Below are positions 1-64,000 of a DNA stretch of 64,000 bases, piece by piece. The translations under genes were made by a program, and so were the position numbers. The notes under the pieces were generated by a model. The model did not search any database, was not told the origin of the DNA, and saw nothing but the letters and a program-made list of their open reading frames with translations. This DNA comes from an uncultured delta proteobacterium (GTDB taxonomy: Bacteria > Desulfobacterota > Desulfobacteria > Desulfobacterales > SG8-13). Within the stretch, counting starts at the first letter, position 1. The number at the start of each line of letters is the position of its first letter. The stretch is taken from the NCBI GenBank assembly GCA_963779885.1, contig CAWAAN010000024.1, forward strand, positions 11,776 to 75,775, read 5' to 3'.

Positions 1-45
1 ATCCAGGAATTGCTGTCTCAAGTCGATGGTGAGGAATCCCTTTGA
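1..45 (+). CDS. 3' end of a putative antitoxin (VapB-like), truncated by the window edge
   Basis: Frame 1 is open from the window start and ends at TGA 43-45. This overlaps the TTG start (42-44) of the PIN toxin by 4 nt, typical toxin-antitoxin coupling. Only 14 codons are visible. Confidence 0.25.
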   Translation: MQELLSQVDGEESL

Positions 46-473
46 TTCTCGTTGATGCCAACATTCTACTGTACGCGGAGGACTCCCTGTCTGCGCTTCA
101 CCATCCGGCTCGCGAGTGGTGGGATGATCGGCTCTCCCATGACGAACCTGTTTGTTTGTGCTGGACGGTTTTGTCTGCCTTCATTCGGATCGGGACCAAT
201 CCGCGGGTTTTCGAGAACCCTCTCTCCCTTGAACAGGCCTGTTCCCGGATACAAAGCTGGCTTGAGCAGCCGTGCACGAGAATCATTCGTCCGACCGAGC
301 ACCATTGGCCGGTTTTCCAGCAGATGCTCATCGGTGGGCAGGCTGTCGCCAATTTGGTTACAGATGCCCATTTGGCAGCCCTGGCCATAGAACACGGCTG
401 TACGCTATCTTCAACGGATTCTGATTTTTCCCGTTTTCCCAAGCTCAAGTGGATCAATCCGCTTTCCAAGTAA
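42..473 (+). CDS. vapC: PIN-domain ribonuclease toxin, VapC family
   Basis: 143 aa. The N-terminal ILVDANILLYA motif and C-terminal DAHLAALA...STDSDF are typical PIN acidic-residue motifs. The start overlaps the upstream ORF stop. Confidence 0.8.
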   Translation: MILVDANILLYAEDSLSALHHPAREWWDDRLSHDEPVCLCWTVLSAFIRIGTNPRVFENPLSLEQACSRIQSWLEQPCTRIIRPTEHHWPVFQQMLIGGQAVANLVTDAHLAALAIEHGCTLSSTDSDFSRFPKLKWINPLSK

Positions 474-626
474 CATCTACAGCGGTAAAATAATCCATAT
501 CAACAGTCATCAGAGCCCTTTTCGGCTGCAGAAAGAGCATTTCCGTCAAGACCGGATAGGCTTCGATATTACCGCTAAACATCCAAACATAGTAGCGACT
601 TTAAACGTCGCGGGCAGGCATGCGCT

Positions 627-1460
627 GTGAAAAATATTACCGATACCGTCAAGGCCACTTACGGCACGGGCCGCCTGGCCGAGCGGCTGCTCGAAAGCCT
701 GCGTGCGGCCGGCTATGACCTCGACCGGCTGACCCCCGCCGACCTGATGACCTTCGATGAACTGCATGTCATGGGCCGCCAGGCCACCGTGGCCCTCGGG
801 CGCCTGGCCGGACTCACCGCCGACATGCGCGTTCTGGACATCGGCTGCGGCCTGGGCGGATCGGCTCGCACCCTGGCCACTGAATTCGGCTGCCATGTGA
901 CCGGCGTCGATCTGTCGGAAGAGTTCGTCGACGCGGCGCGCGTTTTGAGCGAACGGGTGGGGTTGGCGGAAAAGGTCGCCTTCCGGCACGGCGACGCCTT
1001 GCACCTACCGTTCGATCACAACCGGTTCGATGCGGCTTTCATGATCCATGTCAACATGAACATCGCCGACAAAAACCGCCTGTTCGCGGAGGCCGCCCGC
1101 GTTTTAAAAGATGGCGCAAAACTGGTGTTGTGGGAAATCTGCCGTATCGAAGGGTCCGATGTGACCTATCCGATGCCCTGGGCCAGGGAGGCGTCTTTCA
1201 GCTTCCTGGTCGGCCTGCCAGACATGACCGCCCTGATTGAAAAGGCCGGTTTCGATAGGGTTCACATCGAAGATGCCACGGCCGAGGCCGCTGATTGGGT
1301 GCGCGCCCGCCTGGAGCCGCCAAAGAAAAATCGGCCCCGGTTGCCGCGCCCGGACCTCGATCTGGTGCTGGATGATTTCCGCTCGAAACGTGCCAATCTT
1401 TCAAAAAACCTGCTGCAAGGCGCCATCGCCGTGCTGCGTGCCCTCGCCGTCAAGGGGTAG
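627..1460 (+). CDS. class I SAM-dependent methyltransferase
   Basis: 277 aa with the motif I sequence VLDIGCGLGGSARTLA. Acidic residue after beta-2 (GVDLSEE) and motif-IV-like FDAAFMIHV. Confidence 0.8.
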   Translation: MKNITDTVKATYGTGRLAERLLESLRAAGYDLDRLTPADLMTFDELHVMGRQATVALGRLAGLTADMRVLDIGCGLGGSARTLATEFGCHVTGVDLSEEFVDAARVLSERVGLAEKVAFRHGDALHLPFDHNRFDAAFMIHVNMNIADKNRLFAEAARVLKDGAKLVLWEICRIEGSDVTYPMPWAREASFSFLVGLPDMTALIEKAGFDRVHIEDATAEAADWVRARLEPPKKNRPRLPRPDLDLVLDDFRSKRANLSKNLLQGAIAVLRALAVKG

Positions 1461-1507
1461 TGGAGAACCGAGAGCCGGCCGCGCATAATCGAGTGGGGAT
1501 CGGGCCA

Positions 1508-1956
1508 CTCAATTCATTGGTATTCATGATATCTCGTTCACGAGCACAGGCACGAGTACGTTCACGTGCACGGAAAAGAGGCGACTTCGTTAGGCTGAAA
1601 CACAATGGGCCATATTTGCACTCTCCAAAAAGCGATATCTTCTTTGTTAACCGTGAACGTGAACGTGAACGTACTCGTGAACGAAAAATTAAATGACCAA
1701 GGTCTACGAAATCCACTTGACTGTATTCAATGGAATTCATAAACACCTGTGTCGAAGTACCTCTGTACCCTTTAGTAATGGTCTAAAGAACTTCGTTCAC
1801 GAGCACGTGCACGTGTACGTTTACGTGCACAAAAAAGAGACGACTCCTTTGTTACCGTGAACGTGCTCGTGAACGTGAACGTACTCGTGAACGAAAATTA
1901 AATGACCGAGGTTTCCGAAAGCCACACGTCTGCATTCATTGGGATTCATTTAACTC
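1508..1956 (+). repeat. two tandem copies of a ~245-nt composite element (linker plus long hairpin with 6-nt-phased CGT/ACG arms)
   Basis: Arm arrays lie at 1535-1573, 1651-1683, 1794-1830 and 1855-1893, for example CGTGAA CGTGAA CGTGAA CGTACT CGTGAA. A conserved loop spans 1574-1650. The conserved linker AAATTAAATGACC...ATTCAnTGGnATTCAT is repeated at 1684-1764 and 1894-1956. It is homologous, as reverse complement, to 15925-16400. Confidence 0.85.
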
Positions 1957-2271
1957 AGTGCCGAAAGCACGCTCGATTTCGTTTTCCATCGCCAGCGCGT
2001 ACCAGCGGGTGGCCGCGGGGAAACGGCGCAGCTGCAGGCAGGCCAAAAACGCCAGGCGGGCCGCGGCGGGAGAATTTTTCAGGTGCCAGGATATCTCGGC
2101 TTTCTGCAACGCGCGGTGGCCGTCTTGTTGTTTCAGGTCCTGCGTGGCGTTCCTCAGGGCCAGGTCCGCGCTCCGGCGGATGTGAAACAGCGCGGTCAGA
2201 TCGGCGCCGCAGCGGTTGCAGTGCGTTTCCGCGGCATTGACCCGGTTGCAGGCCGGACAGGTAATTTCCAC
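1936..2271 (-). CDS. small zinc-ribbon protein (CPAC...CNRC), last gene of the Hsp70 operon
   Basis: GTG start at 2271 lies 10 nt downstream of GGAGG. The N-terminus reads M-EITCPACNRVNAAETHCNRCGADL. The longer listed ORF (to 2490) overlaps the Hsp70 gene out of frame. Confidence 0.55.
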   Translation of the reverse strand: MEITCPACNRVNAAETHCNRCGADLTALFHIRRSADLALRNATQDLKQQDGHRALQKAEISWHLKNSPAAARLAFLACLQLRRFPAATRWYALAMENEIERAFGTELNESQ

Positions 2272-2278
2272 GGCCGGA

Positions 2279-4018
2279 TCAATCCTCCAAATAAAACAGC
2301 ATGTCGGAAAGCGATTCATTGAGTTCCGCCAGCCGCTGAATGCGTCCGTCGGCGATGGCCTTCTGACTCTCGGCCAGCAATGCGCGCAGCTCGGAGGCAT
2401 CGGTTTCATCGATATCCTCCAGCAGCGCCGTGGATCTTTTACGAAGGTCCTTGGCCGTGGCGACGAGCAACTCCCTGTCATCAACGCCATCTGCCGCCGG
2501 CGCGGCCCCCGCGGCTCCGCCTTCGGCCTGGACCCAGTCGCCCAGGTGCTCTCTGGCCTGCTTGAGATCGAACACCGCCGCTCCCTCGCCGGCTTTCATG
2601 GTCACGGTCTTGGACAGGCCCGTACGCTTTTCGACGGCGGTGACCTCGAGCACGCCGTTCAAGTCCAAGGCCAGAGTCAAAACGATTTCGTTGCCGGCGG
2701 GAACGTTGCTCAGACCCTCGACGAGAAAATTGCCAATAAAAATATTGTCGTCGGCCAGGGGCGCCTCGCCCTGGAAGATGCGGACATCGACGGCTTTCTG
2801 CCCGTCGAACATCGTTGAAAACCGTTCGCCTTTTCTGGCCGGCAGCGTGGTGCCGCGGCGAATCATCGGCACGAACACGCCGTCCCGAAACTCGCCCTCA
2901 AAAAGGCCCACGGCGCCCGTACCGAAGGTGTAGGGGGTGATGTCCACCAGGATGCTGTGCGTCTTCTGCCCTTGAACGGCCGCGGCCTGGATGGCGGCAC
3001 CCATGGCGACGATGAGGTCGGGATGGATCTCGTGCCGGGGCTCGATATTGATCTGCTGGCGGACGATTTCGGCCACCAGCGGGGTCCGGGAGGCCCCGCC
3101 CACCAGAATTACCTTGTCCAGCGCGCCGGGCAGCATCAGGGCGTCCTTGAAGCAGCGGTGCACGGAATCCATGGTATTGCGCAGCAGGGGCCGGATCATC
3201 TCCTCGTATTCCGAGCGCTCGATTTCCACGTCCAGATGCAGGTCGCCAATCAGGTATTCTTCGCGAATCCGCGTGTACGGAACATCCGAGAGTTCGCACT
3301 TGGCTTTTTCGACGGCGGCCCACAGGCGGTTCCTGGCTTTGATATCATCCAGCGGATGGACGCCGTGCCGCTCAAAAAAAATTTTATCGACATGCGCCAT
3401 CAGCAGGTGATCGAAATCGTCGCCGCCAAGGTGCGTATCGCCATGGCTGGCCTTGACCTCCACCACCCCTTTTTGAGCCACCACCAGCGAGGCATCGAAG
3501 GTGCCGCCGCCCAGATCGTAGACCAGCACGGTGCGATCGCTGCTCTGGTCGGCATCGTAGGCCAGGGCCGCCGCGGTCGGCTCGTTGATGATGCGCCGGA
3601 CTTCCAGGCCGGCCAGCTTGCCGGCATTCTGGGTCGCCTTGCGCTGGGCGTCGTCGAAATAGGCCGGCACGGTGATGACCGCCTCCGCCACCGGTTCGCC
3701 CAGATGCGCCTCCGCGGCCGCCTTGAGCTTGGCCAGGATCAGCGCGGCAATCTCCTCGGGGCTGAAGAACCGCTCGCCCATGACGACCTTTTCAGCCTGC
3801 CCCATTTTGCGCTTGATCGACAGGATCGTCGCCTCGGGCGCGGCCGCCATCTGATTGCGGGCGGCCCGGCCCACGAGCAGCTCGCCGCGGCCGTCCAGCC
3901 CCACGCAAGAGGGCATGATCGGTTCGCCGTCAACCGGGATGATTTCCGGCCGGCCGTCCCTGATGACGGCGACTTCCGAATTGGTCGTGCCCAGATCGAT
4001 CCCTATGATAGCGCCCAT
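2279..4018 (-). CDS. atypical Hsp70 family ATPase (DnaK paralogue with short C-terminal lid, no EEVD)
   Basis: Contains IGIDLGTTNS, DLGGGTFD, ILVGGASRTP and NEPTAAALAY motifs. ATG at 4018 is preceded by AAGGAGG and overlaps the GrpE-like stop (TGATG). Confidence 0.9.
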   Translation of the reverse strand: MGAIIGIDLGTTNSEVAVIRDGRPEIIPVDGEPIMPSCVGLDGRGELLVGRAARNQMAAAPEATILSIKRKMGQAEKVVMGERFFSPEEIAALILAKLKAAAEAHLGEPVAEAVITVPAYFDDAQRKATQNAGKLAGLEVRRIINEPTAAALAYDADQSSDRTVLVYDLGGGTFDASLVVAQKGVVEVKASHGDTHLGGDDFDHLLMAHVDKIFFERHGVHPLDDIKARNRLWAAVEKAKCELSDVPYTRIREEYLIGDLHLDVEIERSEYEEMIRPLLRNTMDSVHRCFKDALMLPGALDKVILVGGASRTPLVAEIVRQQINIEPRHEIHPDLIVAMGAAIQAAAVQGQKTHSILVDITPYTFGTGAVGLFEGEFRDGVFVPMIRRGTTLPARKGERFSTMFDGQKAVDVRIFQGEAPLADDNIFIGNFLVEGLSNVPAGNEIVLTLALDLNGVLEVTAVEKRTGLSKTVTMKAGEGAAVFDLKQAREHLGDWVQAEGGAAGAAPAADGVDDRELLVATAKDLRKRSTALLEDIDETDASELRALLAESQKAIADGRIQRLAELNESLSDMLFYLED

Positions 4019-4683
4019 CAATTGCCTCCTTTGCGCGTCGCGACTTTGACCTCGGCGAACTTCAACACATCGCCCTTGTAAAAATACCCGGCGGCCAATT
4101 CCTCGATGACCGTGTTGTGCTCAAAGGCCTCGCTCGGCTCGACCGCGACGGCTTTCATGGTCGCCGGATCGAAGCGATTGCCGACCGTTTCCATGGGCAC
4201 GATGCCCTCCTTGCGCAGCAGCTGCTCGAAATGCTCCCGCAGCAGGTCGAATCCCTGCCGCACCGACGACCAGGCCGCGGCCCAGGTGCGGCGCGCGGAC
4301 AGCAGCCCGGGGGCAGGGGGGTGTCCGAGCCTGTCTTCGAGCCGGTTCAACCGCTCCAGCATTTCCGCGAAGGGCGCTAAAAATTCCCGGCGCTCGGCCA
4401 GCTCCAGCCGCCCGCGCTGCTGCCGCTCCTCGACCAGGCGCTCGCCCAGCGACTGCAGCATGGCTTCGAATCCCGTCAGGGTTTCCCCGAAGCGCACAAA
4501 CGTCTCGTGGCTGCGCCGCGTGCTCTTGTGCACATCGGCGCACAAACCGCAAAGCGCTTCGTAAAATGAATACAGATCCGGCGAGCCCTCCGGCGGCAGC
4601 TCTTCGTCCGCGGCCTCTTGCCCGTCCAGCCATTCCATCCACTCCCGGCATCGCTCGGCCGCTTCCTCTTTCCAGTCTTCCAA
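4018..4683 (-). CDS. GrpE-domain nucleotide exchange factor paralogue
   Basis: 221 aa. The C-terminal GNRFDPATMKAVAVEPS...VIEELAAGYFYKGDVLKFAEVKV matches the GrpE beta-domain signature. It is translationally coupled to the Hsp70 gene. Confidence 0.8.
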   Translation of the reverse strand: MEDWKEEAAERCREWMEWLDGQEAADEELPPEGSPDLYSFYEALCGLCADVHKSTRRSHETFVRFGETLTGFEAMLQSLGERLVEERQQRGRLELAERREFLAPFAEMLERLNRLEDRLGHPPAPGLLSARRTWAAAWSSVRQGFDLLREHFEQLLRKEGIVPMETVGNRFDPATMKAVAVEPSEAFEHNTVIEELAAGYFYKGDVLKFAEVKVATRKGGN

Positions 4684-4825
4684 TGACGCTCCTGTTTATC
4701 AAATTGTGGCTAAAGTGCGTTTATGCGTCACCCGGGCTATCATTTTGTGATGGCTGCCAAATGGGAGTTTCACCCCTGAGTCGCTCGGTCTTCTTGAGTT
4801 TTCGTCCCCTCTGCGGACGCTGATG

Positions 4826-5131
4826 TCACCGCACGGCACATCGGCGCAAAAATGCCTTCAGGGTATCGAAATCGGGGGGTGTGCGCCGGTCGCTCCAGTC
4901 GAAGTGGGCGGTCACCGCGTCCAGGGGCGAGGCCGCCCCGGGTGTTTTTTCGAACAGCAGGTACTGTAGCCGGCTGTCCTCGTTTTTAAGCGACTGGTAA
5001 GCCTCGCTGATAGCGGTGAAGCGCTCCGGAAACCGTTCCGGCGGAAAACGCTTGATGGCCTCCAGGTAAGCGGTTCGGACGGTTTCATCGGTGGCGTCGG
5101 TATCTATTCCCAACCGGTCGTAGGGATTCAT
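4826..5131 (-). CDS. J-like domain protein lacking the HPD tripeptide
   Basis: 101 aa. NPYDRLGIDTDATDETVRTAYLEAIKRFPPERFPERFTAISEAYQSLKNEDSRLQY follows J-domain helix I-III spacing. FPPE sits where YHPD is expected. Confidence 0.65.
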   Translation of the reverse strand: MNPYDRLGIDTDATDETVRTAYLEAIKRFPPERFPERFTAISEAYQSLKNEDSRLQYLLFEKTPGAASPLDAVTAHFDWSDRRTPPDFDTLKAFLRRCAVR

Positions 5132-5168
5132 GCGGCCTTCCTTTGTCGGTGCGATCAGCGCCTCGGCG

Positions 5169-7643
5169 TTAAAACAGGTTCTGTTGCCGCGGTCCGTTGG
5201 GGACCGACTTCTTTTTGTGCGGTTTTGGCTTTCTCTTTTGCTTTACCGGCGGCTCTGGGAAAAAAGGCAGAAAGTCATCATCTTGCGCCCCCATGTCATC
5301 CTCCTCGAAATCCTCATCCAGATCGAAGAAGGGGCTGCCATCGGTCCCGCCGGGATGAGTGAACTTATTAATTTCATGCAGCAGTTTTTGCACCGCCAGG
5401 ATCACCGTCGCTTCATTTTGTTCGCGGGCCAGCCGTAAAATTGTTTCCAGTTCCTGCACGTCGTCTTCGATCTTGCCGTATCCCGGTTCCGCCTGCTGGA
5501 GGGCGAGAAAGCGGTAATACCGGAAAAGCGCATCGTCGGGCGTTTGGTCCAGCCGGTGGCGAATATAGGCGGCGGCGATATTCGGGCGTTGGCACACCTC
5601 GGAGAGCAGAAAGCCCACCAGGGTGCCGGCCTGCTCTCGGGTCATTGGCGCCGGCGCATTGCCCGTCAGATACCTTTCCACCAGTCCGATCTTGTGCCGC
5701 AGCACCATGACTGCGCCCGGCAGCAGGCAGGCATACTGCAACGTGAGGATGCAGTCTATGGCCGCCTCGGCCGAAAATGTCCCCTTGAGGGTTTTTTCGA
5801 CGAATTTACGGTTGGCTTTGAGCAGTGACGATAACACGCCGTAGGCGCCGGCCATGATCCAGTAAAAGAAATGCAGTTTAAGCTCGCTGCCCTGTCGATT
5901 GGCTGTGGCCAGGTCCCAGAGCCGCCCGGCAAGGGCCTTGTCGTTTTGCAGGTGAGCCACCGCCGTCCAGCGCGCATACAGGTAGGCCGCGCCGCGGTTG
6001 AAATTGTCCGAATGCACGTCCGCCCACTCCAATGCACAGGGCAGCAGCGCCTGCGCTTTTTCCGGGTTGTTCTTGCGGACATATTGCAGCGCGGCCTCGA
6101 TGCAGGTCAAAATAAACTGTTCCCGCACCACCTTGTCCATGGGGTCCAGGGCCAGCGTGCGCTCGAGATACCCCATGGCCTTGACGAAGGCCTTGCGAGC
6201 GGAACAGCGGACGCCGGCTTTGAACAGGACTTCCTTTCGATCGGGAAACTGCAGAATCAATTTGTCCAGCAGCCGGTTGACGCCGGGAGTATCACCGATT
6301 TTTTCGAGAAACGCCACTTGGGCCACCTGCGACGGAAAGGCTTGCGGGTCGGCATCGATGCTCTTTTGATAACAATGGCCGGCCAGTTCGGTATTTCTCA
6401 GGCTCGGTTCATTGCGGCGCCGCCTGTCAAATAAAAACGAAAATGGATTGTCATCCTGCATTTCCTCGGAGAAAAGATCTCCCAAACGGCCATAAACAAG
6501 CGCGCGGGCGCGCGGGCTGTCGCCGCTGAGCGATTCGTAGAGGCCGAGGAATTTTTCCCACTGTTCCAGGACGAACTCATCGAACGCCATCTGCCCTTCG
6601 ATGAAAAGGGCCTGGGAGCGTTGGGCCCACATCCTTTCGGCGGGATTGACGGTTTTATCGGTGAAAGCCGAACGCAGGAGGTACTCGACATATTTCTGGG
6701 CCGTTTTGGACGGCATCTCGAAGCCGGCGTTGTAATACAGCTCGGTTAGGGTACGCTCCAATCCCCGGACGCATGTCGGAAACCCGTTCAGCGTGCTTTG
6801 CAGATGGGCGTGGGAATCCCTGTAGCGCTGCACCGTCCAGAGATAGTGCGCCCGCGCCAGATCCGAGGCCATTTGACCATAACCGGCTGCCATACACATG
6901 TCGGTCACCAGGTGCACGTCCTTGGCCTCGGCCGGCCGCCCGCAGTCCTTCTTGCGCAGCAGCCGCAGATACGGCGCAGCGGCGGCGCCCGGAACGGTGC
7001 CGGGAGCTGTTTTCCCGAAGGCGGCCACCGCTTTGTCGTCTTTCCGGCCGTAAAAAGCGCATAGCCCCTTGATGAGCCATTTCCATGAAACAAAGATCGA
7101 CCGGATACCGATGGGTTTTATTACGGCGAGGGCATCTTGAAAATTTGAACCGGACACACTTTTCAAGGCCGAGCGGACCCGCCCGAGATCACCGCGGAGC
7201 CCCTGTGGCAAGACGGTTTCCGCTGGCATCGGCTCGAATGCCAGAACCAGCGCATCCGCCGCCGCGCCTTCCTGACCGCGAAATCGATTTTCAGCGCTCA
7301 ACAATCTAGCGGCGGCCTCGGCGGCCTGATGGTAATTTTCACGTTTCAGGTTCAGGGCGATGTGCGCGCCCACGGCCGAATCACCGCTGAGATTCTCCAT
7401 CTGGTCGATGATCATGGCGGCTTCTTCGAGCAGGCCTTTTTCCAGCCGTTGCCGGTACAGCCCTTCGTAAGCCGTTATTAACGGAGATAAATAGCCGTCG
7501 TGATCGGTCTTTAAGAGCGCCTTGTATGCATCCACGGCCTGCCGAAACCGGCCCGCGGCCAGGTGCGCACCGGCCTTTTGCGGCAGGTCCGCGATCCGCA
7601 CCGGTTTTTTTCCGGTCCGGTTTTTCTTCCTCTTTTTTCCCAT
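5169..7643 (-). CDS. large alpha-helical, TPR-like repeat protein with lysine-rich termini
   Basis: About 824 aa counted from MGKKRKKNRTGKK (ATG at 7643). The C-terminus has an acidic patch EDFEEDDMGAQDDDFLPFF followed by KQKRKPKPHKKK. It is the first gene of the Hsp70 operon. The repeat class was not verified by profile search. Confidence 0.75.
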   Translation of the reverse strand: MGKKRKKNRTGKKPVRIADLPQKAGAHLAAGRFRQAVDAYKALLKTDHDGYLSPLITAYEGLYRQRLEKGLLEEAAMIIDQMENLSGDSAVGAHIALNLKRENYHQAAEAAARLLSAENRFRGQEGAAADALVLAFEPMPAETVLPQGLRGDLGRVRSALKSVSGSNFQDALAVIKPIGIRSIFVSWKWLIKGLCAFYGRKDDKAVAAFGKTAPGTVPGAAAAPYLRLLRKKDCGRPAEAKDVHLVTDMCMAAGYGQMASDLARAHYLWTVQRYRDSHAHLQSTLNGFPTCVRGLERTLTELYYNAGFEMPSKTAQKYVEYLLRSAFTDKTVNPAERMWAQRSQALFIEGQMAFDEFVLEQWEKFLGLYESLSGDSPRARALVYGRLGDLFSEEMQDDNPFSFLFDRRRRNEPSLRNTELAGHCYQKSIDADPQAFPSQVAQVAFLEKIGDTPGVNRLLDKLILQFPDRKEVLFKAGVRCSARKAFVKAMGYLERTLALDPMDKVVREQFILTCIEAALQYVRKNNPEKAQALLPCALEWADVHSDNFNRGAAYLYARWTAVAHLQNDKALAGRLWDLATANRQGSELKLHFFYWIMAGAYGVLSSLLKANRKFVEKTLKGTFSAEAAIDCILTLQYACLLPGAVMVLRHKIGLVERYLTGNAPAPMTREQAGTLVGFLLSEVCQRPNIAAAYIRHRLDQTPDDALFRYYRFLALQQAEPGYGKIEDDVQELETILRLAREQNEATVILAVQKLLHEINKFTHPGGTDGSPFFDLDEDFEEDDMGAQDDDFLPFFPEPPVKQKRKPKPHKKKSVPNGPRQQNLF

Positions 7644-7873
7644 TGTGGCCCCCTCATACCACATGTAGAGCTTTTATCAACCAAAAACCACAACATGATG
7701 AGAGATTTTGAGGGCAGGCGGCAATCACCCCCAGATATTATTCAGTGTTGCTCGCCAAACACGCCGCACTTGACGGCCGCACGGCATTTTTCAGCCTCAA
7801 AGAAAGACTTATCGGAATAAGCTGCGGAGTCAACTCGCCCAGCGAGAAATATGCGGACGGGCGAATCGAACAC

Positions 7874-8158
7874 TCAGGGGAAATAGACCAGCGCACTGCG
7901 GTAGCCCTCGTCCAGATCGTTCATCATTTTATCGAGGCGGCCGATCTCTTTTTCCCAGCCGGAGGCCTTATCCTTTTCGAGCTGTTTGACGAACAGCTCC
8001 AGCGTCTGAATGGTCTGTTTCAGCCCGGCCACCGTGTCCATGTACTTGGCCTGCACTTCGGGGTTGACCCCGCTGGACTTCTGCTGAAGCTCCTCGATCT
8101 TGGCTTTCCACCCCTTCAGTTGTTGTTTGAGGGCATCCATAGATTTTTCACTTGCCAT
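7874..8158 (-). CDS. small coiled-coil protein, function unknown
   Basis: 94 aa. AAAGGAGG lies 7 nt upstream of the ATG. The sequence has a heptad-like charged pattern. Confidence 0.6.
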   Translation of the reverse strand: MASEKSMDALKQQLKGWKAKIEELQQKSSGVNPEVQAKYMDTVAGLKQTIQTLELFVKQLEKDKASGWEKEIGRLDKMMNDLDEGYRSALVYFP

Positions 8159-8409
8159 GAGCGGTCCTCCTTTAAATGATGTATTGGTATCTTGGTCAAT
8201 ATTGTAAATTTTGACCGCATAATCAAGAAAAAGAAAAAGCAGCTACCACACGCCGCGCCTCCCGCCGCAACCGCCATAATGGGTTTTACCTGTTGTTATG
8301 ACCCGATTTGTTTGCGATTGCGCAAACCAACGCCGATGCTGATATTCCATTTAAGCAAACGAGGATCCGAACGGCCCTCGTGAACGCAATCAACCACAGG
8401 AGGTTTACC

Positions 8410-8547
8410 ATGGCAGAGAAAGTTCAAGATTACACTGAAAACGAGAAAGAAAAAGAGGGTCACGTCGACACCCGTCACAAGAATTTCGAATGCGAAGACA
8501 AGGACCCGAATCTGGGCTGCGACCCCGGCATCGATGTCGCCGGCTGA
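8410..8547 (+). CDS. possible 45-aa acidic peptide
   Basis: ATG at 8410 is preceded by AGGAGG. Translation is MAEKVQDYTENEKEKEGHVDTRHKNFECEDKDPNLGCDPGIDVAG. No family was recognised. Confidence 0.3.
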   Translation: MAEKVQDYTENEKEKEGHVDTRHKNFECEDKDPNLGCDPGIDVAG

Positions 8548-8588
8548 TATGACACCCTAAGTCATTTTTTAAAATTTTTCCTCCCCCC

Positions 8589-8630
8589 AAACAAACGGTC
8601 AAGCCTCAAATAGGCTCGGCCGTTTGTTTT
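8589..8630. terminator. 10-bp perfect stem hairpin (AAACAAACGG / CCGTTTGTTT), possible bidirectional terminator
   Basis: The inverted repeat was read directly. The T-run is part of and follows the 3' arm. Confidence 0.35.
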
Positions 8631-8780
8631 AGGCAATCCCTGAAAGACGCCTGCCGCACAGAAATGCGGTTTACGGCCCGGGCCTGCCGGTTGCATTCAT
8701 TGGGCTTGGCGCCGCCGCGTAATGATGCTATGCAGTCCCATTGACATGCGCTCGATTGCCGGCCAAAGGAATTTACCGCC

Positions 8781-9047
8781 ATGGGTCTCTTCGAATTTGC
8801 CATCATCTTTTCCGCGACAATTGCGCTGTATAATCTGCAGCAAATCAAGATGATCCTGAAAGACAAGGGGTTTACAGTCGATGCGTTCGCGGGCTGGATC
8901 GAGGATTACCGGCGATTCAAACGATTGATCCGGGTCGAACCCGACCGCAAGATCAAGATAAAATATCAGAAAGTCCTGAACGGGCTGCATTTTTCGCTGG
9001 CGGGCGGCGCCGCATTTGCCGTCATCGTACTGATTAACCGGCTGTAG
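8781..9047 (+). CDS. small membrane protein, unknown function
   Basis: 88 aa with two hydrophobic segments, at the N- and C-termini. It lies in a lower-GC context. An antisense ORF competes with this call. Confidence 0.45.
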   Translation: MGLFEFAIIFSATIALYNLQQIKMILKDKGFTVDAFAGWIEDYRRFKRLIRVEPDRKIKIKYQKVLNGLHFSLAGGAAFAVIVLINRL

Positions 9048-9110
9048 CCATCGCGAGCGTCATGAAAACGCCGCCCTTTTTCCAAATCTAAAAAAACCGG
9101 AGGGGGCTCG

Positions 9111-9341
9111 ATGAACCAATTTACCCTCATCGTCGGCATTGCCGCGATATTTCTCGGCCTGTATTCCCTTTACCTGCGCGCCACCCACAACGACAAGTTC
9201 TCGAAATTAAGCGGTTTGCAGACGCGCTTCGGTACGACCAAGGGCAGCATCCTCCACTTTGTGTCCTATTGCCTCTTCCCGATCGTGTTCGGCATCGGCA
9301 TGATTTACGCCTATGTCAACCACATATCGTTGTTTTATTGA
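9111..9341 (+). CDS. small membrane protein, unknown function
   Basis: 76 aa. GGAGGGGG lies upstream of the ATG. Two clear hydrophobic helices are present. Confidence 0.55.
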   Translation: MNQFTLIVGIAAIFLGLYSLYLRATHNDKFSKLSGLQTRFGTTKGSILHFVSYCLFPIVFGIGMIYAYVNHISLFY

Positions 9342-9431
9342 GGCAGTTCATCGGTGAAACCGATCCCGAACCTGGCATGCCGGGAGTTCGGGAGCGGCCG
9401 GGTTTCCTTCATCACGGCGAAAGGGGGGCGT

Positions 9432-12400
9432 ATGCCCAAAAGAAACGATGTCGCAAAGATTCTGATCATCGGTTCGGGGCCGATCGTCATCGGCCAGGCT
9501 TGCGAGTTCGATTATTCCGGCACCCAGGCCTGCAAGGCCCTGCGGTCCTTGGGCTACTCGGTCGTGCTGGTCAATTCCAACCCGGCCACCATCATGACCG
9601 ATCCGGACATGGCGGACGTCACCTACGTCGAGCCGCTGAACGTCAAGGTGCTGACCGAGATCATCGAACGTGAGCGCCCCGACGCCCTGTTGCCGAATCT
9701 GGGCGGGCAATCCGGACTGAATTTGGCTTCGGAACTTCACCGCCAGGGAGTCTTGGACACCTACGGCGTCAAGGTCATCGGGGTCGGCATGGATGCCATC
9801 CAGCGTGGCGAGGACCGCCTGGCGTTCAAGGAAACCATGCAGCGACTGAATATCGACATGCCGCGCAGCCAAACGGTCGAGACCATCGCGGAGGCCGAGA
9901 AGGCGGCCGAAGAACTCGGCTACCCGGTGGTGATTCGGCCGGCCTACACCATGGGCGGAACCGGCGGCGGGTTGGTGTACAACATCGAAGAGCTGCGCAC
10001 GATCGCATCCCGTGGCCTGGCGGCGAGCCTGGTCCACCAGGTGCTGGTGGAAGAATCGGTGCTGGGCTGGGAGGAACTCGAACTGGAGGTGGTCCGCGAC
10101 GCCAAAAACCAGATGATCACGGTGTGCTTCATCGAAAACGTCGATGCCATGGGCATTCACACCGGCGACAGTTTCTGCACGGCGCCCATGCTCACCATCG
10201 CACCCGAACTTCAGGAGCGCCTTCGGCAATACGCCTACGCCATCGTTGAGGCCATTCAGGTCATCGGCGGCACCAACATCCAGTTCGCCCACGATCCGGC
10301 CACCGGCCGGGTGGTGGTGATCGAGATCAACCCCCGCACGTCCCGGTCTTCCGCCCTGGCCTCCAAGGCCACCGGTTTTCCGATCGCGCGGGTGTCGTCG
10401 CTGTTGGCCGGCGGTCTGACCCTGGACGAAATCCCCTATTGGCGGGACGGATCGCTTGAAAAGTACACGCCGTCGGGCGAGTACGTCGTCGTGAAGTTCG
10501 CCCGCTGGGCCTTCGAGAAATTCGAGGGCGTAACGGACGTGCTCGGCACCCAGATGCGGGCCGTGGGCGAGGTGATGAGCATCGGCAAGACCTACAAGGA
10601 AGCCTTTCAGAAAGCCATCCGCAGCCTGGAAATCGGCCGTTACGGGCTGGGGTTCGCACGCGACTTCAATCGGATGCCGCTCGATAAACTGCTCGGCGCC
10701 CTGGGCTCCCCCAGCAGCGAACGCCATTTCCAGATGTACGAGGCGCTGCGCAAGGGAGCCGGCATCCAGGTCCTGCAGCGGATCACCCACATCAAGGCGT
10801 GGTTCATCGAACAGATGAAAGAGCTGGTGGATCTCGAGCAGGAGGTCCTGGCGCACCAGGGCCAACGGCTGCCCGACGCGTTGCTGAGACAGGCCAAGCA
10901 GGACGGGTTCGCCGACCGTTACCTGGCCGGGCTGCTCGGCTGCCGCGAGGCCGAGGTCCGCGAACAGCGGCTGGCGCTGGGCATCGCGGAGGCCTGGGAA
11001 CCGGTGCCGGTCAGCGGGGTGGATGACGCCGCTTACTACTACTCGACCTACAACGCCCCGGACCGCGTCGCGGTCAGCAGCCGGCGCAAGATCATGGTCC
11101 TGGGCGGCGGGCCGAACCGCATCGGACAGGGGATCGAATTCGACTACTGCTGCGTGCACGCCGCCCTGGCCATCCGCGAGGCCGGCTTCGAATCGATCAT
11201 GGTCAATTGCAACCCCGAAACCGTCTCGACCGATTACGACACCTCAGACAAACTCTACTTCGAGCCGCTGACGGTCGAAGACGTGCTGAGCATCCATGCC
11301 AAAGAGCGCCCCGAGGGCGTCATCGTCCAGTTCGGCGGCCAGACCCCGCTCAACATCGCCGCCGAACTCGCCGCGGCCGGCGTCACCGTTCTGGGCACTT
11401 CGCCGGACACCATCGACCTGGCCGAGGATCGCGACCGCTTTCGCCGCATCATGCGCGATCTGGGAATTCCGCAACCCGAATCGGGTATGGCCGGCAACAT
11501 CGATGAAGCCCAGGAGATCGCCCGCACCATCGGCTACCCGCTGATCGTCCGCCCGTCCTACGTGCTGGGCGGCCGCGGCATGGAGGTGGTGCTGGATGAC
11601 GGGATGCTGCAGCAGTACCTGGCCGCCGCAGTGGAGATCTCCCCCGAACGGCCGATCCTCATCGATCGCTTCCTCGACAATGCGATCGAGGCCGAGGCGG
11701 ACGCCATCGCCGACGGCCACGAAGCGTTCGTGCCGGCCGTGATGGAACACATCGAGCTGGCCGGCATCCACTCCGGCGATTCGGCCTGCGTGATTCCCCC
11801 CATCAGTATCGCCCCCCGGCATATCGAAACCATCAGCGCGTACACCCGTAAGATTGCGGTGGCGCTGGAGGTCGTCGGCCTGATGAACGTGCAGTATGCC
11901 ATCTTTGACAACACGGTCTATGTGCTCGAAGCAAACCCACGCGCCTCGCGCACCGTGCCGATCGTCTCCAAGGTCTGCGGCATTTCCATGGCCCGTCTGG
12001 CCACCCAGGTGATGCTCGGCAAGAAGCTCGCGGACCTGCATCTGGAGCGGCGCGCCATTTCCCACTACGGGGTGAAGGAAGCCGTGTTTCCGTTCAACAT
12101 GTTTCCGGAAGTCGATCCCGTCCTGGGGCCCGAGATGCGCTCGACCGGCGAAGTGCTAGGCCTGTCGCGCTCCTACGGCCGGGCTTTCTTCAAGGCCCAG
12201 GAAGCCACCCAGGTGACACTGCCCCTTGCGGGCAGCGTGCTCTTCACCATCGCCGACCGCGACAAGACCGCCGCCCTCGAGCCCATGCGGCTCTTCCGCG
12301 ACCTTGGCTTCCGCATCCTGACCACCAAGGGTACCCACGAGTTTCTGAGGCAAAAGGGCATCGAAACCGAATTGGTGCAGAAGCTGGGCTTCGGCCGGCC

Positions 12401-12638
12401 GGACCTTGTGGATGCCATCAAGAACGGTGAAATCCAGCTGCTGGTCAACACGCCGAGCGGCCGCCAGAGTTCGCACGCCAGTGCGGAGGTCCGCAAGGCC
12501 GCCATCAAGCACAAGATTTGCTACATCACGACCACCGCCGCCGCCATTGCGGCGGCCAAGGGCATCGCCGCCCGCCGCGAGGGCGCCCCCAAGGTGCGGC
12601 CGCTCCAGGAATACCACGCGAACATTCGGCAGTGTTGA
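9432..12638 (+). CDS. carB: carbamoyl-phosphate synthase large subunit
   Basis: 1068 aa counted from MPKRNDVAKILIIGSGPIVIGQACEFDYSGTQA. It has duplicated ATP-grasp halves and a C-terminal MGS-like domain. The frame is intact throughout. Confidence 0.95.
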   Translation: MPKRNDVAKILIIGSGPIVIGQACEFDYSGTQACKALRSLGYSVVLVNSNPATIMTDPDMADVTYVEPLNVKVLTEIIERERPDALLPNLGGQSGLNLASELHRQGVLDTYGVKVIGVGMDAIQRGEDRLAFKETMQRLNIDMPRSQTVETIAEAEKAAEELGYPVVIRPAYTMGGTGGGLVYNIEELRTIASRGLAASLVHQVLVEESVLGWEELELEVVRDAKNQMITVCFIENVDAMGIHTGDSFCTAPMLTIAPELQERLRQYAYAIVEAIQVIGGTNIQFAHDPATGRVVVIEINPRTSRSSALASKATGFPIARVSSLLAGGLTLDEIPYWRDGSLEKYTPSGEYVVVKFARWAFEKFEGVTDVLGTQMRAVGEVMSIGKTYKEAFQKAIRSLEIGRYGLGFARDFNRMPLDKLLGALGSPSSERHFQMYEALRKGAGIQVLQRITHIKAWFIEQMKELVDLEQEVLAHQGQRLPDALLRQAKQDGFADRYLAGLLGCREAEVREQRLALGIAEAWEPVPVSGVDDAAYYYSTYNAPDRVAVSSRRKIMVLGGGPNRIGQGIEFDYCCVHAALAIREAGFESIMVNCNPETVSTDYDTSDKLYFEPLTVEDVLSIHAKERPEGVIVQFGGQTPLNIAAELAAAGVTVLGTSPDTIDLAEDRDRFRRIMRDLGIPQPESGMAGNIDEAQEIARTIGYPLIVRPSYVLGGRGMEVVLDDGMLQQYLAAAVEISPERPILIDRFLDNAIEAEADAIADGHEAFVPAVMEHIELAGIHSGDSACVIPPISIAPRHIETISAYTRKIAVALEVVGLMNVQYAIFDNTVYVLEANPRASRTVPIVSKVCGISMARLATQVMLGKKLADLHLERRAISHYGVKEAVFPFNMFPEVDPVLGPEMRSTGEVLGLSRSYGRAFFKAQEATQVTLPLAGSVLFTIADRDKTAALEPMRLFRDLGFRILTTKGTHEFLRQKGIETELVQKLGFGRPDLVDAIKNGEIQLLVNTPSGRQSSHASAEVRKAAIKHKICYITTTAAAIAAAKGIAARREGAPKVRPLQEYHANIRQC

Positions 12639-12772
12639 GGGGTATTTGCTTGAACCCTTGGCCCCTGGATTCCTCGGATCCTTGTGGTAGCATCCAACAA
12701 TCAAACAAGGTCTTCGCCTGAAGGTGAGGGGCTGGCTCCCCTTCCCCGAGTGTGACCATAAAGGAACCTGAC

Positions 12773-13837
12773 ATGAAAAACGGTCCCCCGCACGACTTCC
12801 CCTGGAGCAAGCCCACCCTGTTGCTGCTGGCGCTCGTCTTCTCGGCTCTTTTCGTTTCGATGATCCGCCAGTTTTTGATCGTGATTCTCCTGGCCGGGAT
12901 ATTTTCGGCCATGTTCCAGCCCCTGTTCCGGTGGTTCGAGCAGCAGCTGAAGGGCAAACGAAACCTGGCCGCCCTATTGACCCTGCTGACCATCTGCCTG
13001 ATCGTCATCCTGCCGCTGTTCCTGCTCTTTGGCATCGTCACGGCCCAGGCCATCAATATCGGCAACAGCGTTGGACCCTGGGTATCCCAGCAAATCGAGC
13101 AGCCCTCCCGGATAACCGATTTTTTCAAATCCTTGCCGTTTTACGACTACCTGGGGCAATATCAGGGGCAGCTCTTCCAGAAAGCCGGCCAGCTGGTGGG
13201 AAGAATCAGCAGCTTTTTGATCGAAAACCTGGCCCAGTTCACCCGCTCGACCATCACGGTCATTTTTTTGTTTTTCGTCTTTCTCTACACGATGTTCTTT
13301 TTCTTAAAGGACGGCCGCTTGCTGCTGGAACGCATCCTTTTTTACCTGCCGCTGAGCCCCCACAACGAAGAGCGGCTTCTGGAACGCTTCACCTCGGTTT
13401 CGCGCGCCACGATCAAGGGCACCCTGGTCATCGGGATAATCCAGGGCAGCCTGGCGGGCCTGGCGTTCTGGGGCGTCGGCATCGACGGCGCGGTTTTCTG
13501 GGGTACGGTAATGACCTTTTTGTCAGTCATCCCGGCGGTCGGCTCGGCGCTGGTGTGGGTACCGGCGGTCATCATCCTGGCCAGCATGGGAAACATCCTT
13601 AAGGCTATATTGCTTATGGCCTTTTGCGGACTGCTGGTCGGTGGCGTGGACAATCTTCTGCGGCCGAAGATGGTGGGGCGCGACACCCGGATGCACGAGC
13701 TGCTTATCTTCTTCGGCACGCTGGGAGGAATCAGCTTCTTCGGCCTCTTGGGCTTCATCATCGGCCCGATCGTGGCCGCGCTTTTTGTCACCATCTGGGA
13801 GATCTACGGCGAGACCTTCAGAGAATACCTGGAGTAA
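12773..13837 (+). CDS. AI-2E family transporter (PerM/UPF0118)
   Basis: About 354 aa polytopic membrane protein with family-typical GLLGFIIGPIVAA and VDNLLRPKMVG segments. Confidence 0.85.
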   Translation: MKNGPPHDFPWSKPTLLLLALVFSALFVSMIRQFLIVILLAGIFSAMFQPLFRWFEQQLKGKRNLAALLTLLTICLIVILPLFLLFGIVTAQAINIGNSVGPWVSQQIEQPSRITDFFKSLPFYDYLGQYQGQLFQKAGQLVGRISSFLIENLAQFTRSTITVIFLFFVFLYTMFFFLKDGRLLLERILFYLPLSPHNEERLLERFTSVSRATIKGTLVIGIIQGSLAGLAFWGVGIDGAVFWGTVMTFLSVIPAVGSALVWVPAVIILASMGNILKAILLMAFCGLLVGGVDNLLRPKMVGRDTRMHELLIFFGTLGGISFFGLLGFIIGPIVAALFVTIWEIYGETFREYLE

Positions 13838-14005
13838 GGGCTGAAAAAAAGAATGCGGCCACAATTTTCGGCGTTGAGTCGCCCGGCCGTCAAGGCGCAC
13901 AGACAAAGAAATATCTAGCTATTCCGAGTTTTTTGCAACGCAGGCGGACGGGATTCATCGGCATCTCAAATGTGGCGTTATTTTTGAGCAAGCCCCGGGG
14001 AGCGG

Positions 14006-14263
14006 TTACGGCCGCTTGCCCTTTAAAACAAGCCGCTTGATCCCGGCGCTGATCCAGCGCGCCGGCACCGCGCTCAGCGCGTAGCCGATGGTGGCCAGCA
14101 TCAGATAGATCATGGCCTTGCCCGGCAGCCCCATGCCGGAAGAAACGAGGCGGGGCGCCAGCCCCCCGGCGGCCGCGATGCCGATCAGGAGGCGCCAGGT
14201 ATCGGGCCAGAAGATAAGATAGAAAAAGACGTAGCCGGCTGTCAGGGGTCGTTTTTTGGGCAC
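14006..14263 (-). CDS. small membrane protein, unknown function
   Basis: 85 aa with two or three hydrophobic segments. No family was recognised. Confidence 0.5.
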   Translation of the reverse strand: MPKKRPLTAGYVFFYLIFWPDTWRLLIGIAAAGGLAPRLVSSGMGLPGKAMIYLMLATIGYALSAVPARWISAGIKRLVLKGKRP

Positions 14264-14439
14264 GCGGTCACCTGAAAATCAAACTGTAAAATTGAGTGTT
14301 GAACAGATAGCGATTTTATTGCGGTCTGTCCATGATATTCACATAGCGATCCGTTGCCTGTCTCGGCACCCCGTCAACCGCCGGTTCCCCAAAAATGCCT
14401 ATCGTCCCCTTTTCGCCGTCAATAACGTCATAAAAGCCA

Positions 14440-14640
14440 TCCCATCATATGGCCGATTTCCCGGCACTATATTCTTTTCCCTTCCCGTGAACGTGAACGT
14501 GCTCGTGCTCGTGAACGATTATTTAAAACGAAAATTTTTTATTAGCGGAATAGTCTTGAAGATGTACCATTACAGCCTGATGAGATTAAAGAATAAATCT
14601 TTCGTTCACGTTCACGAGTACGTGCACGTTTACGGGTACG
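14440..14640. repeat. degenerate or partial copy of the hexamer-phased composite element
   Basis: Arrays CCGTGAACGTGAACGTGCTCGTGCTCGTGAACG (14476-14508) and CGTTCACGTTCACGAGTACGTGCACGTTTACGGGTACG (14602-14640). The lead-in TTTTCCCTTC resembles the loop end of the 16xxx copies. Confidence 0.7.
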
Positions 14641-14652
14641 ATGTTTAACTGA

Positions 14653-15921
14653 CTACCAGCGGCTGGAGGAGGCCGGTTTCATGGATGAGGAGAGGAAAGG
14701 CGGGGAGGTTTCCAGGGGCTGCGACCATTCGGCGGGAAAGCGCCCATAAAAGCTGCCGTTGAGCTGGGTGTGTCGAATCAGGTGGGACCTGAATTTTCCG
14801 AACAGGGTTTTATCGGGGGCTTTGCGAAAGCGCCAGAACTCGTCCAGGGTCATGCCGCGGCAGGTCAGGCCATCGATGTCATACACGGCGCGTCCGAGAG
14901 TGATGGTCGGCGTTTCGTGAAACAGGGAAGAGATGCCGACCGTGCTGTTGATCGTCACGGTGCCCAGGGCATTTTTCAGGCAGGTGGGCAGGTGGGTGTC
15001 ATGGACCACACCGACTCTGCCAGCGATACCCAGCCGCTTCGACCTTCTGCGAATCAGCCGGGTGTAGTTCTTGATGCCCCGGTCGGCCGGGTGATGTTTA
15101 ATAAGCAGAAACGTTTCTGCGGGTGCATGCCACGCAAAGGAGGAAAGAACCTCATCGATGAAGGCTTCGATGGAAATAAAGTCCGAGTGCCGGCTGACCT
15201 GAAAGTCGTTGTGAGTTTGGAGCGGGACGAAGTAGTATTTTTTCCGCCAGCCGGCGGTCACCATGGCAGTGACCTTGCTCTCGGATACTTTGCACCACAG
15301 TTTCCGGCACCCGTTGCGAATGCCGTAAAAGGCCTGCTTGAAACACCCCTTTTCGCGATGGTGCCGGTAGTATGGATAGCGGAAGCGCAGCAGGCCCATG
15401 ACCACGTAGTAGGCAACGGCCTGGAACGCAGCCTTGCAGTGGTTGTAATTGGCCGCCAAAATAGTGGGCGAACCCTGGCCTTCCGCCGGTAGACGCTCGT
15501 AAAAAAACCTTTCGCGCGGCAGTTCGCTGAAGTCATTGACGCCGTTTTTTTCAAGGGAAATATGATCCGGCCGGATGTAGCCCTCCTCGAAAACCAAACA
15601 CTCGATCCCTGCGGCGCGGGCCTGCTCGAGCGCAATTCTGTGATACAGCCGGCAGTCGCCGAACAAAAAGATGCGGTCGATCTGATAATCGATCAACACC
15701 TGGCGAAAGAACGAGGCCCAGTCCGCGGTAGACCCCCGGTAGGCGATGGTGTTGTCCGGGTGGGCAAAAAATTGATCCCCGGCATTCAGGCAGATCCGGT
15801 AAGTTTTTGCCCCCTGGGCGCGAAAGAAAGTATCCAGTTTCTTGAAGAAGCTGCCGAGCGGCCCTTGCAGGAGCAAAATGTTCTGCCCCTGTATGCGTCC
15901 GATAATTTTTTTCATCACCAC
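14653..15921 (-). CDS. kpsS: capsule polysaccharide export protein KpsS (beta-Kdo transferase family)
   Basis: 422 aa. Family-typical N-terminal LLLQGPLGSFF and FLLIKHHP motifs. It is adjacent to kpsC. The start may be the ATG at 15915. Confidence 0.85.
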   Translation of the reverse strand: MVMKKIIGRIQGQNILLLQGPLGSFFKKLDTFFRAQGAKTYRICLNAGDQFFAHPDNTIAYRGSTADWASFFRQVLIDYQIDRIFLFGDCRLYHRIALEQARAAGIECLVFEEGYIRPDHISLEKNGVNDFSELPRERFFYERLPAEGQGSPTILAANYNHCKAAFQAVAYYVVMGLLRFRYPYYRHHREKGCFKQAFYGIRNGCRKLWCKVSESKVTAMVTAGWRKKYYFVPLQTHNDFQVSRHSDFISIEAFIDEVLSSFAWHAPAETFLLIKHHPADRGIKNYTRLIRRRSKRLGIAGRVGVVHDTHLPTCLKNALGTVTINSTVGISSLFHETPTITLGRAVYDIDGLTCRGMTLDEFWRFRKAPDKTLFGKFRSHLIRHTQLNGSFYGRFPAEWSQPLETSPPFLSSSMKPASSSRW

Positions 15922-15924
15922 AAC

Positions 15925-16400
15925 TGTTCAGCTTTTTATGAATCCCATTGAAATACCATCAAGTGGGTTTCGTAAACTTTAATGATTAAAAATTTCGTGC
16001 ACGGGTACGTTCACGAGCACGAGTACGGTTAAAAAAAGCAATCATCGCTTTATTGGAGAGTTCAAGTATGGTGCCGTTTAATTCAGCCTCACGGTGTCTC
16101 CCCTTTCCCGTGCATGCGAACGTACTCGTGCACGTGCTCGTGATCGAGGTTTCTTTAGAGGTATTTCGACACAGGTTTTTATGAATTCCATCCAATACAA
16201 TCGTGTTGGCTTCGTACACCTCGGTGATTTATTTTTCGTTCACGTGTACGTTCACGTTCACGAGCACGATCACGGTTAACAAAGAAGTCATCGCTTTTGT
16301 GTAGAGCGCAAATTATGGTCCACTGTAATTCAGCCTCGCGACCTCTCCCCTTTCCCGTGCTCGTGAACGTACTCGTGCACGTGCTCGTGACTGAAGTTTC
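15925..16400 (-). repeat. two tandem copies of the composite hexamer-phased element, inverted relative to 1508-1956
   Basis: Arrays at 15995-16028, 16108-16143, 16237-16275 and 16355-16390. Loops at 16029-16107 and 16276-16354 match the reverse complement of 1574-1650. Linkers at 15930-15994 and 16144-16236 match the reverse complement of 1684-1764. Confidence 0.85.
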
Positions 16401-16409
16401 TTCTGGGGT

Positions 16410-18473
16410 TTAAGCCAGCCCTCTCAAAAAGCCGGTCAGTTTGAGGCCCCAGCGCAGCGCCTTCGTCCCGGAGCGCTGCCGGCGGCCGGTTTGCGCGTGG
16501 CTGAGGTGCTCCAGGGCCGATTCCACGCTGACGAGGTGGCCGCGGCGCCAGTCGATGTAGCGGGGGTAGAGAATCAGCGCCGCGGCCACCAGTTCGTCGA
16601 GCGCCAGTTGGCGGCCGCGGCGGGCGAGGTGGTGCCGGTCTCGGGTCAGGCCCCAGCCGGCGTAAAACGGCAGGCCGTAGGTGGCGACCTTCTTATGGTG
16701 CAGCAGGGCTTCGAATCCCGCCAGGCTCGTCAGGGTGTGGACTTCTTCCATGCCCGCCAGGCAGATGGGCATCCCGCGGCCGCCCACGGTCAGGTTGCAG
16801 AACCGGCCGGCCTCTTCGGGCGCAACCGCGCCCCGGCGGTTGCCGGCCAGGACATCGGGGTGCGGCTTGTAGACGATGAAGGCCTCGGGGTTCTGCCGCC
16901 GGACTTCGGCCAGCAGCCCCAGGTTGGTGCGGATGTCGACACCACCCAAACGCACCGACGCATCGTCCTCGACCTGCCCGGGAACAAGAATCGTTTTTTG
17001 CCCCGGCGCGGCCGCCAGGCAAAGCGGTGCATCGTCGCCGACATTGTACTTGCTCAACCGGTTGCGCACGATGAGGCGGCGCAGACCCCGTGCGCGCCGG
17101 CACAGGTCTTCGGTAAAATTTGTCTCGCGCAGCAGAGTTTCCAGGTCGCTGGGCCGTGTGGGGTCGAAGTAAATCCCCTGCGTGTCGACCACCAGCGACA
17201 CGGGCCGCACGATGTCTGAGCCCAGGCCGACCGACCGCAGAAAACCGTCCTCCACATGGTGGACCGGCAGGCCGTGCCGGCGCGCTTTTTCTTCGATCGG
17301 CGCCGAACCGCCCGCCCCCCAGACCAGCACCTTGTCGGCCGCCGCCAGGCTTTGCGGCCGGTCGGAGAAAATCACCCGGTTGCCCGGCGCGTGCAGGGCG
17401 CGCCGGATGTAGGGCCGCTTCCACCAGTGAAACCCCGTGCAGACCAGCCGGCCCGCGTCCATGCGGTGAGCGGCGCACTGCCGGGCGAGATGCTCGATGA
17501 CCACCTCGATCGACCCCGGCCTGCCGGTGGTCGGATCGATATAGCGCGAATAGAGGATATAAGCCGCGGCGAATACTTCCGCCAGCGTCCGGGAGCGCGT
17601 GCGGCGCGGGCAGGTTTGCCGGTCACGGGTCAGTCCCCAGCCCGCGTAAAAAGGCAGGCCGAAGCACTCGACCGGCTTGTTCAGCAAAAGCGCCTCGAAG
17701 CCCATCTGGCTGGTGACGACGTAAACGCGGTCGGCTTTCTCGATAACCGAAAGCGGATTGAGGTCTTCTTCGAGCAGGTGGATCCGGGACCCGCCATGCG
17801 ACCGGGCCGACAAATAGCCCTTCTTTTTACCGGCCACCACTTCGGGATGACGCTTTATGACAATGTCGGCCTGCGGATTTTCCTTGAGAGCCGCAGCCAG
17901 CATACCCTCGAAGGTCTCCGCACCGGCCATGCCGCCGGAGACCGAGCTGTCACCGCAAGTCTGGTCGACCACCAGCACCTTCTGCCGGCGGTGACCGGGC
18001 AATGGGCCTTGAAGCAGGGGAGCGTGATTGTATTTGGAAAGCTTCCCGGCGACGATCCGCCGCAGGGCGCGTTGGGCGCGATCGATGAGGGCCGGCGTCT
18101 CCCACCCGGTGCCCTGCAGCAGGTTCTCCAGCCGTGAGGGCGTCGCCGCGTCGTAGTATATGCCCACGTCATCCACGACCACCGACAGGGGCGGGTCGCC
18201 CCCGGCGCCCGGTAAAACCGATCGGAGAAACCCGTCCTCGAGGCTTATATAGGGCAAGCCCTTTTGGTGGGCCAGCCTCCGCGCCGGCGCAGCCGTCCGC
18301 TTGCGCCCCCAACCGATCACGGCATCGAATCTCCCGCCTCTCAGCCGCCCGTACCGTGCCACCTTCTCACATTCGGGCAGAAAGGCCGCCAGGTGCGGAA
18401 TTCGCAAAATGCCACGGGATAGCGTGACGGCAAGGTTGAAAGTGGGCAGCGCAAAGCTCATCAAAGCAGCCAT
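16410..18473 (-). CDS. kpsC: capsule polysaccharide export protein KpsC (tandem beta-Kdo transferase domains)
   Basis: 687 aa. Internal duplication: two ...EDGFLRSV... and ...PFYAGWGLTRDR... segments, as in KpsC/LpsZ. Confidence 0.85.
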   Translation of the reverse strand: MAALMSFALPTFNLAVTLSRGILRIPHLAAFLPECEKVARYGRLRGGRFDAVIGWGRKRTAAPARRLAHQKGLPYISLEDGFLRSVLPGAGGDPPLSVVVDDVGIYYDAATPSRLENLLQGTGWETPALIDRAQRALRRIVAGKLSKYNHAPLLQGPLPGHRRQKVLVVDQTCGDSSVSGGMAGAETFEGMLAAALKENPQADIVIKRHPEVVAGKKKGYLSARSHGGSRIHLLEEDLNPLSVIEKADRVYVVTSQMGFEALLLNKPVECFGLPFYAGWGLTRDRQTCPRRTRSRTLAEVFAAAYILYSRYIDPTTGRPGSIEVVIEHLARQCAAHRMDAGRLVCTGFHWWKRPYIRRALHAPGNRVIFSDRPQSLAAADKVLVWGAGGSAPIEEKARRHGLPVHHVEDGFLRSVGLGSDIVRPVSLVVDTQGIYFDPTRPSDLETLLRETNFTEDLCRRARGLRRLIVRNRLSKYNVGDDAPLCLAAAPGQKTILVPGQVEDDASVRLGGVDIRTNLGLLAEVRRQNPEAFIVYKPHPDVLAGNRRGAVAPEEAGRFCNLTVGGRGMPICLAGMEEVHTLTSLAGFEALLHHKKVATYGLPFYAGWGLTRDRHHLARRGRQLALDELVAAALILYPRYIDWRRGHLVSVESALEHLSHAQTGRRQRSGTKALRWGLKLTGFLRGLA

Positions 18474-18476
18474 CCA

Positions 18477-20075
18477 TCACAGGTCCAGCACCACCTTGGT
18501 CGCGATGGCGATCTGGTACAGAATCTGCGTTATGTCCTTGATTGTTTGCAGGTTTTTGGTGTCGAAGCGCGGCAGAACCATGATATGATCGCCGGGCGCG
18601 ATTGTCGTATCAGCAGTCTCGAGGACTTCTCCATTCGGTTTGGCGACCAGGATGTGGCCCTTGTCGGCGCGATGGGAAAATCCGCCCGCCATGGCGATGT
18701 AGTCCCTGGAGTTCTTTCCCTTGGTAAAGACGATTGCCTGCGGCATGATGACCTCGCCGCTGATCACCACCACATCGCTCCTGGCGGGAATGACGATGAC
18801 GTCGCCATCCTCCAGGTTCAGGTCGCTGGTACGATTGGCGTGACCGACCACAACGGTGCCGTCGGGTTTGACGGTGTGGGCCTTGGCGACGAACTTGGCG
18901 ATCAGTTCGGCTTCCCGCACCCGGATCGTGGCCTCGTCGACACTCTGCGAAGTCGCGGTCAGGGACGTTTCCTCCAGTCGTCGCAAAGACTCTTCGAGCG
19001 CCTTCTTCTGCTGCTCCGCCACGCTTTTGCGCTGGATGTGAATACCGTCGAGGTTGGCCAGGTCGGGTTCCACGGGAATGAAGTTCAGCAGTTCGAGCAG
19101 GCGGGTGTTCTTCTTGACCGGATAACGGGAGGCGCCGACGATGGCGCCGCTGGCGGCCACCATGATGGTGTCGCCGGGCGTGTCGGCGTGAAAATCGACG
19201 GTATCGCCGTCCTCGAGCGTCATTTGCTGAAATTCCGCGATGGTCAAGTAGGTGTTGAAGGGCGCGCCGTTGCGGGCGCCGACGACGCTGGCGTGCGAGA
19301 CCTTGTGCAGCGGCGTGGCCAGTTCGGCCAACTGCCGCCCGATGATGGCGTCATCCGCTGGAAACTCGAACCGGGCGCTGTGACGCACCTGGCCCCGGGC
19401 CAGGACCCCGGCGCCGCGCTCACCGACCAATATCACGTCGCCCTCTTCCAACCGCGGCGTGGGCATCCGGCCATCGAGAATGAAGGGGTAAAGATCTATC
19501 TTGACCAGCAGACGGCCGTCGCGCAGAACCCGGATATTGCGGAAACTGCCGCGCTCGGCGTCGATACCGCCGGCCTGATCGAGGTAGTAGAGCACCGAAT
19601 CGGTCGGGCCGCCGGCGAAGCGGCCGGGCCGGGTGACGAAGCCCGTGACGTAAACCGCCACCGGCTGCGTGTTGATCAGATTGGTGTAGATTTCCACGTT
19701 GTTGGTGTAGACCGAGCGCACCCGCTGGGCCACGACCTGCGGCAGCTGGGCGTGCTTGAGCCCGGCAACCGGAACCGGGCCGACTTCCGGCAGAAACAGG
19801 TTGCCCCGGGCATCGACATCCAGCACGCCGTCGAAGTTGTGAGCCCCCCACAAGCGCACGGTGATGCGGTCACCGGGCATGATGACATAGTCGCCGTTGA
19901 GTTCATCGAAAGTTCCCTTGGCAAAGTTGCCCTGAAACAGGTCCGCACCGAACGGCGCGAGACCGGCGGCCGATGGCAGTGGCGACGCCGCGGCCGCCGC
20001 CGGTTGCGGTGGGGCGGCCGGTACGGTCGTGGCCGGCAGGCACAGGAGCAGTAAAAAGTAGATCAAACGGCGCAT
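18477..20075 (-). CDS. kpsD: periplasmic/outer-membrane polysaccharide export protein (KpsD/Wza-like, SLBB domains)
   Basis: Signal peptide MRRLIYFLLLLCLPATTVPA. Repeated GD.I.V and soluble-ligand-binding beta-grasp-like segments. Its position follows kpsE. Confidence 0.8.
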   Translation of the reverse strand: MRRLIYFLLLLCLPATTVPAAPPQPAAAAASPLPSAAGLAPFGADLFQGNFAKGTFDELNGDYVIMPGDRITVRLWGAHNFDGVLDVDARGNLFLPEVGPVPVAGLKHAQLPQVVAQRVRSVYTNNVEIYTNLINTQPVAVYVTGFVTRPGRFAGGPTDSVLYYLDQAGGIDAERGSFRNIRVLRDGRLLVKIDLYPFILDGRMPTPRLEEGDVILVGERGAGVLARGQVRHSARFEFPADDAIIGRQLAELATPLHKVSHASVVGARNGAPFNTYLTIAEFQQMTLEDGDTVDFHADTPGDTIMVAASGAIVGASRYPVKKNTRLLELLNFIPVEPDLANLDGIHIQRKSVAEQQKKALEESLRRLEETSLTATSQSVDEATIRVREAELIAKFVAKAHTVKPDGTVVVGHANRTSDLNLEDGDVIVIPARSDVVVISGEVIMPQAIVFTKGKNSRDYIAMAGGFSHRADKGHILVAKPNGEVLETADTTIAPGDHIMVLPRFDTKNLQTIKDITQILYQIAIATKVVLDL

Positions 20076-20076
20076 G

Positions 20077-21162
20077 TCAAAACCCCGCGTGTTCGCGAAT
20101 GGCGGCAATCATCAGCGAAAGGATGCCGAATATGAGAAGGGTGACGGCAAAGAAAATCAGGGTGGCGCGCACCCGGCGCGGATAAAGAGATTCGTCGGGC
20201 AGTGTCGGCTGGGCGAAGGCGACCAGGTAGCGGTTCTTGCCCTCGGCCCGCACCCGCGCGGCCTCCAGGGAGGCCAGGGCCGAGACATAGTGTCGTTCGG
20301 CAAATTCACGCTCGACCTGCAGCCGTTCGTAATCGAGGACCACCTCGTTGAGAACCTGGCCCTTGTTGCCGGTCAAGCGGCTTTTCTCCGCGCCGATCTG
20401 GCCTTCGAGCGCCGCCAGCCGGGCTTTGAGGCCCGTGATGCGGGCGCTGTCCTCGCGCATGAACGTGCGATCCTCGGCCAGTTCGGTCCTGGTTTTGACG
20501 GCCTCGGCCTCGAGCTGGGCCACCAGCGCCAGCATCGCGCCGGCAGCGGCTTCCGGGTTGAGCAACTCGCGCTGATTGCGGAAAGTTTTCATGGATTCGC
20601 GGGCCCTGGTCACCCGCTGCTCCGCCACCGCCACTTCGCTGCGCGCCAGGGCCAGGCTGTCCTGCAGTGATTTTTCCGCCAGCCGGTTCACCAGCTGTTC
20701 ACTCTGGGCCAGGATGGCCCGGGCCAGGTCGCGCGCCATTTCCGGGCTGTACGCCCGCACCGTCAATGAGAATATGCCGCTGGCCGGGTCGTATCCCACC
20801 TGCACGACTCTTTGGTAGTACTCGAGGAATTCCTCCCGGGTCGGCTCGCTTTCCAGCCTGGAAACGACATCGGCCGCGCGGCTCTGGTAGTGCTTGCGAA
20901 GCGATAGATTCTGCTCCAGCACCGCCAGCATGTCCGGTGACTGGATGTATTCCTGCACGACATAGGCGTCCGCCGCGGTGGAGCTGCCGGCGTGGCCGAA
21001 CAACGCCAGCCATTCGGGTCCGCCGCTGCCCTCGGCCCCGCGGATGGAGAAGCGGGCCTCGGAAACGTACATGTCGGTGGCCACGAAGGCAAAATAGACC
21101 AGGCCCAGCAGGGTCGGCAGACCGACGAAAAGCAGCAATCTGGCGCGCAGGGTCAATTTCAT
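20077..21162 (-). CDS. kpsE: capsule export inner-membrane polysaccharide co-polymerase (KpsE-like, PCP-3)
   Basis: 361 aa. N-terminal transmembrane segment followed by YVSEARFSIR, a long coiled-coil middle and a C-terminal transmembrane segment. Confidence 0.8.
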   Translation of the reverse strand: MKLTLRARLLLFVGLPTLLGLVYFAFVATDMYVSEARFSIRGAEGSGGPEWLALFGHAGSSTAADAYVVQEYIQSPDMLAVLEQNLSLRKHYQSRAADVVSRLESEPTREEFLEYYQRVVQVGYDPASGIFSLTVRAYSPEMARDLARAILAQSEQLVNRLAEKSLQDSLALARSEVAVAEQRVTRARESMKTFRNQRELLNPEAAAGAMLALVAQLEAEAVKTRTELAEDRTFMREDSARITGLKARLAALEGQIGAEKSRLTGNKGQVLNEVVLDYERLQVEREFAERHYVSALASLEAARVRAEGKNRYLVAFAQPTLPDESLYPRRVRATLIFFAVTLLIFGILSLMIAAIREHAGF

Positions 21163-21165
21163 GGG

Positions 21166-21846
21166 TCAGGCCCGGCCGGCATGCGGCCGCCCGCAGCCGT
21201 TGAGACGGTCATAGTGATCGATGGCGGCGGTCAGGTCGTCGAAAAAGATCAGATTGCTTCGATCGAGCACCGCGGCGGCATCGCAGTACTGGCGGATGGT
21301 GCGCGTGCTGTGCGATACCACGATCAGCGTGGCATTTTCCTTGCGGCGCTCGAACTCGGCCTTGCTCTTGCGTTTGAAAACCTCGTCGCCGACCGCGGTC
21401 ACCTCGTCGATGAGATAGTAGTCGAAGGCGATGGCCATACTCAGCCCGAAGGCCAGTTTGGCTTTCATGCCCGAAGAATAGGTATTGAGCGGCATTAGCA
21501 TGTAGTCGCCCAGTTCCGAGAATTCCTCCACGAACGCGGTCACCTTGCGGATGTCGGCGCCGTAGATGCGGCAGATGAAGCGCAGGTTTTCGCGGCCGCT
21601 GAGACTGCCGTGAAATCCTCCTGAAAATCCGATGGGCCACGACACGCTGCCGCGGCGCACGATCCGTCCGGAGGTCGGCATCTCGGCCCCGCCGATGAGC
21701 CGCAGCAGGGTCGACTTGCCGGCGCCGTTGCGGCCGAGAATGCCGATGTTGCATCCCGGCCGGAAGGTGGAATTGACATCTTCCAGCACGGTGTGCATCC
21801 CCTTGCGGGTACGGTAGCGCTTGCACAGGTTTAACAGCTCGATCAT
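21166..21846 (-). CDS. kpsT: capsule export ABC transporter ATP-binding protein
   Basis: 226 aa counted from MIELLNLCKRY. Walker A GRNGAGKST, signature YSSGM and Walker B YYLIDE. Its ATG overlaps the kpsM stop (ATGA). Confidence 0.9.
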   Translation of the reverse strand: MIELLNLCKRYRTRKGMHTVLEDVNSTFRPGCNIGILGRNGAGKSTLLRLIGGAEMPTSGRIVRRGSVSWPIGFSGGFHGSLSGRENLRFICRIYGADIRKVTAFVEEFSELGDYMLMPLNTYSSGMKAKLAFGLSMAIAFDYYLIDEVTAVGDEVFKRKSKAEFERRKENATLIVVSHSTRTIRQYCDAAAVLDRSNLIFFDDLTAAIDHYDRLNGCGRPHAGRA

Positions 21847-22628
21847 ACCTCCTGCTCCATGTAGCGTCGGGAATAGCGCTCGAGCAGCAGCCCCAGGAAA
21901 AGGGTCACCAGCACGAAGCCGAAGACATACGGCAGGTAGGCGAAGCGGCTGCTGAAACCGGCCGACATGCCGCTGCGCAGCGATTCGATCACATGCGAGA
22001 GCGGGTTGAAGAACAGGTAGCGCTGCGCCGTCAGGGGCATGGCGTCGACCGAAAAGAACAACCCGGAAACGAAAAACATCACGCGCAGTATCAGCGGCAC
22101 CACGCGGGCGGTGGCCGGCCACATCAAGTTGAGGGCCGAGCAGAGTGCGCCCATGCCGTAGCCCAAAAAAAGGGTCAGGGTCAGCGCCTCCAGGATGCGG
22201 GCCGGGTCCCGCAGCGTCACCCGATAGTCCATGGCCTGCGCGACGCCCAGCAGCACCGCCATGACGCAGACGTACATGGCCCCTTGCAGCAGTGCCCGGG
22301 CGGTCAGAACATCCAGCGGGAACACCTGCGGATAGGCCAGCAGCGCCCGGTTGCCGCCGACCGCGTTCAACCCGCTCGAAACCGTGTCGGAAAACAGATA
22401 CCAGGGAATGAATCCGCCAATCAGAAAAACCGGCGTCGACATCCCGTGGGGGGCGGCAAACCCGCCGAAATCGCGGATGGCCCAGAAGATGCCGATCGAG
22501 AAGGCGGCATTGATCAGGGCCCACAGATACCCCAGCTTGTGCTTGCCGAACAGGGTCTTGGTCTCGCGCAGCATCAGCGCCCAGACAACCCGCCCCTGCA
22601 CCCGGGCCGCCGCTTGCAGGCCCGTCAT
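21843..22628 (-). CDS. kpsM: capsule export ABC-2 type permease
   Basis: About 261 aa counted from MTGLQAAARVQ. Six hydrophobic segments give an ABC-2 topology. The ATG overlaps the stop of the upstream lipoprotein gene. Confidence 0.85.
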   Translation of the reverse strand: MTGLQAAARVQGRVVWALMLRETKTLFGKHKLGYLWALINAAFSIGIFWAIRDFGGFAAPHGMSTPVFLIGGFIPWYLFSDTVSSGLNAVGGNRALLAYPQVFPLDVLTARALLQGAMYVCVMAVLLGVAQAMDYRVTLRDPARILEALTLTLFLGYGMGALCSALNLMWPATARVVPLILRVMFFVSGLFFSVDAMPLTAQRYLFFNPLSHVIESLRSGMSAGFSSRFAYLPYVFGFVLVTLFLGLLLERYSRRYMEQEV

Positions 22629-23005
22629 CGGCTTTCCTTCACCGGCGTGCCCCCCCAGATGCGCGGCTCCAGGACCCACTCGCCCGTACTATTCGCGCAG
22701 ACCGCGACCGGTTCACCGAGCGGGTTGCCGTCAAACACCTGGACCCGCCGGCACTGCCGGCCGGCCGCCGAAAAATAAGCGCGCTCGATCACGGCGGTGA
22801 CGGTGCCGCCCAGCTCCGGCGCGTCGATGACGGTCCGGCTGCCGGGCGCCTGGGTACCGGCCCAAACCGCAAAAGCGCTCTGGCGCAATTTCTGCGGGGA
22901 GTCGACCGGGCTCGTCCCGGAATGAGCGCAAGCCGCGAACAACACCACCAGCCCCAGAACCAGCGTGCGGGACCTGCAGCCCGAAACGGCCGCTGCGGTT
23001 ATCAA
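22625..23005 (-). CDS. small lipoprotein embedded between kpsF and kpsM
   Basis: Signal peptide plus lipobox (LVLGLVVLFAAC). The TTG start overlaps the kpsF stop, and its own stop overlaps the kpsM ATG. Only the last ~126 codons of the listed 466-aa ORF look real. Confidence 0.6.
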   Translation of the reverse strand: MITAAAVSGCRSRTLVLGLVVLFAACAHSGTSPVDSPQKLRQSAFAVWAGTQAPGSRTVIDAPELGGTVTAVIERAYFSAAGRQCRRVQVFDGNPLGEPVAVCANSTGEWVLEPRIWGGTPVKESR

Positions 23006-23979
23006 AAGATCTCCACCACGCCCGATACCCGGCCCTCGCCATTCAGGGCCACGAGCGCCTTGATCTTGCGCCGGCTCATGAGCTGCTCGGCCTTGCTCCA
23101 GAGCGACGTCTCGGAGATCGTGACCGGGTCGCGGTGCATGATATCGGTGGCCGTGTTGTTTGAAATGGAAAAGCCGGTATTCATCATCGCCCGGCGCAGG
23201 TCGCCGTCGGTAATGATTCCCAGCAGCCGCTCGCCATCCATGATCAGCGCCAGGCCCATCCGTCCGCGGCTCATGACCCAGATGGTCTCGCGCACCGAGG
23301 TGTCCGGGCCGATAATGGGAAAGCCCTTCTCGCGGCGGTGGTGCATGAGGTCCATCACCCGGCTCAGCAGGCGCCGGCCCAGTGAGCCGCAGGGGTGATA
23401 GAGCGCAAAGTCGTCCGGCTGAAACCCGCGCAGGCGCATGAGCGTGACCGCCAGGGCATCGCCCAGCGACATGGCGACGAGCGTGGAGGTTGTGGGGGCC
23501 AGGTTGTAAGGACAGATTTCCCGTTCCACGGGCAGCACCAGAACGATGTCGGCCTCGCGCGCCAGGCTCGACGCCCTTTGTCCGACCATGGCGATGATGC
23601 GGATATCGAAGCGTTGGAGGAAAGGCAGCAGATTCAGGATTTCCCGGGTTTCGCCGCTGTTGCTGATGAGCATGATCAGGGCGGCCGGCCGGATCATGCC
23701 CAGATCGCCGTGAACGGCCTCGGCCGGGTGCACGAAGAAGCTGGGCGTTCCGGTGGAAGAAAAGGTCGCCGCCATCTTGCGGCCGACCAGGCCCGACTTG
23801 CCCATGCCGCTGATCACCAGATGCCCGGAGGTCGAGAGAATCGCCTGTGCGGCGCGATCGAAGGACTCGTCGAGCGAAAGGGCCAGGTTTTGCAGCGAAC
23901 AGGCCTGTTCCCGGATGGCCTCCGCGCCAAAAAGGGCCGTTGGCAGTGCGATATCTTCGCCGGCCTCGGAAAGATTCAT
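23002..23979 (-). CDS. kpsF: arabinose-5-phosphate isomerase (SIS domain plus two CBS domains)
   Basis: 325 aa. SIS motif VISGMGKSG and a CBS pair at the C-terminus. It is the first gene of the kps cluster. Confidence 0.9.
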   Translation of the reverse strand: MNLSEAGEDIALPTALFGAEAIREQACSLQNLALSLDESFDRAAQAILSTSGHLVISGMGKSGLVGRKMAATFSSTGTPSFFVHPAEAVHGDLGMIRPAALIMLISNSGETREILNLLPFLQRFDIRIIAMVGQRASSLAREADIVLVLPVEREICPYNLAPTTSTLVAMSLGDALAVTLMRLRGFQPDDFALYHPCGSLGRRLLSRVMDLMHHRREKGFPIIGPDTSVRETIWVMSRGRMGLALIMDGERLLGIITDGDLRRAMMNTGFSISNNTATDIMHRDPVTISETSLWSKAEQLMSRRKIKALVALNGEGRVSGVVEIF

Positions 23980-24141
23980 CGATTATCCTTTGCCATGAGC
24001 GGTTCCCGAATGACGCCGTGAACAAACTTTTTTCGCCGAAGTTGCCGCCGTGTCACAACAGGCAGCACCGGCGGGCTCGACCGGTCGGCGCCATTGGCTG
24101 TGGTTCAAATTGGACGGGGGCGTTTTTCTTCGCGCAGTTTT

Positions 24142-24157
24142 TGCAATCTTCGGGCCA
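24142..24157 (-). promoter_or_regulatory. candidate sigma-54 promoter upstream of kpsF
   Basis: The minus strand reads TGGCCC-GAAGA-TTGCA. GG and GC are at the consensus -24/-12 spacing of TGGCAC-N5-TTGCA. It lies 163 nt upstream of the kpsF ATG. Confidence 0.35.
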
Positions 24158-24311
24158 GAAGCCCACCAGTTGTACAAGAAAAACAGGCACCAAATTTTTA
24201 AATATATTTCAGAATGTTACAGATGAAAAAGGGCCGGTATTTATAAAAGGGGTCCGCGCGTCAGCGAAAAAAAGCGCCAACAAATTGACTGGTCGCCAAG
24301 AAGAAGGTCGT

Positions 24312-24716
24312 TTAATTGGGTAGGCCGAGAACATGCCGCTGGTGAAAGACGCGGATCAAATCCCGTCTGAACTTCACATTGTCGGCATGTTCGCCCTTCA
24401 AGCTGATGCCGGAATTGAAAACGCGCAGGGACACCTCGCGCGAGAAGATCACCTTGCCCACGATTTCGATCAGGTTATTCTCCACATCGGTGGCCACCAG
24501 GAATATATACTTTGACCCGATGTATTCGCATGTTTCCAACAGGATACCGGTCTGGCTCACATTGATGGCCTTGCCGATCCCCTGGCCGATTTTCGATCCT
24601 TTTTCGTTGACCAGGGCGTAGGTGATCGGATTGTTCGCGGCAACCCGCGGATAGCGTCTGCGCTCCGCATCACTTGTTTCCGGTTCCATGCTCTCGATTG
24701 TCATGCAGACGCTCAT
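24312..24716 (-). CDS. single-domain PilZ protein (c-di-GMP receptor family)
   Basis: RRRYPRV (RxxxR) and NVSQTGILL (D/NxSxxG) motifs. The exact start is uncertain (24716, 24704 or 24689). The longer ORF start at 24902 lies inside an intrinsic terminator. Confidence 0.75.
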   Translation of the reverse strand: MSVCMTIESMEPETSDAERRRYPRVAANNPITYALVNEKGSKIGQGIGKAINVSQTGILLETCEYIGSKYIFLVATDVENNLIEIVGKVIFSREVSLRVFNSGISLKGEHADNVKFRRDLIRVFHQRHVLGLPN

Positions 24717-24873
24717 TTTGGTTGCGGTGACGGTGGCTGTCATGCGGACCGGATCGGCTGCGGCACACGCGCGCCATCCGCATGACCAGGGGGCGCCGGG
24801 CACAATTTCTCCGGCAACGGACAAACCATCCGCCGGTTTGCTCTGGCACCGGATCAGATAAGCCACCGCCTGA

Positions 24874-24912
24874 CGAAAAAAAGCCGGGCTGCCCAAGGGC
24901 AACCCGGCTTTT
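24874..24912 (-). terminator. rho-independent terminator
   Basis: On the minus strand, AAAAGCCGGG-(14-nt loop with inner GCCC/GGGC pairing)-CCCGGCTTTT is followed by a run totalling 7 T. It lies downstream of the 2-hydroxyacid dehydrogenase gene. Confidence 0.55.
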
Positions 24913-25123
24913 CGGTAACGAACCCCGGCAACCCGGCTGTCTCGATTCGAGACCCGTGGCTTTCCGTCTCCCGATCACTCGGGATTTGGCACTTTCAGTG
25001 GCTGATTTCTTTTATTATTATCGGTAATTATAGCAGAGAGCCGCTCATCCGTCAATTAGGGGGCGTTGAAAAAAATGGTTATCCCGGCGGCGCGGTGACA
25101 CGCCAGAAAGGCGACCCCGATGA

Positions 25124-26269
25124 TCACCCCGTGTCGGCGGAAATGCCCATTTCCACGGCGTTGATCAGGCTGGGAATGGCGGGCGGCGGATCGCCGGCTA
25201 AAAAGGGCGCCATGTCGTCTTGTCCCCAAACCGGATAGCCCGCCAGGATGCCGGCGATATTACTGGCGGCCAGAATGGCCATCCCCTCGCGGGTCCAGCG
25301 GGTGGCCGAGGCGATGTGGGGCACGATGACGACATTTTCCAACTCAACCAAACCGGGGCAGAGGGTCGGCTCGTCTTCGAAAACATCCAGGCCGGCCCGA
25401 AAATCCGGATGCCTGCGGCAGTGGGCGACCAGGGCGGCCTCATCGATGACCGGGCCGCGACTGGTGTTGATCAACAGGGCGTTGGCTTTCATCAGGGCCA
25501 GGCGTTCGGCATCGATGAGGTGACGGGTGGCATCGCTCAAAACGGTGTGAAGGCTGACGCAGTCGGCGGTGCGCAGCACCTCCTCGATCGTATCCGCGCG
25601 GCGGCAGGCCACCGGCGGCTGGCCGCGCTGCGCCAGATATCGGGCGTAGGCCCTGACATCCTCTTCCAATTCCCGGTTGGGGTGCGGGTCGAAGTAGATC
25701 AGATCCGTCTTGTGCCCCTCGACCATCATGCGGCCGAAGGCCGCTCCGATGCGTCCCGCCCCGATCAGACCGACTGTCTTGCGCCACAGCAGTTCTCCCT
25801 GAAACAGGGTCGGCAGCCAGCCGCGGTACTTGCCGGCTCTCAAGAAACGTTCGGATTCGCCGACCCGCCGGGCGGCCGCAAACGCCAGGGCCACCGCCAT
25901 CTCGGCCGTGGCTTCCGTCAGGACGCCGGGGGTGTTGCCCACCGGGATCTTGTGCCGGTTGGCGGCGGCCACATCCACATTGTTGAAGCCGACGGCGTAG
26001 TTGCTGTAGGCCCGGCCCCCGGCGGCTGCGAGGGCCGCGAACAGCACCTCGCCCCAGCCTTCGGTCAACTGCCCGATGGCGGCGTCGCAGCGCGTGCCGA
26101 AGGCGGCCTTGATGTCTTCGGTCGCCAGAACCTCGGAAGATGTGCAGATCTCGACCCGGCAACCGGCCGCCGCTAAAATGTCCAGCCACCGCTGCCCGGG
26201 CAACTCCTTGGTCACCACGATCCGCCGGCGCCCGCCGGGATTGTGCACCCGCCATTTTTTCGAAGCCAT
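25124..26269 (-). CDS. D-isomer-specific 2-hydroxyacid dehydrogenase (hydroxypyruvate/glyoxylate reductase-like)
   Basis: 381 aa. NAD-binding motif GLIGAGRIGAAFGR and catalytic-region sequence PHIASAT. Confidence 0.85.
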   Translation of the reverse strand: MASKKWRVHNPGGRRRIVVTKELPGQRWLDILAAAGCRVEICTSSEVLATEDIKAAFGTRCDAAIGQLTEGWGEVLFAALAAAGGRAYSNYAVGFNNVDVAAANRHKIPVGNTPGVLTEATAEMAVALAFAAARRVGESERFLRAGKYRGWLPTLFQGELLWRKTVGLIGAGRIGAAFGRMMVEGHKTDLIYFDPHPNRELEEDVRAYARYLAQRGQPPVACRRADTIEEVLRTADCVSLHTVLSDATRHLIDAERLALMKANALLINTSRGPVIDEAALVAHCRRHPDFRAGLDVFEDEPTLCPGLVELENVVIVPHIASATRWTREGMAILAASNIAGILAGYPVWGQDDMAPFLAGDPPPAIPSLINAVEMGISADTG

Positions 26270-26332
26270 CGACCTCCCCCTCGCGATTCTCTTTCCGGTG
26301 ATTCCTTCGCTTGGTCGGATCTTGCAAACCCG

Positions 26333-27358
26333 TCAACGATTTTTGCGGCCTAAGACCTCTGTCACGGCTTGCACGATATGCCGGGCCGACAAGCCGTATT
26401 TGTCGAGCAGGTCCTGGTAGGGGCCTGATTCGGCGAAGGTGTCCCGCACGCCGATCCGCTTCATCGGCACCGGATCATTCTCCACCAGCACTTCGGCCAC
26501 CGCACTGCCCAGCCCGCCGAAAAAAACATTGTTCTCGGCGGTCACGATCGCTCCGGTTTCCGCGGCCGCCCGCAGCACCGCCTCGACATCCAGCGGTTTG
26601 AGGGTGGGGCAGTCGATCACCCGCACTTCGATCCCCTGGCCCGCCAGCCTGTCCGCCGCCACCAGGGCATGGGCGGTCAAATCGCGCAGCGCGAAAATGG
26701 CCGCATCGAAGCCCTCGCGCACCAGCACGGCCTTGCCGATCTCGAAAGGATAGTCCGGCGTGAAGATCTTCGGCACCGGATCGCGCGTGAAGCTCAGATA
26801 AACCGGTCCGTCGTAGGCGGCCGCGGCGGCGACGGCCATGGCGGTCGTGTCGGCATCGGCCGGAGCGATCACGGTGGAGTTGGCGATCGCGCGCATGATC
26901 GACAGGTCCTCCTGACCCTGATGGGTGACCCCGTCCGGACCCGGTGTAATCCCGCTGTGGCTGGCGGCGATCTTGACGTTCAGGCGCGGGTAGCAAATGC
27001 TGTTGCGCACCATGTCAAGGGCCCTCAGACTGGCGAAGACCGCATAGGTCGAGGCAAAGGGGATCAGACCGGTGGTGGCCATACCGGCGGCGGCGGCAAA
27101 CATGTTCTGTTCGGCGATGCCGAAATTAAACGACCGCTCGGGGAACTTTTCGGCAAACTTGCTGGTGCCGATCGATTTGGAGACGTCGGCGTCGAGCGCC
27201 ACCACCAGCGGGTTGCGGGCACCGATGTCGAGCAGGGCCCTGGCAAAAGACGCCCGCGTCGGCTCGGCCTCCGCGGCGGTGAAAAGAGTGTCGGCCGAAA
27301 GCATCGCCACGATGTCGGCGCGGACGTAACGGTAGGGCCCTCGCACGGTATTTCTCAC
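26333..27358 (-). CDS. transketolase, C-terminal (pyrimidine-binding) subunit
   Basis: FNFGIAEQNM motif. The GTG start overlaps the stop of the N-terminal subunit gene (GTGA), with AGGAGG 8 nt upstream. Confidence 0.9.
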   Translation of the reverse strand: MRNTVRGPYRYVRADIVAMLSADTLFTAAEAEPTRASFARALLDIGARNPLVVALDADVSKSIGTSKFAEKFPERSFNFGIAEQNMFAAAAGMATTGLIPFASTYAVFASLRALDMVRNSICYPRLNVKIAASHSGITPGPDGVTHQGQEDLSIMRAIANSTVIAPADADTTAMAVAAAAAYDGPVYLSFTRDPVPKIFTPDYPFEIGKAVLVREGFDAAIFALRDLTAHALVAADRLAGQGIEVRVIDCPTLKPLDVEAVLRAAAETGAIVTAENNVFFGGLGSAVAEVLVENDPVPMKRIGVRDTFAESGPYQDLLDKYGLSARHIVQAVTEVLGRKNR

Positions 27359-28200
27359 AGCTGCACCTCCTGATCTCCCCTGATTTCGCACAGGGCCCGG
27401 TTCGCTTCTTCGCGGCCGGGCGCCTTGCCGTGCCACTCGCACACGTTCTCCATGTAGGAGACACCCTTGCCCTTTATGGTGCGGGCGACGATCATGGTCG
27501 GCACCCCTTTGCGCGCCCGGGCGTCTTCCAACGCGGTCACGACGGCCGCCATGTCGTGGCCGTCGATGTCCACCACGTGCCAGCCGAAGGCCCGCCACTT
27601 GTCGCACACCGGCTCGATCGGCATGAGCTCGTCGACGTAATAATCGTTCTGCAGGTTATTGCGGTCCAGGATGGCGGTCAGATTGTCCAGCTTCCACTTG
27701 GCGCCGGCCATGGCCGCCTCCCAGATCGAACCTTCCTGGGATTCACCATCGCCGATAACCACCCAGACGTGAAAGTCTTTCTTCTGCAGCCTGGCGGCCA
27801 GCGCCATGCCGACACCAACTGATAGGCCGTGCCCGAGGGAACCAGTGGTCATGTCGATGCCGGGCACCTTGTTCATGTCCGGGTGGCCCTGCAGGATGCT
27901 GCCCAGGCGGCGCAGCGTTCCCAGGTGAGATTTTTCGTAGAAGCCGCGCTCGGCCAATGCGGCGTACCAGACCGGGCAGGCATGGCCCTTGGAGAGAATG
28001 AAACGGTCACGGTCAGGCCAGCGGGGGTTTTGAGGGTCGATGCGCATCAGCCTGAAGTAAAGCGCGGTCACGATGTCCGTTGCGGAAAGCGACCCGCCCG
28101 GATGACCGGCTTTGGCCGTGCAGATCATCTCGATGATGTCGCAACGGATGGCCGCCGCCATTTGCTTGAGTTCCTCCACAGACATCGGGATCTGTGCCAT
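27355..28200 (-). CDS. transketolase, N-terminal (TPP-binding) subunit
   Basis: Counted from MAQIPMSVEELK. Motifs GHPGGSLS, ILSKGH and GDGESQEGSIWEA. Confidence 0.9.
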   Translation of the reverse strand: MAQIPMSVEELKQMAAAIRCDIIEMICTAKAGHPGGSLSATDIVTALYFRLMRIDPQNPRWPDRDRFILSKGHACPVWYAALAERGFYEKSHLGTLRRLGSILQGHPDMNKVPGIDMTTGSLGHGLSVGVGMALAARLQKKDFHVWVVIGDGESQEGSIWEAAMAGAKWKLDNLTAILDRNNLQNDYYVDELMPIEPVCDKWRAFGWHVVDIDGHDMAAVVTALEDARARKGVPTMIVARTIKGKGVSYMENVCEWHGKAPGREEANRALCEIRGDQEVQL

Positions 28201-28541
28201 TGGTGCTCCTTTGCCTTGAAATGTTCGGTTGACCGACGGTTCCTGACACCGGCAGACGCGCCGCCCTCCCTGGCAGGGTTGGGTGTCACCGCGGGTCCGA
28301 TTCGGAAAGACGCCGTTTTTTCGCCACGCCGGGCTCTGCGGTGCGGCGCACTGCACGCCGCCGCAGCCGCAAACCCGCGGAGAACGCCCGGCGGAAAAAG
28401 GGCCCATTATAGAGGGATCTTACCCCAACGTTGCAAAAGTCGGAGGGCTTCAGAGCCAAGGCGTCAAGGGTGAAGCTGTAAATTCCTACCGCAATCCCTT
28501 GACAACACAGGATCTGAAGTCCTCCGGCTTTCCCTCCGGGT

Positions 28542-28664
28542 AAACAACATAGCAAAATCGACCCCATCCTTCGAATTCACCGGTGGGGATATCCTGAAAT
28601 TAGTCGTATCGCTGTGATATTTGTCATAATTACAAACTATTAGCCATACGTTGCTATGTTGTTT
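28542..28664. repeat. 14-nt perfect inverted repeat pair AAACAACATAGCAA / TTGCTATGTTGTTT separated by 95 nt
   Basis: Read directly at 28542-28555 and 28651-28664. It lies in the 480-nt gap between the isomerase gene and the transketolase genes. Confidence 0.7.
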
Positions 28665-28679
28665 ATGCAACTATGGGGC

Positions 28680-29645
28680 TTATTTGAAGCCGAAGATATT
28701 GGCTTCGATAAATTTCCAGGTCTTCAGATAATCCCCTTCGGCCATCAGGCGGGCGAATTGTCCGCCGTCCACCTCGTCCAGCCGCTGCCATATCTTGTTG
28801 GTCAGCCGGCTGTTGGCTTCAAACGTCCCCTTGATATCCCAGCGGGTCGGCGAGGTGTCGGAGGTGAGGTAGTCATCGTAGCCGTAGCGCTTGAGATAGT
28901 AAAGAAATTCGACATATTCGAGGAAATGCTTGGTACCGCAGAAGTAATCCCAGTCCCAGCGGCCATCGTTGTCGTTGACGTGGATGTAATATTTATGGGA
29001 ACTTTCGGCCAGCAGCGCCAGCGCCTCGGCCGGATTTTCGTTTCCATAAACGGAATGGCCGAAATCGAGCGTCACCCCCACCTCCGGGCAGCGCATGTCG
29101 TTGAGCAGGCACAGGGTCTTGGCGGCCGAGTCGAGAAAACAACGCCCGCGGGTCTCGCTGGGCTTGTACTCGATAAAAAGCGGCACCTCCGTTTTATAGC
29201 TGCCGGCCGCGGCGAAGCACTCCGCCAGGTTTTTCCAGGTCTTGGCGTAGTCATACTGAAAGGCGAACTCGTAGCCGTCACCCAGGGGGCAGCAGGTCAC
29301 TTTGTCGGCACCGACCACCGCCGCGAAGTCCTTGGCCTCCTTGATGAAGCGAACGGCCTTTTGCCGGACCGCGAAGTCGTGCGACGTCAAGCCGCCGTTG
29401 CGGAATTCGGGTTCGGCCTTGACATTGACGTTGACGGCCGCCACGGTCAACTTGTACTTCTTCAGGAGCGCCTGCGTGAGCGCCGCATCGTTGACCTCAT
29501 AGGGATAGACAATCTCCACGCCGTCGTATCCGTCGATGCGCGTCATCAACTCGAATTTTTTTTCGAGTTCGAGCGGTTCGTTGTAATCGTGAAAGCGGTC
29601 CTTGGTGCGGGAAAGGAAACCGGTAATGATGCCCATCTTCAGCAT
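28680..29645 (-). CDS. sugar phosphate isomerase/epimerase (xylose isomerase-like TIM barrel)
   Basis: About 321 aa. TIM-barrel family pattern: VTLDFGHS and YIHVNDNDGRWDWD. Confidence 0.8.
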   Translation of the reverse strand: MLKMGIITGFLSRTKDRFHDYNEPLELEKKFELMTRIDGYDGVEIVYPYEVNDAALTQALLKKYKLTVAAVNVNVKAEPEFRNGGLTSHDFAVRQKAVRFIKEAKDFAAVVGADKVTCCPLGDGYEFAFQYDYAKTWKNLAECFAAAGSYKTEVPLFIEYKPSETRGRCFLDSAAKTLCLLNDMRCPEVGVTLDFGHSVYGNENPAEALALLAESSHKYYIHVNDNDGRWDWDYFCGTKHFLEYVEFLYYLKRYGYDDYLTSDTSPTRWDIKGTFEANSRLTNKIWQRLDEVDGGQFARLMAEGDYLKTWKFIEANIFGFK

Positions 29646-29747
29646 TTTTTTCTCCTCGTTTGATCGTATCGGCAAGACAACCGCCCTGGTTCTTCTTCCC
29701 GGATATGACGGTTTCCGGACCCCGGCGCGCGCCTTTTTTCTTTCCGT

Positions 29748-31316
29748 CTACTTCTCGCCATCGGCCGCCTTCCCCTCGGTCGCCACCTGGCAGCTTTTGC
29801 GTCGCAGAAGAATATCGGTCATTCGGTTCTTGAATGTCCGATACCACCGAAACTGGCTGATCACCGTCCAGACAATGACCAGAAACAGGATCAACGACAC
29901 CGGCCGCTGGAACACCGGCATGAAACTGCCCTGGGAGACCATCAGGGCCCGGCGCAGATTCTCGTCCGCCATGGGTCCTAGAATGACCCCGATGACCAGC
30001 GGCGCGATGGGATAGCCCATTTCAATCATAAAGTAGCTGACAATGCCCACCGGCAGCATCAGATAAAGATTGAACACATTCAAGCCCAGCGAATAGGAGC
30101 CGATGATGCAGAGCAGGCCGATGACGGGCATGAAGAGCGGGGTGGGAATGCGCAGGACCTTGACGACCTGCTTGGCCAGCAGTATCCCGACGATCCACAT
30201 GGCGCAGGACGCCAGCAGCAGAATGGCGGCCACTTCCATGATGAAGGTGGGGTGCTCGAAGGTGATCATGGGGCCCGGCGCGACCCCATGGAGCATGAGC
30301 GCGCCCAGCAGCATGGCCGCCGGCGGGCTGCCGGGTATGCCCAGGGTCAGCAGCGGGATCTGGGCCCCGCCCACACAGGCGTTGTTGGCGGTTTCGCTGG
30401 CCAGAACACCCTGCATCTCTCCTTTCCCGAAGGTTTCGGGATGCTTGGAAGTGTTCTTGGCCGTGCCGTAGGAGACCCAACCGGCGATGTCTTCACCGAT
30501 GCCGGGCACGGCACCGATGCCCACCCCGATGAGGGCCGATCGGATAATGGCCGGAATGTTGCGCGCAATGGTGCCGAACTCGGGCAAAATCCGTTGAATT
30601 TTCTGGGCTTCGCCGCTCTGAAAGCGATCTTTCAGGACCTGGATGATTTGGGGAATGCCGAACGCGCCGATCAGCACCGGCACCACCTCGACCCCGCTGT
30701 CCAGCTGGGTGAGGCCAAAGGTGAACCGGGGGTAGAACTGCAGCAGGTCCCGCCCCACGCAGGCCAGAAAGAGTCCGATAAAGCCGGCGATCCAGCCCTT
30801 GATCACCAGGTCCGGGCTGGTCAGGGTGCCACTGATCAGTATCCCGAAGAAAGCCAGCAGAAAGAATTCGAAGGAGGTGAACTGCAGGGCGAAGTGCGAA
30901 ATGATGGGGGATATGCTCACCACGAAGATCATGCTGATGATGGTGCCGATGGCCGAGGCCGTGGTCGTCAGGCCGATGGCCCGTCCGGCTTCGCCCTTGC
31001 AGGCCAGCGGGTAGCCGTCCAGCGCCGTGGCGGCCGCCGCGGCGGTACCGGGGATGTTGATCAGGATCGACGAGTAGGATCCGCCATAGGTGCCGCCGAC
31101 GTAAATCGCCAAAAGGCAGACCAAGGCCAGCTCCGTGTCCATGCCATAGGTCAGCGCCGTCAGCAGGGCGACGCCCAGGGTCGAGGTCAAGCCCGGCATC
31201 GCGCCGAAGATAATCCCCAGCAGCACCGATCCGAAGAGAACCGCAAGGCTGAGCGGGTCCACGGTGAGGTGAAAAACAATCTCGAAGAAAGACCCCAGGC
31301 GCTCGAGAAAAATCAT
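29748..31316 (-). CDS. tctA: tripartite tricarboxylate transporter large permease
   Basis: About 522 aa polytopic protein. Contains GAMPGLTSTLGVALL and GIPGSPPAAMLLGA, typical of TctA. Confidence 0.9.
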   Translation of the reverse strand: MIFLERLGSFFEIVFHLTVDPLSLAVLFGSVLLGIIFGAMPGLTSTLGVALLTALTYGMDTELALVCLLAIYVGGTYGGSYSSILINIPGTAAAAATALDGYPLACKGEAGRAIGLTTTASAIGTIISMIFVVSISPIISHFALQFTSFEFFLLAFFGILISGTLTSPDLVIKGWIAGFIGLFLACVGRDLLQFYPRFTFGLTQLDSGVEVVPVLIGAFGIPQIIQVLKDRFQSGEAQKIQRILPEFGTIARNIPAIIRSALIGVGIGAVPGIGEDIAGWVSYGTAKNTSKHPETFGKGEMQGVLASETANNACVGGAQIPLLTLGIPGSPPAAMLLGALMLHGVAPGPMITFEHPTFIMEVAAILLLASCAMWIVGILLAKQVVKVLRIPTPLFMPVIGLLCIIGSYSLGLNVFNLYLMLPVGIVSYFMIEMGYPIAPLVIGVILGPMADENLRRALMVSQGSFMPVFQRPVSLILFLVIVWTVISQFRWYRTFKNRMTDILLRRKSCQVATEGKAADGEK

Positions 31317-31343
31317 GGAAGTCAAGGCTCCCGCTTGGTCAGG

Positions 31344-32108
31344 TTAGAATTCCCAGTACCGCAGGGCATCCAACAACGCCACGACGAGTCCCTCTTGCGG
31401 CATGGGCACGAGCAGAAGATACTTGAAAACAGGGCCGATCAAAAAGGGTGCCGCCACGGACAGGATCAGGCAGGTTGCATACTTTTTGCGCAACACCGGC
31501 ACGTCGCGAATCAACGCCCAGGCATAGATGCCGTAGCCGACGATAAGGGCCAGGGCGAACCAGTCATTCGGATGGTGCAGGACCGGCGCCACTGCGCCGG
31601 CAAGTCCGGATACCAGGAAGATGACGAACAGGGCTGTCCCGGCCAGATAGAAAAAAAACAGCTTCTTCAAAAGGGCGTCATCGTCGAAGTAGAACATGCT
31701 GATGAACACCTCCAGGAAAAGAACGCTGCCCAGGAAAAAATCAATCCGCGGGATGTTTACATAAACGAAGCAGAACAGCATAACGACTGCGGCGTAAAAC
31801 CTTATCAGCGGGGCCGTCTTCAGAAACCGGGCCGCATCCGGACCGCCGAGCCAGCGCACGACCTGCACCAGTTCCTTAAATCCCACTGCTTTGAAGGCGA
31901 TGCGAATGAGCAGCACCCCCAGGAGCATGATCATGCCGCCGACAAATAGTGGAAAGAGGGCCGGAGAGACGTACCACACGTTCTGGACGCCGCCCCAGGA
32001 ATCTTTCATCGGCATTTTCAGGGCCTGTCCGACAATCCACAAACCGAACAAGAAGGTGATGCCGCCGGAAAATATATCCGCTTTGCGGAGTTTTTCTTTC
32101 GCCATCAT
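31344..32108 (-). CDS. tctB: tripartite tricarboxylate transporter small subunit
   Basis: About 254 aa counted from MMAKEKLRKADIFSG. It is a multi-transmembrane protein positioned between tctC and tctA. It is longer than a typical TctB. Confidence 0.65.
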   Translation of the reverse strand: MMAKEKLRKADIFSGGITFLFGLWIVGQALKMPMKDSWGGVQNVWYVSPALFPLFVGGMIMLLGVLLIRIAFKAVGFKELVQVVRWLGGPDAARFLKTAPLIRFYAAVVMLFCFVYVNIPRIDFFLGSVLFLEVFISMFYFDDDALLKKLFFFYLAGTALFVIFLVSGLAGAVAPVLHHPNDWFALALIVGYGIYAWALIRDVPVLRKKYATCLILSVAAPFLIGPVFKYLLLVPMPQEGLVVALLDALRYWEF

Positions 32109-32206
32109 AACTGAGGGTCCTTGAGTCCGATCGTTTGCCCGGGGTCGGCGGCGGTGGATTTCGGACCGGCAAGGCGGCCGGCCATGCCGGTCCGAGGGTG
32201 TTAACG

Positions 32207-33214
32207 TCAGGGTTTGGGAATACCGAGGGATGCGGGATCGACGGTCGCGGCCTTCAAGTCCCACAGCGTCCAGGCAAAATTAGATTGGAGTGCGTCGAAC
32301 ACCGCCTTCGACTCCGCCCCGGTTTTACCCGAGAGAAGGTAGTAATTCTCCTTGGCCCAGGATTTGACCTTTTCGGTGGCCATGGCCTTTTTAAAGGCCT
32401 CCGTCAAGACGGCCTTGGCCTCGGCCGGGGTGTCGGCCGGAACCGCGAAGCCGATGGCCTGGGAAATCGGCAGGTATTTGGACAATCCCGGGTAGGCGTC
32501 GAAAGCCGAGGGAATGGCCCCCATTCCTTCGACCGCGAAGGATTCCGGGATCAGCATGCCCAGGGCCCGGAGCTTGCCGCCGCGCAGCAGTTGCTGCTGC
32601 TCGGCCAGGGAGGTGACGACCACCGAAACCTCGCCGGTCATGGCGGCGTTCTGGGCCGGGGCCGAGCCCTTGTAGGGAATGAAATTGAACTTCGCCCCGG
32701 AGCCGTTTTCGACCGCCAACAGGTTCAGGTGGTGGATGGAGCCCGCACCACTGGCGGCGGCCTTGATGGACATGGGATCCTTTTTGGCGGCTTCGATCAG
32801 GTCCTTGAGGTCCTTGTAGGGCGTGTCCGGAGTGACGGAGATGACATCCGGGGACCCGCCCACGATAAAGGTATCCCAGACATCGAAATTTTTATCCCAA
32901 CCGCCCTGAACACCGGCGGTAACATTGGATTCAGACAGGCCGCACAGGGTGTATCCGTCGTGGGGCTGGGCAAACGCATAGCTCATGCCCACCGAGCCGG
33001 CGACACCGCCGGTCTTGTTGATCACGTTGATATTGACGCCCAGAATATCGGCCATCTCGGCACTGATGATCCGGTTGCAGGTGTCAGTCCCGCCCCCGGC
33101 ACCCCAGACGACCACATTGGTGATATTGCGGCTGGGAAACCCTTTATCCGCGGCGTAGACACCGGTGGCGACCGCCAAGATCACTGCCAAACTGACAAAC
33201 AGAAACTTTTTCAT
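32207..33214 (-). CDS. tctC: tripartite tricarboxylate transporter substrate-binding protein (Bug family)
   Basis: 335 aa with a signal peptide. Bug-family segments PYKGSAPA and VVWGAGGGTD. Confidence 0.85.
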   Translation of the reverse strand: MKKFLFVSLAVILAVATGVYAADKGFPSRNITNVVVWGAGGGTDTCNRIISAEMADILGVNINVINKTGGVAGSVGMSYAFAQPHDGYTLCGLSESNVTAGVQGGWDKNFDVWDTFIVGGSPDVISVTPDTPYKDLKDLIEAAKKDPMSIKAAASGAGSIHHLNLLAVENGSGAKFNFIPYKGSAPAQNAAMTGEVSVVVTSLAEQQQLLRGGKLRALGMLIPESFAVEGMGAIPSAFDAYPGLSKYLPISQAIGFAVPADTPAEAKAVLTEAFKKAMATEKVKSWAKENYYLLSGKTGAESKAVFDALQSNFAWTLWDLKAATVDPASLGIPKP

Positions 33215-33930
33215 CGCTCTCCTCCCTTTGCATGTTGTTTCGATTGACGTGGGTTTTCGTCCGCAATGGCGCGAATTCCCGTTTCACTTTTGAGCGTCGC
33301 GATGGAGCGCCTGAAATGCCGCCGCATCAATTCTTCGGCGGCTGCCGGGTCTCGGCGGCCGATGGCCTCGATAATCGCCAGGTGCTCAGCGATCGTCTTC
33401 GTGGGCGGCCTGACCAGCCCCTCGGTCGACACGACCTGATAGGAAAAGCTGATAATATTGAAGGTCTGCAGGATATTTTTTAAAAATTCCTTGGCCCCGA
33501 TTTCGGTCACGAAGCTGTGGAAGCTGCGGTCCACCTTGGCATAAGTGCCGACATCGGGCAGAGATTTCGACAGCTGGAAAGCCTTGGAAAAATCGGCCAG
33601 TTTTTCGATCTGGTCATCGGTGACGTTGAGGGCGGCACGTCTGGCGGCCAAGCCTTCCAAGACCTCGCGCAGTTCGAAAATACTGACCATCTCGGATCTG
33701 GTAAAAAGACGCACGAAAAAACCACGCCGGGGTTTGGCCTCGACCAGTTGTTCTTTTTCGAGGTACTTCAGGGCGCTGATCAGCGGGGTGCGGCTGATGC
33801 CCAATTCCCGGGCCAGTTTGTCCTGCGAAATCTTAGCGCCTGGAAGCAGTTGACGCTCCGTGATCAAGTTTTTGATGATCAGGTAGACTTTGTGATCCAA
33901 ATTTTCGTGGGTAACACCCAAATTATCCAT
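33211..33930 (-). CDS. GntR family transcriptional regulator (FadR/FCD subfamily)
   Basis: Winged helix-turn-helix region LPGAKISQDKLARELGISRTPLISAL plus a helical FCD-like C-terminus. Its stop overlaps the tctC start. Confidence 0.85.
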   Translation of the reverse strand: MDNLGVTHENLDHKVYLIIKNLITERQLLPGAKISQDKLARELGISRTPLISALKYLEKEQLVEAKPRRGFFVRLFTRSEMVSIFELREVLEGLAARRAALNVTDDQIEKLADFSKAFQLSKSLPDVGTYAKVDRSFHSFVTEIGAKEFLKNILQTFNIISFSYQVVSTEGLVRPPTKTIAEHLAIIEAIGRRDPAAAEELMRRHFRRSIATLKSETGIRAIADENPRQSKQHAKGGER

Positions 33931-34002
33931 TTATTTCGATATTCTAAACAATAGGTGGGGTTAATTCGAGTCGGCGCGGCAGGCCGAACACACATGTTAA
34001 AA

Positions 34003-34026
34003 TTGAATTCAATATTCAATATTCAA
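34003..34026. promoter_or_regulatory. AT-rich palindromic/direct-repeat block, candidate GntR operator
   Basis: TTGAATTCAA is a perfect 10-nt palindrome and is followed by TATTCAATATTCAA. It sits in the divergent gntR / FAH intergenic region. Confidence 0.3.
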
Positions 34027-34261
34027 AACGGTGAAGCCTGTCAAGCACCAAATCGAGACTCATTTTCGGTCAACCTGTAATTGTCAGGCCGACCCATTCG
34101 TGCTAAGCGAGCAGGTGACAGCAGAATCACTGCAACCACCACGGAAATCCCGGACGCTGAAAGGGGGCTGCGCTTTCTCTGTCCCCCGGTTCTCCCGCTG
34201 CCCCGGTTTCCGCATAACAGCGAGCGCCCATCCGCGCTCTTTTGATGGTGCGAGGACGATC

Positions 34262-35140
34262 ATGAAATTAGCCACCTATAAGGCCCGGGAGGGCGAAAAA
34301 CCCGCCATTGCCACGCGGCACGGACTGGTTCCGGTGGCGGCGGTCAACCGGAAATTCGGTCGCGCCTGGCCGACCGACACACTGGAGTTGATCTCCGGCG
34401 GCGGCCTGACGGAGATCAGCGCCTGGTATTGCGCCGAAGGGCGACAGGCTCTGGGAAACATGACCGGAGAGGTCGTGACAGGGGCAGCGGCGCCGCCGGC
34501 CCCGCTCTATCGCCGGCCGCGCAAGATCTGGGGCATCGGGCTCAACTATGCCGCCCATGCCGCCGATCTTGCGGAAAAAACACCGACCGGCATTCCGGGC
34601 AGCTTCATGAAGCCGGACACGACCCTGATCGGAGCCGGCGATGCCATCCGGATTCCGGCCCTGTCGCACAAGACCACGGCCGAGGGCGAGCTGGGGGTTA
34701 TCATCGGACGCGAATGCCGCCACGTCGGTATCGAGGACTGGCAGACGGTGGTGGCCGGCTTCACGACCATCATCGACATGACCGCCGAGGACATCCTGCG
34801 TCAGAACCCCCGCTATCTGGCCGTTTCCAAGAGCTTCGACACGTTTTTCAGCTTCGGGGCGCAGCTCGTCACCCCCGATGAAATTGCGGACATCGCGGCC
34901 CTGGCGGTCTCAACGGTGATAAACGGCCGCGTCCACGCCCAAAACGTGGTCGCCAACATGACCTTTTCGCCCGCGTTTCTGGTCTCTTTCCTCTCGCAGG
35001 TCATGACCCTTTTGCCCGGCGACATCATTTCGACCGGCACCCCGGGCGCGGTGGCCATCACCGGAGGCGATGTTGTCGAGTGCCGCATCGACGGCTTCCC
35101 GTCGCTGGTCAACCCGGTTGTCGATTTGAAAAGGAGTTAA
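34262..35140 (+). CDS. fumarylacetoacetate hydrolase family protein
   Basis: 292 aa counted from MKLATYKA. FAH-fold segments KIWGIGLNYAAHA and GELGVIIG. Confidence 0.85.
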   Translation: MKLATYKAREGEKPAIATRHGLVPVAAVNRKFGRAWPTDTLELISGGGLTEISAWYCAEGRQALGNMTGEVVTGAAAPPAPLYRRPRKIWGIGLNYAAHAADLAEKTPTGIPGSFMKPDTTLIGAGDAIRIPALSHKTTAEGELGVIIGRECRHVGIEDWQTVVAGFTTIIDMTAEDILRQNPRYLAVSKSFDTFFSFGAQLVTPDEIADIAALAVSTVINGRVHAQNVVANMTFSPAFLVSFLSQVMTLLPGDIISTGTPGAVAITGGDVVECRIDGFPSLVNPVVDLKRS

Positions 35141-35142
35141 CA

Positions 35143-35931
35143 ATGAACCTGGGACTCGAAGGAAAACCGGTGCTGGTCATGGCCGCCAGCGACGGCCTCG
35201 GCAAGGCCGCCGCCCTGGCTTTTGCGAGCGAGGGCGCGCGCGTGATGCTGTTTGCACGGTCGCAAGACCGCTTGCGGCAGGCGCAAAAGGACATCGCGGC
35301 GGCCACCGGTGAAACAGCGGAGATCTTTCCGGGCGATATCACCATCGCGGCCGACGTTCACGACGCCGTCGCCGCCACGGCCCGGCGTTTCGGTTCGGTC
35401 TTTGCCCTGGTGAACAATTCCGGCGGACCGCCGGCGGGCGGGTTCGATGCCTTCGATGACGACACCTGGCAGAAAGCGTTCGAGCTGACCCTGCTGGGCT
35501 TCATCCGCAGCATCCGCGCGGTGCTGCCCCTGATGCGGGCGGCCGGCGGCGGCCGGATCGTCAACTTCACGTCCTCCTCCACCCGCCAGGCGATCGACAA
35601 CCTGATCCTGTCCAACACCTTCCGCATGGGCGTGGTGGGGTTGACCAAAACCCTGGCGCGCGAGCTGGGGCGCGACAACATCCTGATCAATGTCGTTGGC
35701 CCCGGCAAAATGGAGACGGCGCGCCTGCACAGCATCGAAACCGTGCGGGCCGAAAAGCTGGGGCTTTCCGTGGAGGACCTCCAGAAGAAAAGCGCCGCCG
35801 AAATTCCCCTGGGCCGTTACGGCCGGCCGGAGGAACTGGCGCGCCTGGCCGTTTTCCTCTGCTCGGCGGCCAACACCTATATCACCGGCCAGACCGTGCT
35901 AGCCGACGGCGGCCTCGTGCAGGCTTACTAA
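35143..35931 (+). CDS. short-chain dehydrogenase/reductase
   Basis: Cofactor motif AASDGLGKAAA and NNSGG. AAGGAG lies upstream of the ATG. Confidence 0.85.
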   Translation: MNLGLEGKPVLVMAASDGLGKAAALAFASEGARVMLFARSQDRLRQAQKDIAAATGETAEIFPGDITIAADVHDAVAATARRFGSVFALVNNSGGPPAGGFDAFDDDTWQKAFELTLLGFIRSIRAVLPLMRAAGGGRIVNFTSSSTRQAIDNLILSNTFRMGVVGLTKTLARELGRDNILINVVGPGKMETARLHSIETVRAEKLGLSVEDLQKKSAAEIPLGRYGRPEELARLAVFLCSAANTYITGQTVLADGGLVQAY

Positions 35932-36049
35932 TCACCTTCGGGCGATCATCGTCGATTCTCTGACTTTTTTATTTAATTTGACGTTATAGAATGCGCAATT
36001 AATTATGACGCTGTGTATAGTTGTAAGCTCATACCCGATTCGCACACTC

Positions 36050-36065
36050 TGGCATTATAATCGCA
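36050..36065 (+). promoter_or_regulatory. candidate sigma-54 promoter upstream of gltB
   Basis: TGGCAT-TATAA-TCGCA, with GG and GC at consensus spacing. It lies 47 nt upstream of the gltB ATG. Confidence 0.4.
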
Positions 36066-36111
36066 GGAATCCCGTTTCCGAGCCAACAAGAAATAAATAG
36101 ACTGAAAGCGC

Positions 36112-39100
36112 ATGAAAACACGACTGCCATCCCCCCGTACCGAAAAACCGCCCCACGCCCGCCGTGGTCTCTACGACCCGCGCTTCGAGCACGACGCCTG
36201 CGGCATCGGCCTGATCTGCGGCATCAAGGGCCGCCAGTCGCACGCCATCATCCGTGCCGGTTTGAAAATTTAGAAAACTTCAGCCATCGCGGGGCCTGCG
36301 GGTGCGACGAGACCACCGGCGACGGGGCGAGCATCCTGATACAGATGCCGCATGAATTCCTGCGTAACGGCTGCGAGTCCATCGGCGTGGCGCTGCCGGC
36401 GCAAGATCACTATGGCTGCGGCCTGGTTTTCCTGCCACCGGACGACGCCCAGCGGCGCTGGTGCGTCCGGCGGTTCGAGGAGGTTATCCGTCAGGAGGGC
36501 CAGCGGTTTCTGGGATGGCGCCGCACGCCGGTCGACAGCACCGCCCTGGGCCTGCTGGCGCGGCAGCGGGAACCGGTCATCCGCCAGGTTTTTATCGGCC
36601 GCGGGCCGGACATAACCGATACAGCCCATTTCGAGCGCAAGCTGTTCGTCATCCGCAAGGTGATGGAACGCCGCGTGCGCGAATCGGACCTGAGCCAGGC
36701 CTCTTTTTTCATGTCCCCAGCCTCTCCTGCCGCACCCTGGTATACAAGGGCATGCTTCTGGCCGACCAGGTCCAGGCCTATTTCCCCGACCTGGGCCACC
36801 CGGAGATGGTCAGCGCCCTAGCGCTGCGTCCACCAGCGCTACAGCACCAATACCTTTCCGACCTGGGAGCTGGCACACCCGTTTCGCTTCCTGTGCCACA
36901 ACGGCGAGATCAACACACTGCGCGGCAATGTCAACTGGATGCAATGCCCGCCAGTCTCTCTTCGAATCGGCTCTTTTCGGCCGACGATATGGCCAAACTG
37001 TTTCCGGTGGCCACCCCCGGTGCCAGCGATTCGGCCGTCTTCGACAACGCGGTCGAACTGCTGTACCACACCGGACGCTCGCCTGCCGCACGCCATCATG
37101 ATGATGATTCCGGAAGCCTGGCAGAACCATCGAGACAATGAGCGATGACCAAGAAGGCCTTTTATGAATATCACGCCTGCCTGATGGAGCCCTGGGACGG
37201 ACCGGCGGCCATTGCCTTCACCGACGGGACGGTGCGTCGGCGCGGTGCTCGACCGCAACGGCCTGCGCCCGTCGCGCTACACGGTCACCACCGATGACCG
37301 GGTCATCATGGCCTCGGAAACCGGCGTTCTGCCGGTGGCCGCCGGAATTGGTGCGGCACAAGGGGCGCCTGCAGCCCGGGCCGCATGTTCCTGATCGACA
37401 CGGAAAAGGGGCGATTGTCGAGGACGAAGAAATCAAGGACGGAAATCGCGGCCGCCGCCCGTACCGCGCCTGGATAGAGCAGAACCTGGTCGGCCCTCGA
37501 CCACCTGGCCCCGCCGGAGGACGGGCCGGCAGCGGAAGCCCTGCCCCTGGCGGTCCGCCAGCTGGTCTTCGGCGTCAGCGCCGAAGACTTGCGGCATGAT
37601 CCTGGTCCCGATGGCCCGCACCGCCAGCGAGCCGGTCGGCTCGATGGGCGACGACATCCCGCCGGCCATATTGTCTCTTCAGCCCCGCCTTTTATATGAC
37701 TATTTCAAGCAGCTGTTCGCCCAGGTGACCAACCCGCCGCTGGATGCGATCCGGGAGGAGCTGGTGACCTCGCCTGAGAACCACCATCGGCGCGGAAGGC
37801 AAGACCTTTTCAGGAAACGCCCCGGCACTGCCGCCAGCTCCTGCTGACCGGCCCGATTCTGACCGACGCGCGTCTGGCACAGCTGCGCAGGCTCGACCAG
37901 GCCGATCTGCGCGCGGCCGTGCTGCCGATTCTCTTTCCGATCCCAGACGGCTGCCGCGGCCTCGAACAGGCGCTGGGCGACCTGGGCCGCGCCGCGGTCC
38001 GCGCCGTTACCAACGGCGCCACCCTTCTGATCCTCACCGACCGCGGGACCGATGAGCGCCTGGCACCGATCCCGGCCCTGCTGGCCACGGCCGGCCTCCA
38101 CCACCACCTGATCCGGGAAGGCCTGCGCACCCGCTGCGGCCTGGTGGTCGAAACCGGCGAAGCCCGCGAGATCCACCACTGTCTGCTGCCTGCTCGGCTA
38201 CGGCGCCGGGGCCGTCAACCCGTACCTGGCGCTGGAGACCCTGGGGCAAATGGCAGCCGGCGGGGACCTGGCCGAACTGCGACGCGCAAACCGCCGCCGC
38301 CAATTACGTCGAAGGCCGTGGAAAAGGGCATTCTCAAGGTGATGTCCAAGATGGGCATCTCGACCCTGCAGAGCTACCGCGGCGCCCAGATCTTCGAGTG
38401 TGTCGGCCTCGAGCTGAATCCTTCGTCGAGCGCTATTTTACCGGCACCTCCTCCCGGATCGGCGGCGCCGGCCTCGGATCTGATCGCCGAAGAAGTCGGC
38501 CGGCGACACCGTCACGCCGCATTCGTCACGGATCCGATACGGACGCGCCACGGCTGGAAATCGGCGGCAAGTACAAATGGCGCCGCAACGGTGAAGCACC
38601 ACCAGTACACGCCGCTGACCATCGCCAAGCTGCAGCAGGCGGTGCGCGGTGACGACGGCTACGAGCCTGGGCAAGGAATATCAGCGCCCTGGTCGACGAC
38701 CAGAACCGACGCGAAGGCCTCATCCGCGGGTCTGTTCGAACTGCGAGTCCGGCAATGCGCCGGTTCCCCTCGACGAGGTCGAGCCCGTGGACGGATATCG
38801 TCAAGCGATTCAAAACCGGCGCCATGTCCTATGGCTCGATCAGCCAGGAAGCCCACGAGACGCTGGCGATCGCCATGAACCGCATCGGCGGCAGGAGCAA
38901 CTAGCGGCGAGGGCGGCGAGAACCTGGACCGCTACCGGCCCGATGACAACGGCGACTGGCGCAACAGCGCCGATCAAGCAGGTGGCCTCCGGCCGCTTCG
39001 GCGTCACGGGCGACTACCTGGCCAACGCCGAGGACCTGCAGATCAAGATGGCCCAGGGGGCCAAGCCGGGCGAGGGCGGGCAGCTGCCCGGCATTCAAGG

Positions 39101-40728
39101 TCTATCCCTGGATCGCCAGGATCCGCCACTCGACCCCGGATGTCGGCCTGATATCGCCGCCGCCGCACCACGACATCTATTCGATCGAGGATTTGGCCCA
39201 GCTCATACACGATCTGAAAAACGCCAACCCGCGCGCGCGCATCAACGTCAAGCTGGTTTCGGAAGTGGGCGTCGGAACGGTGGCGGCCGGCGTCGCCAAG
39301 GGCAAGGCCGATGTGATCCTGATCAGCGGCGAGACGGGCGGGACCGGCGCCTCGCCGCAGGGCTCGCATCCGTCATGCCGGCTTACCCTGGGAGCTGGGC
39401 CTGGCCGAGGCGCAGCAGACGCTGCTGCTGAACGGTCTGCGCAGCCGGGTCGGTGCTGGAGACGCGACGGCCAGCTGAAGACCGGCCGCGACGTGGCCAT
39501 CGCCGCCCTGCTGGGCGCCGAGGAATTCGGCTTCGCCACGGTCGCCGCTGATCGCCCTTGGCTGCATCATGATGCGCGTCTGCCACCTGAATACCTGCCC
39601 GGTCGGCATCGCCACCCAGGACCCGCGAGCTGCGCAAGAAGTTCGCCGGCAAGCCCGAGCATGTCGATCAACTTGATGCGCTTTATCGCCGAGGAACTGC
39701 GCGCGATAATGGCCGAGCTCGGCTACCGGCACCTGGACGAGATGGTCGGCCGGGTCGAGCATGCTGAACGGTCGCAGCGGCTATCGATCACTGGAAAGCC
39801 CGGGGCCTCGATTTTTCCAGCGATCCTCTACCAGCCCGGAGCAGCCGCCGGAGATGCGCCGCCACCTGCCGAGTGCGGAACAGGACCACGGGCTCGAGAA
39901 GGCCCTGGACCACGGCCTGATTCGTAAACTGCCGTCCAGCGCTTGAAACACGGCACGCGCGTGGAACTGGAGCTGCCGATCCGCAACGTTAACCGCACCG
40001 TCGGCACGCATGCTCGGCTAGCGAAATCTCCCGCCGCTACGGGGACAGAAGGCCTGCCCGAAGACACCATCGTCATTCGCGCTCGCCGGCAGCGCCGGAC
40101 AGAGTTTCGGCGCCTTCGTGCGCGGCCGGGCATGACCATCCATCTTGAGCGGCGATGCCAACGATTACTTCGGCAAGGGGCTCTCCGGCGGCCAGGCTGA
40201 TCGTCAGCCCGCCCGCCGGCAGCCGCTTTGCGGCCGGAGGAAAACATCATCATCGGCAACGTCGCCCTCTACGGCGCAACCGCCGGCGAGGCCTACATCC
40301 GCGGTGTGGCCGGCGAACGCTTCGGCGTGCGCAACAGCGGCGCCCGGGCCGTGGTGGAAGGCGTCGGCGACCACGGCTGCGAATACATGACCGGCGGACG
40401 GGTCGTGGTGCTGGGGCCCACCGGCCGCAACTTCGCCGCCGGCATGAGCGGCGGGATCGCCTATGTTCTCGACGACGCAGGGGATTTTTCGCTTTTGCGC
40501 TGCAACCCGGAAATGGTCGCACTGGAAGCCGTCTCTACCGGCGACCAACCGGAGCTGCGCAACCTGATCGAAAACCACTATAGATACACCCACAGCAAGG
40601 TCGCCGAAAGGATCTTGACCCACTGGGACGAGACCCTTCCCCGTTTCGTCAAGGTCATCCCGGTCGACTACAAACGCGCGCTGCGGGAATCGGCCGCCGA
40701 ACAAGACCCCACTCCCCCGGCCGGCTGA
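36112..40728 (+). pseudogene. gltB: glutamate synthase large subunit, disrupted by many frameshifts
   Basis: GltB segments are recognisable in all three forward frames. Examples are FEHDACGIG (Ntn Cys), HRGACG..TGDG, LSCRTLVYKGML, VHQRYSTNTFPTWELAHPF and CHNGEINTLRGN. Further examples are [29 protein letters not shown] and GILKVMSKMGISTLQSYRGAQIFE, plus the C-terminal [12 protein letters not shown] traced at least 10 frame switches between 36271 and 37400. Confidence 0.85.
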
Positions 40729-40737
40729 ACCAAACGG

Positions 40738-40803
40738 GTGCAAACCGGCTCAACGGGCTCAACCGGCTCAACGACCAACGGACACAACGGACACAACGGA
40801 GAA
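40738..40803 (+). repeat. 9-nt-periodic tandem array filling the gltB-gltD spacer
   Basis: GGCTCAACG GGCTCAACC GGCTCAACG ACCAACGG ACACAACGG ACACAACGG AGAACAC, followed by the ATG. The gltD ribosome-binding site GGAG is part of the last unit. Confidence 0.7.
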
Positions 40804-40806
40804 CAC

Positions 40807-42270
<1,464 letters not shown>

Positions 42271-42445
42271 AGCGCCGGGTTTTCTTTCGGGTGTATTTAT
42301 GGCATACTATTTAGCGGGGCGTGTCTTTAAAACAACGAAGTCGACGCTCGGCAGTCAAAGAGCGCCCGCTTTGTCGATTCCTGAAAAAAATAATCAATAA
42401 ACCAGGCGGTATCGACGCGGCCGGTGCCGGAAAGGAGACGGAAAG

Positions 42446-42709
42446 TTGACCGAAACGTGGCAAAATGATCTCAACTGCGCCTTGGCGTGCACGCGCTGCA
42501 ATGAAGCCCTGAAGGCCGATGATCGTCGGATTCTGTCGGTTTACGACCATCAACCGATCTGCATGGACTGCAAGAAGAATGAAGAAGAACGGGCCGACTA
42601 TGCCCAGGTGTCGCAGCACATGATCGGGACCTGCATGGCCGAAACCGAACGCCAGTACAGCGATCCGGGCGGATACTGCTTTTATCACTTCTACCCTTTT
42701 AAATGCTGA
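42446..42709 (+). CDS. small cysteine-rich protein, unknown function
   Basis: 87 aa. TTG start follows GGAAAGGAGA. Contains CxxxCxxC and CxxC pairs. Confidence 0.5.
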   Translation: MTETWQNDLNCALACTRCNEALKADDRRILSVYDHQPICMDCKKNEEERADYAQVSQHMIGTCMAETERQYSDPGGYCFYHFYPFKC

Positions 42710-42820
42710 GCGGCCGCCGGTGTCGATGCCCGATGACAGCCGGTGCGCGGCACGGCGGGTGTTTCGCGCGCTGATGTTCCCCGCTTTCGGGCAAAAGACC
42801 CCAACCGTCAAGGAATTTGA

Positions 42821-44134
42821 ATGAGAAAAAAAACGACCCCGGCCAGGGCCGGGAGTGCTTCGCCGTCTGCGGCAAACAGGCCCGTCGACGAACTCGAGCG
42901 GGCCGTCGAGGCCCTTCACGTCAGTGAGGAGAAGTACCGCACGGTCATCGAAAACATCGAAGACGGGTACTACGAAGTCGACTTGTCCGGCAATTTCACT
43001 TTTTTCAACCACGCCATGGCCCGTATCACCGGTTTTGCCAGCAACGAACTGCTGGGGATGAACAACCGGGACATGATGGACAAGTTCAACACCACCCAGG
43101 TGTTTCAGGTTTTCAACCAGGTCTACCAAACCGGTCTGGCCACCAGGGCCTTTGATTGGCAGCTGATCCGCAAGGACGGCTCCCGGCGTGTCCTGGAAGT
43201 GTCGATCAGCTTGAAGAAGTCGATCTCCGGCGAACCGGTCGGTTTCATGGGCATCGCGCGCGATGTCACGCAGCGCAAGTTGATGGAGCAGGCCCTGCGG
43301 GACAGCGAAGAAAAATACCGCATGATCATCGAGAACATCGAAGACGGGTACTATGAAGTCGACTTGTCCGGCAATTTCACTTTTTTCAACGAGGCCCTCG
43401 CCCGCATCACCGGCTACAGACGCACGGAACTGCTGGGCAAGAACAACCGCGCCATCATGGACTCATTCAACGCCAAGCGTGTCATGGCCCTTTTCAGCGG
43501 CGTTTACAACACCGGCCTGGCGACCAAGGCCTTCGATTGGGAACTGATCCGCAAAGACGGCGCCAAGCGCTACGTCGAGGTGTCGGTCTCACTGAAACGC
43601 GATCTGAAGGGTCATCCGGTGGGTTTCATGGGCATCGCACGGGACATCACTGAGCGCCGGGAAACCGAAGAACTGCTGCGCCGCAGCGAAGAGAAATTGC
43701 GCGGCAAGACCCGCAACCTCGAGGAAGTCAACACGGCGCTGACGGTTCTGTTAAAAAAACGCGAGGACGACAAGCGCGACCTCGAGCAGACCGTGCTGAC
43801 CAATCTGAACGACATGGTCAAGCCCTACCTGGAGAGGGTCAAGGCCCGCGCCAGTGACACCCGGCAAAAAAACAACCTGGCGGTCCTGGAAGAAAACCTC
43901 AACGCGATTACCTCGCCCTTTTCCTATCGCCTCTCTTCCCGTTATCTGAACCTGACGTCATCTGAAATCGAAATCGCCAACCTCGTCAAGCAGGGAAAAA
44001 GCACCAAGGACATTGCCGACCTGCTGAGCGTCTCCGGCAAGACGATCGAGGTCCATCGCCTCAACATCCGCAAGAAACTGGGGTTGAGCAATAAAAAGGC
44101 CGGTTTGAGAACCCACCTGATGTCGGTTCGCTGA
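42821..44134 (+). CDS. PAS-PAS-LuxR(GerE) transcriptional regulator
   Basis: Two 127-codon PAS units, a coiled-coil linker and a C-terminal LTSSEIEIANLVKQGKSTKDIADLLSVSGKTIEVHRLNIRKKLG helix-turn-helix. Confidence 0.85.
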   Translation: MRKKTTPARAGSASPSAANRPVDELERAVEALHVSEEKYRTVIENIEDGYYEVDLSGNFTFFNHAMARITGFASNELLGMNNRDMMDKFNTTQVFQVFNQVYQTGLATRAFDWQLIRKDGSRRVLEVSISLKKSISGEPVGFMGIARDVTQRKLMEQALRDSEEKYRMIIENIEDGYYEVDLSGNFTFFNEALARITGYRRTELLGKNNRAIMDSFNAKRVMALFSGVYNTGLATKAFDWELIRKDGAKRYVEVSVSLKRDLKGHPVGFMGIARDITERRETEELLRRSEEKLRGKTRNLEEVNTALTVLLKKREDDKRDLEQTVLTNLNDMVKPYLERVKARASDTRQKNNLAVLEENLNAITSPFSYRLSSRYLNLTSSEIEIANLVKQGKSTKDIADLLSVSGKTIEVHRLNIRKKLGLSNKKAGLRTHLMSVR

Positions 44135-44164
44135 AGAGCCGCCGGACAACAATGGAAACCTGAC

Positions 44165-44345
44165 ACTCGAAACTTGAAACTCAAAGTCATTTGCTCAAAG
44201 GATTTTTCGAAAGTCCCCCTTTGAAAAAGGGGGATATAGGGGGATTTTAAGTGGTCATAAAAAATCCCCCCGGCCCCCCTTTTCCAAAGGGGGGAAGTAT
44301 TAAGCCTTAAGTTTAAGTTAATGGCATGGACTCGAAACTTGAAAC
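44165..44345. mobile_element. MITE-like insert flanked by 16-nt direct repeats
   Basis: ACTCGAAACTTGAAAC occurs at 44165-44180 and 44330-44345. The interior has the G/C-run hairpins TCCCCCTTTGAAAAAGGGGGA and CCCCCCTTTTCCAAAGGGGGG. Confidence 0.45.
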
Positions 44346-44461
44346 CCAGAACCCTCACCCTGACCCACAGCCGGTGACGGCGTCTGCGTGCCTGGTGGGG
44401 CCACTTCGCGCCGTAAGCCGCGTGGATAAAAAGACCGAAACTTTGTTGGGTTTCGTTTGAC

Positions 44462-45385
44462 TTAACCCGACCTTGATTTGAACCCGCCGCGGTCGAAAGC
44501 CAGACGGGCAGCGGCCAGGTCGAACATGGCGTGTCCGACGCTCTTGAAGATCACCGGTCCGCCGTCCGGCCGCTGTTTTGTGATCGCTTCTTCCAGCGGT
44601 CTGACCCGCTCCCAGTCAATCCCGGCCTGTATGAAATCACCGCCCTCGGCCCGAACGCCCTCCAGCGTATCGGCAAAAAGCCGGCCGCGGCGTACCCACT
44701 CGACCGGCAGTTCGGCCATTGAGGCGGTGAATGCGCCGACGGCCGCCACGAAGGCATCCGGTCGCAGCACCCCGCCGAGGACTGGTGAAACGCTGCTGGT
44801 GGCTGTCACGATGAGGGTCACGTCCTTGAGGACCGTTTCCGGACAGTCGATGACCTTGACCCGCACACCGCGTGCCTGCGCCAGGCACGCCAGTTTTTCG
44901 GCTTTGGCACGGGTTCGCGAGGCGATGAACAGCTGTCTGACGCCCAAAACCTCGCTGAAAGCCTCCACGTGCGCGCGGGCTTGAGTACCGGCCCCCACGA
45001 TGAGCAGCGGTCCCGCGGGATCGGGCGCCAGTCGACCGGCCGCCAAGGCGCTAACGGCCGCCGTGCGTCGGGCCGTCACCGTTATCCCGTCCAGAATTCC
45101 CAGTCGCCGGCCGCTGGCAGCCTCCATGACGATGACTTCGCCCTGGATGGCCGGCAGGCTTTCGTTCCGGTTCTCCGGATGAACGGTGACAAGCTTCGTG
45201 ATGGCGATCTCCCCGTCCGAGGCGGGCATCAACAAAAGACTTCCCCCGGCGGCAATCGACACCACCATCCGCTCCGGCGCGACTATCCGGCCGGCCCGGT
45301 GCGCCTGGAGCGTGTCGGCCAGGATATCGCAAAGAGCCGGATACGGCAGCGACTGCCGGGTCTGGGCGGCGTTGAAAATTTTCAT
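44462..45385 (-). CDS. ornithine cyclodeaminase / mu-crystallin family protein
   Basis: About 307 aa counted from MKIFNAAQTR. NAD motif LLIVGAGTQA. Confidence 0.85.
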   Translation of the reverse strand: MKIFNAAQTRQSLPYPALCDILADTLQAHRAGRIVAPERMVVSIAAGGSLLLMPASDGEIAITKLVTVHPENRNESLPAIQGEVIVMEAASGRRLGILDGITVTARRTAAVSALAAGRLAPDPAGPLLIVGAGTQARAHVEAFSEVLGVRQLFIASRTRAKAEKLACLAQARGVRVKVIDCPETVLKDVTLIVTATSSVSPVLGGVLRPDAFVAAVGAFTASMAELPVEWVRRGRLFADTLEGVRAEGGDFIQAGIDWERVRPLEEAITKQRPDGGPVIFKSVGHAMFDLAAARLAFDRGGFKSRSG

Positions 45386-45494
45386 AAAACCGGCGGATGG
45401 ATCCATCGGCGCTCTCTCCTTGTTACCGGTTGGCTGTAAACGACTCGCATAAAGTCAACGCCAGCATTCACATGGGCACCGAGAACATTGGTCC

Positions 45495-45521
45495 TTGACA
45501 TGCGGGTGAATAAAGTATAAA
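45495..45521 (+). promoter_or_regulatory. candidate sigma-70 promoter for the PilZ gene
   Basis: TTGACA (45495-45500), then a 15-nt spacer and TATAAA (45516-45521). Alternatively a 17-nt spacer and TAAAAA. The spacing is suboptimal. Confidence 0.3.
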
Positions 45522-45609
45522 AATATCAATTGATTGTCTGTTAGCAGCTTCGATCCCAACCTTTACAATAGTCCGGCCGCGGCCACTTGATTTGAGCGAA
45601 AATTGCATC

Positions 45610-45969
45610 ATGTCAGACACGGATAAACGAAAGCATCCGCGCGTGCAGACCCACAATGTGGTGTCCTATATCTGTCTCGACGCCGATGGACGGCAGATCG
45701 CCGAGGGGATGGGAACCACGGTCGACATCAGCCAGGGCGGCACCCTGCTTGAAACCAGTTGTCCGATCGATGCCGAATACATTCTGCTGATGTCGATCGA
45801 TCTGGACAACAACATGGTCGAAACCAAGGGCAAAGTCGCCCATTCACGGTTGGTGGCGCCTGGGAAATATTTGACCGGCATTCAGTTTCTCGGCGAGCGC
45901 GAAGAAGTCACGCGCGTCGTCAAGAACTTCATCATCGACTATCACAGCCGTAAGAACAAAAGCCGTTAG
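45610..45969 (+). CDS. single-domain PilZ protein (paralogue of 24312-24716)
   Basis: KRKHPRV and DISQGGTLLE motifs. The architecture matches the other PilZ: ...NNMVETKGKVAHSR... versus ...NNLIEIVGKVIFSR... Confidence 0.8.
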   Translation: MSDTDKRKHPRVQTHNVVSYICLDADGRQIAEGMGTTVDISQGGTLLETSCPIDAEYILLMSIDLDNNMVETKGKVAHSRLVAPGKYLTGIQFLGEREEVTRVVKNFIIDYHSRKNKSR

Positions 45970-46047
45970 CCGCGGACACCGGGCCGCCGCTCAAGGCCCG
46001 GATTGCGGACGGGTTGAACCGGTGGCTGTCATCGGAAGGATGTGACC

Positions 46048-46653
46048 ATGCTCAAACGATCATTTACCGTCATGGCGCTTTTTTTCGTGCTGCAGGTGCC
46101 GGCGTCGGCCGACCGGGTATTTGTCTGGACGGACGCCAAGGGCGTCAAGCATTTCAGCAATACCGGCCCATCGGAGGCGACCGTCTCCTTTGAGCAGAAA
46201 GAGGAACTGACACCCGCCGCGAACCCGGGCGGCCAGCCCGCCCGACATCGGTCCGGACCGGTGCCGCAGCCAGGCGCCGACAGCGAGCCGGCGGCCGCCG
46301 CCGAACCGCCACCCGCCGACACCGAAACGGACCCGGATGCCGAGTATCTCGAGGCCACCCGCCTCGATCTGGCCCTCTTTCCGATGCCGCAGGGCGAAAT
46401 CGTTCGGCGCGAAAAATCGATCATGGGTGATTTGCAGGACGAGCTGCGCCAGGGCGGCAACCGGCAGCAGATCATCGATCGCGAAAAAAAACGCCTGGCA
46501 CTCGCCGTTCAGGATTTGGACGCCGCACCGCTTGATAAATTCGGCTCACAGAAGAACAAGCGCCGGCAGGTGGGCTATTTCAAGTACCGCCTGGAAAAAT
46601 TGCTCTCCGATCCGGATGGCTACTTCGCCTATCCCGAGTCGGAATCCGATTGA
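46048..46653 (+). CDS. secreted DUF4124-like protein
   Basis: Signal peptide, then VFVWTDAKGVKHFSNTGP, which is the DUF4124 signature as I recall it. A Pro/Ala-rich linker follows. Confidence 0.6.
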   Translation: MLKRSFTVMALFFVLQVPASADRVFVWTDAKGVKHFSNTGPSEATVSFEQKEELTPAANPGGQPARHRSGPVPQPGADSEPAAAAEPPPADTETDPDAEYLEATRLDLALFPMPQGEIVRREKSIMGDLQDELRQGGNRQQIIDREKKRLALAVQDLDAAPLDKFGSQKNKRRQVGYFKYRLEKLLSDPDGYFAYPESESD

Positions 46654-46810
46654 CGACCGGCGACCAGCCGAAACATTAAATCGCTTTCATCCGCCAACCC
46701 TGAACCTATAACCCTAACCTTATCTGTGCCGAGCACCCGTCCGGAATCTTTTTAAGGTCACCGATCAGCTCTCATGCTGTTTATGCCACTTTGGGGATGC
46801 CCCACGCCCC

Positions 46811-47821
46811 TCACGGCCGCGGGATCTCCCGCAGCACCGATTCGATTCTCACCGGGGCCGGCACCAGGCCCTGGGTCACCATAATCTGTTCGGTTTGCTT
46901 CCAGGCCGCCGTATCGATCGTACCGATCGGAATGGCCGGGTCGGGCTGCACCAGGCTCCGGGTGACCGCCAGCTCCTCTCGCAGGACACCCTGCGAGGAG
47001 TCCTTATCATAGCGGCGCAATGTTTCCAGGGCCCGGTCGGCATTGGCCGGCTCCAGCGCCGACCGCCAGCCCTTCAGCAGGGCCGTGGTGAACTTGCGCA
47101 CGGTTTGCGGATCGCGCGCGATCATTTTTCCGGATGTCACCAGAGAGTTGGCCACAAACCGCACGCCGTAGTCGGCCGGGTTGAAAAAGGCGAAGGCATC
47201 ACCGGAACCGCGCAGCTTCTCCGCCAGAAACACGGCCTGGGTGTTGCGGTAAACGGGCCAGAAATTGACGGCTTTCTGGATGAACGGCGTGTAGTCGTAG
47301 CGCACGCTGTAGAGCGTCACGTCGGCTTCGGTAAGCCCCGCCCGGGCCAGCAGGGTCTTTAAGATGGTTTCGTCGTTACCGCCGAAGGTCACGCCCAGCA
47401 CCCGGCCTTTCAAATCCGAGAGGCCGGCGATTTTGATCTGGTCCGGCCGGTAGATCCACTGCAGCGGATTGACCTGAAAAAATTGGGCGAGAACGACGAC
47501 ATCGACCCCTTTCGACAGGGCCCGGATCACCTGATCGGCGGACGCCACGCCGAATTGCGCCCGCCCCAGCTCGATTTCCCGCAGGGCGTCGCGCTCCGGT
47601 CCGCCTTCCCTGATCTCGACCTCAAGCCCTTCGGCCGCGAAAAACCGGTGGGCCTCGGCGTAGAGATCGCCCACGACACTGGTGTTGAAGAGCCATTTGA
47701 GCCGGTAGACGATCGTATCGTCGGACGCGTCCTTCCTGCCGCAGCCGGCGCCGACAAAAAGGATCAGGACCAAAACGGCCAACCGCAGGCCTTCACAGTG
47801 TTTGTTTCCGATTCCCGGCAT
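46811..47821 (-). CDS. ABC transporter substrate-binding lipoprotein (NMT1/THI5-SsuA/TauA-like)
   Basis: Lipobox LFVGAGC. Periplasmic-binding fold with typical length and segments. It is the last gene of the ABC operon. Confidence 0.8.
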   Translation of the reverse strand: MPGIGNKHCEGLRLAVLVLILFVGAGCGRKDASDDTIVYRLKWLFNTSVVGDLYAEAHRFFAAEGLEVEIREGGPERDALREIELGRAQFGVASADQVIRALSKGVDVVVLAQFFQVNPLQWIYRPDQIKIAGLSDLKGRVLGVTFGGNDETILKTLLARAGLTEADVTLYSVRYDYTPFIQKAVNFWPVYRNTQAVFLAEKLRGSGDAFAFFNPADYGVRFVANSLVTSGKMIARDPQTVRKFTTALLKGWRSALEPANADRALETLRRYDKDSSQGVLREELAVTRSLVQPDPAIPIGTIDTAAWKQTEQIMVTQGLVPAPVRIESVLREIPRP

Positions 47822-47851
47822 CGATAATCCTATAACCCTGTGTAGCCGCCA

Positions 47852-47887
47852 GTTTGTAGGGGCACGGCGCGCCGTGCCCCTACAAAC
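47852..47887. repeat. perfect 36-nt palindrome GTTTGTAGGGGCACGGCG|CGCCGTGCCCCTACAAAC
   Basis: The exact reverse-complement symmetry was read directly. It occupies most of the permease-SBP intercistronic gap. Confidence 0.9.
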
Positions 47888-47890
47888 GAC

Positions 47891-48643
47891 CTATTTCCCG
47901 CTCCACACCCGGCGGATGGCGGCCCCGCAGAGTTCCAGAAAGCCCTGGTAGACCGACAGCGTAATGCCGATGAGAAAAAGGGCCACCAGGATTTTGGCCA
48001 GATTGCTCTGGTAGAGCGCCACCCGGATGCTGTAGCCGATACCGGCATTGGCGGCGATGAACTCGGCCACGATAGTGCCGGCCATTGCCAAGGTAGCGCT
48101 TCCGGCGATCACCGTCGTCAGTTTGTTCAGATTTTCGAAGGCGCGGATCTTGACTTCCAGCTGCCAGCGCAGGCGCCCTGTCACCCGGTAGAAATGCTCG
48201 ATGTCCTCGACCGGCTCGGCCATGATGCCGATTACCGAGAGCAGCACCGGAAAATAGCAGATCATGGCCGCAATCAACAGCCGGGTCAGCAATCCGTCAC
48301 CTAACAGAATAAAGATGATCGGCGCAATGGCCACGATCGGATAGGCCTGGACGTTATAGGCCGCCACCTTGATGAACGAGCCGAACCAGGTCGCCTGCCG
48401 ACCGGCGATCCCCACCAGCAGGGCAATGAATATCGCCATCACCTGCCCCACGACCGCCACCGCCAGCGTGTTCAGGACATCGCCGAAATAGCGCCCGAAC
48501 TGCGCAATGCCGGTGTGCCAGATGTCGACCGGTCCGGGAATCACGTAGTCGGACAAACCCAGGCCGTATTTGATCAGGAGCAGAAAGGCGAGCCCGATGG
48601 CATAGATGATCAGAAACTGGTAGATGCGCCTATGAAGAAGCAT
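47891..48643 (-). CDS. ABC transporter permease (SsuC/TauC-like)
   Basis: 250 aa with six transmembrane segments and an EAA-like loop region. Confidence 0.85.
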   Translation of the reverse strand: MLLHRRIYQFLIIYAIGLAFLLLIKYGLGLSDYVIPGPVDIWHTGIAQFGRYFGDVLNTLAVAVVGQVMAIFIALLVGIAGRQATWFGSFIKVAAYNVQAYPIVAIAPIIFILLGDGLLTRLLIAAMICYFPVLLSVIGIMAEPVEDIEHFYRVTGRLRWQLEVKIRAFENLNKLTTVIAGSATLAMAGTIVAEFIAANAGIGYSIRVALYQSNLAKILVALFLIGITLSVYQGFLELCGAAIRRVWSGK

Positions 48644-49325
48644 TGACGATCTCCAGCATGCTCTGATCGAGCCGGCTCCGGTCGATCTCGCGCCCGATCC
48701 GGGCGTCCTGCCCGCGCACGACCACCGACTGCGGGTGGCGCTCCGCCCCTCTCAAAACGACGATATCGCGGCAGAACTTCGACACCTCGACCACATTGTG
48801 GGAGATGTAGAGAAAATGGCGCCGGGGATAAAGGGCCTTGACCTGCAAAATGATCTTCTCGCGGGTCAGCTCGTCGACATTGGCCAGGCTCTCGTCCATG
48901 ATCAGCAGATCGAAGTCCTGCAGGAGATAGCGCAGCAGATTGACGCGGTTCTGCTGCCCCAGGGACAACTGGGAAAACCGCTGCCGCAAGCAGTCTTCCA
49001 AGCCGAAAACCGGCACCAGGTCCTGAAGGTGGTCCCGGCGGCCGGCGGGGGTGACCTTCTCCAGGTGTCGGCCGACCGCCGACCAGCCCGGAAGCCGCTC
49101 GGTGTTGTAGGAATAGAGAAAGGTCTTCATCCCCGCCTGGTTGATGTCCCCGGAGAAACCGCGCATGTCGCCGGTCAGGATTCTGGCCAGCGAGGTCTTG
49201 CCGACGCCCGAGGGGCCGAAAAGGGAGTTGAAGCCGGGTTCCGTCAATTCGAAGGACAGATCCCGGAAGACGAAATTCGGGGAACCGGGATATCTGAGGG
49301 TCAGGTTTCGGATCTGCAGGCCCAT
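48630..49325 (-). CDS. ABC transporter ATP-binding protein
   Basis: Walker A GPSGVGKTS, signature LSLGQQ and Walker B LLIMDE. Confidence 0.9.
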   Translation of the reverse strand: MGLQIRNLTLRYPGSPNFVFRDLSFELTEPGFNSLFGPSGVGKTSLARILTGDMRGFSGDINQAGMKTFLYSYNTERLPGWSAVGRHLEKVTPAGRRDHLQDLVPVFGLEDCLRQRFSQLSLGQQNRVNLLRYLLQDFDLLIMDESLANVDELTREKIILQVKALYPRRHFLYISHNVVEVSKFCRDIVVLRGAERHPQSVVVRGQDARIGREIDRSRLDQSMLEIVNASS

Positions 49326-49347
49326 TGACGCGCTTTCACCGGCGGTT

Positions 49348-50169
49348 CTACTGCATGCGGTCCGCCGGCGCCAGCCATCGCGCCAGCCTGTTCTTCAGGC
49401 TGCCCAGGAGCGGTTCGCGGATTTTGACCTCTAGGTAAAGGTCACCGGGCGGCTCCCCGCCCTTGCCGTCGTGACCCATGCCGGCCAGGCGGATTTTTTG
49501 CCCCGAGTGAATGCCCGGCGGTATCTTCACCACCAACTTTTTCGATTTTTCACGCACAAAATAGGCGTAGGGGCCGCCGGTTCGGGCCAGTTCGGGGTCG
49601 AGGAAAATGGTATCGCGCACGGGCCCGCCCTTTTCCGGCAACTCGACGCCGCTGATATTTTTCAACAGCCGGCGCGCGAGCGTGCCGAGCACCCCGCCTT
49701 GCGGCAGCGCCGGGCCCGGCCGGGTGCCGGCGCCGCCGGAACCGGTGAAGACAAACCCGCGGGCGAACATTCCGGGCCGGTTGAACTGGAAACTGCGGAA
49801 CCCCGGGCCGTAAAACTCCTTGAAGATGTCCTCCACCCCCCGCACGCCGAAAGAGCGGGCCATCTCTTCGAAGACCTGGTAGACGTCCGAGCCCCTGAAA
49901 ATATCACGGTCACTGTAGCTCTGCCGGAAGCGGCTGTGGGCGGTGTCCCCGAACCGCTGCCGCAGGCCGTCATATTCGCGCCGCTTGTTGGCGTCGGCCA
50001 GCACGGCATAGGCTTCGTTGAGCCGCTTCATCTGTTCCGCCGCTTGCGGATTGTCCGGATGGCGGTCGGGATGGAACTGGTAGGCCAGCTTGCGATAGGC
50101 CTCTTTTATTTCGCGCGCCGTGGCGGTGTCGCCAACGCCCAGAAGGCGGTAATAGTCGCTGGTCGGCAT
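49348..50169 (-). CDS. DnaJ-domain protein (canonical HPD) with a DnaJ C-terminal-like region
   Basis: DYYRLLGV...AYRKLAYQFHPDRHPDNP...LNEAYAVLAD..KRREYD. Confidence 0.85.
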   Translation of the reverse strand: MPTSDYYRLLGVGDTATAREIKEAYRKLAYQFHPDRHPDNPQAAEQMKRLNEAYAVLADANKRREYDGLRQRFGDTAHSRFRQSYSDRDIFRGSDVYQVFEEMARSFGVRGVEDIFKEFYGPGFRSFQFNRPGMFARGFVFTGSGGAGTRPGPALPQGGVLGTLARRLLKNISGVELPEKGGPVRDTIFLDPELARTGGPYAYFVREKSKKLVVKIPPGIHSGQKIRLAGMGHDGKGGEPPGDLYLEVKIREPLLGSLKNRLARWLAPADRMQ

Positions 50170-50337
50170 GTGAATCAACTCTCCCCGCCCGATGGCGGTT
50201 CTATTGTGGTTTTGTGATCAGGGTAAAATAAACCCGGACGCTATACAAGCATAAAGCGCGGGATAATCGCTCATGATAAGAATCCCCGGCCCCGATTCAA
50301 CCTTGCCGGTAAAAGATCGTCGGTGGTATACTATGAC

Positions 50338-50420
50338 GGTTTGGCCGGTTTTGCCGGTTGAGCCCGTTTAGCCCGTTTGCCGGCTGAGTCCGTTGGGCCG
50401 GTTGAATGGGTAGGTTGGGG
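50338..50420 (-). repeat. 9-nt-periodic tandem array, reverse-complement family of the 40738-40803 array
   Basis: GGTTTGGCC GGTTTTGCC GGTTGAGCC CGTTTAGCC CGTTTGCC GGCTGAGTC CGTTGGGCC GGTTGAATG. GGTTGAGCC is the reverse complement of GGCTCAACC. Confidence 0.7.
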
Positions 50421-50497
50421 TGAGTGTAACGAACCCCAACAAAGATGATGGACCTTCGCCGATGTTGGGTTTCGCTGCCCTCAGCGCAACCTTGTAC
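50410..50497. repeat. inverted pair of TGTTGGGTTTCG...CAACCT-type repeat units
   Basis: GTAGGTTGGGGTGAGTGTAACGAACCCCAACA (50410-50441) and TGTTGGGTTTCGCTGCCCTCAGCGCAACCTTGTAC (50463-50497) are imperfect reverse complements. A shorter related TTGTTGGGTTTCG lies near 44432-44446. Confidence 0.6.
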
Positions 50498-50677
50498 GAA
50501 GCTGTGCCCTCGGCGTAGCTTCACACGAGGGTTGGCAGATGAAAGCGATTCGAGGTTTCGGGTGGCGGCCTTTCAAACAATTTATGCATGACAAGGCCCT
50601 AGACTGTTTGGCCGGTTTCGTCCCGCCGGCCATCGTCTCCGAAGGGGGGCGTTGATCAACCAGCAGGAGAGAACCTC

Positions 50678-52084
50678 ATGTCCGATGCCCGCCGCAAAGC
50701 CGATAAGCGCGCCTATGACGTCATTATCGTGGGCGGTGGTCCGGCCGGATTGTTCGCGGCTTACCACCTCTGCGAGCACTCGGGCTTGCGGGTGCTGCTG
50801 ATCGAAATGGGCCAGGACGCCCTCAAACGAAAATGCCCCATGAGCGATCACCGCGAGTGCCTCGGCTGCAAACCCTGTCACATTCTGTCCGGCATCGGCG
50901 GTGCCGGTCTTTTTTCGGACGGCAAGCTCAACTACATTCACAAGCTGGGCAAAAGCGACTTGACCCAGTTCATGCCGCGGCCGGCGGCCGAAGCCCTGAT
51001 CGAAGAGACCGAAACAATTTTCAATCGGTTCGGAATGGACGGCCCGGTTTATCCGACCGACATGGCCGCGGCCCGCCGCATCCGTCAGAAAGCCAAGCGC
51101 CACGGCATCGACCTGTTGATCATCCGTCAAAAACACCTCGGCAGCGACTGCCTGCCGGAACATATCGCCGCCATGCGTGATTACGTCAAATCCAGAGGCG
51201 TGGAGTTTCACACCTCCGAGGAGGTCAGGGATGTCCTCGTCGAGAACATGCGCGTTACCGGTGTGGTGACCGATCGCGGCCCGTACGACGCCACAAGGGT
51301 CATTCTGGCTCCCGGCCGGGTGGGCGCCAACTGGATCGGGTCGCTGGCGCAAAAATACGGCCTGGGCCTCACCCAGCGCGGCATCGAGGTCGGCGTGCGG
51401 GTCGAGGTGCACAACGACATCATGCAGGATCTTTGCAACGTGATCTACGATCCGACTTTTTTCATTCAGACCAGCAAGTACGACGACCAGACGCGCACCT
51501 TCTGCACCAATCAAGGCGGCTTCGTCACCCAGGAAAACTACAGCCGGTTCGTGTGCGTCAACGGGCACGCCTTCCGCCACCGCAAGTCCGAAAATACCAA
51601 TTTCGCCTTCCTGTCAAAAGTCGTCCTGACCGAACCTGTGACCGACAACCAGGCCTACGGGGAAGCCATCGGCAGCCTGGCATCGCTGATCGGCGGCGGC
51701 AAGCCGATCCTGCAGCGCTTCGGCGATTTGAAGCGCGGCCGGCGCAGCACCTGGAACCGCGTCAGGAAAGGCTACATCGCGCCGAGCCTGGTCGAGGTCG
51801 TCTGCGGCGACATCGCCATGGCCCTGCCCGAGAGGATCCTGACCAACATCTGCGAAGGCCTCGACAAGCTCAACCTGGTCATTCCGGGAGTTTCCAACGA
51901 CGAGACCCTGCTCTACGCGCCCGAAATAAAATTCTTCGCCACCCAGGTCGACACCACCGAGCACCTGGAAACGAAAATAGCGGGAATGTATGTGGCCGGC
52001 GACGGACCGGGCGTGGCCGGCAACATCGTTTCGGCCAGCGCCACCGGCCTGATTCCCGCCAAGGCCATCGTCGCCCTGGAATAG
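50678..52084 (+). CDS. FAD-dependent protein (COG2509-like NAD(FAD)-utilising dehydrogenase)
   Basis: YDVIIVGGGPAGLFAA dinucleotide motif. C-terminal GMYVAGDGPGVAGNIVSA. Confidence 0.85.
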   Translation: MSDARRKADKRAYDVIIVGGGPAGLFAAYHLCEHSGLRVLLIEMGQDALKRKCPMSDHRECLGCKPCHILSGIGGAGLFSDGKLNYIHKLGKSDLTQFMPRPAAEALIEETETIFNRFGMDGPVYPTDMAAARRIRQKAKRHGIDLLIIRQKHLGSDCLPEHIAAMRDYVKSRGVEFHTSEEVRDVLVENMRVTGVVTDRGPYDATRVILAPGRVGANWIGSLAQKYGLGLTQRGIEVGVRVEVHNDIMQDLCNVIYDPTFFIQTSKYDDQTRTFCTNQGGFVTQENYSRFVCVNGHAFRHRKSENTNFAFLSKVVLTEPVTDNQAYGEAIGSLASLIGGGKPILQRFGDLKRGRRSTWNRVRKGYIAPSLVEVVCGDIAMALPERILTNICEGLDKLNLVIPGVSNDETLLYAPEIKFFATQVDTTEHLETKIAGMYVAGDGPGVAGNIVSASATGLIPAKAIVALE

Positions 52085-52202
52085 GCGTCGTGGATGAAGT
52101 GAGAGATGGACAGGGCGAGGATCCGACCGGCCTGGAAACCGTGCCCAGGATGCTCAGCGCGGGCGTTGGCGGCGGGAATATTGGTTTTTGAAGGCATTTC
52201 GG

Positions 52203-53102
52203 TCAGGAAGGCTTGGCAGTGGCTGCCGGGCGGCCGGACAGGTAATGGCGGTCCAGAGTTCCCTCGACGGCCGCCAGTTTTTCGATGACCGGCGGCGTGA
52301 ACCCGAAGACGAGGTCGAGAAAGCTCGTGGTGATCCTGAAAGTGGCCCCCCAGAGCCGTTCGGTGCCTCCGGCCCGACGATGGATGAAGCAGGGAAATTC
52401 CCGGATGTCGCGCGCCGGCCGGTTGCCGTTGGAACCGCCCATGTGAAAGACGCAGCGCGCGTAGTTGTCCGCCCGCAGCAGGTGACGCAGCGGCACGGCG
52501 ACGACTTTTTCGACCTCCCAGTTGGGAGTAAAGCGCACCTGACGGGAAATCCAGCAGACCATCGGGTAGATCGTCCGCTGGAACATCACCAGCCGGGCGG
52601 GGGGCAAAAAGCCCAGGAAGCGGATGCCGAAAGGGTTCAGGCGCATCTCCTCGAACCCCTCGCGCAGACCGGTGGCCAGCAGCAGGGACAGGTTGAAGGC
52701 TTCCTGCGGTCGCCGGTGGCGCCATGCGGGCCAACCGGCCCAGCGCGTCAGCGGTGATCCCCACAGCCGCAGCAGCCGGGCCAGTGTCACATCCAGCCGC
52801 GGGGCGATGCCGCCGCCCGGGCAGCACAAGTCTCCTGGCTGTACCACCTTGCGCGAGCGCTTGTTTAAGATTAGATACGGTCCGGTGTCGCCACCGTCAT
52901 CGCCCGCCGCGTTTCGCCCGAGAAGAAAGAGAACCGCGGAGGCGCGCGGGGAATACAGGACCTTCTCGGTGAACAGCGGTGTCTCGCCAATGTGCTGCCG
53001 GAGCTTGTGCTCCACATATTTCGGCAGAGATTCGAGATCGTTTGCCGCCGCCACCGGCGTGTCCGGCCGCGGCCGTGCCGCTTTAGTGAACCGCTGACGC
53101 AT
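52203..53102 (-). CDS. NUDIX hydrolase, CoA pyrophosphatase-like
   Basis: CCPGGG ... LREGFEEMRL resembles a Nudix box split by an insertion. The start is uncertain (53102 or 53177). Confidence 0.55.
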   Translation of the reverse strand: MRQRFTKAARPRPDTPVAAANDLESLPKYVEHKLRQHIGETPLFTEKVLYSPRASAVLFLLGRNAAGDDGGDTGPYLILNKRSRKVVQPGDLCCPGGGIAPRLDVTLARLLRLWGSPLTRWAGWPAWRHRRPQEAFNLSLLLATGLREGFEEMRLNPFGIRFLGFLPPARLVMFQRTIYPMVCWISRQVRFTPNWEVEKVVAVPLRHLLRADNYARCVFHMGGSNGNRPARDIREFPCFIHRRAGGTERLWGATFRITTSFLDLVFGFTPPVIEKLAAVEGTLDRHYLSGRPAATAKPS

Positions 53103-53197
53103 TGCCTCTAACCTTGTGGGAGCCCCGTCAGAGTTGCTGCGCAACCAAAGCGCGCCGGCCGCCGGGGCGTTTGCCAACCCAAACTGCCGCCCGCACG

Positions 53198-54250
53198 TCA
53201 GATGAATTTGTCTATCTTGGCGTTCTTGCGCAAACCATCCAGATATTCTTCGACCTTTTCACGCGTTTTCTGCTGCTTCAGGTGCTGTTCGATGTCGTCT
53301 TTCACATCGCTGAAGGCCAGGGTCGTCGCGGGCTTTTTTTCGGTGACTTTGATGATGTGATAGCCAAAGCGCGTCTCCACCACATCGCTGACCGTGCCGG
53401 GCTCCAGCGAAAACGCGGCGTCTTCGAAGGCCTTGTCCATCTGGCCGCGTTGAAAGAAGCCCAGGTCCCCGCCCTTGCCCTTGCTCGGCCCCTCGGAGAA
53501 TTCCTGGGCCACGGCTGCAAAGTCCTCGCCTTTTTTCAGCTTTTCCTGAATGGCGGCGATCTTCTTTTTGGCTTCGGCCTTCTTTTCGTCCGTGGCATCC
53601 GGGGCGACCTGGATCAGGATATGACTGGCCTTGACCTGCTCGGGCTGCTTGAACTGGTCGGGATTCTCGTCATAAAATTTTTTTGCTTCCGCTTCGCTCA
53701 CCTGGATGTCCTTCACGACCTTTGATTTCAGCAGGTCGTCTATCGCCAGGCCCTTGGCGAGCTGTGACCGGATCTCGGCCTCGGAGACTCCCATCTTCGC
53801 GATGGCATCCTTGAATTCCTGCTCGGTCTTGAACCGCTTCTTGATTTCCTCGTATTTATCGTCGAGGGTCTTGGAGTCGATCTGGATCTTTTGCTTTTTG
53901 CTTTCCTGGTAGAGCAGTTCCTGATCGATCAGGCTGTTCAAAATTTCGTTCCTCAGAACCGGCACCTGAACCTCGGGCACCTGTTGGCCCTGGCGCACCA
54001 TGCGATCGGTAAACATCTTGACTTCGCGCTCGAGCGTTTCCCCGGCAATCACGGTGCCATTGACGGTCGCCGCCGTGGCCGGCACCGCCTTTTCGGGTGC
54101 GGCTTTATCGGTCGCAGTTTTTTCGGTCGCAGCTTTTTCGGGCACGGCCTTTTCGGGCGTGGCTTTCTGCGCTCCGGCCGGAAGGGCGGCAACGAGCAGG
54201 ATTGCCGCGAGCAGGATCGCCGCGGCAAAAAAACGGTTTCTGGACAGCAT
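53198..54250 (-). CDS. parvulin-type peptidyl-prolyl isomerase (PpiC/SurA-like), secreted
   Basis: Signal peptide, and the parvulin core ASHILIQV...GGDLGFF...FGYHIIKV. Confidence 0.85.
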   Translation of the reverse strand: MLSRNRFFAAAILLAAILLVAALPAGAQKATPEKAVPEKAATEKTATDKAAPEKAVPATAATVNGTVIAGETLEREVKMFTDRMVRQGQQVPEVQVPVLRNEILNSLIDQELLYQESKKQKIQIDSKTLDDKYEEIKKRFKTEQEFKDAIAKMGVSEAEIRSQLAKGLAIDDLLKSKVVKDIQVSEAEAKKFYDENPDQFKQPEQVKASHILIQVAPDATDEKKAEAKKKIAAIQEKLKKGEDFAAVAQEFSEGPSKGKGGDLGFFQRGQMDKAFEDAAFSLEPGTVSDVVETRFGYHIIKVTEKKPATTLAFSDVKDDIEQHLKQQKTREKVEEYLDGLRKNAKIDKFI

Positions 54251-54537
54251 AACAAAGTTCCTTTCAATTAAAAAAAGCCCTTCTTCGGGGCCGGTAAATG
54301 ATTCGGCGTCGATTCCATTAAACAGATCGCCGGTCCACAATTATAGTTCCAACAGGGTTGTGATACGGGTGTTTGTGATATACCATAAGATGGAAAAATA
54401 CAATTTACAATAATGATTGCGCGGAATAAACTGCCGTTTAGTCGTGCGTAACACTCATGGCCCTCGGGCCGCCCGAATGCCTGAAAACGACGCGCCGGAG
54501 ACCGGAAGTGCGGGGGCGCACAGCGTCTGACTGTTTC

Positions 54538-54565
54538 GTAGGGGCGAAAAATCTTTCGCCCCTAC
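54538..54565. repeat. palindrome GTAGGGGCGAAA-AATC-TTTCGCCCCTAC
   Basis: 12-bp arms were read directly. It has the same GTAGGGGC...GCCCCTAC ends as the 47852 palindrome. Confidence 0.8.
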
Positions 54566-54687
54566 TGGAATCTTAGGCTGGACCCGAGGCTAATGCCGAA
54601 TGCCGCATCGCGCAACCGCTTATCCGGGCGGAGGCGGCGATCTTAACAATGCTGTTGAACCTATTGTCGGGTTGAAGGAACGATCGT

Positions 54688-54894
54688 ATGCCGATTTATG
54701 AATACCAATGTAAAGGATGCTGTCACTGTTTCGAATATCTGGCCTTGACGGCCACCGATTCTCCCGCGGCCTGTCCCGCGTGCGCCTGCCCGGATATCGA
54801 AAAATTGATGTCCGCCGGATGCGTCCGCGCCCAGGGCATCCCCAAGGGCGCGGGCGGCTTCGACGCCAAACCGGGCTGCCGGCCCTCGGGCTGA
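54688..54894 (+). CDS. FmdB-family zinc-ribbon protein (CxxC_CxxC_SSSS)
   Basis: MPIYEYQCKGC...CPAC architecture. Confidence 0.75.
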   Translation: MPIYEYQCKGCCHCFEYLALTATDSPAACPACACPDIEKLMSAGCVRAQGIPKGAGGFDAKPGCRPSG

Positions 54895-55209
54895 TCGATC
54901 TAGACAAAGCGCCTCGGTTCGAGGCGCCCAGCCCGGTTAAAGACCGATGGGTCAGTTCAGCCGGTTTCCTCCCGCTGCGGCGGGATCGAAGCCGAAGAGG
55001 ATGACTATCGATTCTCAAAAAAAACCGGAAACATCCCCCGCAAGGCAGCCTAAATTGACGTGCCGGAGCCCCGGACCGGGCGGCCTGCCGACAAGGCCCA
55101 ACGGTCTGGAGCCGTTTACGGCTTCCGATAACTGATCCGGTGGTCATGCCCCTTAAAAACATGCCCCGGTTTTCAACTTTCCAATGACTCTTTTGGCCTG
55201 CAACGCCTC

Positions 55210-57117
55210 ATGGTCCGCACCCTGCTGCTCCAGCTCCCGATTCCGCACCTTAACTACGGCAAACGAACCGGAAACATCCCGCTGGCGGCCGCCTGCCTCA
55301 AGCAGGCGGCCGCCGACATCCCCGGCGCGTCGGTGGACATCCTGCCCGAGAGCATAGTGTCGTATCTCGGCGATGCCGCCCTGCTGCGCGAGGTCCTGTC
55401 CCGCCAACCGGATGTCATCGGCTTTTCGGTCTATAGCTGGAACCTGCGGCGATCGCTGCACCTGGCCGCAGAGATAAAAAAAGCCGCCGGCTGCCGCATC
55501 ATCCTGGGCGGCCCCGAAATCACCCCCGACAACGGGCTGGTGCGATCCGATGCGATCGATTTTCGCGTTTACGGCGAAGGCGAGGCCGTCTTCCGGCAGT
55601 TGCTGCAGGACAAGACACTCTGGCAAAAAAAAGCGGCCGCCGCCGGCGCCGATGCCTTCTTCCGGTCGAGCCCCAGCCCCTATCCGGCAGGGCTGCTGGA
55701 ACCCGACATCGAAGACCTGGTGCTGCTCGAGACGCAGCGCGGCTGTCCGTTTCATTGCGGCTACTGCAGCTACGGCAAGGCCCGCCGCCGACTGACGTTC
55801 AAATCCGAGCCCCTGCTCCTTGACGCCGTCAATTGGGCGGTGCACAGCGGGCATTCCGAACTCTATTTTCTGGACCCGACCCTCAACACCCGCCCCGGAA
55901 TCGACAGGCTGCTCGACAAGGTCAAAACCGCCAACCGCGCCCGCAGCCTGGCCTTGATCAGTGAAATGAGGGCCGACCGGCTGGACGCTTCCCTGGCCGA
56001 TCGATTTGCGGCCGCCGGCTTCAGCTGGTTCGAAATCGGCTTGCAGACCACCAACCCGCGGGCCCTTGACCTGATGAACCGCGCCACCGATCCCGCCCGC
56101 TTCCTGGCGGGCGTGCGGCTGCTCAGGGAGCGCGGCATATCGGCCACCATCGATTTGATCGCCGGCCTGCCGGGCGACGATCTGGGCGGGTTCAAGCGCT
56201 CGGTGGATTTCATCGTCGACAACGACCTGCGGCAGGACGTGCAGGTCTTTCCGCTGGCCGTCCTGCCGGGCACTGATTTCCGGATGCACAGCCAATCGCT
56301 CGGCCTTGCCTTCGAGCCGGAGCCACCTTACCCGGTGATCGCAACGCCCTTGTTTTCAAGGGAAAACCTGCTGGAGGCCTTCGATTACGCCGAAGCCCGC
56401 CTGGAGGTCAATTTGTATCCGATGCCGGCCCTGGACATCTCCTGGCGCCGCGGCCCGGCCACCGATGGTCGGCCGGGTCCCGACCACCATGACAGACCGG
56501 GAAACCGTCCCGCACTCTCGAAGCTGATCCTGAATGCGGTGCGGCCGTTTTCCGACATCGAAAAACTGGCCCGCAATCTGACCCATCCCTACCAGGTCTT
56601 CATCGGCCCCGAGCTGACCGCGGCGAATTTCACGGGCCGGGTACTGGAAATCCTGACCGCCGCCAATCCGTTCACGCCCCTGGAAGTCGTTTTCATCGAA
56701 CCGCGGCAGATTCCCGTTACCGACCGGCTGCTGGATGCCGTTCGATTGAAGCGCCCGCATTTCCTGGATCTCGAACACCGCTTCCTGTTTGCGGAACCCG
56801 GCAGCCGCTGCATTCTTTTTACCCTTTTGAGCCGCCGGCCGCGGCGGTTTTTCACCGGTGACATGCAGCGGCAGGTCTTCTGGTGGGACCGTCTGAACCT
56901 GCCGGAGGGACAGGACCTTAACGAGCTGGCCGATTTCGACGGACTTCTCGTCGACTCCCCCTGCTCGGCGGCGTCCCTGAAGGCGTGGCAGAATTCTTTC
57001 ATCGCCCGGGCCGCCGAGGTCCTCCACATCGGTTTTGCGGACATCTCCCTGCAGCGGCGCTGGCTGCTGTTGACCGAACCCGAAACCTACTACCCGGGGG
57101 CCTTCGGCACCCCCTGA
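55210..57117 (+). CDS. B12-binding-domain radical SAM protein
   Basis: N-terminal B12-like domain and the CGYCSY radical SAM cluster motif (RGCPFHCGYCSYG). Confidence 0.85.
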   Translation: MVRTLLLQLPIPHLNYGKRTGNIPLAAACLKQAAADIPGASVDILPESIVSYLGDAALLREVLSRQPDVIGFSVYSWNLRRSLHLAAEIKKAAGCRIILGGPEITPDNGLVRSDAIDFRVYGEGEAVFRQLLQDKTLWQKKAAAAGADAFFRSSPSPYPAGLLEPDIEDLVLLETQRGCPFHCGYCSYGKARRRLTFKSEPLLLDAVNWAVHSGHSELYFLDPTLNTRPGIDRLLDKVKTANRARSLALISEMRADRLDASLADRFAAAGFSWFEIGLQTTNPRALDLMNRATDPARFLAGVRLLRERGISATIDLIAGLPGDDLGGFKRSVDFIVDNDLRQDVQVFPLAVLPGTDFRMHSQSLGLAFEPEPPYPVIATPLFSRENLLEAFDYAEARLEVNLYPMPALDISWRRGPATDGRPGPDHHDRPGNRPALSKLILNAVRPFSDIEKLARNLTHPYQVFIGPELTAANFTGRVLEILTAANPFTPLEVVFIEPRQIPVTDRLLDAVRLKRPHFLDLEHRFLFAEPGSRCILFTLLSRRPRRFFTGDMQRQVFWWDRLNLPEGQDLNELADFDGLLVDSPCSAASLKAWQNSFIARAAEVLHIGFADISLQRRWLLLTEPETYYPGAFGTP

Positions 57118-57176
57118 CCGTCAATCCGGACGCACCGCAAAGACGGGCGGCGGTTGTCCGCCCATCGGCAACCGCC

Positions 57177-57728
57177 TCACGGACTGTAGACCACCACGAG
57201 CAGCGCGGCGTTTTCCCGGCCGACATTGCGCATCTTGTGCCGGACGCCCGAGTTGAAGTGCAGGGAGTCGCCGGTTTTGAGCCGGTTGACGTGATCGCCG
57301 ACGATGATCTCCATGTCGCCCTTGAGCACGTAGACCAGTTCCTCACCCTCGTGCTGGTAGCCGACGCCCTTGTGGTCCTGCTGCGCGTCGACCGTGATCT
57401 TGAAGGCCTTGAGGTGTTTGTGCTCGGCCCCGGGTGTCAGGGTCGTGTAGGCATAATTCTCGGTGCGCGTGCTGAACGCCTTGATCCGCTTTTCCAGATT
57501 GGCTTCCTCTTCCCGCAGCAGGAAACCGGCGTCGAGTTCAAGCGCGCGCGAAATTTGGAGCAGCGCGCCAACCGGCGGAATCTCCTTGCCGGATTCGATT
57601 TCTTTCAAGTAGTCGGTCGCGAAACCGGTTTCGTTCGCCAGCTGGTCGAAGGTGACCTTTTTGGCGGTCCGCGCTTTTTTTATTCGCTTTCCGACCGGTG
57701 CCAGCTTATCTGTTTTTTTCTTCGGCAT
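57177..57728 (-). CDS. XRE-family helix-turn-helix plus cupin domain transcriptional regulator
   Basis: Helix-turn-helix region VTFDQLANETGFATDYLKEIESG. The cupin motif is HEGEELVYVLKG...GDSLHF. Confidence 0.85.
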   Translation of the reverse strand: MPKKKTDKLAPVGKRIKKARTAKKVTFDQLANETGFATDYLKEIESGKEIPPVGALLQISRALELDAGFLLREEEANLEKRIKAFSTRTENYAYTTLTPGAEHKHLKAFKITVDAQQDHKGVGYQHEGEELVYVLKGDMEIIVGDHVNRLKTGDSLHFNSGVRHKMRNVGRENAALLVVVYSP

Positions 57729-58166
57729 ACCCCCTCCTCTTTGACGCCCGCCGGCAGCGCCGCCCATTGCCGCCCCTGCCGCGTGTCCACCCCGGCGGCA
57801 GAACGTGCCTTTTTTCCTCTGGACGCATTTTTTAACCCTTCACAGGATTGCAAAGTCCGATGCGCTGCGAACTATCCCACTGTCAGCATTCACAAGGTGC
57901 CGCAGATGCCAGGCGTCGGGCACGCCGGCGTACTTTGGGACGTAAAGTGCCCGACAACAACGCCGATGCGGTGCGCTGTGGACGCTGAACGATTTTTGGC
58001 CTGTCGCACTTCTATAGCAGCCGCCTGCCATCCCCGCAATCCTCTTTCCGCGGGCAGTGTTGCCAGTCGTTGGTCGATGGGTTATTTTACTTGTCACCGG
58101 GTATCTTAAAGCCTATAGAAGTTCACCTTTCCCCGATCGACGGGAAATCCCTGACAGGAGTGTGGC

Positions 58167-59843
58167 ATGGAGGATGACGCTTTTTTGATCGATGCGATTT
58201 TCAACGCACCCGATTTCAAGCGGGTGCGTGACTTCGCCGACCGCGCCGCGGATGAAGAAACGCTGGCGGTGATCAGGCGTTTCAATGACATCAATGCGGA
58301 CTTTCCGGCCGCAATGCTGGACGACAAGGGGCTGATTCCGGAAGCGGCGCTGCAGCGGCTCAAGCAGATCGGTTTCTTCGGTCTGAATATACCGGCGGCG
58401 TATGGCGGCCTGGGGCTCGACCTGCAGCAATACCTGCACGTGACCGCGGAGATCGTGGCCCAAAACATTTCGCTGGGCTTCACCTCCCTGGCGCACCTGT
58501 CGATCGGAACCAAGGGCATCGTGCTCTTTGGCACCGACGCCCAGAAGGAGCGTTATCTCAAACCGGCCGCATCCGGCGACATGATATTCTCCTACGCGTT
58601 GACCGAGCCCCGCCACGGATCGGATGCCAAAAGCATCGAAACCACCGCCGTGCTGGCCCCCGACGGCCGGCACTACATTCTCAACGGTCAGAAATCCTAC
58701 ATTACCAATGCCAACTACGCCGGCGGGCTGACCACCTTCGCGCAGATGGATCCGGCAAAACCCGGCTTCATGGGCGCTTTTATCGTTGAAACCGGATGGC
58801 CGGGCGTCATCGTCGGCAAAGACATGCCCAAGATGGGATTAAAGGCCAGTTCCACCGCCACCATCGGGTTCAAAGACGTGCGCGTGCCGCGCGAAAACCT
58901 TCTGGGAAAGCCGGGCGACGGGTTCAAGATCGCCATGACGATCCTCAACTACGGGCGCATGGCACTGGGGGCGGGGTCGGCCGGGACGATGCGGCAATCG
59001 CTGCGCGACATGGCCAAAAGAGCCGCCGCGCGCCGGCAGTTCGGCGTGGCGATCGACACCTTCGAGCTGATCCAGGAGAAGCTGGTCAGGGCGGCGGTCA
59101 ACGCCTACGTGGCGGCGGCCATGACGGACTTTACCGCCGCGATGCTGGCCAAAGACCCGCTCGCGCCGGTGGCCATGGAAAGCTCGCACTGCAAGCTTTT
59201 CGGCACGACCCGCGCCTGGGACACCCTCTATGACGCCCTTCAGATCGCGGGCGGTGCGGGGTATCTGGCAACGCAGCCCTACGAGATGCGGATGCGGGAC
59301 TTCAGGGTCACCACCATTTTCGAGGGGACGACCGAAATCCATTCCATCTATCCGGCGCTCTACATGATTCGCCGCCTGGCCAAGGGTCTTAAAGCGGCCT
59401 CCCCGTCAAAGATCGGCCGGATCATTTACCTGCTCAAGAGCCTCTGCGGCCGCCGTCGCTGGCGCCTGCGCTTCACCCAGAAAAACATGGACCGGGCGCT
59501 GCGCGAAGCCGCTGCAAACGCGCGTTGGGCAGCCCTGCTGGTCCATGCCGGCCTGCTGGTCCACGGCCGGAAGATTTACACGAAAGAGTACCTGCTGCGC
59601 CGCATCACCACCCTGAGCCTTCACCTTTTCGGCATCCTCGCCGTTCTGGCCCGCATCGAAGCCGCCCGCCGCAGCGGACACGATGTGGCGGCCGACCTGC
59701 CGCTGCTCGATTCCTTCGTCGAGGAATCCCGTGTACAGTCGGCCAAAGGGGTCAAAGGGCTTTTTGCCACATCCCGCGAGCGGCTCAATCGACAAATCGC
59801 CGCAAGAATCCGTCGTCAACCACCCTCGGAAAAGCCGGGATAG
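58167..59843 (+). CDS. acyl-CoA dehydrogenase (long form with C-terminal extension)
   Basis: ACAD segments SYALTEPRHGSD and IFEGTTEI. Confidence 0.9.
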   Translation: MEDDAFLIDAIFNAPDFKRVRDFADRAADEETLAVIRRFNDINADFPAAMLDDKGLIPEAALQRLKQIGFFGLNIPAAYGGLGLDLQQYLHVTAEIVAQNISLGFTSLAHLSIGTKGIVLFGTDAQKERYLKPAASGDMIFSYALTEPRHGSDAKSIETTAVLAPDGRHYILNGQKSYITNANYAGGLTTFAQMDPAKPGFMGAFIVETGWPGVIVGKDMPKMGLKASSTATIGFKDVRVPRENLLGKPGDGFKIAMTILNYGRMALGAGSAGTMRQSLRDMAKRAAARRQFGVAIDTFELIQEKLVRAAVNAYVAAAMTDFTAAMLAKDPLAPVAMESSHCKLFGTTRAWDTLYDALQIAGGAGYLATQPYEMRMRDFRVTTIFEGTTEIHSIYPALYMIRRLAKGLKAASPSKIGRIIYLLKSLCGRRRWRLRFTQKNMDRALREAAANARWAALLVHAGLLVHGRKIYTKEYLLRRITTLSLHLFGILAVLARIEAARRSGHDVAADLPLLDSFVEESRVQSAKGVKGLFATSRERLNRQIAARIRRQPPSEKPG

Positions 59844-60673
59844 AGGGTCATCCCGCCATCGACGATCAGGCTGGTGCCGGTAATGTAGTCGGCTTGGTCG
59901 GAGGCCAGCCACACGGCCGCCCGGGCGATGTCATCCGGCTCGCCGATCCGTTTGTACGGCACCAGTTCCATCAGCGCCGTGTAGGCTTGTGGCGTCTGCC
60001 AGGCCGCCGTGTTGATCGGGGTGCGAATGGCTCCCGGGGCGATGCTGTTGACCCGGATCCGGTAAGGCGCCACCTCCTGGGCGATGCTCTTCATCATCAG
60101 CATGACCCCGCCTTTAGACGCCGCGTAGTTCACGTGCCCGGCCCAGGGGATGATTTCGTGAACGGAGCTGATGCAGATGATCTTGCCGGCCGCACAGGAG
60201 GTTTCCTTGACCACTCCCCGGCGCTTGAACTCGCTGACGGCCGCGCGGGCGCACAGGAACTGGCCGGTCAGATTGACGCCGATCACCCGGTTCCACTGGT
60301 CCAGGGTCATGTCCTCGAACGGCGCATCCTGCTGAAGCCCGGCGTTGTTGATCAGGATATCGATGGTGCCGCAGGTCGCCAACATCTGCTGGAACATGCC
60401 CCGCACCTGCTCTTCGCTGGAAACATCCGCCCGATGGACAAAGGCGCGGCTGCCGGAGCCTCGAATCCGTTCGGCCACGCGTTCGGCGGCCGCAGTGCCG
60501 CGCAGGTAGTTGACGACCACGTCCGCGCCGGCCGCGCCCAACGCCAGGGCGACGGCCTCACCAATACCGGAATTGGCGCCGGTCACGAGCGCCTTTTGAT
60601 TTTTAAGGATTTTTTCGACCAGGCCAGCGGACATGGACTCCGCCGGCGACTCTCGCTGGTGGTTTAGCGGCAT
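59816..60673 (-). CDS. short-chain dehydrogenase (glucose 1-dehydrogenase-like)
   Basis: TGANSGIG, NNAG and YAASK motifs. Its 3' end overlaps the convergent ACAD gene by 28 nt. Confidence 0.85.
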   Translation of the reverse strand: MPLNHQRESPAESMSAGLVEKILKNQKALVTGANSGIGEAVALALGAAGADVVVNYLRGTAAAERVAERIRGSGSRAFVHRADVSSEEQVRGMFQQMLATCGTIDILINNAGLQQDAPFEDMTLDQWNRVIGVNLTGQFLCARAAVSEFKRRGVVKETSCAAGKIICISSVHEIIPWAGHVNYAASKGGVMLMMKSIAQEVAPYRIRVNSIAPGAIRTPINTAAWQTPQAYTALMELVPYKRIGEPDDIARAAVWLASDQADYITGTSLIVDGGMTLYPGFSEGG

Positions 60674-60756
60674 GTCTTCCCCTTCCTCAAAACCGGGGCA
60701 TTCGCCCCGGACCCCTTGATCCCGTCCGGCTGCCGGCACCAGGGCCGGCACCGCCC

Positions 60757-61440
60757 TCAGAGCTCGATCGTATCGCCGGGCTTCATGACGGTTGCGATAG
60801 TTTTCGTCTCTTTGCGCACGGTGTCGGCCCACTTGTCCGGGTCCTGTTTAATGACCTCGAAGGTGTCGTAATGAATCGGCACCACCTGCGCCGGCTCGAT
60901 CAGCTTGACCGCCCGCAAGGCGTCGGCCGGGCCCATCGTGAAGTTGTCGCCGATCGGCAAAATGGCCAGATCGATCCCCTCTTCCCCGATGAGCTTCATA
61001 TCGTAAAACAGGCCGGTGTCGCAGGCATGATAAATCTTCTTGCCCTGAATGTAGAACAGGAATCCGCAGGGGTTGCCGCCATAACTGCCGTCCGGCAGGG
61101 CCGAACCGTGCTGGGCCATTGTCAGTTTGACGCGGCCCCAGGGATAGTCGAAGCCGCCGCCGATGTGCTGCGGGTGACTGTTCGCCACCCCTTTTTCGGC
61201 CAGCCAATTCTGGATTTCAAAATTGGCTATCACGGTGGCGCCCGTGCGCCGGGCGATCGCGACGGTGTCGCCGACGTGGTCGCCATGGCCGTGGGACACC
61301 AGGATGTAATCGGCATCGACGGTGTCGGCCGTGACCGACGCCAGCGGGTTGTCGGTTAAAAACGGATCGGTCAGCAGTTTGTAATCGCCGGTGTCGATCA
61401 GGAAACAGGCGTGGCTGTGCCAGGTGACCTTCACGCTCAT
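60757..61440 (-). CDS. metallo-beta-lactamase fold hydrolase (UPF0173-like)
   Basis: 227 aa counted from MSVKVTWHSHACFL. Contains the SHGHGDH motif. Confidence 0.85.
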   Translation of the reverse strand: MSVKVTWHSHACFLIDTGDYKLLTDPFLTDNPLASVTADTVDADYILVSHGHGDHVGDTVAIARRTGATVIANFEIQNWLAEKGVANSHPQHIGGGFDYPWGRVKLTMAQHGSALPDGSYGGNPCGFLFYIQGKKIYHACDTGLFYDMKLIGEEGIDLAILPIGDNFTMGPADALRAVKLIEPAQVVPIHYDTFEVIKQDPDKWADTVRKETKTIATVMKPGDTIEL

Positions 61441-61571
61441 TTTATGCTCCTTCCGGTTACGTGTAGATAGTGAAGCCAATTTTGAATATAATCGACAGAA
61501 TTCCTTCAATCGTCAATAGTCAATAAAAAATCCCTCATGGACAATTCATGGGAAACTCGCCGGCAGCGGAA

Positions 61572-62009
61572 TTATATACCCGTTAAGCCCCGAATGCTTT
61601 CGGAAAATGACGTCGGCACGGCCACCATTTTTTGACGGGCGTAATCGAAAAAAACAGCGCCCGTTTTGGCGTGCGCGACCTCCTTGCCCGATGGTTTTCG
61701 AGTGACTTTGTAAAAAAAGTCGCACCCGTATTTATTAAAATCGGCCACGGCCATGAAGATGGTCAGCCGGTCTCCGTAAAACGCCTGCGACTTGTAGACG
61801 ATGGCGACATCGGTCAACATCAGCCCGCTGCCGGCAATGTCCAGTTCTGAAAACCCCAGGTTTTGAAGAAACCGCACCCGGGCTTCGTGGACCAGGGACA
61901 GCAGGGCATCGTTGCCGAGATGGTTGCCGTAATTGATGTCACCGATGCGCACCTGAATATCGGTGGAAAAAGGGAAGTTCTCGGGCAGGGGTATCGCTAT
62001 GCGGGCCAT
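61572..62009 (-). CDS. hotdog-fold acyl-CoA thioesterase (4HBT/YbgC-like)
   Basis: 145 aa. N-terminal IQVRIGDINYGNHLGN pattern. Confidence 0.75.
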   Translation of the reverse strand: MARIAIPLPENFPFSTDIQVRIGDINYGNHLGNDALLSLVHEARVRFLQNLGFSELDIAGSGLMLTDVAIVYKSQAFYGDRLTIFMAVADFNKYGCDFFYKVTRKPSGKEVAHAKTGAVFFDYARQKMVAVPTSFSESIRGLTGI

Positions 62010-62117
62010 GGCAGCTCACGTGCATCCGGTGGGCGCCCGCCGGCCACAATTGACAGGCGCCGGCGGGTTGTTAACATAAAGGCATGTAACGTCGCACTGT
62101 TTCGAAAGGGGGCCAAC

Positions 62118-62501
62118 ATGCCAATCAGTCGTCGTGAAGAACCATTCTGGAACCAAAAAAAAACGGACTTCTTTTTGTGGACGATCCGGCGTCAAAGCCA
62201 CATCGCGGCCGCCCTGCAGACCCAGCTAATAGCGGCCGTCGCCGTCATGCTGCTAATCACCCTCCTGCTGCCGATTCGTCTGGAAACAGCCCTGCAAGGG
62301 ATCTTCTGCGGCGGCATGGCCGTCATCGCTCTGGTGTGGGCTCTTATCGAACGGCGCAGGTCCTGGCTGCTAAGCATCAAGGATCCGGCCCTGAAAGAAA
62401 CCGCCCATCAGGCCATGATCGCCTACCTGAAGCAACGGGCCACCGGCGATCGTCTCCCCGACAAAGGCGGGAAAGAAAATTGTTTCAACTTCCATTGTTG
62501 A
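62118..62501 (+). CDS. membrane protein, unknown function
   Basis: 127 aa. AAAGGGGG lies upstream of the ATG. Two hydrophobic helices are present. Confidence 0.5.
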   Translation: MPISRREEPFWNQKKTDFFLWTIRRQSHIAAALQTQLIAAVAVMLLITLLLPIRLETALQGIFCGGMAVIALVWALIERRRSWLLSIKDPALKETAHQAMIAYLKQRATGDRLPDKGGKENCFNFHC

Positions 62502-62508
62502 ACCGGTT

Positions 62509-62536
62509 ACGGCAGCGGGTTTCCGCCTTTTTTTTC
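62509..62536 (+). terminator. weak hairpin followed by T8
   Basis: GCGG-GTTT-CCGC then CTTTTTTTTC. The stem is only 4-5 bp. Confidence 0.3.
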
Positions 62537-62611
62537 AAGGGGCCGCTGGTCACCGGGCGCTTCGTCGCGCCGGCCCGACGATTCATCATCAGAAGGAGTG
62601 GGCCAGCCGGC

Positions 62612-62989
62612 TCAGTCCGCAAGAATGCCTTTGACCAATTTTCCGGGCAACGGCTCTTTGGTTTTTCTTTCGACCGGCAGGCGCGCGGCCTGCCAGACAA
62701 ACCATCCGCCCGTTAAGACGCAGAGATTCGTGAATCCCTGCGTCTGGAGGCTGTGGAAGGCATCCCGGCTGATTTTGTCATCCGGCGAGGAGCAATAGAG
62801 AACGATCGGCCGGTGACGGTCATATTTGGCCGACCAGGAAACCGTGTCATGAGGGTCCTCGTGGACAGCATGTTTAATTTTCTCGGTGCTTTCATCCCAA
62901 TTCAGACGTAAATCGATCACCGCCAATCGCTCGTCGCCGAGTCGTTCTTCCAGTTGCTCTTTCGATATTTCCGATATGGGTTCGTTCAT
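62612..62989 (-). CDS. rhodanese-domain sulfurtransferase
   Basis: Active-site loop VLYCSSPDDKISR. AGGAG lies 7 nt upstream of the ATG at 62989. Confidence 0.8.
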   Translation of the reverse strand: MNEPISEISKEQLEERLGDERLAVIDLRLNWDESTEKIKHAVHEDPHDTVSWSAKYDRHRPIVLYCSSPDDKISRDAFHSLQTQGFTNLCVLTGGWFVWQAARLPVERKTKEPLPGKLVKGILAD

Positions 62990-63020
62990 GGGCATCTCTC
63001 CTGCGCCGGCTGCCGTGCGT

Positions 63021-63188
63021 CTAATCCAGGATCTCCACAATCGCGCGCGCGCAATCGGCCTTGACGTCATCGGGACCCTCGAGGTTGATTTTTTTCTGAT
63101 CGAGATCGATATCGACAATTTTACAGCCGTATTTTTCGACCACGTTTTGAACGACGGTCAGCAGCTGGGCCTCGTTGAGTTCTGTCAT
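63021..63188 (-). CDS. possible 55-aa protein upstream of the rhodanese gene
   Basis: Not in the supplied track because it is under 60 aa. My translation is MTELNEAQLLTVVQNVVEKYGCKIVDIDLDQKKINLEGPDDVKADCARAIVEILD. AAAGGAA lies upstream of the start. Confidence 0.35.
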   Translation of the reverse strand: MTELNEAQLLTVVQNVVEKYGCKIVDIDLDQKKINLEGPDDVKADCARAIVEILD

Positions 63189-63526
63189 GACATTCCTTTC
63201 ATAATGAATGCTGATAATTTAAAAAAAGCGCCTGTCCTCAACGGATTCCTCAATAAAATAGCCACCAATTTATCTTTGACAAGCCGCTCTTGTGCCGGAT
63301 CCTGATACGCATTACTATAAAGTTCAAGGTAAAGGTTTTGGCTGTGTTATCGGTCGGCGGCGTATGACGTATACAGCCGCCTCCCTCTGGCCTTGCCAAA
63401 ACCTTTATCTTAAAGACTATATTACGGTGAGAATGGTATTGATTTCCGCGGGAAAAAGGATTGACGGGCGATCTCGGCGATTTGCGGGCCGAGTGAGCCT
63501 AAATCTCAACATTTACCGGAGAGGGC

Positions 63527-63925
63527 ATGACCACTGACTGGATACCGTTTGAAGACGGCCGCTATGGCGTGCCCGAAGCTTTTCTGATCACCATCGGCGG
63601 GGCGGCGGTGGTGCTCGACAACCCCTTCATCGAGATTTTTACGGGAAAAACCGGCAAGCGTTGGCTCAAGGGCGGCAGCCTGGTTCAAAACGAGCTGGTG
63701 GTGGCGCTGCTGGACGAGAGCGACGACATCGATATCCTGTTGAATGCGGGCGAGGATGTCGCCTTCCTGCTGCGCTCGCCCGATATTCAGTCCGGCAAGG
63801 TATTTGGGCGGGCGGTAAAGTCTTCTCTCAAGTTCATACCCACCCGGCCTTGGGAGCCCCTGACGCCCGCCGAATTCAGGCAGCTGAAATCCGGGTTGAG
63901 GCTCCTGACGTCTCCGATAGCCTAG
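63527..63925 (+). CDS. hypothetical protein
   Basis: 132 aa. GGAGAGGG lies upstream of the ATG. No family was recognised. Confidence 0.5.
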   Translation: MTTDWIPFEDGRYGVPEAFLITIGGAAVVLDNPFIEIFTGKTGKRWLKGGSLVQNELVVALLDESDDIDILLNAGEDVAFLLRSPDIQSGKVFGRAVKSSLKFIPTRPWEPLTPAEFRQLKSGLRLLTSPIA

Positions 63926-64000
63926 CGGCTAGAAAAAGTCTGTCCACAAGAGGACCAAGCTTGGCGCCTTCTGCTCACCGATTGACGGATTGGGCCACGT

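Follow-up and report, generated by a model that had tools for sequence, protein, structure and literature searches.

The hexamer arrays and their surroundings

The window (the whole 64-kb stretch of DNA that was analyzed) carries a family of short repeats at three loci, all of them within its first 16.4 kb. The first locus is flanked by convergent genes, a methyltransferase gene (627–1460, + strand) and a zinc-ribbon ORF (- strand, stop at 1936) that closes an Hsp70/GrpE cluster. The third lies between a KpsC-like gene (16410–18473, - strand) and a KpsS-like gene (about 14653–15915, - strand), and the second lies directly past the stop codon of the latter. The exact sequence of the window's KpsS-like ORF has no protein record, probably owing to a different choice of start codon. 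The window also holds a c-di-GMP-I-GGC riboswitch.

What recurs at these loci is an array of hexamers in 6-nt phase. Such arrays had been proposed in an earlier reading of the sequence, made without database searches (the sequence-only reading), and they are real: there are ten of them. A pattern of five CGT-N3 units followed by CG has 11 matches in the window, confined to 1535–1893, 14486–14640, and 15996–16389, versus 0 in 100 dinucleotide-preserving shuffles of the window. TRF and repeat finding arrive at the same ten, at periods 6, 12, and 18. Depending on the strand, the arrays read (WKCACG)n or the complement CGTGMW, with ACG nearly invariant, and alignment of arm1 gives as the arm consensus the 12-mer TKCACGAGYACG, repeated three times. 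In tripled form, the hexamer-array sequence can be written (TTCACGAGCACG)3.

The arrays are parts of a larger unit of ~245 nt, in the order arm1, loop, arm2, linker (Table 1), and here, too, the anatomy is as first described, down to the contrast between a 77-nt loop in unit A and a 24-nt loop in unit B. Array orientation alternates, and "loop" and "linker" take turns as the separator. The elements have 40–50% G+C, versus ~60% for the window. Several details of the original description need revision. The linker is indeed conserved, but its length is not ~90 nt at locus 1: it is 109 nt after unit A, and what follows unit B is 72 nt that resemble linker A at 76% identity. The second arm is a phased complement of the first, as had been stated, but an imperfect one, with arms only 79–85% complementary. 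The ten arrays had been counted as five hairpin units; the number of arrays stands, but locus 2 is not a standard unit. Read on its - strand, it consists of a C-type array (14640–14603), an 85-nt spacer, an H-type array (14517–14486), and a GGGAAGGGAAAAG tail, that is, arm2-type, spacer, arm1-type. Locus 3 (15916–16391) holds two full units in the orientation opposite to locus 1. Finally, locus 1 does sit between convergent genes, but the element covers about 30 nt of the 3′ end of the zinc-ribbon ORF rather than about 20 nt. The stop codon of this ORF lies inside the TCATTG core of the linker, and likewise does so in an orthologous copy (L249, below).

Table 1. Features of the repeat loci in the window (H-type and C-type denote the two array orientations)
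Feature	Position	Strand	Basis or remark
Locus 1, tandem units A and B	1508..1966	+	nhmmer E=6.5e-66 and 1.1e-44
ATTCAWTGGNATTCAT motif copy ahead of unit A	1512..1527	+	Motif search
Arm A1, H-type (NNYACG)n	1534..1573	+	Last letters CACGG; TCGTTCACGAGCACAGGCACGAGTACGTTCACGTGCACGG
Loop A, 77 nt	1574..1650	+	Starts GGAAAAGAGGCGAC, ends AAAAGCGAT..TTGTTAA
Arm A2, C-type (CGTRMN)n	1651..1683	+	CCGTGAACGTGAACGTGAACGTACTCGTGAACG
Linker A, 109 nt	1684..1792	+	Contains small hairpin CCAC-TTGA..TCAA-TGG
Arm B1, H-type	1793..1830	+	
Loop B, 24 nt	1831..1854	+	Deletion derivative of loop A (alignment)
Arm B2, C-type	1855..1893	+	
Linker B	1894..1966	+	TCATTG core holds zinc-ribbon stop codon (1936–1938)
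Locus 2	14473..14660	-	13 nt past KpsS-like stop codon
Locus 3, unit D arm1, H-type	16354..16391	-	22 nt past KpsC-like stop codon (16410–16412)
Locus 3, unit D loop	16276..16353	-	
Locus 3, unit D arm2, C-type	16237..16275	-	
Locus 3, unit D linker	16147..16236	-	
Locus 3, unit C arm1	16107..16146	-	One hexamer degenerate
Locus 3, unit C loop	16029..16106	-	
Locus 3, unit C arm2	15996..16028	-	
Locus 3, unit C linker	15916..15995	-	5′ leader directly before KpsS-like start codon

The ATTCAWTGGNATTCAT motif found ahead of unit A recurs in each linker of locus 1 (1725–1740 and 1934–1949), with 6 matches against 0.32 expected. A profile search with nine units found no more copies in the window's remaining 48 kb. 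The element is always co-oriented with the gene upstream of it and starts 8–77 nt past the stop codon of that gene. The distance is 8–22 nt for the KpsC-like and KpsS-like genes and for a PilY1-like gene in a relative (L003, below), and about 75 nt for the methyltransferase gene.

Copies in related genomes and the gain and loss of units

The methyltransferase of the window is 100% identical to a protein of the Desulfobacterales MAG GCA_049692455.1, and the host is taken to be this MAG or an almost identical strain. A 2,997-nt contig of that assembly (L253) matches the window through unit A, with two substitutions in the part compared by eye, and ends inside the linker, which suggests that the element breaks short-read assemblies. 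Farther away, among the at least 120 genome-collection matches listed, the sole true homolog is a copy in an uncultured deltaproteobacterial MAG (L003; 76% identity over 271 nt), 12 nt past the stop of a PilY1-like gene and with a convergent pentapeptide-repeat gene opposite. The other matches listed are mostly unrelated arrays and coding dipeptide repeats. A family-specific 21-mer found one contig only in metagenomes (L121), which is the ortholog of the L003 site. We found no match to the element in plasmid and phage records by blastn, and no matches to family-specific 18–20-mers in viral collections. A viral match to the generic phased pattern among the matches listed (L229) is an RD/RE coding repeat and not a member of the family. 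A literature search returned no paper carrying the hexamer sequences and nothing specific on hexanucleotide or foldback repeats.

Orthologous sites are more informative. Homologs of the KpsS-like protein, at 81–83% identity, lie on the contigs L242/L243, L244–L247, and L248, and in all of these the element stands right after the KpsC-like stop ('taaagccaagaaaaactt'). At that site, L248 has a single unit and L244 a single one whose loop is shortened; the window has two full units, and L242/L243 have three arm1-plus-loop modules, the last with a degenerate arm1, ahead of one long arm2. In L242, three such modules are set against a single long C-type array. After KpsS, the arm2-type, spacer, arm1-type arrangement of locus 2 is found again in L242/L243 and L244, and the element is absent in L248. 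At the methyltransferase site, L249 carries about five tandem units and L250 a single unit whose arm1 is cut down to 'atgcacg'; the element is absent from this site in L251 and L252. Three sites are shared with relatives: the capsule-gene sites with L242/L243, L244, and L248 (in the last not after KpsS), and the methyltransferase site with L249/L250. Arm length, too, can be unbalanced, with 2.5, 6, 6, and 3 hexamers in L003.

Across relatives, the number of tandem units ranges from 1 to 5, and it can change while the surroundings hardly do. The flanking genes of L249 and L250 agree at 99.9% of positions, yet the two carry 5 and 1 units. L242 and L243 share 95.6% identity in the spacer, against 99.8% in the gene next to it. 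Both comparisons carry the caveat of long-read assembly error in repeats. By this evidence, the family is old at orthologous sites, dispersed to unrelated ones, and hypervariable in hexamer and unit number. At the DNA level it behaves as a minisatellite: hexamers and whole units of ~190–245 nt come and go quickly, presumably by slippage or unequal recombination.

Such behavior could be that of a selfish or neutral repeat, a foldback- or MITE-like element or a palindromic minisatellite of no benefit to the host, which would survive downstream of genes as the least harmful place and be kept recognizable by slippage and gene conversion. The difference of five copies against one between near-identical flanks and the diverged L242/L243 spacer speak for this possibility, as do loops and linkers that evolve at the neutral rate (below), orthologous sites that lack the element, spread to unrelated loci such as that past the L003 PilY1-like gene, the contig break of L253 inside the element, and the bias toward convergent and tandem spacers that REPs and MITEs share. 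MITEs and foldback elements are, moreover, like the present element small, non-coding, and dispersed, differ in presence or absence between genomes, and have internally repetitive, length-variable inverted arms around a variable central segment. Foldback elements have been described in eukaryotes. The sequence-only reading had listed a MITE among its candidates, but this did not hold up: when the occupied site after KpsS (window, L242, and L244) is compared with the empty site in L248, there is no duplicated flank. Neither a target-site duplication nor defined termini nor a cognate transposase was found, and the inverted arrays do not mark the ends of the element but lie within a unit that is itself repeated in tandem. 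It also counts against a selfish repeat that the window's remaining 48 kb hold no additional copy and that none was found in the viral, plasmid, and phage collections, that three sites are kept in species ~25% diverged at 4-fold sites, and that the element is placed so tightly, starting 8–22 nt past stop codons. We regard a purely selfish or neutral origin as somewhat doubtful, although it carries real weight.

Sequence constraint and pairing of the arms

One half of the hexamer is nearly invariant. Over 148 hexamers in one orientation the logo is [T/A][G/T][C/t]ACG, in which each of the last three letters reaches 97–100%. Between the window and its relatives, the arms are 88–90% identical, a figure to which the extra alignment freedom of repeats may contribute. 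Loops and linkers are 61–79% identical between species, and because this matches the 72–76% identity at 4-fold degenerate sites of the KpsS-like gene (window versus relatives), they look neutral. Pairing alone would not require CACG to be so nearly invariant. The only palindromes inside an arm are short ones such as CGTGCACG.

Predicted folding of the elements is strong (z-scores of -5.5 to -8.2). The stability of the stems follows from a set of hexamers common to all arrays, through which each H-type array can pair, in several registers, with each C-type array. RNAduplex bears out the anticipated pairing, in more than one register, of every arm1-type array with every arm2-type array. In the same calculation, however, true partners have no advantage over non-partner arms: among arms of other loci and species, they rank anywhere from 1st to 11th of 11. 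RNAalifold finds 25 arm pairs conserved across 8 copies but a compensatory change in only 1 of 29 pairs, with a positive covariation term (+1.88). The suggestion of a structured RNA thus finds no backing in covariation, there being essentially no compensatory changes between arms, which goes part of the way toward what the sequence-only reading had itself named as counter-evidence, and we see no evidence of selection on arm pairing. Sense and antisense strands fold about equally well on the whole, with no consistent asymmetry in energy from which to infer the transcribed strand.

Several explanations of the arm sequence can be considered. First, the arrays might encode a small protein. Two candidates were seen: a reverse-strand ORF that begins in the linker (MNSIEYNRVGF..LG.L.F) and continues through the array as a His-rich (VH/EH/EY)n tail, and a forward Arg-rich ORF across arm1, loop, and arm2. 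The reverse linker frame has one stop in 10 copies where other frames have 4–13, the consecutive codons CGN GTN GGN vary at the third position, and there are 77–98-aa ORFs over units A and C. But pN/pS is 0.79, not better than in other frames; the ATG is missing in L003, L250, L242, L244, and L248; the array is entered in three different frames, with frameshifts in the unit C, L249, and L242 copies; arm2 of unit B is offset by 1 nt from that of unit A; whichever frame is taken, the hexamer base that would be in the wobble position does not vary; and there are no Pfam matches. A coding role thus seems very improbable. All six frames were considered and rejected, and no reading frame is maintained from one unit to the next.

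Second, the arms might serve inversion. Recombination between inverted arms would flip a loop or a linker, among them the leader of the KpsS-like gene, and make capsule expression phase-variable. Inverted arms of ~36 bp do flank segments of 24–110 nt beside capsule genes, and invertible promoters are a classic feature of capsule loci. The orientation of loop, linker, and spacer is nevertheless constant in ~20 copies from five genomes, no promoter-like site was found in any of these segments, no recombinase gene is adjacent, and for site-specific inversion such segments would be very short. We would give such a switch almost no credence.

Third, the arrays might be read as double-stranded DNA. 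A protein-binding array, one of the early suggestions, remains a live functional reading alongside a terminator or processing module (below). A nucleoid-associated protein, or a cooperative binder resembling Fur, omega, or MetJ, would polymerize along the phased CACG/CGTG hexamers, and the inverted arrangement would give symmetric or looped complexes. Fur, omega, and MetJ are known to bind contiguous arrays of 6–8-bp sites. We know of no fit between the hexamer arrays and the consensus of attC sites, CIRCE, sigma-54 promoters, KOPS, or IHF sites, and set these aside. A DNA-bound protein would account for a phase of exactly 6 nt with ACG 97–100% invariant and the other positions variable, for arms that are better conserved (0.88–0.90) than neutral sites (0.72–0.76), for arrays that persist without a pairing partner (L250), and for the absence of partner-specific covariation. 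The same idea was the original proposal for paired tandem-repeat sites in Geobacter metallireducens, which their authors read as DNA sites for IHF/HU-type regulators (PMC2700814). Conservation of the arms could also come from concerted evolution or from the alignment freedom of repeats, however, and the number and length of arrays vary freely between near-identical strains. All loci lie at gene 3′ ends, with no copy yet seen in a divergent promoter region, an uncommon placement for transcription-factor sites, and synteny offers no candidate binder, the conserved neighbor being an 85-aa membrane protein. Taking these points together, we consider a dsDNA-binding array unlikely, if by no means negligible.

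Relation to known repeats and a possible role at gene ends

The sequence-only reading recognized no known repeat class in the element. This stands insofar as Rfam has no match, but the novelty was put too strongly, given the Geobacter sites reported in 2009 and a parallel to BIMEs. The closest precedent that we found in the literature is the set of paired tandem-repeat sites of Geobacter metallireducens, Gmet_I classes 1–3 (Aklujkar et al. 2009, PMC2700814), in an organism of a related group, the former Deltaproteobacteria. These are intergenic pairs of sites on opposite strands, each site being a contiguous run of 3–5 short tandem repeats, and the spacing within a pair varies; the arrays of the window, with 5–6 hexamers on opposite strands 24–110 nt apart, fit this description. 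Both are multicopy and lineage-specific, and both lie at 3′/3′ or 3′/5′ junctions, which in Geobacter include some within operons such as proBA and pdhAB; 19 of the 19 Geobacter pairs examined (Table S4) are 3′/3′ or 3′/5′ and none is 5′/5′ (PMC2700814). The likeness does not extend to sequence. We found no similarity between the element and the Geobacter sites as given there, whose repeat unit is 7–9 nt (GTTGCTYN, TCTCCGTS[Y], MTYCTGA) versus the 6-nt WKCACG here, with no shared consensus, and the paper describes for Geobacter neither a composite of loop and linker nor tandem amplification of whole units, unlike the window element.

The second parallel is to the REPs and BIMEs of enterobacteria and pseudomonads, including REPINs. 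These are likewise extragenic, stand after stop codons and between cistrons or convergent genes, form mosaics of alternating orientation with two kinds of conserved linker, vary in unit number between strains, and give stable hairpins in transcripts, as is predicted here. The differences are also clear. REPs are single palindromic units of 20–40 nt, whereas the arms of the window are tandem hexamer arrays that pair 24–110 nt away, and REPs carry a 5′ GTAG and are mobilized by RAYT transposases; on reading the sequences by eye we saw no GTAG beside any arm, and no RAYT is known for this element. REPs number tens to hundreds of copies per genome; here, the 64-kb window has three loci in its first 16.4 kb and none beyond, and the relatives were compared over loci of 8–21 kb. 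Their biology is nonetheless instructive. REP325, an E. coli BIME, acts as a partial, partly Rho-dependent terminator and as a stabilizer of upstream mRNA, and where E. coli REPs lie between convergent genes, expression of the two genes tends to be higher (2026 preprint).

Other known classes fit less well. The element is not a CRISPR, as had been said from the start: CRISPRs have identical direct repeats of 24–48 nt with unique spacers of similar length, whereas here successive repeats face opposite ways and what lies between them is itself repeated and conserved. At the gathering threshold, Rfam 15 gave no matches to the element at the three loci, and its E-value mode gave only chance matches to microRNA hairpins, far below the cut-offs. 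A terminator or processing module, another of the early proposals, is still live, though not in the shape of a canonical intrinsic terminator. Like such a terminator, the element would place a G+C-containing hairpin right after stop codons and between convergent genes, but an intrinsic terminator has a stem of 5–12 bp and a loop of 3–8 nt, compared with a stem of 30–36 bp and loops of 24–110 nt here. A terminator search found none in 1300–2200 and six sites in 13900–16600, none of them inside the elements; there is no U-tract on either strand, and arm2 precedes an A-run. A promoter search found no canonical promoter in the elements. By their defining features, then, the element lies outside REP/BIME, MITE, CRISPR, and Rfam families, but it is of a kind already known though poorly understood, that of extragenic palindromic mosaics and paired tandem-repeat sites.

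The element is a non-coding composite repeat of alternating orientation that stands right after co-oriented genes and is kept at orthologous sites. Our preferred, and still tentative, account is that it is a BIME-like composite extragenic repeat specific to a Desulfobacterales clade that forms 3′ UTR or intercistronic hairpins. The element would be transcribed together with the gene upstream, and in the mRNA an H-type array would zip with the neighboring C-type array, in any of several registers, into an imperfect stem of ~30 bp. This stem could act as a barrier at the 3′ end or between cistrons that shields the upstream message from 3′–5′ exonucleases; between the KpsC-like and KpsS-like genes it could attenuate read-through or provide a processing site, and between convergent genes it could insulate one from the other. 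The number of units would then be a fast-evolving dial of expression.

In favor of such hairpins are the position after stop codons, retention at orthologous sites, the predicted folding, the precedents of REP325 and of the Geobacter sites with their gene junctions, and a wider class of arrays at gene 3′ ends (see below). The case is weakened by the lack of covariation, by partner arms that pair no better than others, by arms that are unbalanced or nearly lost, by the missing U-tract, by the lack of a consistent strand asymmetry in folding energy, by a CACG core more invariant than pairing alone explains, by neutral loops and linkers, and by the absence of the element in L248 (after KpsS) and L251 (methyltransferase site). 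The history of REPs shows that hairpins in the message, protein binding to the DNA arrays, and selfish maintenance do not exclude one another.

The wider class emerged from the genome-collection matches, where ~25 of the at least 120 loci listed have an inverted partner array within 300 nt. Among the matches listed, such inverted pairs of hexamer arrays occur in Myxococcota, Planctomycetota, Bdellovibrionota, Chlamydiota, Methylococcales, and others. With ORFs taken as crude stop-to-stop calls, the 3′ end of a long ORF points at the hairpin within 130 nt in 20 of the 25 pairs listed, compared with 14–16% of random positions, and 8 of the 25 lie between convergent ORF ends, compared with 2% of random positions. 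H-type-first and C-type-first pairs both occur among the 25, and there is no single-strand orientation rule for the class as a whole. One could imagine a widespread, hitherto undescribed class of elements at gene 3′ ends in Desulfobacterota, Myxococcota, Bdellovibrionota, Planctomycetota, and others, in which inverted, phased CACG-type arrays would be read by a dedicated sequence-specific factor and, through fast gain and loss of repeats, act as heritable, tunable expression dials. The factor may be, for example, a termination, processing, or nucleoid protein, and the dials here may bear on the capsule operon. We hold this broad generalization to be distinctly unlikely.

The element itself is probably a REP-like accessory, and in practical terms it is one that seems to break short-read assemblies, as in contig L253. 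If the arrays act on transcripts, they would represent a REP-like layer of control at the 3′ ends of genes in an uncultured lineage of sulfate reducers, with a repeat-number variable built into a capsule operon. The architecture, inverted arrays built of short tandem repeats and placed where genes end, has lacked an explanation since it was seen in Geobacter 15 years ago. With a defined example that is conserved yet variable, comparisons at orthologous sites, and enrichment at gene 3′ ends across phyla, the Geobacter puzzle becomes testable.

Unit number and gene context at the methyltransferase site

In two relatives' assemblies whose flanking genes are 99.9% identical, the site 3' of the methyltransferase gene holds five units of the hexamer-array element on one contig (L249) and only one on the other (L250), a difference of ~650 nt. 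Upstream, L250 has in addition a DDE transposase that is missing from L249. The repeat of the element itself appears to break up assemblies, as suggested by a contig of the window's organism or a near-identical strain (L253; GCA_049692455.1, contig JBAVOW010000006.1, a short-read MAG), because its end falls inside linker A.

Beside the element lies a conserved cluster for Hsp70 and GrpE together with a small zinc-ribbon protein, and in both species the TCAWTG core of the linker contains the zinc-ribbon gene stop codon. A DnaJ-domain protein and a ~824-aa protein of unknown function were also called in the L249 cluster; the 831-aa ORF of the window is probably the counterpart of the latter.

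Other repeats and a riboswitch in the window

Inverted-repeat search and TRF detected 9-nt repeat arrays, CTCAACGGN and the complementary CGGTTKAGC, separated by 9.5 kb (pair I18), and a start codon lies at 40808, just downstream of the first. A 43-nt inverted repeat (pair I11) is distinct from them. These arrays or the 43-nt repeat may represent one more site of the kind catalogued in Geobacter metallireducens, where paired tandem repeats lie on opposite strands. Elsewhere in the window, a 381-nt tandem duplication within an ORF probably reflects a duplicated protein domain, and a riboswitch aptamer and shorter tandem repeats are listed in the table.

Array hairpins in other lineages

In MAGs from Myxococcota, Planctomycetota, Chlamydiota and others, inverted hexamer or heptamer arrays, with arms such as (CGGGCA)5...(CGTGCC)5, build long hairpins at the loci tabulated and at further ones. 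These hairpins often fill exactly the gap between convergent stop codons, and an ORF 3' end adjoins the hairpin in 20 of 25 loci among the matches listed.

A profile search found no similarity outside the arrays of the Bdellovibrionota and Pseudomonadota loci. The arrays in these MAGs and the window's element have mixed hexamers (CGGGTACGTTCACGTTTACGAGCACG...) in common, and at one locus (L012) GGAAAGGG comes after the array, as it does in the window's element family. The mixed-hexamer arrays of Bdellovibrionota and Pseudomonadota may be distant relatives of the element.

Coordinates of features in the window, in relatives' contigs (L249, L250) and at loci from the genome-collection pattern scan (other L numbers)
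Feature	Position	Strand or orientation	Details
Element after methyltransferase gene	L249 6832-7700; L250 6832-7050		
Hsp70/GrpE/zinc-ribbon cluster	window 1936-4683; L249 7677-10972	- (window)	
831-aa ORF	window 5169-7664		no Pfam match
c-di-GMP-I-GGC riboswitch aptamer	window 24923-24999	-	RF03167, 63 bits; gathering score 59
9-nt array pair	window 40733-40800 and 50337-50383	inverted	I18
381-nt tandem duplication	window 42935-43638		1.8 copies, 76% identity; ORF 42821-44134
43-nt inverted repeat	window 46659-46701 with 50528-50570	inverted	I11; 84% complementary
15- and 30-nt tandem repeats	window 54081-54166 and 54193-54224		TTTTCGGGCGCAGCT
Inverted-array long hairpins	L007 1407-1552; L011 2945-3250; L047 5201-5600; L062 3001-3148; L084 530-685; L115 5968-6150		
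Mixed-hexamer arrays	L012 68-105; L027 2803-2834; L033 113-144 and 267-286; L054 680-780; L080 5003-5034; L107 180-276

Follow-up and report, generated by a model that had tools for sequence, protein, structure and literature searches.

The 494-nt spacer between the kpsC-like and kpsS-like genes of the analysed window (the whole 64,000-nt stretch of DNA from an uncultured delta proteobacterium) most probably consists, with a probability of about 0.55, of two old tandem copies, by now diverged, of a modular interspersed repeat that is non-coding and specific to its lineage; the effect of this repeat on the mRNA would be generic and not that of a capsule switch. The spacer feature is real but ordinary in kind. 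The repeat family is undescribed and is documented here in uncultured soil and sediment Desulfobacterales; its build is unusual in that hexamer arrays form the hairpin stems and that arrays, loops, tails and a second hairpin module recombine as modules. What novelty remains lies in these stems, in their modular partners and in analogous hairpins on unrelated contigs. For annotation it follows that the kpsC-kpsS spacer should not be taken as a capsule-specific regulator or a cassette site.

Spacer and flanking genes

According to the gene calls of the source contig, a 408-kb piece of an uncultured Desulfobacterales-type MAG (ENA ERZ25039549, contig_68625), the kpsC-kpsS gap is the sole sizeable non-coding break within kpsF...kpsS, as the earlier note had it. 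Both flanking genes lie on the minus strand, again as described there, and Pfam assigned both the KpsC-like (16410-18473) and the KpsS-like (14653-15921) reading frame to Capsule_synth. That note had given the gap as 488 nt of non-coding repeat; the repeat does occupy it entirely, and the length has to be corrected. In a sequence comparison the KpsS homologues begin MKKIIGRI, which moves the true start of kpsS to the ATG at 15915 and gives a gap of 494 nt. The hairpins reported earlier were recovered as strong folds in both spacer units (Table 1), and for the gap in its entirety the folding energy is -165.5 kcal/mol (z = -6.9). A sigma-70-like promoter was looked for in the spacer and an intrinsic terminator-like site on both strands of 15916-16409; neither was found, which makes co-transcription of kpsC, the repeat units and kpsS plausible.

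Two further features of the cluster were recorded. A c-di-GMP-I-GGC riboswitch aptamer at 24923-24999 on the minus strand (63 bits, exceeding the Rfam gathering score) lies upstream of a 130-aa ORF (24312-24704, minus strand) that is followed on the same strand by the kpsF-...-kpsS cluster; given this position, the capsule export operon may be under c-di-GMP control. An 85-aa predicted two-helix membrane protein (14006-14263, minus strand), for which no Pfam family was found, is conserved after kpsS and locus 2 in the window and in the relatives L249 and L251, and its gene may be the last of the kps operon.

Layout and anatomy of the repeat units

Alignment and profile search resolved the gap into two tandem units of about 240 nt, L3a and L3b, both in minus-strand orientation. 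Their mutual identity is 79%; as reverse complements they match unit L1a at locus 1 with 81-84% identity, and the inverted-repeat pairs I1-I8 connect 1528-1966 with 15952-16398. This bears out the proposal that the gap consists of two tandem units which are reverse-complement homologues of 1508-1956 (profile E down to 4e-82; 79-84% identity). A third, truncated copy, which the earlier list did not contain, forms locus 2 and is made up of a 3'-arm-type array, a spacer of about 85 nt and a 5'-arm-type array. Locus 1 is situated between a methyltransferase gene (627-1460, plus strand) and a convergent ORF (1936-2271, minus strand).

Table 1. Capsule genes, repeat loci, units and arms in the window
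Feature	Position	Strand	Description
kpsC-like gene	16410..18473	-	687 aa; upstream flank of spacer; Pfam PF05159, two stretches
kpsS-like gene	14653..15915	-	420 aa from ATG at 15915; downstream flank of spacer; Pfam Capsule_synth
Unit L3a	16157..16409	-	promoter-proximal in spacer; profile E = 1e-77; hairpin -64 kcal/mol, z = -5.2
L3a 5' arm	16355..16395	-	(NNNACG)n hexamer array, TTCAGTCACGAGCACGTGCACGAGTACGTTCACGAGCACGG
L3a 3' arm	16236..16275	-	(CGTNNN)n hexamer array, CCGTGATCGTGCTCGTGAACGTGAACGTACACGTGAACGA
Unit L3b	15922..16156	-	promoter-distal; profile E = 4e-82; hairpin -65 kcal/mol, z = -6.7
L3b 5' arm	16108..16148	-	hexamer array
L3b 3' arm	15995..16028	-	hexamer array
Locus 2	14473..14645	-	truncated third copy; directly after kpsS stop (14653), before 85-aa ORF 14006-14263(-)
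Locus 1	1508..1956	+	tail fragment, full unit L1a and short-form unit L1b
Unit L1a	1508-1745	+	arms 1533-1573 and 1650-1685
Unit L1b	1770-1956	+	arms 1791-1831 and 1854-1895; most of loop deleted

The hexamer-array pattern has 33 matches in the window against 0.02 expected by chance. No further copy was found in about 10.6 kb of contig past both ends of the window, and the three loci thus form a cluster within 16 kb. Locus 1 is opposite in orientation to loci 2 and 3 within these 16 kb, which rules out a replication-polar motif.

A unit of about 240-245 nt comprises a leader, two inverted hexamer arms around a loop, and a tail; in L3a the order on the minus strand is leader, 5' arm, loop, 3' arm, tail, and in L3b the tail extends to the kpsS start codon. 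The leader is short and A-rich (AAAGAAAC), with the conserved form CC.TTAGYAATGG.CTAAAGAAAC. The 5' arm consists of 5-7 hexamers of the type (NNNACG)n, the 3' arm is the inverted array (CGTGAA/CGTGCT/CGTACT/CGTGCA)n with the hexamer consensus CGT[G/A][A/C][A/T/C], and arm lengths are 32-42 nt. The intervening loop of 26-85 nt begins GGGAAAGGGGAGAGG and ends AAAAAGCGATGA... The tail, of about 80 nt, is A/T-rich with the core CGAAA.CCAC.CGATTGTATTCAA.GGGAT. On the co-oriented (sense) strand the 3' arm is followed by an A-run, and on the antisense strand the stem is followed by GTTTCTTT.

The same junction in related genomes

Junctions were retrieved through KpsS homologues and their contigs, and are given here with their KpsS identity relative to the window. 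At 74% (L256) the genes are separated by a plain 64-nt spacer from which the element is absent; at 77-78% (L254, L255) by a 190-nt spacer with a different, AAGG-rich repeat; and at 81% (L003) and 83% (L251-L253) by a spacer with one unit. In L249 and L250 (82%) the spacer holds three arm-and-loop modules with a 118-nt period, a long 3' arm and one tail, and has hybrid 3'/5' arms. The window itself has two full units, and the spacer of a near-identical strain (L259; GCA_049280735.1) is 100% identical to it. The comparison of related junctions that the earlier note had called for thus has a divided outcome, the block being present in the clade of at least 81% KpsS identity and absent from L256, L254 and L255.

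Because the relatives' junctions hold no element, another repeat or 1-3.5 modules, the repeat is dispensable for the operon architecture, and the same range among close relatives speaks against an element required for kps expression. No gene cassette was found at the junction among the seven relatives. The element therefore entered the kpsC-kpsS junction in the ancestor of the clade of at least 81% KpsS identity, and duplication, deletion and recombination between hexamer arrays have reshaped it since. Recombination between arrays is indicated by the hybrid arms and by the deletions at microhomologies that were seen among the copies. The other loci were also followed. The locus 1 ortholog in L005 (MFD01721.bin.3.168) consists of about five units of the short form, where the window has two units; L249 and L251 carry an ortholog of locus 2, whereas L003 does not; and all three window loci are retained at orthologous positions in the genome of L005/L249, whose KpsS is 82% identical. 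One and the same operon junction comes in natural variants with 0, 1, 2 and 3.5 modules, a series that could serve to measure the effects of such repeats on a polycistronic mRNA.

The contig of the near-identical strain L259 stops inside locus 1 (at 15700-15913 of L259), where it carries a single hybrid unit with the L1b tail and 3' arm on the L1a loop. This is either an assembly collapse at the repeat or a true copy-number difference between near-identical strains, and the termination of the contig within the locus illustrates how such repeats disrupt short-read assemblies. In the kpsC-kpsS spacers of L254 (5597-5788) and L255 (3731-3920) an insert of about 130 nt stands instead of the hexamer element; it carries 6-8 AAGG(A)/GAGGA motifs at 8-9-nt spacing (GGTTCAAGG GGTCGAGGA TCCAAGGA GTCAAG...) and is reminiscent of multi-site CsrA/RsmA-binding RNAs.

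Distribution of the family and gene neighbourhoods

An exact pattern with 26 specified bases, taken from the 3' arm, was scanned against representative genomes of 185,579 species and matched only three MAGs, all related to the source: 'uncultured delta proteobacterium MFD01721.bin.3.168', with five contigs, and two 'Desulfobacterales bacterium' MAGs. Altogether the hexamer-repeat family occupies at least nine independent loci across four or more genomes. Plasmid and phage collections held no similarity to it, by which a plasmid or phage origin was ruled out, and a literature search for the hexamer strings returned primers only.

In two MAGs the repeat adjoins genes unrelated to capsule, namely PilY1-like, GAPDH/response-regulator, aldehyde dehydrogenase, aminotransferase/glyoxalase and isochorismatase genes. 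Copies beside such unrelated genes identify it as a generic interspersed repeat, and the idea of a capsule-specific control element fails on the same ground. At the roughly five informative co-directional loci (kpsC>kpsS, kpsS>orf85, L006, L007 and L008) the element is always in sense orientation; the other loci are convergent junctions, and none of the about nine independent loci lies between divergent genes. With so few loci, the one-sided p for orientation is about 0.03-0.08. Selection against terminator-like copies within transcription units would explain such a bias, copies being retained only in the non-terminating sense orientation.

In a second module type (type B; L004, L007, L008) the (CGTGAA)n array occurs singly, with no inverted partner, and is connected to a GGAGGAAGAG...GTCATCATCC linker and a GTTGGGGT...ACCCCAAC hairpin, which suggests that the array itself, rather than the stem, is the persistent building block. 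The GTTGGGGTGAGTGTAACGAACCCCAAC hairpin that stands beside a nonamer array in the window accompanies the lone (CGTGAA)n arrays of L004, L007 and L008, and several repeat modules therefore recombine in these genomes.

A generic (CGTRNN)5 scan of metagenome and viral collections was too loose, and among the matches listed most were unrelated repeats. Inverted hexamer-array hairpins were observed on unrelated metagenomic contigs (L042, 1118-1203; L070, 10629-10740; L076, 2052-2191) and on a viral contig (L188, 4180-4285). Their arrays are (CGTGCC)n, (CGTGGC)n, (ATTACG/AGCACG)n and (CGTACT)n, and they are sited in short intergenic gaps. Hexamer-array hairpin stems may recur in unrelated bacteria and phages.

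Tests of coding, RNA structure and selection

A reverse-strand ORF (MNSI...(X-His)n) that starts with ATG is intact in two of the four window units. Over 12 or more copies the reading frame varies among all three possibilities or is broken, and 5 of 12 tails lack the ATG, by which a His-rich or Arg-rich reverse-strand peptide was ruled out. Independent sRNA genes were rejected for the lack of a sigma-70-like promoter or intrinsic terminator in any unit. Rfam gave no match at gathering score, with weak miRNA-precursor (long hairpin) noise alone at E <= 10, which discards a known RNA family.

Arms pair equally well with their cognate and with foreign partners (mean residual 0.09 kcal/mol; permutation p = 0.53), a sense-strand G·U bias in the hairpins was not found, sense and antisense strands fold equally well, and the tail has no conserved structure (consensus -0.28 kcal/mol, 0 compensatory pairs). 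On these results a selected RNA hairpin was rejected, and the suggestion of a conserved structured RNA, lacking also an Rfam match, is not upheld. The pairing potential exists because the arms share the hexamer consensus; it does not derive from arm-arm coevolution.

Orthologous units are 81-85% identical over aligned columns, and the 4-fold sites of the adjacent kpsS are 72-76% identical. Element identity (0.81-0.85) is thus slightly above that of 4-fold sites (0.72-0.76), which is not decisive for purifying selection, and constraint on the element sequence would be at most weak. The persistence of loci 1-3 across genomes about 25% divergent at 4-fold sites hints at some constraint beyond that of a passive repeat. 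The paralogous copies share 76-85% identity, which means that no transposition has taken place recently.

Comparison with known repeat systems

The closest described kind of element, by analogy and with no sequence homology, is the paired tandem-repeat sites of Geobacter metallireducens. Its Gmet_I classes 1-3 were described as multicopy intergenic 'global regulator binding sites'. Each is a pair of arrays, on opposite strands and at a variable distance, with 3-5 tandem repeats of 7-9 nt per array; one site lies between proB and proA, and the authors proposed that the sites bind IHF/HU (Aklujkar et al. 2009, PMC2700814). Like these sites, the hexamer repeat is multicopy, intergenic in a Desulfobacterota-type genome, lineage-specific and sometimes inside an operon, and its arrays are paired on opposite strands, with 5-7 hexamers per arm and 26-85-nt spacing. 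Unlike them, it is built of the hexamers CGTGAA/CGTGCT/CGTACT in place of the 7-9-nt units GTTGCTYN, TCTCCGTS[Y] and MTYCTGA, none of the Gmet_I consensus sequences being found in it, and it has a conserved loop, an 80-nt tail and tandemly amplified whole units.

With the REP/BIME elements of enterobacteria and the BOX elements of Streptococcus pneumoniae the repeat shares an extragenic location at 3' ends or between co-transcribed genes, a palindromic, hairpin-forming, mosaic or modular and clustered make-up, and copy and module numbers that differ between strains. REPs, however, are GC-rich palindromes of about 35 nt whose conserved head RAYT transposases recognise, and BIMEs are REPs in alternating orientation; the units here are of about 245 nt, have hexamer-array arms and long loops, and stand in direct tandem. 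A short palindrome (~20-40 nt) with a conserved head in alternating orientation was not found in the hexamer repeat.

The MITEs Chunjie (Geobacter uraniireducens) and Correia (Neisseria) resemble the repeat in being 150-250 bp long and non-coding, with inverted repeats and size variants, and in lying in intergenic DNA or within operons without breaking them; the hexamer repeat is also of lower G+C than its host. In contrast to these MITEs, its inverted arms are internal, with the leader and the tail of about 80 nt outside them, and terminal inverted repeats are lacking. In about 75 kb of the contig no parent IS or autonomous relative with the same ends was found, and the hexamer arrays there are confined to the three loci, none of them flanking a gene. 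The 64-nt empty junction of L256 and the filled ones have no common spacer sequence, so that no target-site duplication can be read from them, and single-unit loci were seen without flanking direct repeats. A MITE was rejected on account of the internal arms and the absence of near-identical recent copies at 76-85% identity; defined termini were not found either. The G+C-rich stem with a U-tract on the transcribed strand that marks an intrinsic terminator or attenuator was not found, nor was the covariance-model match or covariation of a structured cis-regulatory RNA. The spacer repeat is an interspersed intergenic repeat that belongs to none of the named families compared.

Proposed role and alternative explanations

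Under the preferred reading, the family is scattered through the intergenic DNA of a narrow clade of uncultured Desulfobacterales, its copy number and module make-up shifting via recombination or slippage between hexamer arrays, and would persist only downstream of genes and in the orientation that leaves no U-tract after the hairpin. The kpsC-kpsS transcript would carry it passively as two imperfect stem-loops of about 35-40 bp. Co-transcribed REP sequences affect mal operon mRNA, and REP copies can stabilise upstream mRNA. Transcripts of co-transcribed Correia elements are cleaved by RNase III (PMC10969869). Cleavage by RNase III and/or a block to 3'-exonucleases, generic for REP- and Correia-type repeats, would be the most likely consequence of the hairpins here. 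The kpsC and kpsS halves of the message would then decay separately and kpsS would need independent translation, so that the stability and translation of the two genes would be uncoupled, by a repeat that is dispensable for operon architecture and no capsule-specific switch. Of the roles suggested earlier, an effect on mRNA processing or stability is the most economical functional consequence.

A different role, to which we give a minor share of the probability, would be at the level of DNA, the hexamer arrays serving as recognition arrays for an oligomerising nucleic-acid-binding protein in chromosome structuring or global regulation, and the hairpin potential being a by-product of paired sites on opposite strands. 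Putative binders would be IHF/HU or gyrase, as at E. coli BIMEs, or a protein that wraps short-repeat arrays, as Fur does on hexamers or as the omega/ParR-type RHH proteins do. That the hexamer consensus and periodicity are conserved and arm-arm complementarity is not, that folding has no strand asymmetry, and that arrays exist as convergent pairs, as the truncated form of locus 2 and as lone arrays in type-B modules, all argue for such sites, as do the further short-period (nonamer) arrays in intergenic regions of the window and the IHF/HU or global-regulator reading of the closest described elements, the G. metallireducens paired arrays (PMC2700814). That reading, however, is the proposal of its authors only; sites in DNA should ignore the orientation of transcription, whereas the elements appear orientation-biased and avoid divergent (promoter) regions; and with a 6-bp period, neighbouring sites do not share a face of the helix. 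The repeat could also, though this is again unlikely, be a neutral relic: selfish DNA in decay, or a decaying product of recombination, that leaves kps expression measurably unchanged and is kept since its deletion brings no advantage. Paralogs of only 76-85% identity with no recent copies, orthologs diverging at about the 4-fold-site rate, frequent indels, loop deletions and variable module numbers, relatives that retain the same operon around a 64-nt spacer, and the lack of covariation in arms or tail are consistent with decay. Against it, bacteria quickly lose useless DNA, yet the three window loci are kept orthologously in the L005/L249 genome, and two stems of about 40 bp, with about -65 kcal/mol apiece, would hardly go unnoticed by RNases and ribosomes when in an mRNA.

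The earlier note had suggested a function in the capsule operon itself, either as an attenuator that sets the KpsS:KpsC ratio or as a recombination scar or landing pad that replaces the serotype-specific region 2. The element does occupy the only non-coding break of the kps cluster, and a repeat is retained at the junction in four related lineages, but we consider this very improbable. The family is not specific to capsule genes, and attenuation does not agree with a sense stem that lacks a following U-tract and a gap that lacks a terminator-like site. Region 1 (kpsFEDUCS) of E. coli group 2 loci has kpsC and kpsS next to each other, so that no serotype cassette is expected between them; the analogy with region 2 is therefore not supported, and the landing pad is disfavoured by seven relatives without cassette genes at the junction, one of which has the plain 64-nt spacer. 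Least credible of all, and close to dismissal, is that each unit is an independent gene, for an sRNA with its own promoter or for a His-/Arg-rich reverse-strand peptide such as MNSIQYNRVGFVHLGDLFFVHVYVHVHEHDHG at 16181-16279 on the plus strand. Tandem arrays of sRNA genes are known in other bacteria, and half of the four window units do have an ATG-initiated reverse-strand ORF running into a hexamer-encoded (X-His)n stretch; the inconsistent or interrupted frames, the tails without ATG, the missing promoters, terminators and Rfam matches and the lack of conserved structure outside the arms stand against it.

We raise one further and rather doubtful idea, that the paired and single CGT-NNN arrays are a platform for a putative oligomeric protein that would either read RNA, like TRAP/HutP, or wrap DNA, like Fur/omega/ParR. 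TRAP and HutP read RNA triplets at a fixed spacing. If such a platform existed, the hexamer arrays, the nonamer arrays and the GTTGGGG hairpins would together form a lineage-specific post-transcriptional or chromosome-structuring network that happens to take in the capsule export operon.

Other repeats in the window

Repeats of other kinds were noted in the window. A nonamer array of the CAACSGNNN type with about 5-6 copies lies at 50337-50440, adjoining a GTTGGGGTGAGTGTAACGAACCCCAAC hairpin at 50414-50440, and another nonamer array, at 40733-40800, closely precedes a start codon near 40808. In a coding region at 42935-43638, a tandem duplication of 381 nt (1.8 copies, 76% matches) probably represents duplicated PAS-like sensor domains.

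Follow-up and report, generated by a model that had tools for sequence, protein, structure and literature searches.

In the 64,000-nt stretch of DNA analysed here (the window), the gene for the glutamate synthase large subunit, gltB, is written as many short reading frames between intact neighbors, which raises the question whether the bacterium carries a decaying gene or the assembly carries errors. According to the ORF listing, no open frame within gltB exceeds 319 aa. The neighboring genes carB (9354–12638, 1094 aa) and gltD (40738–42270) each form a single ORF, and the flanks are clean over at least 30 kb. An earlier note on this sequence had described gltB as frame-broken with carB and gltD intact, and both the ORF listing and a frameshift-aware alignment bear this out. 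Because tblastn with an intact GltB reads through stops and cannot place shifts, it was replaced by frameshift-aware protein-to-DNA dynamic programming with our own code, using about 60 intact GltB sequences as references and then the closest relative (P0121), whose identity to the intact gltB allele is 87%. Reference GltB sequences were obtained by a GltD scan of GTDB genomes, in which no close genome was found (best match 68% identical). The longest gltB fragment as protein query returned only short, distant fragments. An open-frame scan of the whole window was not discriminating at 60% GC, and near-identical contigs were compared over 25–55 kb instead.

The alignment to P0121 yielded 51 frame changes (39 of +1, 7 of +2, and 5 of −1), with the fragments covering GltB residues 16–1522 in kept order and with 84% identity inside the fragments. 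Overall, gltB contains about 51–55 frame changes, i.e. one per about 65–80 nt. The earlier note was thus right about the breakage and too sparing with the spacing of 100–150 nt, as a nucleotide alignment to an intact contig (L081, see below) placed 55 indel events in the interval 36300–40300, with a mean spacing of 65 nt. All five frame switches that it gave as examples hold: a T is missing near 36268, a run of T7 appears as T6 at 36703, and extra bases occur at 36826, 36941, 36984, and 37081. It had also let the pattern continue to the C-terminal GXGXG domain; breaks do occur until 40236, but the final 490 nt of gltB are clean. Its wording of indels without much substitution decay agrees with the high identity inside the fragments, yet about 48 window-only substitutions lie in the same tract.

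The underlying gene is readily recovered. Stripping the extra bases gave a stop-free protein 97% identical to that of L081, and the indel-stripped translation contained GATase_2 (PF00310, 27–420 of 420), Glu_syn_central (PF04898), Glu_synthase (PF01645), and GXGXG (PF01493) in this order, each matched over almost its whole length (E-values 1e-84 to 1e-169). This is the four-domain order (GATase_2, central, FMN/Glu_synthase, GXGXG) of NADPH-dependent GltB/GltD, with an alpha subunit as in Azospirillum brasilense GltS. The N-terminal catalytic Cys of the Ntn amidotransferase, found in bacterial GltB in the context '...FEHDACGIG', is present as well: the first fragment (36112–36273) reads ...RFEHDACGIGLICGIKG, and this motif aligns with the same motif in the short-read contig L090 and the reference proteins. 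As in other bacteria, gltD follows directly downstream; its product carries Fer4_20 and Pyr_redox_2 domains, and the gltB-gltD adjacency is kept in L081 and in two sister species (L092 and L093). Identity of the window's GltB to Desulfobacterales GltB amounts to 84–87%. The population has an ordinary gltBD operon for an NADPH-type glutamate synthase, whose large and small subunits measure about 1515 aa and 487 aa. In functional terms nothing sets it apart from the known bacterial enzymes; only the written sequence of the window is corrupted. The host population, an uncultured member of the Desulfobacterales, comes from metagenomes of soil and freshwater sediment.

The intact allele is provided by L081 (with L084 and L089; ENA contig_68625), an independent long-read contig from the same Desulfobacterales population, which has gltB in one frame of 1467 codons, plus gltD, and itself shows two −1 shifts within the first 50 gltB codons. 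In the flanks, L081 and the window are about 99.9% identical: the 10.8 kb upstream contain 10 mismatches and 1 gap, and downstream the two differ at only a few positions. Between 36055 and 40363, they differ by 55 indel events and about 106 substitutions, compared with about 12 substitutions and 3 indels in 17 kb outside. Relative to L081, the patch holds 52 extra single bases, 4 multi-base insertions (GG at 37798, CG at 38410, TA at 38660, and AAG at 38673), 4 deletions (36703, 37413, 37806, and 39876), and the window-only substitutions mentioned above; its final indel lies at 40236 and its final window-only substitution at 40363. At sites conserved in the two sister species, 48 substitutions were derived in the window versus 16 in L081. 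The features of the locus are listed in Table 1.

Table 1. Features of the gltBD locus, in window positions, and the evidence on which each is based.
Feature	Position	Strand	Evidence and remarks
AT-rich stretch upstream of gltB, 103 nt	35948–36050	no strand	Shared by window and short-read contig L090; absent from L081 and L082
Noisy patch compared with the intact allele	36068–40363	no strand	MAFFT alignment of window and L081; substitutions polarised with L092 and L093; changes contradicted by short-read contigs
gltB, glutamate synthase large subunit, as written in the window	36112–40728	+	Many short frames (ORF list; frameshift-aware alignments)
Segment of 5751 nt deleted in the dominant strain, from about codon 80 of gltB through most of gltD	36351–42101	no strand	Joint 36350->42102 in runs X1–X3; MAG contigs
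Tandem repeat with 9-nt unit in the gltB-gltD spacer	40733–40800	no strand	Length differs between haplotypes
gltD, glutamate synthase small subunit, 487 aa	40807–42270	+	Intact; only 3 SNP-like changes compared with L081

Short reads allowed the two versions of the gene to be judged. We used Illumina contigs of four metagenomes holding this population, marked by contigs of 151 nt and Nextera adapter tails. Every covered indel site of the window was contradicted by these contigs, whose reads derive from the same population and study, though not provably from the window's sample, and support for any window indel was found in none of the four metagenomes. At 35 directly listed sites, the contigs lacked the extra base or contained the missing one; for other contigs within 39981–40461, the gap counts (9, 7, and 5) equaled the number of sites spanned. 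Contigs such as those covering 36538–36905 and 37363–37650 had 0 substitutions and gaps exactly at the indel sites, and the L081 allele was matched by 22 of 32 short-read substitution differences. With identical settings, a control flank of equal size (42500–50000) showed 5 indel places compared with 76 in the patch region and contigs of up to 2460 nt with zero differences; in gltD, the short-read contigs had 0 gaps. Look-up of 31-mers in public runs gave the same picture, as in runs X1–X4 a share of 0.54–0.78 was found for gltD and downstream sequence (40738–44200) versus only 0.12–0.21 for gltB. Patch-specific 31-mers occurred in none of the indexed public runs. For the densest stretch (39750–40245), the best indexed run had at most 2 of 49 words, and only 4% of its words were common to L081. 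An intact gene both in short reads and in another assembly makes a local assembly error almost certain, rather than a pseudogene. Of the explanations put forward in the earlier note, a locally low-quality patch in the assembly is thus supported by the contradicted sites and the open frame of L081, and the frameshifts of gltB are very probably consensus errors within an assembled patch of 4.2 kb, not mutations of the bacterium.

The locus also varies between coexisting strains. The joint 36350->42102 occurs at dominant depth in runs X1–X3 and is carried by the NCBI MAG contigs L082, L083, and L091; a look-up with carB yielded short-read MAG contigs of the deletion strain and nothing else. The deletion junction falls within a 5-nt direct repeat, CATGA (36351–36355 and 42102–42106), and the loss of gltB'-gltD in the dominant strain is a microhomology-mediated deletion and a real presence/absence polymorphism. 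Several gltB haplotypes coexist alongside the gltBD-deletion haplotype. Because of both the deletion in the dominant strain and this coexistence, the gltB-bearing haplotype is a minority, with a depth of about 3–7x compared with 10–26x in the flanks. The AT-rich stretch ahead of gltB reflects genuine variation between strains rather than an error, as it is shared with L090.

With the deletion haplotype, gltBD is evidently dispensable in the population, and the window does carry real variants of its own nearby, such as the 103-nt stretch. Both would be in line with a true pseudogene of very recent origin, belonging to a strain outside the short-read sampling, which took up about 55 indels and about 50 substitutions after gltBD became dispensable. 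We consider this very unlikely. A change of about 2.5% within 4.2 kb next to flanks with at most 0.1% and an untouched gltD would need hypermutation targeted at one gene. Reads of otherwise identical sequence contradict every covered site, and the absence of window-specific sequence from all indexed runs speaks against the recent indel-biased pseudogene that the earlier note had proposed. Also, insertions exceeded deletions about 14:1 (56 insertion events versus 4 deletions in 36300–40300), and this excess of +1 insertions outside homopolymers is opposite to the well-known deletion bias of bacterial pseudogenes, which Mira, Ochman and Moran are said to have reported in 2001. With about equal substitution counts (transitions to transversions 52:54), the patch does not display the neutral bacterial decay spectrum of deletion bias and transition bias. 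Pseudogenes of host-restricted bacteria such as Mycobacterium leprae and Sodalis likewise combine many frame breaks with recognisable homology, but they are genome-wide, deletion-biased, and confirmed by reads, whereas here a single gene is affected, insertions dominate, and reads contradict them. The more specific case, in which the window represents a rare strain whose gltB alone was hit by localised insertion-biased hypermutation (about 55 single-base insertions, mostly outside homopolymers, and about 50 substitutions) with gltD and flanks untouched, has a slimmer chance still; if true, such hypermutation would act on a gene that the population is discarding.

The arrangement of the indels bears on a further alternative, namely that gltB is expressed despite the frame changes by programmed recoding, transcript editing, or translational bypassing. 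Only the kept order and high similarity of the fragments would fit this. The spacing of the indels is random (CV 0.98), the 55 sites share no common motif and have heterogeneous contexts, and the near-identical and sister genomes encode the same GltB in one plain frame. We know of no bacterial recoding system with such a density of sites, and the probability of this explanation is negligible.

More weight has to be given to a mixed-haplotype consensus, likewise an artefact, in which reads of two or more diverged gltB haplotypes were collapsed onto one backbone and both alleles of SNPs were kept, giving +1 insertions. Here the patch coincides with the haplotype-divergent tract 36055–40300 and not with the whole low-depth segment, and several haplotypes as well as relatives of 88–92% identity are present together at a depth that is the same or higher. 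Most indels are insertions, and the inserted base hardly ever repeats the one beside it: it was unlike both neighbors in 46 of 52 cases, versus about 52% expected by chance, and extended a run in only 6 of 52. Of the 29 inserted bases in the first 2.7 kb, 25 would be synonymous alternatives of the adjacent codon base. Positions 36939–36942 read ATGC in the window, and L081 has CTC there. Over the whole gene, however, synonymous-like cases (29 of 47, 62%) did not differ significantly from the null of 49%, with only 4 of 18 in the late part, and a codon-phase bias was absent (counts of 14/21/12, chi-square about 2.9). The implied SNPs are mostly transversions, unlike real SNPs, and the implied alternative alleles never appeared in short-read contigs at the examined sites. 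Moreover, the window-only alleles mostly match neither sister sequence (L092, L093), and 63 of 89 sites follow L081 rather than the window. We regard this explanation as rather unlikely. As to the collapsed paralogue suggested in the earlier note, no second gltB copy was seen, but the coexisting haplotypes would permit a contribution of strain mixture to the bad consensus. Cross-mapped reads of the 88%-identical sister species were discarded as a source of the window alleles because of the same mismatch to both relatives.

A poorly polished long-read or gap-fill patch remains the best reading. The random spacing of the indels, their lack of codon-phase bias, and the threefold excess of derived substitutions over L081 look like noise. 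Read support is locally poor because the deletion joint holds the dominant depth and exact-match contigs within gltBD have a depth of only 2–7. In this tract, the assembler or polisher may thus have met with too little read support or with reads that disagreed, and a long-read path or gap-fill might never have been polished effectively, which would leave noise resembling raw reads, while sequence common to all haplotypes would have been polished to near perfection. Sereika et al. link low coverage to the residual indels and broken-up genes of metagenome assemblies built from long reads or hybrid data. The window resembles such errors in that a gene is split into short ORFs with ordered homology and the indels are absent from the short reads of the population. 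It differs in that the errors lie in one 4.2-kb patch of a near-perfect contig, consist mainly of insertions, and for the most part do not fall in homopolymers. The profile, with about 1.4% insertions, 0.1% deletions, and about 1% substitutions, is unusual and atypical of common long-read errors. Typical Nanopore residual errors are homopolymer deletions, and the homopolymer association expected of Nanopore or 454-type errors is missing among the patch indels: to the earlier question whether the indels sit in homopolymers, the answer is that only about three events do; two or three deletions lie in T or A runs. Furthermore, gltD and the 490 nt at the end of gltB are error-free despite lying in the same low-depth presence/absence segment, and low coverage alone does not account for the boundaries of the patch.

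This locus illustrates that, where strains vary and depth is low, an otherwise near-perfect metagenome contig can conceal 4 kb of sequence with an error rate of about 2.5%. An automated annotation pipeline would miscall the patch as a pseudogene, implying loss of GOGAT. For the organism, the frame breakage has little biological weight, since the gltBD operon is ordinary. The gltBD deletion polymorphism, by contrast, is real and modestly interesting biology: with gltB'-gltD present in some coexisting strains and absent from others, nitrogen assimilation via this GOGAT differs among strains.

In the window, gltB is broken by repeated changes of reading frame and its longest open frame has at most 319 aa according to the ORF listing, which, like the earlier note, found carB and gltD unbroken. 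As plain tblastn was unable to place the shifts, a protein-to-DNA aligner with frameshift states was written and used with a reference set of about 60 intact GltB proteins, taken from loci fetched together with GltD. Aligned in this way, the complete protein is recovered from the window in its proper order, with 43-49 switches of frame. Against P0121 ("MAG: Desulfobacterales bacterium"), the closest named relative with 87% identity to the intact allele described below, 51 changes were placed (39 of +1, 7 of +2 and 5 of -1), with 84% identity within fragments. All frame switches cited as examples in the earlier note are real; their density is higher than the suggested one per 100-150 nt, and the breaks do not run on to the C-terminal end, the final 490 nt of gltB being clean.

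Features of the locus and of other parts of the window
Feature	Position	Strand	Remarks
carB	9354-12638		one ORF
gltB	36112-40728	+	broken frame
gltD	40738-42270		one ORF
Deleted segment	36351-42101		starts at about codon 80 of gltB, ends 168 nt short of the gltD stop
AT-rich stretch	35948-36050		103 nt, 5′ of gltB; in the window and L090, absent from L081 and L082
Tandem repeat in gltB-gltD spacer	40733-40800		9-nt unit (CTCAACGGA-like)
Tandem duplication in PAS/LuxR-type regulator	42935-43638		internal, 381 nt, in ORF 42821-44134; two PAS modules, 76% identity
c-di-GMP-I-GGC riboswitch aptamer	24923-24999	-	Rfam RF03167, 63 bits (gathering score 59)
Low-GC stretch	7674-9091		~1.4 kb, 5′ of carB, GC 0.50-0.56, no long open frame; no tRNA or Rfam match found

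Near-identical contigs were retrieved by exact-protein look-ups using the neighbouring genes. ENA ERZ25039549 contig_68625 (407 kb; loci L081, L084, L089) agrees with the window in gene order and has a gltB ORF of 1467 codons, with a gltD of 487 codons behind it. Of four NCBI MAG contigs, one (L090, short-read) ends within gltB, its first 225 codons intact. Compared with the ENA contig, the window has 10 mismatches and one gap in the 10.8 kb upstream and only a handful of changes 3′ of 40400. Between 36055 and 40363, it carries 52 additional single bases, four additional runs of 2-3 nt and about 106 substitutions; four bases are absent (36703, 37413, 37806, 39876), the main patch spanning 36300-40300. 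In the leader and first 250 nt of gltB (36068-36300), where all haplotypes differ, there are a few more small indels. Removal of the additional bases yields a stop-free protein with 97% identity to the ENA allele and full-length matches to all four glutamate-synthase domains. L081 itself has two -1 shifts at 3482-3497 (about 36250-36270 in the window; gltB codons ~40-50, one in an A-run), which split off a 51-aa ORF with the catalytic Cys; because the short-read L090 is intact there, they are probably a further minor error of the consensus.

The same population is present in four metagenome runs (X1-X4), all from one study, of soil and freshwater sediment. Their contigs are Illumina-derived, many being exactly 151 nt long, with Nextera adapter in loose ends. 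Their 31-mer content was 0.54-0.78 for gltD plus downstream sequence (40738-44200) versus 0.12-0.21 for gltB. Short-read contigs at 36538-36905, 37363-37650 and 38427-38580 showed no substitution relative to the window and two, six and three gaps, respectively, all at indel sites, and more divergent contigs at 39981-40461 had as many gaps as sites spanned (9, 7 and 5). Altogether, 35 indel sites were explicitly marked as left out or put in, and none of the X1-X4 contigs supported any window indel. Where short reads differed at the window's own substitutions, 22 of 32 had exactly the ENA allele. An equally long control stretch (42500-50000), analyzed with identical settings, contained five indel places compared with 76 in the patch region, and contigs of up to 2460 nt match it without any difference. 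The densest stretch (39750-40245) has only 4% of 31-mers in common with the ENA allele, and at most 2 of 49 sampled words occurred in any indexed run. On these reads of the same population, the frameshifts are very probably absent from the organism's DNA, and a genuine, bizarrely insertion-riddled allele is hardly credible. The earlier suggestion of a locally low-quality patch is thus supported by the open frame of the ENA contig and by the short reads contradicting the indels.

The changes themselves were also analyzed. Spacing of the indels is random (CV 0.98), without codon-phase preference (14/21/12). Insertions outnumber deletions about 14 to 1, 46 of 52 inserted bases are unlike both neighbours (about 52% expected by chance), and transitions and transversions are about equally numerous, a profile that is odd for usual long-read errors. 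At sites conserved in the syntenic sister genomes L092 (88% identity) and L093 (81%), 48 derived substitutions were counted in the window versus 16 in the ENA contig, and gltD shows three SNP-like changes only, the window allele being ancestral or synonymous at each. This pattern is that of noise over one tract, not of selection or decay. In L093 (GCA_041298825.1), the more distant relative, the gltD call is split into two ORFs (275 and 203 aa; 7632-9096), possibly by a frameshift or an assembly error there.

Compared with bacterial NADPH-type gltB, the gene is ordinary in architecture, catalytic Cys and adjacency to gltD. The recent pseudogene considered before was not borne out, as its lesions lack support in independent DNA reads, and the insertion-dominated spectrum is opposite to that of genuine bacterial pseudogenes, which are biased towards deletions. 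Programmed recoding was excluded, since motifs are not shared among the sites and relatives have plain ORFs. The phenomenon falls among the indel errors that remain in metagenome assemblies of the long-read or hybrid type and that reportedly give rise to frameshifted gene calls (proovframe preprint).

As to its origin, the assembler may have had few or conflicting reads for the gltB tract, and a poorly polished path or gap-fill would have been left in the window. Exact-match contigs had depths of 2-7 inside gltBD versus 7-26 in the flanks; however, low depth alone leaves the clean gltD of the same segment unexplained. Insertions could also result if, at strain SNPs, the two alleles were retained next to each other; of the 29 bases inserted in the first 2.7 kb, 25 would then be synonymous alternatives. 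Over all sites, however, this holds for 29 of 47 (null 0.49), the implied SNPs would be mostly transversions, and for the most part the alleles of the window agree with neither of the sister species. In published work (PMC9262707), coverage is linked to the quality of the consensus, and microdiversity to the fragmentation of MAGs. The locus varies between strains: short-read MAG contigs break within gltB, and at least four differing haplotypes exist in its leader and first 250 nt. The spacer repeat differs in length among the window, L081 and short-read contigs.

From the contigs compared, the AT-rich stretch is a real haplotype difference and not an error. In the sister species L092, an AAA_14/DUF4143 gene has been inserted at this intergenic position, which therefore looks like an insertion hot spot. 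In the dominant strain, 5751 nt are deleted and 36350 is joined to 42102 within a 5-nt direct repeat (CATGA). The joint occurs at dominant depth in three runs (X1-X3) and also in three NCBI MAG contigs (L082, L083, L091), which are without gltB'-gltD. Strains that occur together thus differ in whether they have this GOGAT; the presence or absence of gltBD is a genuine structural polymorphism and the sole real biology of note.
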